DNA of 64,000 nt from Eledone cirrhosa (lineage: Eukaryota): assembly GCA_964016885.1 (NCBI GenBank), contig OZ024759.1, positions 12,152,001 to 12,216,000 on the forward strand. The letters are read 5' to 3'. Below the pieces are notes generated by a model. The model was not told where the DNA came from and searched no databases. It was given only the letters and a program-made list of their open reading frames with translations. Positions 1 to 64,000 of the stretch are shown here, one piece after another. Each line of letters begins with the position of its first letter. Within the stretch, counting starts at the first letter, position 1. Made by a program: the position numbers and the translations under genes.

Positions 1-1140
1 GATTCCTGTATCCCTAGAGATAACGTCAGGGAATGACAGCTTCCTACTCCAGCAATGAAATCATATCTGCTCTCTTGCTCTGGAACCCTGACATATCCAT
101 ACTAACACAGTCTTCTCTCCTGCACACCATCACAGATTCACCTTAAGCACAGCTTCTCTCTCAGCTCATCCAAGCTCTTCCTTTCTCTTACATTTACATT
201 GCACAGACAACGAAATATGGTTGCTTCATTTCTTTCCAGCCTACACATGTCCTCTGCAGTCACAGCCCATGTTTCACTACCATGTAGCACCACATGTCCT
301 CTGCAGTCACAGCCCATGTTTCACTACCATGTAGCACCACATGTCCTCTGCAGTCACAGCCCATGTTTCACTACCATGTAGCATCACATATCCTCTGCAG
401 TAACATCCCATGTTTCACTACCATGTAGCACCACATGTCATCTGCAGTCACAGCCCATGTTTCACTACCATGTAGCACCACATGTCCTCTGCAGTAACAT
501 CCCATGTTTCACTACCATGTAGCCCCACTCGTCCTCTGCAGTCACAGCCCATGTTTCACTACCATGTAGCCCCACTCGTCCTCTACAGTAACATCCCATG
601 TTTCACTACCATGTAGCACCACATGTTTCCTGCAGTAACATCCCATGTTTCACTACCATGTAGCACCACATGTCCTCTGCAGTCACAGCCCATGTTTAAC
701 TACCATGCACCACACACAGGCGTCATAGAGCCTTCCTTTAGTACATAGAGAGAAACCTTTTGTTGTCAGTAGTGGGAAGAGTTCTCTAAACTTCTTCCCT
801 CCTATCCTTAGTCTAGCTATTATACTCTCAGAGCATTCTCCTCTGCTGCTAATTAGATCACCTCGATAGCAGTAGCTATCAACCACATGTGTGGATCCTT
901 CCAGTGACTGGGAAAGGTTTATAACATTGGCAATCTTCTTCTGTGCAGCTTCTACAAGCAAAGTTCTCCCTTCCTGTTAGTCTACTAGTTTTCCCACTAC
1001 ATATTTTGTGTACCCAAGATTTGTGTACATTGTATGGAGTTTATGTCTACTCCTTTTCTGCATATTGAACAGGGCCACTTCCCTGAGGGAATCTAGGTCC
1101 TGTCTTCTCTCCTACTCCCTAATACTTTAGTTCTGGCTAA
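1..1140 (-). mobile_element. Degenerate RTE-clade LINE 3' part
   Basis: ORF 683-961 (YRGDLISS, KFRELFPLLT, KGRLYDACV); homologous to 10710-12550. Confidence 0.85.
246..707. repeat. 47-bp minisatellite derived from RTE coding sequence
   Basis: Unit CATGTCCTCTGCAGTCACAGCCCATGTTTCACTACCATGTAGCACCA, about 10 copies. Confidence 0.9.
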
Positions 1141-1259
1141 GTTTATATATATATGTATATATATATATGTCCCACCCTTGCAAGCAGGGAAAAGCGGACG
1201 TAAGATGATGATGATGATGATGATATGACTACAACTGTTTCATTCGGGAGAAATCATCA

Positions 1260-1310
1260 GGCTTCCTGATGATTTCTCCAGAATGAAACAGTTCTAGTCC
1301 TGTAGAAGCC
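1260..1310 (+). ncRNA. Type I hammerhead ribozyme motif
   Basis: GGCTTC-CTGATGA-(weak stem II)-GAAA-CAG[ttctagtc]CTG-TA^-GAAGCC. Confidence 0.7.
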
Positions 1311-2351
1311 ATTTCTATATTAAATATTTATACTCAGCTTTGTATTGAGTACCTTACTTACTGTGGTTACCCCCGATTGAACCCGGGATAAACTCTACGA
1401 AGCAGAGTTTCCAAATTTCATTTGGAAACTCTGCTTCGTAGAATCGAGACATATTTGATGACCTTGCGATTTCAGAGTCAGGTTCGATCATCACATCGAT
1501 TGTGCCTCAAGCTAGTCGCCAGAGAAACGATTGTAATCATCATCATCATCATTTCATTTACGTCCGCTTTCTCCCTGCTTGCAAGGGTGGGACGGGAACT
1601 AATTCTGGCTTGATTTCTACAGCTGGATGCCCTTCCTAATACCAACCTCATTTACAGTGAGTGCTGGGTGCTTTTTTGCCGGGGCACCTCCACGACCACT
1701 TTGGAGTGGAATGATATGGACCCCAGTCCCTATCATCTCATTTCTACAGCTGAGTAATATGTCTAATAAATTGTAATATGTCTAATATATAGTGTCACGC
1801 AGTAATACAGAGTACCCGACCTCCTATGGGTACAAGCTGAAGCATATAGACAATATGCCCCCACCCCCTCCCACTGCAAAGTGGTCGTGGGGGTGCCACG
1901 GCAAAAAAGCACCCAGCACTCACTGTAAATGAGGTTAGTGTTAGGAAGGGCATCAAGCCAGAATCAGTTCCTGTATGAGCAAAGCATGGTCAGCTGACCA
2001 GACACTGCCCACAGCAGGACAACCCGTCTAACCCATGCTAGCATGGAAGAACGGGATTTCGATTGTTGTAATTGTTTGTTTTTATATTTTTTACACGACT
2101 GTATGTAAAATCCCCGGCATGTCTTTGTATTGTCCCCTTTTCTTGTGCGCCCTTATGGCTAATAAAGAAATATATCTATCTGTCTATACATAATATACAC
2201 ACACACAAACATATTTTAACACTCATAGTCCATATATTCATGTAACTTCAAACCATGACACTAATTGTCGCTGTATTTAATGTCCCTGTATTTCATACCA
2301 AACAAAAAAGATGGCGCTATTAATTTTTCTCTCTTTTCTCTTGTATTCCAG

Positions 2352-18301
<15,950 letters not shown>

Positions 18302-18330
18302 TATTCTTGGCTTTGTTAAGATTCCATATA

Positions 18331-18528
18331 CAAGGGTCAGTTGAAAAGTTCATAGACTGACCAAGATACTCTCATGGAATGACCAAATGAGGTTTATTTT
18401 TTAATATAGTCTCTGGAAAGAAACAATGCATTTATTAATAAGAAGAGTTGAAATTAATACGTGCAAGATTTCACAGCTCTAGCATCACTCCTCCATAGTC
18501 AGCCTATGAACTTTCCAACCTATCCTCG
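18331..18528. mobile_element. Tc1/mariner-type MITE in the CCDC166-like 3' UTR
   Basis: TA flanks; imperfect TIRs CAAGGGTCAGTTGAAAAGTTCATAGACTGAC / GTCAGCCTATGAACTTTCCAACCTATCCTCG. Confidence 0.7.
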
Positions 18529-18760
18529 TACAAAACTTACTTTTATTGCTTTTTATTAAACCCTTTTCTCACTATATTTTTAATTAAAGACACTGTCTAC
18601 GATTTTATAATAATTCTGAAAATAATCAAGAATTTAGAAGGATTTAGTAATATAACTAACTTTCTCATTATTAAGCTAGTATTTGGAACATAACTTGACA
18701 AAGGTTCTTACATAAAATTATGATGAATGGAAGATTTGTAGATAAATATGAACACTTTAA

Positions 18761-18956
18761 CCCTTTAGTATTTATATTTAGTATTATATTTTCATGGTAA
18801 AGGCTTTACCTCACATAATATCGAATCTATGAGATTGATATTATAAATTTTAAGAACAATACCTTAACATCACTATGGGTGGCCAGTTATAGCTGGTTTG
18901 AACAGAAAGAGGTGAGAGAATTCTGGCCGGATATGGAAGGTTTAAAGGCTAAAGGG
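18761..18956. mobile_element. Unexpanded 196-bp piggyBac-type MITE (monomeric form)
   Basis: TTAA|CCCTTTAG...CTAAAGGG|TTAA; related short copies near 3325-3600, 15545-15742, 26697-26880, 41160-41920 and 42030-42175. Confidence 0.8.
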
Positions 18957-20279
18957 TTAAACCTTTCGTTACCATATTTCTAATAAAAGAGACTTCCAGG
19001 AACACACCTTACGACCCACAAGGATATGGGGCATCTATTCTAAAAACTGGGTTCATTCGTGAAGTAAAAATAAACACAAACACAAAATAACGTTTTCCAT
19101 TTTAAAATTTTATTTAATTTTTATTACAATAAAATTTATCAATAATTTCAAAGCAAAAAAAATAAATTGTTCTCAAACAGTCATAAGGCCTCAAGGTTTT
19201 GGTGGGAGGCGTATGGTCAATTAAGATCCCCCGACCACCACCCAAGTTTCTGACTGGTACTTTATTATTTTAACCCCCCCATCACACACACACTCTATCC
19301 TGTAGGATGACAGGCAGGATTTGAACTTGGAACATTATAAGGTTCATTGAAATACAAGACACATAAAAAGTCGATGGAAGTCGATGGAAACCGCGGAGTG
19401 GGGAGACCCAAGATGACCTGGGATGAGGTGATAAAAGCCAAACTTACCCAATTACACCTCTCAAAGGCAATGACACACGACCGTGACCTCTGGCGTCACG
19501 CAGTAATACAGAGTACCCGACCTCCCATGGGTACAAGCTGAAGCATATAGACAATATGCCCCCCTCCCCCCCTCCCACCGCAAGGTGGTCGTGGAGGTGC
19601 CACGGCAAAAAAGCACCCAGCCCACACTGTAAAGTGGACGTGTAGGCGCCACGAAAAAGCACCCAGCACTCACTGTAAATGAGGTTGGTGTTAGGAAGGG
19701 CATCCAGCTGTAGAAATCAAGCCAAATCAGTTCCTATATGAGCAAGGCATGGTCAGCCGACCAGACACTGCCCACGACAGGACAACCCGTCTAACCCATG
19801 CTAGCATGGAAGAATGGACGTAAAACAGTGATGATGATGATGATGATGATGATTGTTTGACAGTCTACCATATATATATATATATATAGGAAAATGTTTA
19901 ACCCCGACGGCAGAGCTCAAGCTGTTTCGACTGCTATTTCTGGACTAGTCCAGAAATAGCTGTCGAAATATACAAATATATTACACAAATAGAAGTGTGT
20001 TACACAGTGAAATGTGTGTAAAGGATTATTATAAGTAGTCAGCATATGTAGACAATTACTTGTAATAATCCTTTACACACATTTCATTGTGTAACACACT
20101 TCTATTCGTGTAATATATTTGTATCCAAGCTCAGAAGAAAATTCTCTATTCTTCTTTGAGCTAATATTATTATTATTATTATTATTATTATTACTGTGAA
20201 CTGCGGAATACTCTTAATTCCGATCCTTGTACTTATATATATATATATATATACGTATGGAAAAATGGACATTAAACAG

Positions 20280-20310
<31 letters not shown>

Positions 20311-20779
20311 ATATATATATTTATATAACAGTCTTGTAGTTTGCGTGAAGCATTGTTGAATAGGAAACACAAATTTAAATAATTTTGAAAACCATCCAAT
20401 GCACTATATATATATAACCAAACAAAGAAGATATATGTATATACAGGGAGACAAAGAGCCATTAGTTTGAATAGAAAGAGGTGACAGAATTTTGGTCAGA
20501 TGCGGCTGGTTTAAATGCTAAAGGGTTAAAGCTCAATTGTGGTTTATTTTATATCCAGAAAACAAGAAACATTTCAGAGATAGATTTCAGTTGGTATACT
20601 TCCGGTCATCTTAGATTTAAATCACAAGCATATATTAACAAAGAAATAGCTGTTGAATTTGGTGACTTATTTCTTTGTTATATATATATATATATATATA
20701 TAGAAGTGGTTACACAACAGTTAGTTCACCATACCGAGAACAATTGTTTCACCTTAGCGGATCTTCAGCTCGGGATGTG

Positions 20780-20831
<52 letters not shown>

Positions 20832-21127
20832 GAACGAGTAAGACCCCGACGGCTAATTCTGGACTAATTTTGAAAACCATACAATGCACTATATATATAT
20901 AACCAAACGAAGAAGATATATGTATATACAGAGAGACAAAGTGCCATTAGTTTCAATAGAAAGAGGTGACAGAATTTTGGTAAGATTTTAGTCCAGAATT
21001 AGCCGTCGAAACGGCTTAAGCTCAGCCGTCGGGGTCCTACTCGTTCCTATTACCCACTCTACTACCCTAAGTATTGAGTACTTTGGTGCGTTATGGTCCA
21101 TCTGGTTCCTTACCACATTTCCTTCGT

Positions 21128-21161
<34 letters not shown>

Positions 21162-21629
21162 TAAGCAAGTATTGCACCAAGAACAACAAAATGTCGGTAT
21201 GAAGGAGATTAGGAATCTATTTGCTATAACATATGTTTCTTTGTCCATTTTAATTGTCTACATATGCTGACTACAATATATATTGTTCAATCATATGCAA
21301 TACTTAATTATTTATTATACTTCATCAGAAAGCCTATAATAGTGGAAGTCAACTATTCACTACGCAGTAGAATTCAGCAATATATATTAGTGTGAAAAAA
21401 TGGACGTTAAACAATGATGATATATGTATATATATATATATATGCTGGTGGATCGGTAAAATGTACCCAGCATACTCTGTAAAGTGGTTGGCATTTGAAA
21501 ATGGCATCCAACTGTAGAAAACATACCAAAAATAGAATATATAAACCAAACAAAAACACATCGGACTGATTGTAGATGTTAAAGATATATCATCCTTACA
21601 TGGGTACAAGTCAAAGCTGAAGCATATTG

Positions 21630-21935
21630 CCCCCACTGTAAAGTGGTCGTGTAGGTGTCATGACAAAAAAGCACCCAGCCCACACTGTAAAGTGGTCGTG
21701 TAAGTGTCACAACATAAATCACACAGCCCACACTATAAAGTGGTCGTGTAGGTGTCACAACATAAATCACACAGCCCACACTATAAAGTGGTCGTGTAGG
21801 TGTCACAACATAAATCACACAGCCCACACTATAAAGTGGTCGTGTAGGTGTCACAACATAAATCACACAGCCCACACTATAAAGTGGTCGTGTAGGCGCC
21901 ACTGTAAGAAGGCACCCAGTACTCACTGTAAATGA
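21630..21935. repeat. 48-bp SINE-derived minisatellite
   Basis: CCCACACTATAAAGTGGTCGTGTAGG units. Confidence 0.85.
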
Positions 21936-22303
21936 GGTTGGTATTAGGAAGGGCATCCAGCTGTAGAAACCAAGCCAAAATCAGTTCTGTATGAGCAAGA
22001 CATGGTTACCTGACCTGACATTACCCACACCAGGACAACCCATCTAACCCATGCTGGTGTAGAAGAATGGACGTAAAATGGTGATGATGATGAGGGTTGA
22101 TAAAATAAAGTACCAGTTACGCACTAGGGTCAATCTAATCGACTTTCCCCACTTTCCTTCAAATTGTTGCCCTTGTTCCAAAAGTAAAAACAATTATTCC
22201 TTGCAAGCAGGGAAAAGCGGACGTAAAATGATGATGATGATGATGATGATGATGATAAATATTTAGATAAGTCAATATTATTAAATTATAGCTCAAGTCA
22301 CTT

Positions 22304-22340
22304 TCATCTTTGTACCATGGTTTCCTTCATGAAATTTTCT
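22304..22340 (-). CDS. IQCE: IQCE probable terminal exon ([11 protein letters not shown])
   Basis: T-rich tract + tacag acceptor, phase 2, TGA. Confidence 0.65.
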
Positions 22341-25300
22341 CTGTAAAAAAAAAAAAAAGAGTAATTTAATCTATATTTATAAAAATGAAAATGTCTGTCT
22401 GTGTGTCTGCTCCGCAACAACTTATGATCCGCAAGGCCGATTTTCAAAATATTTTTTGTAATCAACCACAAATTTATCAGGGCAGGTTGGCACGACATTG
22501 CGAATGATTGACTCCCCCTTTGTCCAGGTAAAAAATCGATAAAACTGACTATAGGTACGACTTTACACAGAAAAAATCTCTATATCTATAAAATGAAAAA
22601 GAAAGAGTGAGAGTGAAAGAAACAGACAGACTAAAAGAGGGGCATAGCGGGAGAGAGAGAGCGCGACAGACGCTGTGTTTCATACATGACAGTGGAAGAG
22701 GGGAAGGAAAGCTATAACTAATTAACATGTGTGTTATGAATTGTTGGAAAAGAGTTCATAACTTTGAAGTTATGAATTGTTGGAAAAGAATTCATAACTT
22801 TGAAGTTATGAATTGTTGGAAAAGAGTTCATAACTTTGAAGTTATGAATTGTTGGAAAAGAATTCATAACTTTGAAGTTATGAATTGTTGGAAAAGAGTT
22901 CATAACTTTGAAGTTATGAACTGTTGGAAAAGAATTCATAACTTTGAAGTTATGAATTGTTGGAAAAGAATTCATAACTTTGAAGTTATGAATTGTTGGA
23001 AAAGAATTCATAACTTTGAAGTTATGAATTGTTGGAAAAGAGTTCATAACTTTGAAGTTATGAATTGTTGGAAAAGAGTTCATAACTTTGAAGTTATGAA
23101 CTGTTGGAAAAGAATTCATAACTTTGAAGTTATGAATTGTTGGAAAAGAATTCATAACTTTGAAGTTATGAATTGTTGGAAAAGAGTTCATAACTTTGAA
23201 GTTATGAATTGTTGGAAAAAAGTTCATAACTTTGAAGTTATGAATTGTTGGAAAAGAATTCATAACTTTGAAGTTATGAATTGTTGGAAAAGAGTTCATA
23301 ACTTTGAAGTTATGAATTGTTGGAAAAGAGTTCATAACTTTGAAGTTATGAATTGTTGGAAAAGAGTTCATAACTTTGAAGTTATGAATTGTTGGAAAAG
23401 AGTTCATAACTTTGAAGTTATGAATTGTTGGAAAAGAGTTCATAACTTTGAAGTTATGAATTGTTGGAAAAGAGTTCATAACTTTGAAGTTATGAATTGT
23501 TGGAAAAGAGTTCATAACTTTGAAGTTATGAATTGTTGGAAAAGAATTCATAACTTTGAAGTTATGAATTGTTGGAAAAGAGTTCATAACTTTGAAGTTA
23601 TGAATTGTTGGAAAAGAGTTCATAACTTTGAAGTTATGAATTGTTGGAAAAGAATTCATAACTTTGAAGTTATGAATTGTTGGAAAAGAGTTCATAACTT
23701 TGAAGTTATGAATTGTTGGAAAAGAGTTCATAACTTTGAAGTTATGAATTGTTGGAAAAGAGTTCATAACTTTGAAGTTATGAATTGTTGGAAAAGAATT
23801 CATAACTTTGAAGTTATGAATTGTTGGAAAAGAGTTCATAACTTTGAAGTTATGAATTGTTGGAAAAGAGTTCATAACTTTGAAGTTATGAACTGTTGGA
23901 AACGAGTTCATAACTTTGAAGTTATGAACTTGGAAAAGAGTTCAAACATGTTAGATGAGTTATCTCGTCTATGTAACCGAAGGGGTTAAATATTTACTCC
24001 ACTTTAATATTTAATATTGCATCTTTAGGCATTGAATACACTTCACTTTATTTAGGGCATCTAACATAATATATCATATCTTCTCCTCTGAATTTATGAT
24101 ACATTACTTCTATTTTTGATATATATATATATAATGGTGTGTGTGTGTGTCTGTGTATATCATAGCTCATACACTGTTCACTTTCCTGACATTATTCTAT
24201 GTACTATACATACACCTTTGATGAGTTGTAGTGCACCTCAGCACAGTACACAATAATTTCCATTATATAAATGGTGTGAGTGTATAATAGTGTTTATAGA
24301 ATGGTGTGTGTCTGTGTATATATCATGACTCATACACTGTTCACTTTCCTGACATTTGTACATTATTCTATGTACTATACATACACCTGTGATGAATTGT
24401 AGTGCACCTGAGCACTGTACACAATAATTTCCATTATTATTATAAAATAGGGCGGTGGATTGGCAGTATCGGTAGAGGGTCGGACGCCATGCTTTCCAGC
24501 ATAGTTACGTCGCTTTGTGGTCTGAGTTCAAATCCCGCCGAGGTTAACTTTGCCTTTCATCCTTACGGGGTCGATAAAATAAAGTACCAGTAATGTACTG
24601 GGTAATTGCTGGCCTTGTGTCAAAAGTAGAAACAATTATTATAAAATATGTATATATCGTATCACCAACATCACACCATACTGTATTCTATGGTATCTCA
24701 CATATGATATCATTTAGTTACATACCTAAAGACCTGTTGTTGTTTCTTCCGACTATGGTGAGCCGTCAATATGGATTGTATCAACTCCACAGCTTTATCT
24801 AAGTTCTCCTCTTCAGACTGACGGAACGACTCAATGTCCTTCTTGCTGTGTTTGAGGAACTTCTTACGAGCAGTGTGGCCCAACAGGGTGGCCTGGAGTG
24901 TTTCTATGGCCTGGAGGATGGACACAATAGGGATATTATTGGAAGGAGGAGAAGAAGAAGAAGGGTGGTGATGATGGTAGAGGAAGTGGTAGTGATGGTG
25001 GTGGTGGTGGTAGTGATGGTGGTGGTGGTGGTAGTGATGGTGGTGGTGGTGGTGATAAGGCAGCCCACAATAACCACCAACAACCACCATGTTTAACCCT
25101 TTAGTATTTAAACCAGCGATATCCGTCCAGAATTCTCTCACCTGTTTCTGTTCAAACCGGCCATAACCGGCCACTCATACTGATGTCAAAATATTGTTCT
25201 CAAAATAAATACTTTCAAAATCTCATAGATTCAATATTATGTGAGATAATTATGTGAGGTAAAACCTTTACTGTGAAAATACAATAGTATATATAGAGTA

Positions 25301-27371
25301 ATGTAAATGTTATGTGAGATATTATGTGAGGTAAAGCCTTTACTGTGACAATACAATAGTATATATAGAGTAATGTAAATGTTATGTGAGATATTATGTG
25401 AGGTAAAGCCTTTACTGTGACAATACAATAGTATATATAGAGTAATGTAAATGGTATGTGAGATATTATGTGAGGTAAAGCCTTTACTGTGACAATACAA
25501 TAGTATATATAGAGTAATGTAAATGTTATGTGAGATATTATGTGAGGTAAAGCCTTTACTGTGACAATAGAATAGTATATATAGAGTAATGTAAATGTTA
25601 TGCGAGATATTATGTGAGGTAAAGCCTTTACTGTGACAATACAATAGTATATATAGAGTAATGTAAATGTTATGTGAGATATTATGTAAGGTAAAGCCTT
25701 TACTGTGAAAATACAATAGTATATATAGAGTAATGTAAATGTTATGTGAGATATTATGTGAGGTAAAGCCTTTACTGTGACAATACAATAGTATATATAG
25801 AGTAATGTAAATGTTATGTGAGATATTATGTAAGGTAAAGCCTTTACTGTGAAAATAAAATAGTATATATAGAGTAATGTAAATGTTATGTGAGGTATTA
25901 TGTGAGGTAAAGCCTTTACTGTGACAATACAATAGTATATATAGAGTAATGTAAATGTTATGTGAGATATTATGTGAGGTAAAGCCTTTACTGTGACAAT
26001 ACAATAGTATATATAGAGTAATGTAAATGTTATGTGAGATATTATGTAAGGTAAAGCCTTTACTGTGACAATACAATAGTATATATAGAGTAATGTAAAT
26101 GTTATGTGAGATATTATGTGAGGTAAAGCCTTTACTGTGACAATACAATAGTATATATAGAGTAATGTAAATGTTATGTGAGATATTATGTGAGGTAAAG
26201 CCTTTACTGTGACAATACAATAGTATATATAGAGTAATGTAGATGCTAAAGGGTTAATCCTACCTGTTTATCGCTGTCATGTTGGCGCCACGCTTTCTGA
26301 ATACGTTTTGCAGCATATTTTTCTCTCAATTTGAGCATATCTTCATTGGTTGTCACTCGCTGTTGTGAAGAAAACATTTTAACCCTTTACTGATTGTTTA
26401 CTGTTTCTAATAATATGCACCCTATTTCAATTAATTAATTGTTTCTACTTTTGGCACAAGGCCAGCAATTACCCAGTACATTACTGGTACTTTATTTTAT
26501 CGAACCCGTAAGGATGAAAGGCAAAGTCAACCTCGGCAGGATTTGAACTCAGAATGGCAAACACCGTAACTCTATGCGTCAAAGCATGGCGTCCGACCCT
26601 CTACCGATACTGCCAATCCACCTCAATTAATTAATGAAGAATTTTAAGGGATTTACTAAAGTTATTGATTATTTCATTACTAAGATAATAACTTAACCAT
26701 TTAAACCAGTCGTATCCGGCCAGAATTCTCTCACCTCTTTCTGTTCAAACCAGCTGTAATCTGCCAGTCATACTGATGTTAAGGTATTGTTCTCAAAATA
26801 ACATCAAAATCTCATAGATTCAATACTATGTGAGATAATTATGTCAGGTAAAGCCTTTACCACAACAATACAATAATACTAGACCACCTGTGACCTTTGG
26901 GTCACATTCACTTCAAAATACTTTTTAAAAATCATGTTCAGTTAAAAATAATTTTAAAATAATTAAAATATACACAGACATGTATATAATGTGAAATGAA
27001 AGTGGAAGGCCCCATATATACACATGTGTGTATGTATATATATATATATATAAATGTGTGTGTGAATATACATATATATGATGTGTGTGTGTGATCTATA
27101 TACACTGGTCATAGACACACATATTCTTACAGGTGTTTGGGGGTGGGTTTCTTCTTCTTGGTTTAATTTTTTTGTGTTTTCAACAGACATCAGTCTGGTC
27201 TTGCTGTTTCTTCTAGGGGTACGCACATCTGGACTGGGTGAAGCTCTGAAAAACAAATTAATCATTAGATAGCTTTAGGTATCACTAAGATATGTTGAGT
27301 TGTTGGAGAAGGCAACTCATGGTATTGTAAGATGATGATGATGATGATATATATATCTGCCACTGTCTCTT

Positions 27372-27441
<70 letters not shown>

Positions 27442-27483
27442 CGTACGTGTATAAATATATATATATATTTATATACGTACGTG

Positions 27484-27524
<41 letters not shown>

Positions 27525-27955
27525 GTACGTGTATAAATATATATATATATATATTTATAAATATATATATCATCATCATCATCATTTTACATCCACTTTT
27601 CCCTGCTTGCAAGGGTGGGATGGGAACTGATTCTGGCTTGATTTCTACAGCTGGATGCCCTTCCTAACACCAACCTCATTTACAGTGAGTGCTGGGTGCT
27701 TTTTTGTCGTGGCACCTCCACGACCACTTTGCAGTGGAATGATAGGGACTCCAGTCCCTATCATTCCACTGCAAAGTGGTCTACAGCTGAGCAAACTGGA
27801 GCAATGTGAAATAAAGTGTCTTGCTCAAGGACACAACACATCACCCGGTCTGAGAATTGAACTCACAACCTTTCGATTGCAAGGCCAATGCTCTAACCAC
27901 TAAGCCATGTGCCTCCACATACATACATACATACATACATACATACATACATACA

Positions 27956-28005
<50 letters not shown>

Positions 28006-31000
28006 AAATTGCAAGTCTGAAGAACTATTAGATAAGATATATACAATATTTCCTCTCCCATTCTGTATAAATTAACTCACATAAAAAGTAATTTAAACGA
28101 GGCCATAAGCTTCAAATGTAATTATGAAGAAATAATAGACAAATGATACAGACTATCTTCCGCGATGCACAGCCACATGACATTTATTTAATTATTTCTT
28201 TTAGCCCGTAGAAATTGACATGTGTTGGGCACACCAACACATGAAGGAAAGAGAGAAAGAAAGAGGGCTATTAAATACCTTGACCGTCGTCTCACTGAAG
28301 TGTGTGAGGTTTTGTTGTCCAGTTTGAGGTTTAGCTCCAGTTCTTTTATGGTCAGCTGTAGTTTCTGACATTCCAGTCTACAGAGGAAGAATTTGGGTTA
28401 GAAAACCTAATATTTTGTAATGAAACAACAGTTTTGATAATAAAGTAAGGAAACTAATTAACTGAAGAATTCTTCAGAGACTTGGGATTTTTCTTAGGAA
28501 TTTGAAGATATAGTCAACACATACCAATAGTCTGATAACTGAAAGAGTAAAAACTATTTATTCCTAACTAAATGAAGACGGTGCCCCAGCACGGCCCCAG
28601 TCTGATGACTGAAAGAATAAAAACTATTTATTCCTAACTAAATGACAGCAGTGCCACAGCATGGCCACAGTCTGATGACTGAAAGAGTAAAAACTATTTA
28701 TTCCTAACTAAATGAAGACGGTGCCCCAGCACGGCCACAGTCTGATGACTGAAAGAGTAAAAATTATTTATTCCTAACTAAATGACAGCAGTGCACAGCA
28801 TGGCCACAGTCTGATGACTGAAAGAGTAAAAACTATTTATTCCTAACTAAATGAAGGCAGTGCCCCAGCAAGGCCACAGTCTGATGACTGAAACCAGTAA
28901 AAGAGTAAAACAGTTTCTATTCCTTACTCCAATTCTTCAGCTTTCTTCTTGAATTGATTCTTCTCACTCTTCATATTCTTCTTCTGTTCTTTGAGACTTT
29001 GTAATTCTTCCAGTAAATGTGTTTCTTGTTTGTCAAGTTGTTCCAGTTGTTCCATTATAGTTCCTTGGACTGGAACTTTACCTGAGGAAAAAAGAAAGAA
29101 GAGGGGAAAATTGTCATACATGCCATTTCCTGACTTTTGTACATTAAAGTATCTTTCATTAGAAATATGATAATGAAAGGGTTAATGACATAGTGTCTTT
29201 CATTAGAAATATGGTAATGAAAGGGTTAAAGACATAGACTGTATCTTTCATTAGAAATATGGTAATGAAAGGGTTAAAGACATAGACAGTGTCTTTCATT
29301 AGAAATATGGTAATGAAAGGGTTAATGACATAAACAGTATCTTTCATTAGAAATATGGTAATGGAAGGGTTAATGACATAGACAGTGTCTTTCATTAGAA
29401 ATATGGTAATGGAAGGGTTAATGACTGTCTTTCATTAGAAATATGGTAATGAAAGGGTTAAAGACATAGACAGTGTCTTTCATTAGAAATATGGTAATGA
29501 AAGGGTTAATGACATAGACAGTGTCTTTCATTAGAAATATGGTAATGAAAGGGTTAATGACCTAGACAGTGTCTTTCATTAGATATATGGTAATGAAAGG
29601 GTTAATGACATAGACAGTGTCTTTCATTAGAAATATGGTAATGAAAGGGTTAATGACATAGACAGTGTCTTTCATTAGAAATATGGTAATGAAAGGGTTA
29701 ATGACATAGACAGTGTCTTTCATTAGAAATATGGGAAGGGAAGGATTAAAAAAGAACAGCTTGGTATTATAGAACCTGGAGTGGTTTTGGGTGCTTTGTT
29801 ATCAGAAGTGTTAAGGTAGATTATAAAGCTAGGGCAAATTAAATCTAATCAGATCTTATGGACAGAAAATATCTCAAGAAACTCACCTGGAACATTACTT
29901 CGGGGTTTATTTAAGAGATAGTCTTCAAATTCTATCTTCTCTTTTTCAAGATCTTTAATAATCTGTAACATCAAATATATATATACTGCATGATATAATG
30001 GGATATATATATATTATATAATATTACTAGCTGGCTCCATGCTATAAAAAATGACAGCTAGTTGTAATCTATATGTAATGTATCCGACCCCTACAAGCAG
30101 GGAAAAGTGGACGTGTGATGATGATGAATATATAAAAAGAGATGTTTGTTGGTTGGTTGGTTCCTTCGTGCTCACTCACACAAGTGATATAAACATACAG
30201 CTGAGAAGAATCTTAGAACGCTGGACTTCTATAGTTTCTCACCACCCTCCTTCCTCAGTCATCACATAGATGTGTGTATTAGACCCCTATTCCTTCCTCA
30301 GTCGACATAATCACCCCTTCTTTCCTCAGTCGACGTAACCACCCCTTCCTTCCTCAGTCGACATAATCACCCCTCCTTCCTCAGTCGACATAATCACCCC
30401 TTCCTTCCTCAGTCGACATAATCACCCCTTCTTTCCTCAGTCGACATAATCACCCCTTCTTTCCTCAGTCGACATAATCACCCCTTCTTTCCTCAGTCGA
30501 CATAATCACCCCTTCCTTCTTCAGTCGACATAATCACCCCTTCTTTCCTCAGTCGACATAATCACCCCTTCTTTCCTCAGTCGACATAATCACCCCTTCT
30601 TTCCTCAGTCGACATAATCACCCCTTCTTTCCTCAGTCGACGTAATCACCCCTTCCTTCCTCAGTCGACATAATCACCCCTTCCTTCTTCAGTCGACGTA
30701 ATCACCCCTTCCTTCCTCAGTCTACTGAATCACCCCTTCCTTCCTCAGTCGACGTAATCACCCCTTCCTTCCTCAGTCGACGTAATCACCCCTTCCTTCT
30801 TCAGTTGACGTAATCACCCCTTCCTTCCTCAGTCGACATAATCACCCCTTCCTTCTTCAGTCGACATAATCACCCCTTCCTTCTTCAGTTGACGTAATCA
30901 CCCCTTCCTTCCTCAGTCAACGTAATCACCCCTTCCTTCCTCAGTCAACATAATCACCCCTTCCTTCTTCAGTCGACGTAATCACCCCTTCCTTCCTCAG

Positions 31001-34000
31001 TCAACGTAATCACCCCTTCCTTCCTCAGTCTACTGAATCACCCCTTCCTTCCTCAGTCGACGTCATCACCCCTTCCTTCCTCAGTCGACGTAATCACCCC
31101 TTCCTTCCTCAGTTGACGTAATCACTCCTTCCTTCTTCAGTCGACATAATCACCCCTTCCTTCCTCAGTCGACATAATCACCCCTTCCTTCCTCAGTCGA
31201 CGTAATCACCCCTTCCTTCCTCAGTCGACGTAATCACCCCTTCCGTCCTCAGTCAACGTAACCACCCCTTGTGTGATGTGATGTGATGTGATGTGATGTG
31301 ATATGAGTTAGATGAAAGCTGAATATAAACAGAAAAAGAGAAACAGTAACATACTTTCTTTTGTTGAGCAATGAGGGAGAGGAGTTCATGTTGGTTCATA
31401 TCTTCCAAATCTTCTGGAATGGTAAATGGTAAGATTTAAGTTCAACCCTTTACCATTTACATTACTCTATATATACTATTGTATTTTCACAGTAAAGGCT
31501 TTACCTCACATATCATTTACATTACTCTATATATACTATTGTATTGTCACAGTAAAGGCTTTACCTCACATAATATCTCACATAACATTTACATTACTCT
31601 ATATATACTATTGTATTGTCACAGTAAAGGCTTTACCTCACATAATATCTCACATAACATTTACATTACTCTATATATACTATTGTATTTTCACAGTAAA
31701 GGCTTTACCTCACATAATATCTCACATAACATTTACATTACTCTATATATACTATTGTATTGTCACAGTAAAGGCTTTACCTCACATAATATCTCACATA
31801 ACATTTACATTACTCTCTATATACTATTGTATTGTCACAGTAAAGGCTTTACCTCACATAATATCTCACATAACATTTACATTACTCTATATATACTATT
31901 GTATTGTCACAGTAAAGGCTTTACCTCACATAATATCTCACATAACATTTACATTACTCTATATATACTATTGTATTGTCACAGTAAAGGCTTTACCTCA
32001 CATAATATCTCACATAACATTTACATTACTCTATATATACTATTGTATTTTCACAGTAAAGGCTTTACCTCACATAATATCTCACATAACATTTACATTA
32101 CTCTATATATACTATTGTATTTTCACAGTAAAGGTTTTACCTCACATAATATCTCACATAACATTTACATTACTCTATATATACTATTGTATTGTTACAG
32201 TAAAGCTTTACCTCACATAATATCTCACATAACATTTACATTACTCTATATATACTATTGTATTTTCACAGTAAAGGCTTTATCTCACATAATATCTCGC
32301 ATAACATTTACATTACTCTATATATACTATTGTATTGTCACAGTAAAGACTTTACCTCACATAATATCTCACATAACATTTACATTACTCTATATATACT
32401 ATTATATTTTCATGGTAAAGACTTTATCTTACACTAGCAGTGTATCCCGGCGTTGCACGGGTAAGAACATTGGTAATAGCACCTCCAATGAGAAACGTTT
32501 ATTTGTGAGTGCCTGTTAAAAACTCACGAACTGGACATCATCACCGACATCCAGAGTTGACACTGCACTCAGTGCTCCTGTGGGAGCCCCTGCATGGACT
32601 CACTGGAAGAGGAAGTCCGAAGTTAACATATGTTGATGGCCTAAGGACAGACACTGGTCTGTTGGAGACGCAGGACATGGCAGCGATAATGAAGGACAGA
32701 GACCGCTGAAGAGAACTCGTCCATGGATCATGGGAATTTTACCCGCCCTAGAAAGATATATTTTTATGTGTATATTTATATATATGTATATGTGTATATA
32801 TATATATATATGTGTATGTGTTTGTATATGTATGTATATCTATACATACATATAAAAGTGAAATTGTCTGTGTGTGTATGTTCTCATTTTTGCACCGTCA
32901 AGGAAGCACCAGAGATGTCGCAGCCTCAGCGCGTGTTTGCGTATCATCAGCCACGGCATGCCCAGCCCTCCACGCAACGGGTGTTGACAGCAGATGGATC
33001 CTCTGACCATGAGAGCACGTCCCTTCCAGAAAAAGCGGAAGCAGAGGTGGTCAATTTTCGTCAGAGTTGGGCTGGGGCAAGGCACAACGGTTAGACGGTA
33101 GCAGATGACAGATGCGATGAACGCATTTGCCACCTCCGTCCGACCTTTCAGGGACAGCTTCCTCTCGCCCCATTTCTGGGTGAGAGAGGCCACCCTGTTT
33201 GTCATCTCGCTCCAGTTTTTCTCCATCTGGAGGTCCAGACCAAACCAGACCCCAAACAATTTAACCGGTCCTTCCGTCCAGCGCCCCACGATGCTGTCAG
33301 GCGGCATGGACTTGCCTCTCCAGGTGCCGAGCTGCAAGCCCACCAACTTTTCCTGGTTTAACTTTGCTTCTGTCACTGCTTCATTTTCCTTGAGAGCGGT
33401 GCCGAGCATCTGGACATGTCTGGCGCTTGACCGGGCCCGATCTGATTATGCGCCTGTAGACTGAGGAGTGGAAAACTGAGAGAGGGCACTTGCCCTGGTG
33501 GTCAGAGTGGCCGTGGTCTTTTGTGTGGTTTTCGGGACGAGTGACCCTTGAAAGTTTCCGCCCTATTGCGGAATTTTTGAATTTTCTGATATTTCTATCT
33601 TCTTGTCATAACCTTTTTTAGACGGCCAAAACCCACACTGGAGAGAACTCGTCCATGGATCTCGGGAATTTTACCCGCTCTAGATAGATAGATAGATAGA
33701 TTTTTATGTGTATATTTATATATAAGTATATGTGTATATGTATGTATTTTGTTGTGGCACCAACACTACAACTTTACAGGGTGGACTGGATGTTTTTTGT
33801 CGTATCACCAACACTACAACTTTACAGAGAGGATTGGGTGCAGTTTGTTGTGGCACCAACACTACAACATTACAGAGTGGACTGGGTGCATTAATAAAAT
33901 ACTTACTATCTGCTTCAGAGTTAGTCATATTCTGGCTAACACTTTCAACAGTTTTATTCTTGCTTGTATTTTGAAAAACCTTGGTAGCGCTTGGGGTTTC

Positions 34001-37000
34001 AAGATCCTTGATATGGCTTCTGTGTTCAAGGAACTTGATCTGATTTGTGATTTCAAAGGGCTTGTTGTTATCACTAGAGTTTTTGAGAACTTTATTTTGA
34101 CTTGTGTTTTCAAGGGATTCAACTAAATCTTCTTTCAAAGACTGATTTTCATTGCGAAGATGTTCCAAAGATTGGTTTAAACGCAAGATTGTCTCAGTGA
34201 GGACCTTCATCTTGGGGTTGTTGCTGCCGCTCTCTTTAACAGGCCTGAAATATAAGGAATTTTAGAGAGTATAGGGCACACAACTGTTGTTGTTGTTGAT
34301 ACTACACAGCTTTGTACAGCAACAGCGATGTGGTGGTGGTGGTGGTGATGTTGGTAGTGGTGGTGGTGGTAGTGGTGTTGTTGTTGTTGTTGGTGGTGGT
34401 GGGAGTGGTGTTGTTGTTGTTGGTGGTGGTTGTGGTGGGAGTGGTGGTGTTGTTGTTGGTGGTGGTGGTGGTGGGAGTGGTGTTGTTGTTGTTGGTGGGA
34501 GTGGTGTTGTTGTTGTTGTTGGTGGTGGTATTATTGTTGTTGTTGTTGGTGGTAGTGGTGTTGTTGTTGTTGTTAGTGGTGGTAGTGGAAGAGGAGAAGT
34601 AGAAGACAAAGAAGCAAATGAAAATGCAACAAAGATGTGTTTGTGTGTGTGTGGGGTGGGGGGTGGGGGGTCAAAGATTAATAATAAAAAAAAACCCAAA
34701 AAACCCTGCAGACCCCCCCCCCCCCCACTGCCATTATATTTAGGTGGTGTTTTTTGTTTTAATTTTTGTTTCTTACTTGTGTTCAGTGTTGCAGTTCTGC
34801 AGTCGTAGAATTTCCTGGTAGAGTGTCTCCACCTGGATATGAAACTCTTCAATTTTGGTGGTTTTTAAGTCACTCTTTAGTTTCCTGGAACAAAGGAGGA
34901 GAAGAAGTAATATATATTTATATAGTGTGAATGTATATATACAACAATGATAGTTAGAAAATGTTAGAAACCATTCTCCTCCTTACATGTAGGCGTGATC
35001 TTTAGATTTCAGTTGTGCCTCAAGTTTCATAATTCTTTGTTTGAGATTGGAGACTACCTGTCATATATAAAGGGAAGAATTAAAGTTGGGATTGTTGTGT
35101 GTATGTGTATGTGTGTTTGTATGCAGTGTGTGTATGCATTTGTATGTACATGTATGTGTGTATGTGTGTGTATTCTAAATTATTAAAATATTCTCAAGAT
35201 CTCCGGTCCTACTTACCACAAAGGAGTCTGGCCGTCGGTCAGTCAAAGTTCTCCGAAAATCTTCATTCTATCAAAAAATGGAGAAATTAAATTCATATTT
35301 TCTTTAAATCCTTGAATCATACAACAACAACACATCATCATCATCATCGTTTTAACATCTGCTTTCCTTTCTGACAAGAGTTGGATGGGTCTACATAGAT
35401 CAAGTCAGTGCTGAAACGGGGCAACTGACCTCCCAGACAGGCTGGGGGTAGGGGCCTGCTTCTCGTTTACATATGGTCTTATGTTCTACCAAGTGCACCA
35501 GCACAGGAGAAATCGTCATGTCTTTGATACAACTGAAGGGTCCTCCCAACCCTTTGTTTGGCAGGCTTTCTATGGCTAGATGCCCTTCCTGTCACGATAA
35601 ATTTTTATCACCCCCCTCCCCCATCTCGGGCACAGCTGTGTGGTTAAGAAACAAGCCTCATTCCAATCATTTATAGAGTGTACTGAATATATTTCATTGT
35701 GACACCAGTACTTCCACTTCACAGAGGGTACTGGGTGTTTTATATTGTGGCACCACCACTACCACTTTACAGAGTGTACTGGGTGCTTTATATCCGGCAT
35801 GTCAAACTGTGGGTCTCATATGTGTTGTCTGAGGGCCTCACATGACAACTAATTGCGCACATTACAGCTAATATTTTTTATTTTATATTACGCTCTCGCT
35901 GCAAAAACCTTAGTGTGGGCCACAGGTGTGCTTCTAAAGGGCCGCATGTTCAACATGTCTGCTTTGTGACACCAGCACTACCACTTTACAGAGTGTACTG
36001 GGTGCTTTACACTGTGGCACCAGCACTACTACTTTACAGAGTGTACTGGCTGCTTTATACTGTAGCACCAGCACTACCACTTTACAGAGTGTACTGGGTG
36101 CTTTACACTGTGACACCAGCACTACCACTTTACAGAGTGTACTGGGTGCTTTACACTGTGACACCAGCACTACCACTTTACAGAGTGTACTGGCTGCTTT
36201 ATACTGTAGCACCAGCACTACTACTTTACAGAGTGTACTGGGTGCTTTATACTGTAGCACCAGCACTACCACTTTACAGAGTGTACTGGCTGCTTTATAC
36301 TGTAGCACCAGCACTACCACTTTACAGAGTGTACTGGGTGCTTTACACTGTGACACCAGCACTACCACTTTACAGAGTGTACTGGGTGCTTTACACTGTG
36401 GCACCAGCACTACTACTTTACAGAGTGTACTGGCTGCTTTATACTGTAGCACCAGCACTACCACTTTACAGAGTGTACTGGGTGCTTTACACTGTGACAC
36501 CAGCACTACCACTTTACAGAGTGTACTGGGTGCTTTACACTGTGACACCAGCACTACCACTTTACAGAGTGTACTGGCTGCTTTATACTGTAGCACCAGC
36601 ACTACCACTTTACAGAGTGTACTGGGTGCTTTACACTGTGACACCAGCACTACCACTTTACAGAGTGTACTGGGTGTTTTACAATGTGGCAACAGCACTA
36701 CCACTATACAGAGTGTACTGGGTGCTTTACACTGTGACACCAGCACTACTACTTTACAGAGTGTACTGGCTGCTTTATACTGTAGCACCAGCACTACCAC
36801 TTTACAGAGTGTACTGGGTGCTTTACACTATGACACCAACACTACCACTATACAGAGTGTACTGGGTGCTTTACAATGTGGCACCAGCACTACCACTTTA
36901 CAGAGTGTACTGGGTGCTTTATACTGTAGCACCAGCACTACCACTTTACAGAGTGTACTGGGTGCTTTACACTGTGGCAACAACACTACCACTTTACAGA

Positions 37001-40000
37001 GAGTACTGGGTGCTTTACAATGTGGCACCAGCACTACCACTATACAGAGTGTACTGGGTGTATTTAACACGTTTTTCATAAGTTATATCTACTCACCTTC
37101 CCAGGATCAAGGAGTCCCGTGATTTCTTTCTCCTGAAATAAATTTAGGACAAAGATTAGATTTTGCTTTGTGTCTACAGTATTACACCACACCACGCCAT
37201 ACCACACCACACTACGCCACACCGCACTACACTACATCACACTACTCCACACTGCACTATACCACACTACACTACACCACACCATACTACACTATACCAC
37301 ACTACACAACACTACACCACACCACACCACACCACACCACACTACACCATACTATACCACACCACACTACGCCATACCACACTACACTACACTACACCAC
37401 ATCATACCACACTACACTATACCACACTACACAACACTACACTACACCACACTGCACTACACTACACCACACCATACAACACTACACTACACCACACCAC
37501 ACCGCACCGCACCACACCACACTACACCATACCATATCACACCACACCACACCATACCACACCACACCACACCACACCACACTACACTACACCACATCAT
37601 ACCACACTACACTACACTACACCACACCATACTACACTACACCACACCATACCATACCACACTACACTATACCACACTACACAACACTACACTACACCGC
37701 ACCACACTACACTACACCACACCATACCACACTACACCATACCACACTACACAACACTACACCGCACCACACTACACCATACCACACCACACCATACCAC
37801 ACTACACTACACCACATCATACCACACTACACTACACCACATCATACCACACTACACTATACCACACTACACAACACTACACTACACCACACCACACCAC
37901 ACCATACCACACTACACTACACCACACCATACCACACTACACAACACTACACTACACCACACTGCATCACACCATACCACACCACACCATACCACACTAC
38001 ACTATACCACACTACACAACACTACACCACACCATACTATACCACACTACACCACACCATACCATACCACACTACACCACACCATACAACACTACACCAC
38101 ACCATACCATACCATATCACACCACACTACACCACACTACACCATACCATGCCACACCACACCATACCAAACCATACCACACTACACCACACCACACCAT
38201 ACCTCACTACACCACACCACACCACACCATACCACACCACACCACACCACACCATACCTCACTACACCACACCACACTACACCACACCATACCACACTAC
38301 ACCACACCATACCACACCACACCACACTACATCACACAACACCATACCACACCACACGACACCACACCATACCATACCACACTACACCATACCATACCAC
38401 ACTACACCACACCATACCATACAATACCACACCACACCATACCACACTACACTACACTACACTACACTACACCATACCACACCACACCATACCATAGCAC
38501 ACTACACCACACCATACCATACCACACTACATCACACCACACCACACTACACCATACCATATCACGCCACACTACACCACACCACACTACACCACACCAC
38601 ACTACACCATACCATATCACACCACACCACACCATACCACACTACATCACACAATACCATACCACACTACACCACACCACAACACACTATACCACACCAC
38701 ACCATACCACACCACACCATAACATATCACACCACACTACACCACACCACACACACCACACCACACTACACCACACCATATCACACCACACTACACCATA
38801 CCATATCACGCCACACTACACCACACCACACCACACCATACCACACTACATCACACAATACCATACCACACTACACCACACCACAACACACCACACCATA
38901 CCACACCACACCATAACATATCACACCACACTACACCACACCACACACACCACACCACACCATATCACACCACACTACACCACACCACACCACACTACAC
39001 CACAACCACCATTACACCACCAGTTCCCCCACCTCACCACTGCCACCATTACACTACAACCGCCCCACCACTACATTACCACCATTACACCACCCACCAC
39101 CACAAGTTCACCCACCCCACCACTGCCACCATTACACTACAACCACCACCCCCACCACTACACCACCGCCCCCACCACCACTAGTCACATGTTGCATACA
39201 TTTGATTGTGGAAATGAAACAATGGTCATGTTATTGTGATACGTGAGAGGAGACATTAAAAGAAATTACAAGACTTTGTCATAACTAATTAAATAATGTG
39301 GACTAATGCTGACCCTGGCGTGAGGTACCGGGATGGTGCTACCATTAACCTCTTTAACCCATTACCATTTACATTACTCTATATATCATCATCATCATTT
39401 TACGTCCGCTTTTCCCTGCATGCAAGGGTGGGACGGGAACTGATTCTGGCTTGATTTCTACAGCTGGATGCCCTTCCTAACACCAACCTCATTTACAGTG
39501 GGTGCTGGGTACTTTTTTGCCGTGGCACCTCCATGACCACTTTGCAGTGGAATGATAGGGACCCCAGTCCCTATCATCTCATTTCTACAGCTGAGTAAAC
39601 TGGAGCAATGTGAAATAAAGTGTCTTGCTCAAGGAAACAACACATCACCCGGTCTGAGAATTGAACTCACAACCTTTCGATTGCAAGGTCAATGCTCTAA
39701 CCACTAAGTCATGTGCCTCATATATATATATAACGAAGGAAATGTGGTAAGGAACCAGATGGACCATAACGCACCAAAGTACTCAATACTTAGGGTAGTA
39801 GAGTGGGTAATAGGAACGAGTAGGACCCCAACGGCTGAGCTCAAGCCGTTTCGACGGCTAATTCTGGACTAAATGAACATTTTTATCCTGGTACATGAAT
39901 AGCCGAGCTTCTTAGGGGGTAATTCCATATATGGTAAAAGTGATTGTCACAAGGATTGGTCAAAATTTTACGTATTAAATTTTTCATATATATCGTACGA

Positions 40001-40708
40001 GCATTTATGTAGTTTGTATTAGAATTTATGTATCGTAGCGGTACTCTTATATATCGTATTAGTATTCATTTTCGGGACTCTGAATTATTATTTCGTAGTA
40101 GTTTCTTTAGTATTTTTGCCCCCTACTTGTTGACCTGTCACTGTAAGATAGATTTGGACGATTACTACTAACTCATAAAATTCTTTCACTACAATCTCGT
40201 ATTTAGTATTCCATCCCACCTATTAAACTTTTCTATAGTTTAGCAGTACCAGTGAGAGACTTGATGATTGTGGTAAGGGAATAGTAACCAGAAATTGTTT
40301 TTTAAAAATATTTTTAACATTCTTATTATTCTTCTATATATTTACTCCATATTGATTTACTTATTGTTTCGACTTCCTCCCCTTCCCCCTCCCTAATATA
40401 CTTCTCTTGACCTCTTATCCTTAGGATTCTGCTGTAGTTGGCACTATCAATGCACGACTGGGTTTCCTCCACTCCCTCTCCCTCTTTCTTCTACTGGCAA
40501 GTTCAGCTACCCCTTCCTTCCACAAAATGCCATGATAGAATTATGTGTCTCAACAACAAATTTTTGACCAATCCTTGTGACAATCACTTTTACCATATAT
40601 AGAATTACCCCCTGAGAAGCTCGGCTATTCATGTACCAGGATAAAAATTTTCATTCAGTCCTTAGCCGTCGAAACGGCTTGAGCTCAGCCGTCGGGGTCC
40701 TACTCGTT

Positions 40709-40746
<38 letters not shown>

Positions 40747-43700
40747 ATTAACAAATGGAAACTATATTTATTTCATTATACATATTTCAAGGACACCAAG
40801 TTAAATTATGGTGTGCTTTCATCAGATAAAATATAATATAGATCAGTTTTATAAATAAATATTGACATACCCTTAAAGAATGCAACCATTACTGTTGGAA
40901 GCTCCCGGATAAGGGTATGACAATATTTATTTATAAAACTGCCCTATATTATATTTTATCTGATGAAAGCACACCATAATTTAACTTGGTGTCCTTGAAA
41001 TATGTATAATGAAATAAATATGGTTTTATAAATATAGTTTCCATTTGTTAATATCGTATTTTTACTCCAAATATTTGTTGAGTGCTTTATATCAGTTATA
41101 AAAATATTTGCTTGTTGTATCCCAACAATTTAAATAGAACTTTTACATATATATATATTGTATTTTCACATAGTATCAAATCAATGAGATTTTGATATTT
41201 ATTTTGAGAACAATACCTTAACATAAGTATGAGTGGCCAGTTACAGCCCGTTTGAACAGAAAGGATAAGGGAATTTTGGTCAGATACAGCTGGTTTAACC
41301 CTTTACCATTCACATTACTCTATATATATACTATTATATTTTCATGGGCGGTGAATTGGCAGTATCGGTAGAGGGTTGGACGCCATGTTTTCTAGCATAT
41401 TTACGTCCCTTTTCGGTCTGAGTTCAAATCCCGCCGAGGTTAACTTTGCCTTTCATCCTTAAGGGGTCGATAAAATAAAGTACCAGTAATGTACTGGGTA
41501 ACTGCTGGCCTTGTGCCTAAAGTAGAAACAATTATATTTTCATGGTAAAGGCTTTACCTTACATATATATCACATAATATCGAATCTATGAGATTTTGAT
41601 ATTCATTTTGAGAACAATACCTTAACATAAGTATGAGTGGCCAGTTACAGCCCGTTTGAACAGAAAGGATAAGGGAATTTTGGTCAGATACAGCTGGTTT
41701 AACCCTTTACCATTCACATTACTCTATATATATACTATTATATTTTCATGGTAAAGGCTTTACCTTACATATATATCACATAATATCGAATCTATGAGAT
41801 TTTGATATTCAATTTGAGAACAATACCTTAACATCAGTATGAGCGGTCAGTTACAGCCCACTTGAACAGAAAGAGGTGAGGGAATTCTGGCCAGATACAG
41901 CCGGTTTAAATGTTAAAGGGTTAAGTAGCTGACTATCCTGGGGTGTAGACTAGACATATTGTATGTATGTGTGGAGCCATAACTCAACAGGACATACAGT
42001 GCTAAGAAGCTGTTAAGAGAGCTGGCTGTAGCCGGCCAGAATTCCCTCAGCTCTTTCTGTTCAAACCAGCTGTAACCAGCCATTCATACTGATGTTAAGG
42101 TATTGTTCTCAACATAAATAATATCAAAATCTCGTAGATTCGATATTAAGTGAGATAAAGCCTTTACCGTGAAAATTCTGTCATAACGAATTTTTCAGTA
42201 TAACAAAATATTTTTCAATCCCCGAGGTAATAGCAAAGAAATGCTTCATTATGTTTCGGTAGATCTCGTTATAAAGAATTTTTCTTTATAATTGTTTCTA
42301 CTTTTTGGCACAAGGCCATCAATTACCCAGTGCATTACTGGTACTTTATTTTATCGACCCCGTAAGGATGAAAGGCAAAGTTAACCTCGGTGGGATTCGA
42401 ACTCAGAAGGGCAAGGGCTGTAACTCTATGCGTCAAAGCATAGCGTCCGACCCTCTACCGATACTGCCAATCCACTTTTTCTTTATAATGGAATTTCACT
42501 GTATAGAGTCATGTAAATGGAAAAGGGTTAATTCTTGATTATTTTGATAATTAACATACAAAGGCAGTATATTTATGGAGCACTTCAGGTATTGTGGACA
42601 TGTTCAGCCCTCCCCTGCAACAGGTGTAATAGCAACCAACTGACCTTTTTCAGATTATCCTCTTCCAATCGACGTAGTTTAGTCTTCACTGTAGAGTTTT
42701 CATGCTTTAGTGCTCCAATTTCCTAACAAAGAAGATTAAGAACAAGCAGAAAGGGAGATCATTATTTATTTATAGATATTTATGACCTATCTTAACAGAG
42801 CAGAGATATATAAGACATGCCTTAACAGAGCAGTAGTTAAGACATATCTTAATAGAGCAGGTGTATTTGTGATCTATCTTATCAGAGCAGAGATATATAA
42901 GACCTATCTTATCAGAGCAGAGATATATAAGACCTATCTTATCAGAGCAGAGATATCTAAGATATCTTAACAGAGCAAAGATATCTAAAACCTATCTTAA
43001 CAGAGCAGAGATATATAAGACCTATCTTATCAGAGCAGAGATATATAAGACCTATCTTATCAGAGCAGAGATATCTAAGACCTGTCTTATCAGAGCAGAG
43101 ATATCTAAGACCTGTCTTATCAGAGCAGAGATATCTAAGACCTCTCTTATCAGAGCAGAGATATCTAAGACCTCTCTTATCAGAGCAGAGATATCTAAGA
43201 CCTCTCTTATCAGAGCAGAGATATCTAAGACCTCTCTTATCAGAGCAGAGATATCTAAGACCTCTCTTATCAGAGCAGAGATATCTAAGACCTGTCTTAT
43301 CAGAGCAGAGATATCTAAGACCTCTCTTATCAGAGCAGAGATATATAAGACCTGTCTTATCAGAGCAGAGATCTAAGACCTCTCTTATCAGAGCAGAGAT
43401 ATCTAAGACCTGTCTTATCAGAGCAGAGATATCTAAGACCTCTCTTATCAGAGCAGAGATATCTAAGACCTGTCTTATCAGAGCAGAGATATCTAAGACC
43501 TCTCTTATCAGAGCAGAGATATCTAAGACCTGTCTTATCAGAGCAAGGGTAGATGAGAAATGTGAAGGGAAAGAGAGAAAGATGGACACAAACCTTTCTT
43601 AATTGCAGCACTTCATCATAATATTCCTCTTTACTCTTGTAGAGGGGGGTGCCTGATGCAACACGAGCTGTAACGGCACATAGACAGACAGTCAGACAGG

Positions 43701-46700
43701 CAGACAGTCAGATAGTCAGACAGACAGACAGATAGTCAGACAAACAGACAGATAGTTAGACAGACAGATAGTCGGACACATAGTCAGACAGACACATAGA
43801 GAGATAATCAGACAGACAGACACAAATAAACAGATAGTGAGACAGACACACAGATAGACAGATAGTTAGACAGACAGATAGACAGATAGTCAGACAGTCA
43901 GACAGACAGATAGTCAGACAGACAGACCACAAACAGACAGATAGTTAGACAGACAGATAGACAGATAGTCAGACAGTCAGACAGATAGTCAGACAGACAG
44001 ACAGATAATCAGACAGACAAACAGACAGATAGTTAGACAGACAGATAGACAGATAGTCAGACACATAGACAGATAGTCAGACAGACAGACAGATAATCAG
44101 ACAGACAAACAGACAGATAGTTAGACAGACAGATAGTCAGACAGTCAGACAGATAGTCAGACAGACAGACAGACAGATAGTCAGGCAGACAGACAGACAG
44201 ACAGAGAGACAGAGAGACACTTGTACAGTGGGTGCCTGATGTCACATGAACTGTGACAACACACAGACAGACAAATAGATGGAGTTAACAAAATGAATAA
44301 ACCTAATATTTATTTATTTTAATTACCCACAAAAATACCAAAAAACCACCTACGGGAATTGATATCAGGCATCCTTGGGGACTTAGCAAATCCCATAACC
44401 TGTCTGAGGTAGGTAGAAGTACTGTTATATGGTAGATTAGCGTCGGGTCTCTTGGATGAGAGGCAGTTTGTATTGATCATACCGGTATTTTCAGTACTGT
44501 AACCTGACATAAAGAATATTAAAGACATTGGAATATATATTCAATGGTTGTGTTATTGCCGTCAAAAATGGCGGCAGTAATACAGAAGACCCAACTTCCC
44601 ACGGGTACAAACCGAAGCCGAAGCATATAGACAGTATGTCTCCATCCCCCTCCCACTGTAAAGTGGTCGTGTAGGTGTCATGACAAAAGGCACCCAGTCT
44701 ACACTGTAAAGTGGTAATGTAGGTGTCATGACAAAAAGCACCCAGTCCACACTGTAAAGTGGTAGTGTAGGTGTCACAACAAAAAGCACCCAGTCCACAC
44801 TGTAAAGTGGTCATGTAGGTGTCATGACAAAAAGCACCCAGTCCACACTGTAAAGTGGTCGTGTAGGTGTCACGACAAAAGCACCCAGTCCACACTGAAA
44901 AGTGGTCGTGTAGGTGTCACAACAAAAAGCACCCAGTCCACACTGTAAAGTGGTAGTGTAGGTGTCACAACAAAAAGTACCCAGTCCACACTGAAAAGTG
45001 GTCGTGTAGGTGTCATGACAAAAAGCACCCAGTCCACACTGTAAAGTGGTCATGTAAGTGTCACAACAAAAAGCACCCAGTCCACACTGTAAAGTGGTCA
45101 TGTAAGTGTCACAACAAAAAGCACCCAGTCCACACTGTAAAGTGGTCATGTAGGTGTCACAACAAAAAGCACCCAGTCCACACTGTAAAGTGGTAGTGTA
45201 GGTGTCACAACAAAAAGCACCCAGTCCACACTGTAAAGTGGTAGTGTAGGTGTCATGACAAAAAGCGCCCAGTCCACACTGTAAAGTGGTAGTGTAGGTG
45301 TCATGACAAAAAGCACCCAGTCCACACTGTAAAGTGGTCATGTAGGTGTCACAACAAAAAGCACCCAGTACACACTATAAAGTGGTAGTGTAGGTGTCAC
45401 AACAAAAAGCACCCAGTCCACACTGTAAAGTGGTCATGTAGGTGTCACAACAAAAAGCACCCAGTCCACACTGTAAAGTGGTTGGTGTTAGCAGTAGAAA
45501 TCTAGCCAGAAACAGTTCTGTATGAGTAAGATACGGTCACCTGACCCAACCTGATGGTGGTGGTGGGGTGGCAGTACCATCCGGTTGATCCATGACCCCA
45601 CAAGACAAATAAAGTTTACAGAGGCACCTGGGTGGAATTGAACAACATAAGGTCCTCACCTGGTATACGAGAGATGTGGTGTTCAATCTCCCACAAGTAC
45701 CTCTGTACACTTTATTTTCTATCTTCAGGGGTATTTTACTCAATTATTTCAACTAATATTTATAATCAGCAACTATTATTGTAGTTACCAGCATTGCGGT
45801 GACTATATTTTCAAATTTTATAAATTTCCAAATACTTTGTAATTCAAACCAAATCTTGTTTACAAATATATTTTTAACAAAAGAAAATATAAATAGTGGT
45901 GGATTGGCAGTATCAGTAGAGCGCCAGACAAGAGGCTTTGCAGCATAGAGTTACGGCCCTTTACGTTCTGAGTTCAAATTCTGCCGAGGTTAGCTTTGCA
46001 TTTCATCCCTACAAGGTCGATAAAATAAAGCACCAGTAATGCACTGCGGTCAATTTAATTGACTTTCTTCTCCCCCAAAATTGTTGGCCTTGTGCCTAAA
46101 TTAGAAACCTTTATTATAGTTACCAGCATTGTGGTGACTATATTTTCAATTTTTTAAAATTTCCCGATGCTTTGAGACATGGGCAGCAACTGCAGAGGAT
46201 ATGCGATGGCTGGAGAGAAATGAAGCAAGCTTGCTCCGATGGATGTGCAATGTCAATGTGCATGAACAACCAAGCATAGATGAGTTGTGTGAGAAACTGT
46301 GTATAAGAGGGATAAACTGTAGTGTGCAGGAGAGAAGACTGCGATGGTATGGACATGTGATGCGCATAGAGGATGACCGCTGGGTAAAGAAGTGCCAAAT
46401 AATGCCAGTGGAAGGAAGACGCAGCAGAGGAAGACCATGTAAAACATGGGCGGAGGTGGTGAGAGCAGACCTCAGATCGCTGAAGCTCAGCTCACAGAGG
46501 AGATGACAAAGGACCGTGACAAGTGGAGAGATGCTGTGCTGAATAGGGCCCGTCCCACCCTTGCAAGCAGGAAAAAGCGGACGTAAAATGATGATGATGA
46601 TGATGAAAAGAAAATATTTAAATTATAACAATGACACACAAGCACCATTGATAACATGTATCACTTTGTAAGGGATTGGTTGTTGCATATGAAATGTCGT

Positions 46701-49700
46701 TAATGCTTTGTTAAAATGGCTTTGTATGTTTCTGAGGTATTGTCTGTCAATATTTCATCAGATTAATAACAAACCAGGAATGAAATAACGGGGGAAGAAA
46801 ATATAAATCTAATGATATGAGTTTGGCTGGTCTCCCTAAGGGATGTAGCTTCTGACAGGACCCACCCGCTGGAAGGAGTGTTTGAGGAGTCTACCCATCA
46901 CAACCCTCTCAAAGTTAAGAGGGGGGAGGAGGGTTGGGGTGAGGAGGAGAAGAAGAAGGGAGGAGGAGGAGGAGAAGAAGAAGAAGATATAAAGGCAGAT
47001 AGTTAAGTGACTGGTGATACAAGAAGATATCATCATCATCGTTAAATGTCCACTTTACCTGCTAGCAAGGGTTGGATGGGTCTACAAAGACCACGTCAGT
47101 ACTGAAGAGGACTACTAAGGGTTGGATGGGTCTACAAAGACCACGTCAGTACTGAAGGGGGGTTACTAAGGGTTGGATGGGTCTTCATAAACCACGTCAG
47201 TACTGAAGTGGGGCTACTGATCTCCCAGATAGGCCAAGGAGGTCTGCATCTCGCTTACGTACGGTCATACATTCTATCAAGTGCAGAGGAGAAGTTGTCA
47301 GCTGGATGCCCGTCCTAACACCAACCCCTTTACAGCGTGTACTGGGTGCTTTTATTGTCTAGATCAGAGGTTCTGAAAGTGGGTGCTTCTGCCCCTGGTG
47401 GGGTATTGAGAAGGTCCACGGGGCACTGGAGCCTAAGGGCACAGTGGGGGCGGTGCACAGTAAAGATGATATAATAGTATATTAAATCAAAGATATATAT
47501 TTATTTATACATAGTATATATTATATTATTTATTATATATAAATTGACGATTTTATTTATTATATATTATTTACAATTTGTGTGTAGGGAGGTCTCTCTG
47601 GAAATAGGGTTGCTGAGGGTTTTATGTGGCCATGAAGGAGAGGGGGGGGGGGGGGGGCAGTGGCCCCAAAAGTTTGAGAACCTCTGGTCTAGATCACCAA
47701 CACTAGGGATAATCTAGAGAGAGAAAAAAAAAACATGGAATCCAGTTACCATTTCCGTTCTTGAGAGCAGTGAGCCAAAGATCTCGAGCAGTTCTGTTTA
47801 GAGGTGCACTGTCAGGTCTTGAGAAATGTTTTGGTTTGGCTGAGAATAAAAGAGCAAAAGAGAAAGAATGTGAGATGCTGTGAACCAATGATAAAGCCTT
47901 AAGAAAGCTGTGACCATCTAAATTAAGACTTTGTAGGTCACTATATGGGTTTATGTTGTGTTATGAATGTTAATATTTGTCTGTGTATTGTATCGCAGAG
48001 AGTAACCGAAGCAGTCCAAGGGAATCATTTCATTTTCATTTTCATTTTACGTCCACTTTTCCCTGCTTGCAAGGGTGGGACGGGAACTGGTTCTGGCTTG
48101 ATTTCTACAGCTGGATGCCCTTCCTAACACCAACCTCATTTACAGTGAGTGCTGGGTGCTTTTTTGCTGTGGCACCTCCACGACCACTTTGCAGTGGAAT
48201 GATATGGACCCCAGTCCCTATCATCTCATTTCTACAGCTGAGTAAACTGGAGCAATGTGAAATAAAGTGTCTTGCTCAAGGAAACAACACATCACCCGGT
48301 CTGAGGTTTGAACTCACAACCTTTCGATTGCAAGGCCAATGCTCTAACCACTAAGACATGTGCCTCCATGTTGTGGCAAATATCATCATACGACTTTATA
48401 ATGTTTATAATATACAATTTATTTAAAAACCGATTACAAAGGTTTAGCTGGCTTGCCAAGAGGAATGAATAGACAAAATAAGAGTTTAAGGTCAACTGGC
48501 TGAGGCGTTAGCCAGACCCATAGTGATATTTGTTGCTACATATTGTCTATGCTTGAAGAACGAAATCAAGAGATGTTTACCTTCACGGTGTTCAGCTGCA
48601 AGAGAGAGATTTTCGAAGCAAAGCGGGAGATTTTCGAAGCGAAGCGGGAATTTTTCCCCTCTCAGCGGAAGTTGAAATACATCTCCCTACGCTGGTTGCG
48701 ATTGGCTGAACTGAGCCAAACAACATACGGAGAATGTATTCAAGAGCCATCACAATGTAGGTCGCTACAACTTCATAAACTGTCATGTCTAATAATTAAC
48801 ACTTTTGATACCAAATTTGACCATGGTTCCACAATATCTTACATCATAATTTTATGCAAGAACCTTTGTTAAGTTATGTTCCAAACATCTCTGGTTCTAC
48901 AATACTAAGCTGTTTGTTTTAAAGTGTTTATATTTATCTAAAAACCTTCCATCATAATTTTATGCAAGAACCTTTGTTAAGTTATGTTCCAAACATCTCT
49001 GGTTCTACAATACTAAGCTATTTGTTTTAAAGTGTTTATATTTATCTAAAAACCTTCCATCATAATTTTATGCAAGAACCTTTGTTAAGTTATGTTCCAA
49101 ACATCTCTGGTTCTACAATACTAAGCTGTTTGTTTTAAAGTGTTTATATTTATCTATAAAACCTTCCATCATCATTTTAATAAAGAACCTTTGTTAAGTT
49201 ATGTTCCAAACATCTCTGGTTCTACAATACTAAGCTGTTTGTTTTAAAGTGTTTATATTTATCTATAAAACCTTCCATCATAATTTTAATAAAGAACCTT
49301 TGTTAAGTTATGTTCCAAACATCTCTGGTTCTACAATACTAAGCTGTTTGTTTTAAAGTGTTTATATTTATCTATAAAACCTTCCATCATAATTTTAATA
49401 AAGAACCTTTGTTAAGTTATGTTCCAAACATCTCTGGTTCTACAATACTAAGCTGTTTGTTTTAAAGTGTTTATATCTATCTATATATATAAAACTGTGG
49501 TTGTCTGTCTGTCTATCGATTTTTGGCACACATCTCCTCTTAGAATCTCTCACGGAATTGCACCGAAATTGCTATACTTGTACATTGAGCCCTAGCGAAG
49601 ACATCGGAAAAAAAATATTTCAAATTGACCCGCCCTATCTGACGAAATCGAATATAATGTATCGATTTTTGAGCGTAAGTGATCAGTTATTTCCCTTTGT

Positions 49701-52700
49701 TCTGTTTACATTCAGCGTAGCGTCTTACGTTCTGTTTACATTTTCTGCGTGCAAAAATTAAAAAAATTACGCTGGCTTTCTCAGCGTTTAAAATGACTTT
49801 GACCTGCAAAATTCATCAGTTTGAACACTAAGCTTCCGTTTTGCTTCATTTCCATTTAAAAGCCTTTTAAAACAATATTTTTACTTGAAAACAAGTCTAT
49901 TTAAAGACTACGTAAAACAAGCAAATATTTCGTAAAAAAAAGCAAAAATTATATAAGTTTATTTAAAATATATGTATCTGTAAATTTCGTTAGGCGTGCA
50001 GACAGACAGTCGTGCAGACAGACAGTCGTGCAGAGAGGTGATATAGGCGTGCAGACAGACAGTCGTGCAGAGAGGTGATATAGGCGTGCAGACAGACATA
50101 ACTGATAATTTGGTTACGCTAATGTTTTTCTCTGCGTTGCAGTGTTTACATTTTCGATCTTTGTTAATAAATAACCAGTGCAGTTTCTATCCCCAGCATC
50201 CTCTTTTGTTATAACATTCGGGTTATCGTTATGTTTTCTTAACTTCATAAGGCATATTGTTGGTTGAGGGAATATTAATCAAAAACACCACATGCAAGTC
50301 TGCACAGTAGACACTACAGTTTTTAAGCCAAAAAAGAAACTTAACATTGTAACTTTAACACAGCTACTGAGCGACCCCGAGCAACGCCGGGCTTTACTGC
50401 TAGTTTATCTATAAAACCTTCCATCATAATTTTAATAAAGAACCTTTGTTAAGTTATGTTCCAAACATCTCTGGTTCTACAATACTAAGCTGTTTGTTTT
50501 AAAGTGTTTATATTTATCTAAAAACCTTCCATCATAATTTTATGAAGGAACCCTATAAAAGTTTTGCTTCAAGCACCAGCTTAATGATGTTGGTGATCTA
50601 CATGATAAACGATCACCCAGTACACTCTATAAAATGGCTGGTGATAAGAAGGGCATCCAGTTATAGAAAACTTGCCAAATAAAATTTGAGAAGACTCTTT
50701 AGCTATGCTAAAGGAGGACATGAAAACTTGCCTAGTGTTTGTCCTGTATTGAATACATGCGCAAAGGCTTGGTGACATTAATTCCGCCCAAGGGTGACGG
50801 GTGCAAAAACTTAAACAGAAAAGTTTAGTTGCTGCTAGTATTTCCAGCCTGCCAAGACATATCCAGCGCTCCGTCTATCACCATCAGCAACTCAGGACAC
50901 CATTAGCTGACACATTTCATATGCCACAACATGGCCTTATTTTTATATGGCAGTATCGGTAGAGGGTTGGACACCATGCTTTACGGTCTGAGTTCAAATC
51001 CTGCCGAGGTTAACTTTGCCTTTCATCCTTACGGGGTCAATAAAATAAAGTACCAGTAATACACTGGGTAATTGATGGCCTTGTGCCAAAAGTAGAAACA
51101 CTTATTCTCATATACAAAGCAAGGACTTTACTTCTCCAATGTGAGTAACTGAAAGCTAATATTTACAACACTCATGGACTTGAACATTATTTCCCACTGA
51201 CCTGCTCACATACACCTTTGTTCTCACATCCCAACACACCATCTTTACATTCACACATATTCTGTATTAGTTATGCTTGTCAACATGACTTAATAAATTC
51301 CTTTGTTTTCAATCAAAACACCTTTTTATATCACTGCTGACCATCTTGCTACAGTCCCATGATAAAATGCACTCAGTAGAGCATGGAATCATATGTCGAG
51401 CCCTCAGCCCACCTGGATGTCAAAGGTTCTGCTTGAGAACTGACCAGTCTCCTACAACGTGTCCAAACCTTACTAGCAGGGATAACAAACATTAACCGAT
51501 GATGATGATAGAAGAAATAATTGTTTCTACTTTTGGCACAAGGCCAGCAATTATCCAGTACATTACTGGTACTTTATTTTATCGACCCCGTAAGGATGAA
51601 GGGGAAAGTTAACCTTGGCGGGATTTGAACTCAGAATGGCAAGGGCCATAACTCTATGCGTCAAAGCATGGCGTCCGACCCTCTACCGATACTGCCAATC
51701 CAGATAGAAGAAATAATAATGAAGATGATTTAACCCTTTAGCATTTAAGCAGGCCGTATCCAACTGTTCAAACCGGCTGTAACCAACTGCTCGTACTAAT
51801 GTTAAGGTATTGTTCTCAAAATAAATAATATTAAAATCTCATAGATTCGATATTATGTGAAAATACAATAGTATATACAGAGAAATGTAAATGTTATGTG
51901 AGATATTATGTGAGGTAAAGCCTTTACTGTGAACATACAATAGTATATATAGAGAAATGTAAATGTTATGTGAGATATTATGTGAGGTAAAGCCTTTAGT
52001 GTGAAAATACAATAGTATATATATAGTAATGTAAATGTTATGTGAGATAATTATGTGAAGTAAAGCCTTTACCGTTGAAATACAATAGTATATATAGAGT
52101 AATGTAAATGTTATGTGAGATATTATGTGAGGTAAAGCCTTTACTGTGAACATACAATAGTATATATCGAGTAATGTAAATGTTATGTGAGGTAAAGCCT
52201 TTACTGTGAACATACAATAGTATATATAGAGTAATGTAAATGTTATGTGAGTATTATGTGAGGTAAAACCTTTACTCTGAAAATACAATAGTATATATAG
52301 AGTAATGTAAATGTTATGTGAGATATTATGTGAGGTAAAGCCTTTACTGTGAAAATACAATAGTATATGTAGAGTAATGTAAATGTTATGTGAGATATTA
52401 TGTGAGGTAAAGCCTTTACCGTTGAAATACAATAGTATATATAGAGTAATGTAAATGTTATGTGAGATATTATGTGAGGCAAAGCCTTTACCGTTGAAAT
52501 ACAATAGTATATATAGAGAAATGTAAATGTTATGTGAGATATTATGTGAGGTAAAGCCTTTACTGTGAACATACAATAGTATATATAGAGTGGTTTCTTT
52601 ATTTGCCACTAGGGCACAAAAGGTAGGGACAGATACAAGGGGGGAAGTTTACATATAATTAACGAGTACAAAAATATAACAATGAAATAACAACAACAAA

Positions 52701-55700
52701 CGAAGTCCTCAATAGGGAGGGGGCATTAACATGGGTCGCACACACCCCGGAAAAAATGTGTAACCCTTCTCCTCAGGAGCACAAAGAGTAGGTGCTTCCC
52801 TCGTCTCCTCTTTTTCCTCTTCTTTCACCTACAGGCTGATATAGAGAGAAGACCCATTCACTCTGGCCATTCTCCCTACTTTCACCCACCTTTCATAAAA
52901 CTTGCTGGGGTAGAGCACCTCTCTCTCCATTCTGATCCTTCTTTTAAAATGGTATTTGAAAAAGGGGACCAGTTGTTGGCCGGAGAGAAAGGTGTCTGAC
53001 CTCAGCCCTTTCAGCCTCGTCCACCATACAACTTATTTAGCCATGGCTACCACACAGAGAAAAAAAACCGCCTCTCCTTCGTTTTTGAAAGGGGGAGGCG
53101 GTTTGATCGTGACAATGGACTCGGTGGTCAACCGGATTGGTCCCACCCTCGACAGTAGTCGTTCCACATAGCCCCACAGGTCAGCAATGCCTGGGCAGTG
53201 TACGAATGCGTGCGCAACGGTTTCGTCATCATGCACGCATCTCGGACAGATCTTATTCAAAGGATCTCTACCCAGGCTCCCATGCCTGTGGAGCTTGTCT
53301 CGAACGGGTAGAGCCCCTCGGTAGCACTGCCAAGCCAGGGACTTTTGGAAGTTGTCCATCGGTCCAGGGCCAAACGTCCTACCGAACAGACTGGCCAGTT
53401 CATCTTCCTCCATGCCTAGAGCTTCTCCGAGAGCATCGTCGCACCTGCTGCGTACCAACCCTCTATAGAATGTCGAGGTGGAGTCTCCACTGATTGCCGG
53501 GTCCGCTTTCCAGAGGGCCGTGAGCGCCTGGGCACATTCAATGTGCCAGTCGCCCACTTTTCTCGGTCTTTGCTTGACCCAGGATTGCAGCTCGGTGAGC
53601 GAGACGAGTCTGGGAAAGGCTCGCCTCACAAACGGGGCCCACACCGGTTGACCGGTGAGGAATACCTGGAGGTGCCGTAGCCTTAATGCGTGTTTACGCA
53701 TCTGTAGCCACGGCATCCCCAGCCCTCCTTTCGAAGGGTGTTGACAGCAGATGGATCTCCTCACCAAAGGGGTCCGCTTGTTCCAAAGAAATTGGAACAG
53801 CGCGCACTCCATTTTGGCGAGTCTTTTCACTGGGCAAGGCACGACGGTCAAGCGGTAGTAGATGACGGATGCTATATAAGTATTCGCCACCTCCGCTCGA
53901 CCTTTCAGGGATAGTTTGCACTGGGCCCACTTCTGGGTGAGTGCAAACACCCTGGCCGTTACCTCGTTCCAGTTTTTCTCCACCTGGAGGTCTGGTCCGA
54001 ACCAGACCCCAAGCAGCTTCACCGGGCCCTCCGTCCAGCGTCCGACGACGTCGTTGGAGGGCATCGGTTTGCCTCTCCATGTTCCGAGTTGCAAACCGAC
54101 GGACTTGTCCCGGTTCAGCTTGGCTCCTGTAAACCTTTCATATTCCTCCAGTAAGGTGCCGATCTCACCGATTTGCGAGGTTTTCGACACCATTACTGTC
54201 ACGTCATCGGCGTAGGCCGACGCCGCTTTCTGCAATCCCGGTTCCAAAGGGATGCCCTGCAACCGCTCCAACTTCCGCAGTAGTGGCTCAAGAGCCAGCA
54301 CATACAGTAGGGAGGAGAGAGGGCATCCCTGTCGGATGGATCGCATGATTTGGAACGGCTCCGAGAGGTGGCCGTTCACCTTGACCCTTGAGCAGACGTT
54401 GCTGCTGTGCATCGCAGCAATCCAACCCCTGAAAACGGGTCCGAAGCCTGCCGCCGCGAGCACCGCATCCAGGTAACGATGGTCAACCCTATCGAAAGCT
54501 TTAGATTGATCCAAGTTGATCAGGGCCCCACCAAAGCCGGGTTCATTCCCTACCCTCTCTATGATGTATCGCATAAGGTGGAGATTGTCGTGAATGGACC
54601 TGGACGGGATTGCGCATGTCTGCGCTTCTCCCACCAGGTTTCCAACGACAAGCGCCAACCTCTTCGCTAACACCTTGGCCAAAATCTTTAACTCTGTATT
54701 TAGCAGAGTTATGGGCCTGAAGTTACTTATGTCATCCCCCTTGTTCTCATCCTTCCTCACCAGCGTAACTACGCCCTTGGTCACAGAACTGGGAATTCTC
54801 CCGTTCTGCTGCCAGTTGCAGTAGACCGCTTCGAGGATATCGGAGAACAAGTCCGGCATCGCTACATATAGCTCGTATGGTAGACCATCGAGACCCGGGG
54901 ATTTGCGTTTGCCGCATTGGCTCAGCGCCGCCCCTATCTCAGCAGCTGAAATCGTCCTTTCGCAGGATTTCGCCTCCGCGTCCGAGAGGCGCGGCAGACC
55001 GTCGAGGTATGGATTGAAATCCATAGTCTCACCCGGCGCGCCGCCCCTCTCGAACAGTCGTGCAAAGTGCCGCTGAAAGGCCGCACACATCTGCCCAGGT
55101 TCAAGGATCACACGCCCATCCTGGTCCTTCAAAGACCGAATCGTGGACTTGTTCCCACTTTTTGCCTCTGTCACTCGGGCCCAGCTTACAGCTTTGGCTC
55201 CCTCATTACCCAGAGCACGTATTTTACTCCTGACAACGCAGCCTTCATGCTTCACCTCAAAGAACTGGTCTAAGGCCATTCTTGATGCCAGCACGCCGGC
55301 TACATTGCCACTCCTAATCGCCTCTTCTACTCTATCTACTAATTCCCTTTCCGTCTTGTTCCTATCCCTTGCTAATTCCTGACTAAAACCTATCGATTCT
55401 ATTCTAATTGCTCTCTTAAGAGAGCTCCACCACCTGTTGTTGACAATTGCCCCTGTCAAACTCTGCTTAACTAACGTGCTAATCCGTTTACTGTAAGCTT
55501 TGCTTCTCGGTAAGGACAAGTTCAGCTTCCAGTAACCGGGTCCCTGTCTATGGGTTCTATCAAGGTTGGCTATGCAGGTCACTAACTTGTGATCCGAATA
55601 GTCAACCATGAACATTTTTGGACAGCTAAATGTGTCCCTATCGTTCTCTCTAACTAGGACCCTATCTAGGTACGACCTAGATGTTCCACTGCGATTGGTC

Positions 55701-58700
55701 CACGTCCATAGTGGTACAGTCGGAAAATCTAGTCGATATCTATCGGCCAGGTCAAATCGGCCGATTAACCTTTTGAGGCTTTTACACCCCCCTCTATTGG
55801 CACATGCCCCTACATAGTCCCAACGTGCATCCAGGATACCATTCCAGTCCCCCACTAAAAGCAAGGAGCGGGACGTTCCCAGAAAAGTTTCCAGACGTTG
55901 GAAGTATTCCGGCCGCGCTGCCCAAAAAGGGGCGTACACAGCTATTAGTCTAAGGGCTCCACTTTCACTACTGCCGACGTCTAAAACCACCAGTCGACCC
56001 TCCGGGTCCAGGTGCACCTTCTGTATGGCGAGGCCCAGGTGTTTTCGCAGCAGAACGACAACTCCACCCCCACCCCCCGGTTGACAGAGAGATGCGAAGA
56101 TCTCAAAGTCGTCGAAGAGGGGCGCCAGTTGGTGCTCGCTGCTGATCCTGGACTCGCAAATAGCCATTACATCCATTCTATGCGACCTGAGATCGTTTAA
56201 AAGTTTGCCTTGTTTCCAAGACAGTCCCAGGCCACGTACATTCAGACACCCAACTCTTATATCAGCCATGTTGGTTAAAAGAGGAAGGACCTACCTGTTC
56301 GGCTCCTGAGGAGCAGGTTGCACAATATCCATGGGCGTATTGGAGGGGTTGTTTGGTGGGGTGTTGTTCTGTGGTGGAGTGGGGGTGTTTGGTGAGGTGT
56401 GGGTGGGGAAACGTTTCAAGAGGACGCGGTTATAGGGTCGAGTACATGTTTTCCCCACGTCCTCAGGAAAGTTCTCTCTTAGTTTTGCATAGGTGTCCAT
56501 TGGGAGTCTTATCATTTTTAAATGCGGTTTGTTGGCCGCGCTTGCAAAGAATTGTCCTTCAGTTTCCACCAAAGGGTCTTTGTGTATTGTTTTTACTAGT
56601 TCTTTGTTATTTGTGTTAATGTATGTATACTGTTTTATTTGTGTTGTGTTTGTTTGTTGTTCTTGTGTGTGCTTACGTTTTGTTGTATGTGTTATGTTTT
56701 GGGGTGGGGCGGATTTTGTTTGTTCTGTTTGTTTTGTTTTTGTTGGTGGTTGTGTGTTTGTTTCGTTTATGTTCGAGTGGTGCTTTCTTTTTTTCCTTTT
56801 TACAGGTTGGAAGGGTTCCCCCTCTTCGTCACTAGGTGCCGTTTCCGCTGGGTCCTCGTCCGTGCTGTCGGGTAGTGGTGTATTTTGGGGTTTTGTTGTA
56901 TTTGTGTGTGTTTTGGGAGTTGTTTTGGGTGGGGCCGTGTCTTGTGTTATTTTTCCCTGTTGTTTTTGTTGTTGTTGTGGTGGTGGTGGTGGTGGTGGAG
57001 GTGTTGGTGGTGGTGGTGGTGGCGGTGTGTGGGGTGTAGGCAAAAGAGCCTTTTTTTTTGTCAATTGAGGACAAGCAGCCCTTAGATGACCCCTGCTTGA
57101 ACAGTAGTAACATATGGGCCTCCTACCCTCGGCTGAAATATATATAAATGTTTCTCCATCGAGGGACACCCTCTGTGGTATTCTAGCGATTCGTTCTGGT
57201 CTCATTTGGACCAGAACCTCCACGCTCAAACCGCCGAAAACGTCTGTGGTGACTTCTCCTACTGAGAGGATTCCGTCCTCGTCTTCTAAAAACCCTGTTA
57301 GTACCCAGGAAATGCATGCATTTGGCCGGATTCCGGAGACCCTTATCTTCTGCGTTCTTTTCCCTAAATATGTGGGGAAAAATGTATGTAGCTTGGAAAC
57401 AATTGGTGCCACAGAGTATTTCCTGGCCGTCAATTGATCCTTCATTAGGACCGTTATATTCCCATAGAGTGGCCCTTTTTGTATGAACGATATATCACTC
57501 CACACATTTTTTAGGACCAGCTCAATCTCTTTTTGGGATAATTGAGTTGGTTTCCTTGTTATGTTGGAAATTGTTCTGAAAGATATCGTTCTTAGCGTCG
57601 TGTCTCTTTTGATTTCTTGTGGGGAGGTGATTGTGAAGTCTCCTCCTTCTTTGAAAGTTACATACTGTTTCGCTTCCTTCATCTTTTCTCTCAGAGTTGT
57701 AATGTCCAGTTGCTTGCAGGTTTGTGTTTTCCGGACCGCCTGTGCAAAGGAGGTACCAGTAGTGGGTTCGCTTTGTTTGGTGTTATCGTTATTTTTTCCT
57801 TGGTTGGTGTTGTGACTATTGCTGTTATTGTCGTTGTTGTTTTTGTCTGCGTTTATGTGACTTTCTGGGTTTTCACCCATTTTTTCAAGTTTTTCTTTTA
57901 TTTCCGTGTTCCATGTTTCTTTTGCAGAAGTCAGGAGGGAAGACTTAGAGCCTTGTGCTTCTAGCTTCTCTGTATCACCTTTCTTAGGGGGCGTGGCTTT
58001 CACGTTAGGATGAGATGTGAAAATTCCGTCCATTTCTATTAGTTTGCCGTAATAAATTTTTAACTGGAAAATTCGCCCCAAAAAGGGGCGAAAATAAATA
58101 AACTCAAAGTTTGACGACCAAGGCAAGGGGTTAACGTATATTACAGTATAAAAAAATTAATCAAAACTCACTTTTTGAGTAAGTAAATCCGACTCGGTAG
58201 CCGAGCTTGTTCACACACGTCAACACACGTCTCTCGTATACGAGATGTTATGTGAGATATTATGTGAGGTAAAGCCTTTACTGCGAAAATACAATAGTAT
58301 ATATAGAGTAATGTAAATGTTATGTGAGATATTATGTGAGGTAAAGCCTTTACTGTGAAAATACAATAGTATATGTAGAGTAATGTAAATGTTATGTGAG
58401 ATATGTAAGGTAAAGCCTTTACTGTGATATTATAATAGTATATATAGAGTAATGTAAATATTATGTGAGGTAAAGCCTTTACTGTGAAAATACAATAGTA
58501 TATATAGAGTAATGTAAATGTTATGTGAGATATTATGTGAGGTAAAGCCTTTACTGTGAACATACAATAGTATATATAGAGTAATGTAAATGTTATGTGA
58601 GGTAAAGCCTTTACTGTGAAAATACAATAGTATATGTAGAGTAATGTAAATGTTATGTGAGATATTATGTGAGGTAAAGCCTTTACTGTGAAAATACAAT

Positions 58701-59720
58701 AGTATATATAGAGTAATGTAAATGTTATGTGAGATATTATGTGAGGTAAAGCCTTTACTGTGAAAATACAATAGTATATATAGAGTAATGTAAATGTTAT
58801 GTGAGATATTATGTGAGGTAAAGCCTTTACTGTGAAAATACAATAGTATATATAGAGTAATGTAAATGTTATGTGAGATATTATGTGAGGTAAAACCTTT
58901 ACTCTGAAAATACAATAGTATATATAGAGTAATGTAAATGTTATGTGAGATATTATGTGAGGTAAAGCTTTTACCGTTGAAATACAATAGTATATATAGA
59001 GTAATGTAAATGTTATGTGAGATATTATGTGAGGTAAAGCCTTTACTGTGAAAATACAATAGTATATGTAGAGTAATGTAAATGTTATGTGAGATATTAT
59101 GTGAGGTAAAGCCTTTACTGTGAACATACAATAGTATATATAGAGTAATGTAAATGTTATGTGAGATATTATGTGAGGTAAAGCCTTTACCGTTGAAATA
59201 CAATAGTATATATAGAGTAATGTAAATGTTATGTGAGATATTATGTGAGGTAAAGCCTTTACTATGAAAATACAATAGTATATATAGAGTAATGTAAATG
59301 TTATGTGAGATATTATGTGAGGTAACGCCTTTACTGTGAACATACAATAGAATATATAGAGTAATGTAAATGTTATGTGAGATATTATGTGAGGTAAAGC
59401 CTTTACTGTGAACATACAATAGTATATGTAGAGTAATGTAAATGTTATGTGAGATATTATGTGAGGTAAAGCCTTTACTGTGAACATACAATAGTATATA
59501 TAGAGTAATGTAAATGTTATGTGAGATATTATGTGAGGTAACGCCTTTACTGTGAACATACAATAGTATATATAGAGTAATGTAAATGTTATATGAGGTA
59601 TTATGTGAGGTAAAGCCTTTACTGTGAAAATACAATAGTATATATAGAGTAATGTAAATGTTAAAGGGTTAAATTTACTTACATCGTCTTCTAGAAGATG
59701 ATCTGGAATTCATCTTGTAC
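22304..59720 (-). CDS. IQCE: IQ motif containing E orthologue, 18 exons, about 615 aa
   Basis: Phase-consistent exon chain. [65 protein letters not shown] and [10 protein letters not shown] match human IQCE motifs as recalled. IQ-like motifs [26 protein letters not shown] and [15 protein letters not shown] lie near the C terminus. Confidence 0.9.
22370..22720 (+). mobile_element. Probable Helitron 5' fragment
   Basis: TCTATATTTATAAAAATGAAAATGTCTGTCTGTG resembles the 5' end at 49476. Confidence 0.5.
22733..23945. repeat. 36-bp palindromic minisatellite, about 33 copies
   Basis: GTTATGAATTGTTGGAAAAGA(G/A)TTCATAACTTTGAA. Confidence 0.95.
24726..24910 (-). CDS. IQCE: IQCE exon with two IQ-like motifs ([18 protein letters not shown]...[16 protein letters not shown]...VF)
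   Basis: ctccag / gtatgt. Confidence 0.87.
25097..26253. mobile_element. piggyBac-type MITE with about 14 tandem 72-bp units
   Basis: TTAA|CCCTTTAG...CTAAAGGG|TTAA, intact TTAA on both sides. Confidence 0.85.
26264..26359 (-). CDS. IQCE: IQCE exon with IQ motif ([32 protein letters not shown])
   Basis: caacag / gtagga; IQxxWR motif. Confidence 0.87.
27131..27245 (-). CDS. IQCE: IQCE exon ([14 protein letters not shown]...PQTP)
   Basis: tttcag / gtaaga. Confidence 0.83.
28279..28377 (-). CDS. IQCE: IQCE exon ([18 protein letters not shown]...RRS)
   Basis: ctgtag / gtattt. Confidence 0.82.
28528..28910. repeat. 70-bp tandem repeat, alternating A/B units
   Basis: TTCCTAACTAAATG at 28561, 28631, 28701, 28771 and 28840. 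Confidence 0.9.
28928..29081 (-). CDS. IQCE: IQCE exon ([19 protein letters not shown]...KAEEL)
   Basis: cctcag / gtaagg; ORF 28924-29121. Confidence 0.87.
29153..29735. repeat. 48-bp minisatellite containing a MITE terminus
   Basis: GTCTTTCATTAGAAATATGGTAATGAAAGGGTTAATGACATAGACAGT. Confidence 0.9.
29887..29962 (-). CDS. IQCE: IQCE exon ([25 protein letters not shown])
   Basis: ttacag / gtgagt. Confidence 0.85.
30290..31270. repeat. 28-bp minisatellite, about 35 copies
   Basis: CAGTCGACATAATCACCCCTTCCTTCCT. Confidence 0.92.
31355..31413 (-). CDS. IQCE: IQCE exon ([19 protein letters not shown])
   Basis: ttccag / gtatgt. Confidence 0.82.
31446..32433. repeat. 72-bp satellite in a truncated piggyBac-type MITE (opposite orientation), cut by a Helitron 3' end
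   Basis: CCCTTTACC terminus followed by about 13 units. Confidence 0.8.
32434..32500 (-). mobile_element. Helitron 3' end
   Basis: Minus strand CCCGTGCAACGCCGGG-ATACACTG-CTAG|T, at the A|T of a satellite unit. Confidence 0.75.
32888..33420 (-). mobile_element. Tx1 ORF2 fragment
   Basis: ORF 32840-33409 closely matches ORF2 ([33 protein letters not shown]). Confidence 0.9.
33907..34244 (-). CDS. IQCE: IQCE exon (PVKESG...[10 protein letters not shown]...SEAD)
   Basis: tttcag / gtaagt; overlaps ORF 33716-34210. Confidence 0.88.
34777..34884 (-). CDS. IQCE: IQCE exon ([35 protein letters not shown])
   Basis: ttccag / gtaaga. Confidence 0.9.
34987..35057 (-). CDS. IQCE: IQCE exon ([23 protein letters not shown])
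   Basis: gacag / gtaagg. Confidence 0.9.
35217..35267 (-). CDS. IQCE: IQCE exon ([17 protein letters not shown])
   Basis: tgatag / gtaagt. Confidence 0.88.
35965..37062. repeat. 48-bp minisatellite, about 23 copies
   Basis: CACCAGCACTACCACTTTACAGAGTGTACTGGGTGCTTTACACTGTGA. Confidence 0.92.
37097..37132 (-). CDS. IQCE: IQCE exon ([12 protein letters not shown])
   Basis: tttcag / gtgagt, 36 nt. Confidence 0.88.
37183..39010. repeat. Degenerate pentanucleotide satellite (CACCA/CACTA/TACCA)n
   Basis: Direct inspection; gives H/T/P/Y pseudo-ORFs in all three frames. Confidence 0.95.
40607..40698 (+). ncRNA. Hammerhead-like motif with variant core
   Basis: ACCCC-CTGAGAA-..CGGCTA..TAGCCG..-GAAA-CGGCT..AGCCG-TC^-GGGGT; inverted copy at 39825-39920. 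Confidence 0.55.
40769..40833 (-). ncRNA. Type I minimal hammerhead ribozyme motif (left arm of inverted repeat)
   Basis: Reverse complement of 40952-41016. Confidence 0.72.
40952..41016 (+). ncRNA. Type I minimal hammerhead ribozyme motif
   Basis: TATTTTAT-CTGATGA-AAGCACACCA..TGGTGTCCTT-GAAA-TA[TG]TA-TA^-ATGAAATA. Confidence 0.75.
42645..42722 (-). CDS. IQCE: IQCE exon ([26 protein letters not shown])
   Basis: gttag / gtcagt; KLRRLEE motif. Confidence 0.9.
42784..43546. repeat. 30-bp minisatellite
   Basis: GAGCAGAGATATCTAAGACCTCTCTTATCA. Confidence 0.92.
43594..43667 (-). CDS. IQCE: IQCE exon ([24 protein letters not shown])
   Basis: ttacag / gtttgt; strong motif match. Confidence 0.9.
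43682..44219. repeat. (CAGA/TAGA)n tetranucleotide satellite
   Basis: Direct inspection. Confidence 0.9.
44354..44503 (-). CDS. IQCE: IQCE exon (YSTENTG...[10 protein letters not shown])
   Basis: tgtcag / gtaggt, phase 1-1. Confidence 0.75.
44652..45490. repeat. 47-bp SINE-derived minisatellite
   Basis: CCAGTCCACACTGTAAAGTGGTCGTGTAGGTGTCACAACAAAAAGCA. Confidence 0.9.
46172..46605 (+). mobile_element. RTE LINE 3' fragment with (GAT)n tail
   Basis: [17 protein letters not shown]; near-identical to the reverse complement of 10710-11120. Confidence 0.9.
47365..47686. mobile_element. hAT-type MITE
   Basis: TIR CAGAGGTTCT / AGAACCTCTG; perfect 8-bp TSD GTCTAGAT. Confidence 0.9.
47750..47839 (-). 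CDS. IQCE: IQCE exon ([29 protein letters not shown])
   Basis: tctcag / gtaact, phase 1-1. Confidence 0.8.
48842..50545. repeat. 108-bp tandem repeat interrupted by the Helitron
   Basis: CATCATAATTTTATGCAAGAACCTTTGTTAAGTTATGTTCCAAAC recurring. Confidence 0.9.
49476..50403 (+). mobile_element. Complete non-autonomous Helitron
   Basis: 5' TCTATCTATATATATAAAA; 3' hairpin CCCGAGCAACGCCGGG then CTAG; inserted at A|T with no TSD inside a 108-bp unit that resumes exactly. Confidence 0.9.
53033..56269 (-). CDS. LINE ORF2: APE endonuclease + reverse transcriptase + C-terminal zinc finger (1078 aa; frame continues past TAA to TAG at 52829)
   Basis: NVRGL, GDWNG, LDRV, SDH (APE); KSPGLDG, RPITLLN, QGCPLS, YADD (RT); [14 protein letters not shown]. 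Confidence 0.97.
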   Translation of the reverse strand: MADIRVGCLNVRGLGLSWKQGKLLNDLRSHRMDVMAICESRISSEHQLAPLFDDFEIFASLCQPGGGGGVVVLLRKHLGLAIQKVHLDPEGRLVVLDVGSSESGALRLIAVYAPFWAARPEYFQRLETFLGTSRSLLLVGDWNGILDARWDYVGACANRGGCKSLKRLIGRFDLADRYRLDFPTVPLWTWTNRSGTSRSYLDRVLVRENDRDTFSCPKMFMVDYSDHKLVTCIANLDRTHRQGPGYWKLNLSLPRSKAYSKRISTLVKQSLTGAIVNNRWWSSLKRAIRIESIGFSQELARDRNKTERELVDRVEEAIRSGNVAGVLASRMALDQFFEVKHEGCVVRSKIRALGNEGAKAVSWARVTEAKSGNKSTIRSLKDQDGRVILEPGQMCAAFQRHFARLFERGGAPGETMDFNPYLDGLPRLSDAEAKSCERTISAAEIGAALSQCGKRKSPGLDGLPYELYVAMPDLFSDILEAVYCNWQQNGRIPSSVTKGVVTLVRKDENKGDDISNFRPITLLNTELKILAKVLAKRLALVVGNLVGEAQTCAIPSRSIHDNLHLMRYIIERVGNEPGFGGALINLDQSKAFDRVDHRYLDAVLAAAGFGPVFRGWIAAMHSSNVCSRVKVNGHLSEPFQIMRSIRQGCPLSSLLYVLALEPLLRKLERLQGIPLEPGLQKAASAYADDVTVMVSKTSQIGEIGTLLEEYERFTGAKLNRDKSVGLQLGTWRGKPMPSNDVVGRWTEGPVKLLGVWFGPDLQVEKNWNEVTARVFALTQKWAQCKLSLKGRAEVANTYIASVIYYRLTVVPCPVKRLAKMECALFQFLWNKRTPLVRRSICCQHPSKGGLGMPWLQMRKHALRLRHLQVFLTGQPVWAPFVRRAFPRLVSLTELQSWVKQRPRKVGDWHIECAQALTALWKADPAISGDSTSTFYRGLVRSRCDDALGEALGMEEDELASLFGRTFGPGPMDNFQKSLAWQCYRGALPVRDKLHRHGSLGRDPLNKICPRCVHDDETVAHAFVHCPGIADLWGYVERLLSRVGPIRLTTESIVTIKPPPPFKNEGEAVFFLCVVAMAK
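56291..58033 (-). CDS. LINE ORF1 (gag-like, CCHC zinc knuckle), 580 aa from the first ATG
   Basis: [14 protein letters not shown] knuckle, SFAQAV motif, P/Q/T-rich tail, basic PVKRKKRK; the ORF track starts at an upstream TTG (58126). Confidence 0.9.
   Translation of the reverse strand: MDGIFTSHPNVKATPPKKGDTEKLEAQGSKSSLLTSAKETWNTEIKEKLEKMGENPESHINADKNNNDNNSNSHNTNQGKNNDNTKQSEPTTGTSFAQAVRKTQTCKQLDITTLREKMKEAKQYVTFKEGGDFTITSPQEIKRDTTLRTISFRTISNITRKPTQLSQKEIELVLKNVWSDISFIQKGPLYGNITVLMKDQLTARKYSVAPIVSKLHTFFPTYLGKRTQKIRVSGIRPNACISWVLTGFLEDEDGILSVGEVTTDVFGGLSVEVLVQMRPERIARIPQRVSLDGETFIYISAEGRRPICYYCSSRGHLRAACPQLTKKKALLPTPHTPPPPPPPTPPPPPPPPQQQQKQQGKITQDTAPPKTTPKTHTNTTKPQNTPLPDSTDEDPAETAPSDEEGEPFQPVKRKKRKHHSNINETNTQPPTKTKQTEQTKSAPPQNITHTTKRKHTQEQQTNTTQIKQYTYINTNNKELVKTIHKDPLVETEGQFFASAANKPHLKMIRLPMDTYAKLRENFPEDVGKTCTRPYNRVLLKRFPTHTSPNTPTPPQNNTPPNNPSNTPMDIVQPAPQEPNR
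59683..59720 (-). CDS. IQCE: IQCE exon ([12 protein letters not shown]), may contain the start ATG
   Basis: ctttag acceptor, gtaagt donor; phase 1 fits exon 47750-47839. Confidence 0.65.
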
Positions 59721-60558
59721 CTAAAGACAGAAAATACAAAATATTTTGAAAACATGAAATACAAATTAAGATGAGAGACAATGGTTTGTAATCTGGGCAA
59801 AAGAGGGCAGTGGGTGGCAATAATCGGTAGAGCATCGGGCGACGTGCTTTATGACATACTGTTATGGCCCTTTACATTCTAACTTCAAATCCAAGGTTAG
59901 CTTTGACTTTAATTCTTACGGGGCTGACAAAATAAAGTACCAGTAATGCACTGGTGTCAATTTAATTGACTTTTCCCTCCCTTCAACAGTCTCATCTCCT
60001 CAGTCAACCTCTGGAAATCACTACAGTTTTGGTTAATTAAGGTTAATACCATTCATTCCAGTTCACATTGGGACTTAACAAAACAGGTAGAGACAAAGTA
60101 TACCTTTAGGGGAATTACACAAATATAGAGTGTACAAGGGCTTAGCTAAAGGAGAGAAATATAGAAAGGAGAGAAATAGTAAAACAGAAGAAAATAAGGA
60201 CTGTTGTCCAACGTGTGGACAAAGGACACTGAGGCGTATGAAAGGTAAGAAGGGAGAATAGGGGAAAACATGCTGAGTGGTGTGATGTCTATTATATGGT
60301 AGTTAAAAAAAAAGACCGGATAGCTTTAGAATATAAATTCAAAATAGGGATTGCACAGGACAAAAACAATGGAATATATATATACAATATATTAACAAAT
60401 GGAAACTATATTTATAAAACCATATTTATTTCATTATACATATTTCAAGGGCCATCAAGGCAAATTATGGTGCGCTTTCAATTATGGTGGATTCCAACCA
60501 GAATGGTTACATTTTTTCAGGGTATGTCAATATTTATTTATAAAACTAACCTATATTA

Positions 60559-60624
60559 TATTTTATCTGATGAAAGCGCACCATAATTTGCCTTGGTGGC
60601 CCTTGAAATATGTATAATGAAATA
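60559..60624 (+). ncRNA. Type I minimal hammerhead ribozyme motif (same family as 40952)
   Basis: TATTTTAT-CTGATGA-AAGCGCACCA..TGGTGGCCCTT-GAAA-TATGTA-TA^-ATGAAATA; truncated inverted copy near 60427-60480. Confidence 0.72.
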
Positions 60625-60625
60625 A

Positions 60626-60660
<35 letters not shown>

Positions 60661-61435
60661 CAGGTATATAGAGAGGAAGAATTTACCCCAGTACTTTACA
60701 GGTACTGTATTTTATCAACTTGAAAAGGATAAAAAGCAAAGTTGACTTCGGTGGAATTTGAATTCAGAACATAAAACTCCGGAACAAACCATATCTGACT
60801 CCAATCCAACTCCTGCTGATGAACAAATTAATTATTTGGTTTATTTTTATCTTATTTTTTGTGTTTTCATTGTTGTTGTTGTTGTTGTTGTTGTTAATGT
60901 AATGAGAAAATCTGACAACCACAGGCGTTAATAAGTTTACAGAGGATATATTTAATTATATAATTAACATAATTAGAAATAATTAATTGAGATTAGTGAA
61001 GGCATATTGGTTTGGGAAGGATTGATGAGGAATGAAAACATCACTGGAATACATAACTTATTAATGAAGTGAACAAAACATAAATAGTGTAGGGCAGAGG
61101 TTCTCAAATTTTGGGGCCACTTCCCCCCCCCCCCCCCCCCTTCACAGCCATGGTAATACCCTCAGCACCCCCAATCCTATTTCCAGAGAGACCTGCCTAC
61201 ACGCAAATTGTAAATAATATATAATAAATAAAATCGTTAATTTATATATAATGATTTCTACTTTAGGCACAAGGCCAGTAATTTAAAGGGGGGGGGGGGG
61301 GTCGATTAAATCAACCCAGTGCACTACTGGTACTTTATTTTATTAACCCCGTAAGGATGAAAGGCAAAGTTAACCTTGGCGGGATATGAACTCTCAATTT
61401 ATATATAATAAATAATAGTAACATGAGATAATTAT

Positions 61436-61493
61436 TTCATTTACCAGTGGTTTCTTGAAAGCAGATATATCTGTTTTCAGTCGTCAGAATGAA
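61436..61493 (-). ncRNA. Type I hammerhead ribozyme motif (left arm)
   Basis: Reverse complement of 61560-61617. Confidence 0.72.
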
Positions 61494-61559
61494 TAAAACA
61501 TGGTGTTTTTATTAAATATAGGTTTTCAAATCCATATTTAATAAAAACACCATGTTTTA

Positions 61560-61617
61560 TTCATTCTGACGACTGAAAACAGATATATCTGCTTTCAAGA
61601 AACCACTGGTAAATGAA
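61560..61617 (+). ncRNA. Type I hammerhead ribozyme motif
   Basis: TTCATT-CTGACGA-(C)TGAAAACAGAT..ATCTGCTTTCA(A)-GAAA-CC[ACT]GG-TA^-AATGAA. Confidence 0.75.
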
Positions 61618-62019
61618 ATAATTATCTTATGTTGTTTATTACATAACTAATAAGCTCTGTAGCCTACATAGAGCACTCTTTTTTCCTGTACCTTTCCGAC
61701 GGAATTACTTCATTCATACATATATAACAAATAATATAATATATACTATGTATAAATAAATATAAATTTTTTTATTTTACTATATTTATATATAATTGTT
61801 TCTACTTTAGGCACAAGGCCAGCAATTTCCCAGTGCATTACTGGTACTTTATTTTATCGACCCCGTAAGGATGAAAGGCAAAGTCAACCTCGGCGGGATT
61901 TGAACTCAGATCATAAAGGGACGTAACTATGCTGGAAAGCATGGTGTCCGACCCTCTACTGATACTGCCAATCCACCGCCCTATTTATATATAATATAAT
62001 AATAATAATAATGAAATTA

Positions 62020-62645
62020 TTGTGTACAGTGCTCAGGTGCACTACAACTCATCAAAGGTGCATGTATAGTACATAGAATAATGTACAAATGTCAGGAAAA
62101 TAAACAGTGTATGAGTCATGATATAATAATAATAACAATAAGGAAATATTGTGCACAGTGCCCAGGTGCACCACAACCCATCAAAAAAGTGCATGTACAG
62201 TACATAGGGCAATGCACAAACATCAGTAAAATGAACAGTGCACACATGTGTGCATGTGTATGGAAGGGGCACATCAGGTGTAGTTTTGGCGTATTTCGGG
62301 AAGCATGAGTGTCTTAAAGGATGCAGTGTCTCGGCAGCTAACAATTGACGCAGGCAGTTTGTTCCATGTTTCAGCAACTCTGAGCGTGAAAAAATGTCTG
62401 CGAAAGTCATGGGAGCTGTGCTGTTTTCTTATCTTGTAGGCATGTCCACGTGTGTTAGATACATGGAGATCAAAGAGGCGCTCAGGGTTGCAGTTGGCGA
62501 GATGGTTAAAAACTTTGTGGGTATTCACCAAGTCCACTGCCAGACGTCGGAGCTTCAATGAATCCATGCCCAGGGAAGCAAGGCGTTCAGAGTATGGTAG
62601 GTGTCTGATGGAGGGTATGCGCTTGGTTGCACGTCTCTGAACAGT
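62020..62645 (-). mobile_element. CR1-clade LINE 3' fragment
   Basis: VQRRATK..YSERL, LKLRR..DL, TRGH.YK, FFTLRV..WNKLP; (ATT)n tail; the 3' UTR is also present twice at about 24150-24445. Confidence 0.85.
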
Positions 62646-63877
62646 TTCATTTGATATTTAATATTTAATATACTATTATATCATCTCTACTGTCGTCCCC
62701 AACCATAACCTTAGGCACCGGCACCCCCTGGACCTTCTCATTGCCCCCACAAGGGGTGGTAGTACCCACATTGAGAACCTCTGATGTAGGATAACATTTA
62801 ACATCATCATCAGTACCAGTCAGATCAGTTGGAGATGGTTGCTTCTAACAGGACCCGCTGGAGAGAGTGTTTGAGGAGACAGGCACACATATGCTCATAC
62901 GCAGACACACAGACATACACACACATACACACCAATACAGTAACACGCAGAGACATAAAACCGATCCACTGACACACACACACACACAGACACATACATA
63001 CTGACACACACACACAAACACACACATATAGATACAGCAGAATAGATGTATTTTGTTGACACTAATACAATTGAATTGCAGAACTACTGTCGATTAGTCA
63101 ACATATCGATAATATGCAGGCTCATTTTGCCCTCTGAAACAATAGTAAGACAATGGATTAATTAAGCACTAAACCTTGCATTGTTTGTTTTCAGTGTTCT
63201 ACCTTTTATATATATATATATATATATATATAAAGAATGAATAATAACAGGTAGAGATCATAAAAAGGTAATATATTCCGTGTGCTTACAAATGTTTTCA
63301 CGGTGGTACTACAGCCTAGTTATGCTCTGTGCAAATTTACAAGTATTTGCAGAACTCAAATATCCAATGCTGTGACCACTGTATCCTCAGAGCAGAATAT
63401 AAATATATATATTAGTGGTTCGAGCATTGGCCTTGCAATCGAAAGGTTGTGAGTTCAAGGTTGTGAGTTCAATTCTCAGACCGGGTGATGTGTTGTTTCC
63501 TTGAGCAAGACACTTTATTTCACATTGCTCCAGTTTACTCAGCTGTAGAAATGAGTTGATAGGACTGGGGTCCCTATAATTCCACTGCAAAGTGGTTGTG
63601 GAGGTGCCACGGCCAAAAAATTACCCAACCCACACTGCAAAGTGGTCGTGGAGGTGCCGCGGCAAAAAAGCACCCAGGACATCCAGCTGTAGAAATCAAG
63701 CTAGAATCAGTTCCCTTGCAAGCAGGGTCGTAAAATGATGATGATATATATATATATATAACATTAAGAAATATGCTGATGTTACATAAATCGTTTTTCT
63801 CCATCGTAACTACACACATGTAGAGAGCTTTCTCCTATTTTGTTTTTTACCAAAATAACTTTTACTGAACACACACA

Positions 63878-63928
<51 letters not shown>

Positions 63929-63938
63929 TCAGTAAAAG

Positions 63939-63971
<33 letters not shown>

Positions 63972-64000
63972 TTCAGAAGGACCCGTTCGGGGTAAAAGCA

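Follow-up and report, generated by a model that had tools for sequence, protein, structure and literature searches.

Does a LINE that sits inside a satellite, which itself sits inside a DNA transposon, owe its position to chance, to transport by its host, or to a target specificity of its own? This question is raised by positions 51734-59668 of the window (the whole 64,000-nt stretch of Eledone cirrhosa DNA analyzed here), where a TTAA-bounded non-autonomous piggyBac element holds 31 units of a 72-bp repeat, and these in turn hold a LINE. The first-pass annotation had described the same three-tier nest, and its outline and coordinates are borne out, since TTAA and TIRs are located at both ends, with the array and the LINE between them. 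The array, estimated there at about 30 units, has 31 target cores and a period of 72 (TRF); the LINE, put at 5.65 kb, has 5,653 bp; and the MITE of about 200 bp agrees with single-unit copies of 215-230 bp, which have TTAA at both ends and unique flanks. The features are given here in window coordinates.

51730-51733, no strand: TTAA, left target-site tetranucleotide of the piggyBac-type MITE; the outer flanks are unique in sampled copies
51734-51855, plus strand: left arm of the non-autonomous piggyBac (TIR at 51734-51747, then unique body), resembling the left end of an intact piggyBac
51856-52591, plus strand: 72-bp array downstream of the LINE, 11 target cores
52592-58244, minus strand: L1/Tx1-type LINE, unique part, 5,653 bp, with no poly(A) tail, terminating in AATAAAGAAACC
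52592-52828, minus strand: 3' UTR; its final two bases substitute for the target TT and are inherited per subfamily (TT, TC, CC)
52829-56269, minus strand: ORF2 (APE endonuclease, RT, zf-RVT), with a private stop at 53033-53035
56291-58033, minus strand: ORF1, 580 aa, with one CCHC knuckle and a Pro/Gln/Thr-rich C-terminal half
58034-58244, minus strand: 5' UTR, beginning with a 12-bp palindrome
58245-58269, minus strand: putative element-borne head, a copy of unit positions +41 to +65, its boundary probably lying at +37 to +41
58245-59663, plus strand: 72-bp array upstream of the LINE, 20 target cores, with 7 bp absent at the junction
59655-59668, plus strand: right TIR of the MITE, overlapping the last array unit
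59669-59672, no strand: TTAA, right target-site tetranucleotide

The TIRs read CCCTTTA(G/A)CATTTA. The left boundary is TTAA-CCCTTTAGCATTTA at 51730, and the inverted counterpart is followed by TTAA at 59669-59672; LINE aside, the content between the termini is a unique arm of ~120 bp and the 72-bp array. TTAA at both ends and CCC...GGG termini are of the piggyBac type, and this assignment, which had been proposed earlier, holds because an intact transposase-coding element has the same termini. A PF13843 search leads to 2.57-kb piggyBac elements with a 561-aa ORF, both ends of which start with TTAACCCTTTAGC as in the MITE, and the MITE copy at 13901 is 80% identical to the left end of an intact 2.57-kb element over the first 55 bases. 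L232-L258 include two transposase-encoding piggyBac families; the one whose ends match the MITE has several open 561-aa copies, and so may still be able to mobilize it. The MITE is abundant, a 26-base pattern from its right end occurring 13,249 times in the genome. Three more copies lie in the window (13901-14917, 25093-26257 and ~31443-32433), and their 72-bp arrays, at 14044, 25295 and 31505, have 12-13 units and no LINE. Shorter pieces of the MITE family are present near 3445, 15592, 18757-18960, 26741 and 41166-42531.

The LINE has two ORFs, the second with an N-terminal APE endonuclease and an RT (Exo_endo_phos, RVT_1 and zf-RVT in Pfam), as in the L1 group. In keeping with this, ORF2 scores 183 bits against human L1 ORF2p and at most 85 bits against R2, whose clade has a single ORF, a restriction-like endonuclease and a 28S target. 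ORF1 has a weak zf-CCHC match (16.9 bits vs the Pfam cut-off of 20.8) and no match to Transposase_22 or RRM in Pfam; ORF1 variants of the CCHC-knuckle kind that lack Transposase_22 are described as consistent with Tx1 in the relevant passage of PMC5203782. A target-sequence preference, common but not required in the Tx1 clade, is present as well (see below). We therefore use Tx1 as a probable label, which rests on the L1-group domains, the type of ORF1 and the insertion behavior, in a comparison that includes no named Tx1 references. Among named proteins, the closest match comes from Argonauta hians, at 68% across the RT region. A count of 13 recently active L1-Tx1 families is given for Octopus vulgaris in PMC13282606, in a passage that does not name their targets.

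The LINE had been taken to be complete in both ORFs, which stands for ORF1 (580 aa) but not for ORF2, which is broken in this copy (1,078 aa, vs 1,145 aa in open copies). Both the stop at 53033-53035 and an insertion of 3 bases near 53066 are private to the window copy, being absent in all 29 others compared. Among the 64 whole copies (the window copy counted), the 1,145-aa ORF2 is open in 21 and both ORFs are open in 11, which indicates that the family was probably recently active; the CC-ended copies have a mean identity of 99.0% from ORF2 onwards. Most copies are full length, since the exact 5' pattern occurs 268 times in the genome. There is no sign of spliced copies in the sample of internal-deletion junctions, of which 13 were tried and 12 resolved, none with GT..AG ends.

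We number the target so that +1 is the first base past the 3' end of the LINE. Genome-wide there are 254 exact matches to the 28-base 3' end, of which 249 continue with ACTCTATA, in one register of the 72-bp unit; one of the five exceptions was read and is the identical site with a variant base. With a looser pattern that admits older subfamilies, 332 of 334 ends are at the same register, and of the two exceptions, one proves to be a sister element, 81% identical, with a (TCTA)n end. When distinct 3' ends are read, 118 of 121 have ACTCTATA, three are one small change away, and all 121 are in the unit. In 3.0 Gb there are 40,719 exact occurrences of the 27-bp site, so that the chance of this register is about 7e-6 per random insertion. 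Random flanks, the outcome named in the first-pass annotation as contrary to its proposal, are thus not what is found. That proposal had left the choice between the MITE satellite and its TCTATATATA core; what is targeted, at one register throughout the genome, is the arrayed 72-bp unit and not the bare core. To regard the satellite as a putative dispersed safe haven is a reasonable reading. The 3'-most dinucleotide of the LINE is TT, matching the target, or else TC or CC, and it tracks the LINE tree. Because these bases before +1 follow the tree, they are borne by the element, which would place the nick between -1 and +5.

The 5' junctions are equally uniform. In 130 of 133 full-length copies the 5' end reads CACATAACAT, the other three having the same register with small changes, and in 130 of 133 the preceding unit stops at +65, so that, on balance, 7 bp of target are missing. 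An upstream unit is present in 132 of the 133, and none of the copies abuts the TIR. We analyzed the flanking units of 126 copies, having dropped L144 (no upstream unit), rows with identical flanks and flanks of <300 bases. Where units -2 and -3 have a variant in common, unit -1, next to the LINE, retains it in 30 of 41 cases at +1 to +36 and in 0 of 20 at +37 to +65. The same comparison made one unit further out gives 27/43 and 10/18, respectively (0/20 vs 10/18, Fisher p 9e-5, with the informative late variants numbering only 20); the head boundary is loose because +37 to +40 barely vary. Likewise, the exact consensus at +41 to +65 is found in 112 of 126 units -1, vs 59/113 (unit -2), 43/103, 37/78 and 32/62 in the neighbors, with no excess at +1 to +36 (43/126 in unit -1 vs 38/113 in unit -2). 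The last ~25 “satellite” bases ahead of full-length copies act as element sequence, and unit -1 does not duplicate the unit on the other side of the LINE.

Truncated copies behave differently. Eight of them have duplications of 1-17 bases in place of the 7-bp loss, and the consensus at +41 to +65 lies upstream in only one of these eight, while two have no upstream unit. Since they mostly lack the consensus upstream, the enzyme can apparently do without that stretch, whereas full-length joining cannot. Some copies run contrary to this: L126 is truncated (its body starts from position 3874) yet has a junction of the full-length type, in L182 the junction is at +40 and includes a short patch, and 14 of the 126 unit -1 sequences are non-consensus at +41 to +65. 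L134 has an interruption and tells nothing either way. The junctions are also blurred by array turnover subsequent to insertion.

The LINE family is young and inserts at one fixed position of the unit, and from these comparisons we think it probable that it does so by an endonuclease nick and that its full-length copies join by way of a ~25-base RNA head that anneals to the preceding unit. The RNA would begin with ~25-29 bases of the repeat, and its 3' end would extend a few bases into target sequence. Within the interval from -1 to +5, the bottom-strand T/A step at -1/+1 would be the candidate nick, and a cut in the top strand a few bases downstream would give the 1-17 bp duplications of truncated copies. 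In full-length copies, the target-derived end of the cDNA would pair with the upstream unit, and trimming of the overhang would leave the inherited 7-bp loss.

Because such a join needs a preceding unit, full-length copies would gather in arrays, even though single-unit MITEs are commoner. That 132 of 133 have an upstream unit, though most sampled MITEs have no second one (20 of 30 MITE ends from 0-31 Mb of contig C1 and 19 of 19 from 31-50 Mb, small samples from one contig), fits this dependence. Arrays accordingly number 10/30 in the distal C1 sample and 0/19 in the interior one, which suggests, for samples of this size on a single contig, that array growth depends on chromosome position. 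All 26 LINE copies on the 443-Mb C1 lie within 31 Mb of its start or 12 Mb of its end.

The proposed join has a counterpart in R2. According to the sections of PMC3774820 on junction formation, some R2 RNAs have their ribozyme cleavage 9-36 nt upstream in 28S rRNA, and this 5' target sequence is proposed to anneal upstream and so to give uniform junctions; a uniform 7-bp deletion in springtail R2 is inherited via the RNA; and similar heteroduplex models exist for L1 and R1. The same source calls completion of the 5' junction the greatest uncertainty of the R2 model. Full-length copies here share with R2, as described in those sections, the uniform 5' junctions with target-derived bases, even to the uniform 7-bp loss, and these bases override local alleles. 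The differences are that R2 encodes a restriction-like endonuclease in its one ORF, targets rDNA and uses an HDV-like ribozyme, whereas this LINE has an APE domain and two ORFs. No ribozyme that would fix the 5' end of its RNA was found: an Rfam scan of 57900-58500 gives two chance-level matches, neither near the gathering score, and a descriptor for HDV-like ribozymes, used without a positive control, gives 0 matches here and 0 in 30 shuffles. The RNA fold of the 5' end (z -2.3) consists of local hairpins and is not diagnostic.

The 7-bp loss and the consensus unit -1 are likewise predicted if there is no RNA head and ORF2p itself reads -32 to -8, makes its top-strand cut 7 bases upstream of the nick and accepts consensus units only. 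This would also account for L126, which is truncated and has the -7 junction. We consider it unlikely, though not negligible, because the eight truncated copies have downstream duplications without the 7-bp loss and seven of them lack the consensus upstream, so that the enzyme would need two cut sites, chosen according to the length of the cDNA.

Much less probable is that the LINE inserted a single time and the composite was then spread by the piggyBac transposase or by recombination between arrays. Hitchhiking of this kind was considered for SINEU-3 by Kojima and tested by means of truncated copies, as set out in the SINEU-3 part of PMC4494074, and we applied the same test to this LINE family: the eight truncated copies share the insertion site and have differing 5' junctions. 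The LINE copies are separate retrotranspositions because their flanks are mostly unique and their position within the array varies, with 1-20 units upstream and 1-23 downstream. The 3' flanks carry local array variants from +6 onward, the flanking arrays have private variants, unit -1 is no nearer to unit +1 than controls are, and the 3' dinucleotide forms a ladder of subfamilies. An intact piggyBac with matching ends does exist, and there are head-to-tail runs of up to six copies and a few copies with a common 5' deletion or flanks, so that hitchhiking, otherwise largely refuted, may account for a minority.

Several groups of copies are of interest in this respect. L135, L191, L045 and L046 have outer flanks in common and are probably segmental duplicates. 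More widely, L191-L194 (C20, 3.5-4.6 Mb), L135, L045 and L046 have in common a 166-bp 5' UTR deletion or outer flanks, and since the L194 ORF2 nevertheless groups with other copies, both segmental duplication and recombination between copies are indicated. Runs of five and six head-to-tail copies lie inside one array at C1:4.22-4.26 Mb and C10:40.72-40.75 Mb, some of them 65 bp apart; in some cases adjacent spacers are identical, and the runs thus owe something to tandem duplication as well as to repeated insertion. L100 and L101/L102 (C1, 10.99 and 11.03 Mb) are 40 kb apart in opposite orientation and have several hundred non-satellite bases in common, followed by exactly one consensus 65-bp piece and then the element, a pattern that may reflect either local duplication or 5' transduction.

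A long target-site duplication, in which the 65 bases before the LINE come from a top-strand cut 65 bp downstream, would be indistinguishable from a 7-bp loss in a tandem array and would suit the repeated dimer phase of L108, but we reject it as scarcely credible, since, among the 66 copies whose unit +1 departs from the consensus, unit -1 is identical to it in only 2, and private variants of unit +1 recur in unit -1 in 4 of 27 cases (control 2/29), so that arrays would have to have changed after nearly every insertion.

The origin of the target is suggested by the relatives of the LINE. The first-pass annotation had pointed to two older related 3' ends near 2170 and 4675; they do run into TATATCTATC, but they belong to a different, older sister family that ends in (TATC)n and not in the unit. 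This family is ~70-79% identical in DNA to the LINE family and has at least 1,764 copies by its 3'-end pattern, from which the 4675 end is one base off. Of 30 sampled copies, 27 continue with T(A/C)TATCT or GATATCT and none is in the 72-bp unit. In a tree of the last 365 ORF2 residues, computed from unnamed relatives and one Argonauta protein (rows with <150 aligned residues left out), two elements that end in ATATCTATC and have 83-87% identity to the LINE family form a group with it (support 85), and the larger sister clade adjoins that group (support 100). By parsimony the MITE target would thus derive from a (TATC)n habit. The nesting of the LINE family among these sisters might be taken to mean that it has only a loose preference for TA/TATC-rich, microsatellite-like DNA, with the 72-bp unit as one instance; this is hardly tenable for the MITE-targeting family, for which it is refuted by the 121 of 121 distinct 3' ends in the unit and by the sole exception fetched being from another family, and it probably describes the ancestor.

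One may go further, with slightly more doubt than confidence, and suppose that a (TATC)n-seeking ancestor captured 25 bases of the MITE repeat as an RNA head, so that full-length integration became possible only in grown arrays. The expansion of the satellite would then be the niche of the family and would confine it to array-rich chromosome ends, and the start site may itself come from the repeat. Old ORF2 fragments of related LINE families, with 49-73% protein identity, remain in the window at 4068-4562, 15216-15524 and 32894-33430.

The three-tier layout resembles the founding Tx1 arrangement of Xenopus, a likeness that the first-pass annotation had not pointed out. Tx1L of Xenopus laevis has its site within the internal tandem repeats of a TTAA element, and its insertion is accompanied by a 23-bp duplication. 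Tx1L in Tx1D and the present LINE are both sequence-specific APE-type non-LTR elements inside a non-autonomous piggyBac. The phylum and the target sequence differ, and in place of the 23-bp duplication full-length copies have the 7-bp loss with a putative head, and truncated copies short duplications. Since insertion of Xenopus Tx1 in Tx1D, a non-autonomous piggyBac, is on record (PMC4494074, PMC1950540, PMC6719617), a LINE parasitizing piggyBac is already known and no new principle is involved; what would set the present case apart is the element-borne head and the dependence on arrays. As presented in the Tx1 sections of PMC4494074, crocodilian Tx1-Mar and Tx1-9_AMi and teleost Kibi and Koshi are Tx1 families that prefer DNA transposons or microsatellites. 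They resemble the present family in their tandem insertions at the target, which in their case is Mariner, Harbinger or (TC)n/(TTC)n instead of a 72-bp MITE unit; the bar for “specific” set there is 20% of flanks, whereas here >98% are at one register. The literature searched yielded no account of a Tx1 element with target sequence at its 5' end, nor of this LINE family; Repbase, Dfam, subscription journals and supplements, which lay outside that coverage, may hold one. The MITE itself is like other non-autonomous piggyBac MITEs with satellite expansion in its TTAA ends, its TIRs in common with an autonomous partner and its amplified internal unit, and unlike them in that its arrays house a dedicated retrotransposon and are found, in the C1 sample, only towards contig ends.

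The family offers >300 near-identical insertions of an APE-type element in a tandem target that is naturally polymorphic, so that element-borne and host-borne bases can be separated from genome sequence alone. It also presents a switch of target, from microsatellite to transposon repeat, caught between relatives 83-87% alike in ORF2, and at this distance the determinants of specificity can be compared.

Other repeats occur in and near the arrays. From ~32432 onward in the window, an array is interrupted by an element whose end, with a hairpin and CTAG/TTAG, resembles the 3' end of a Helitron. Similar Helitron-like ends are present in L082/L124 and L086, and those of L082 and L086 join at one unit position, near +14. 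A second dispersed minisatellite, with a 48-bp unit, forms several arrays in the window, at 2443-3062, 21629-21896, 35965-37060 and 44654-45482.
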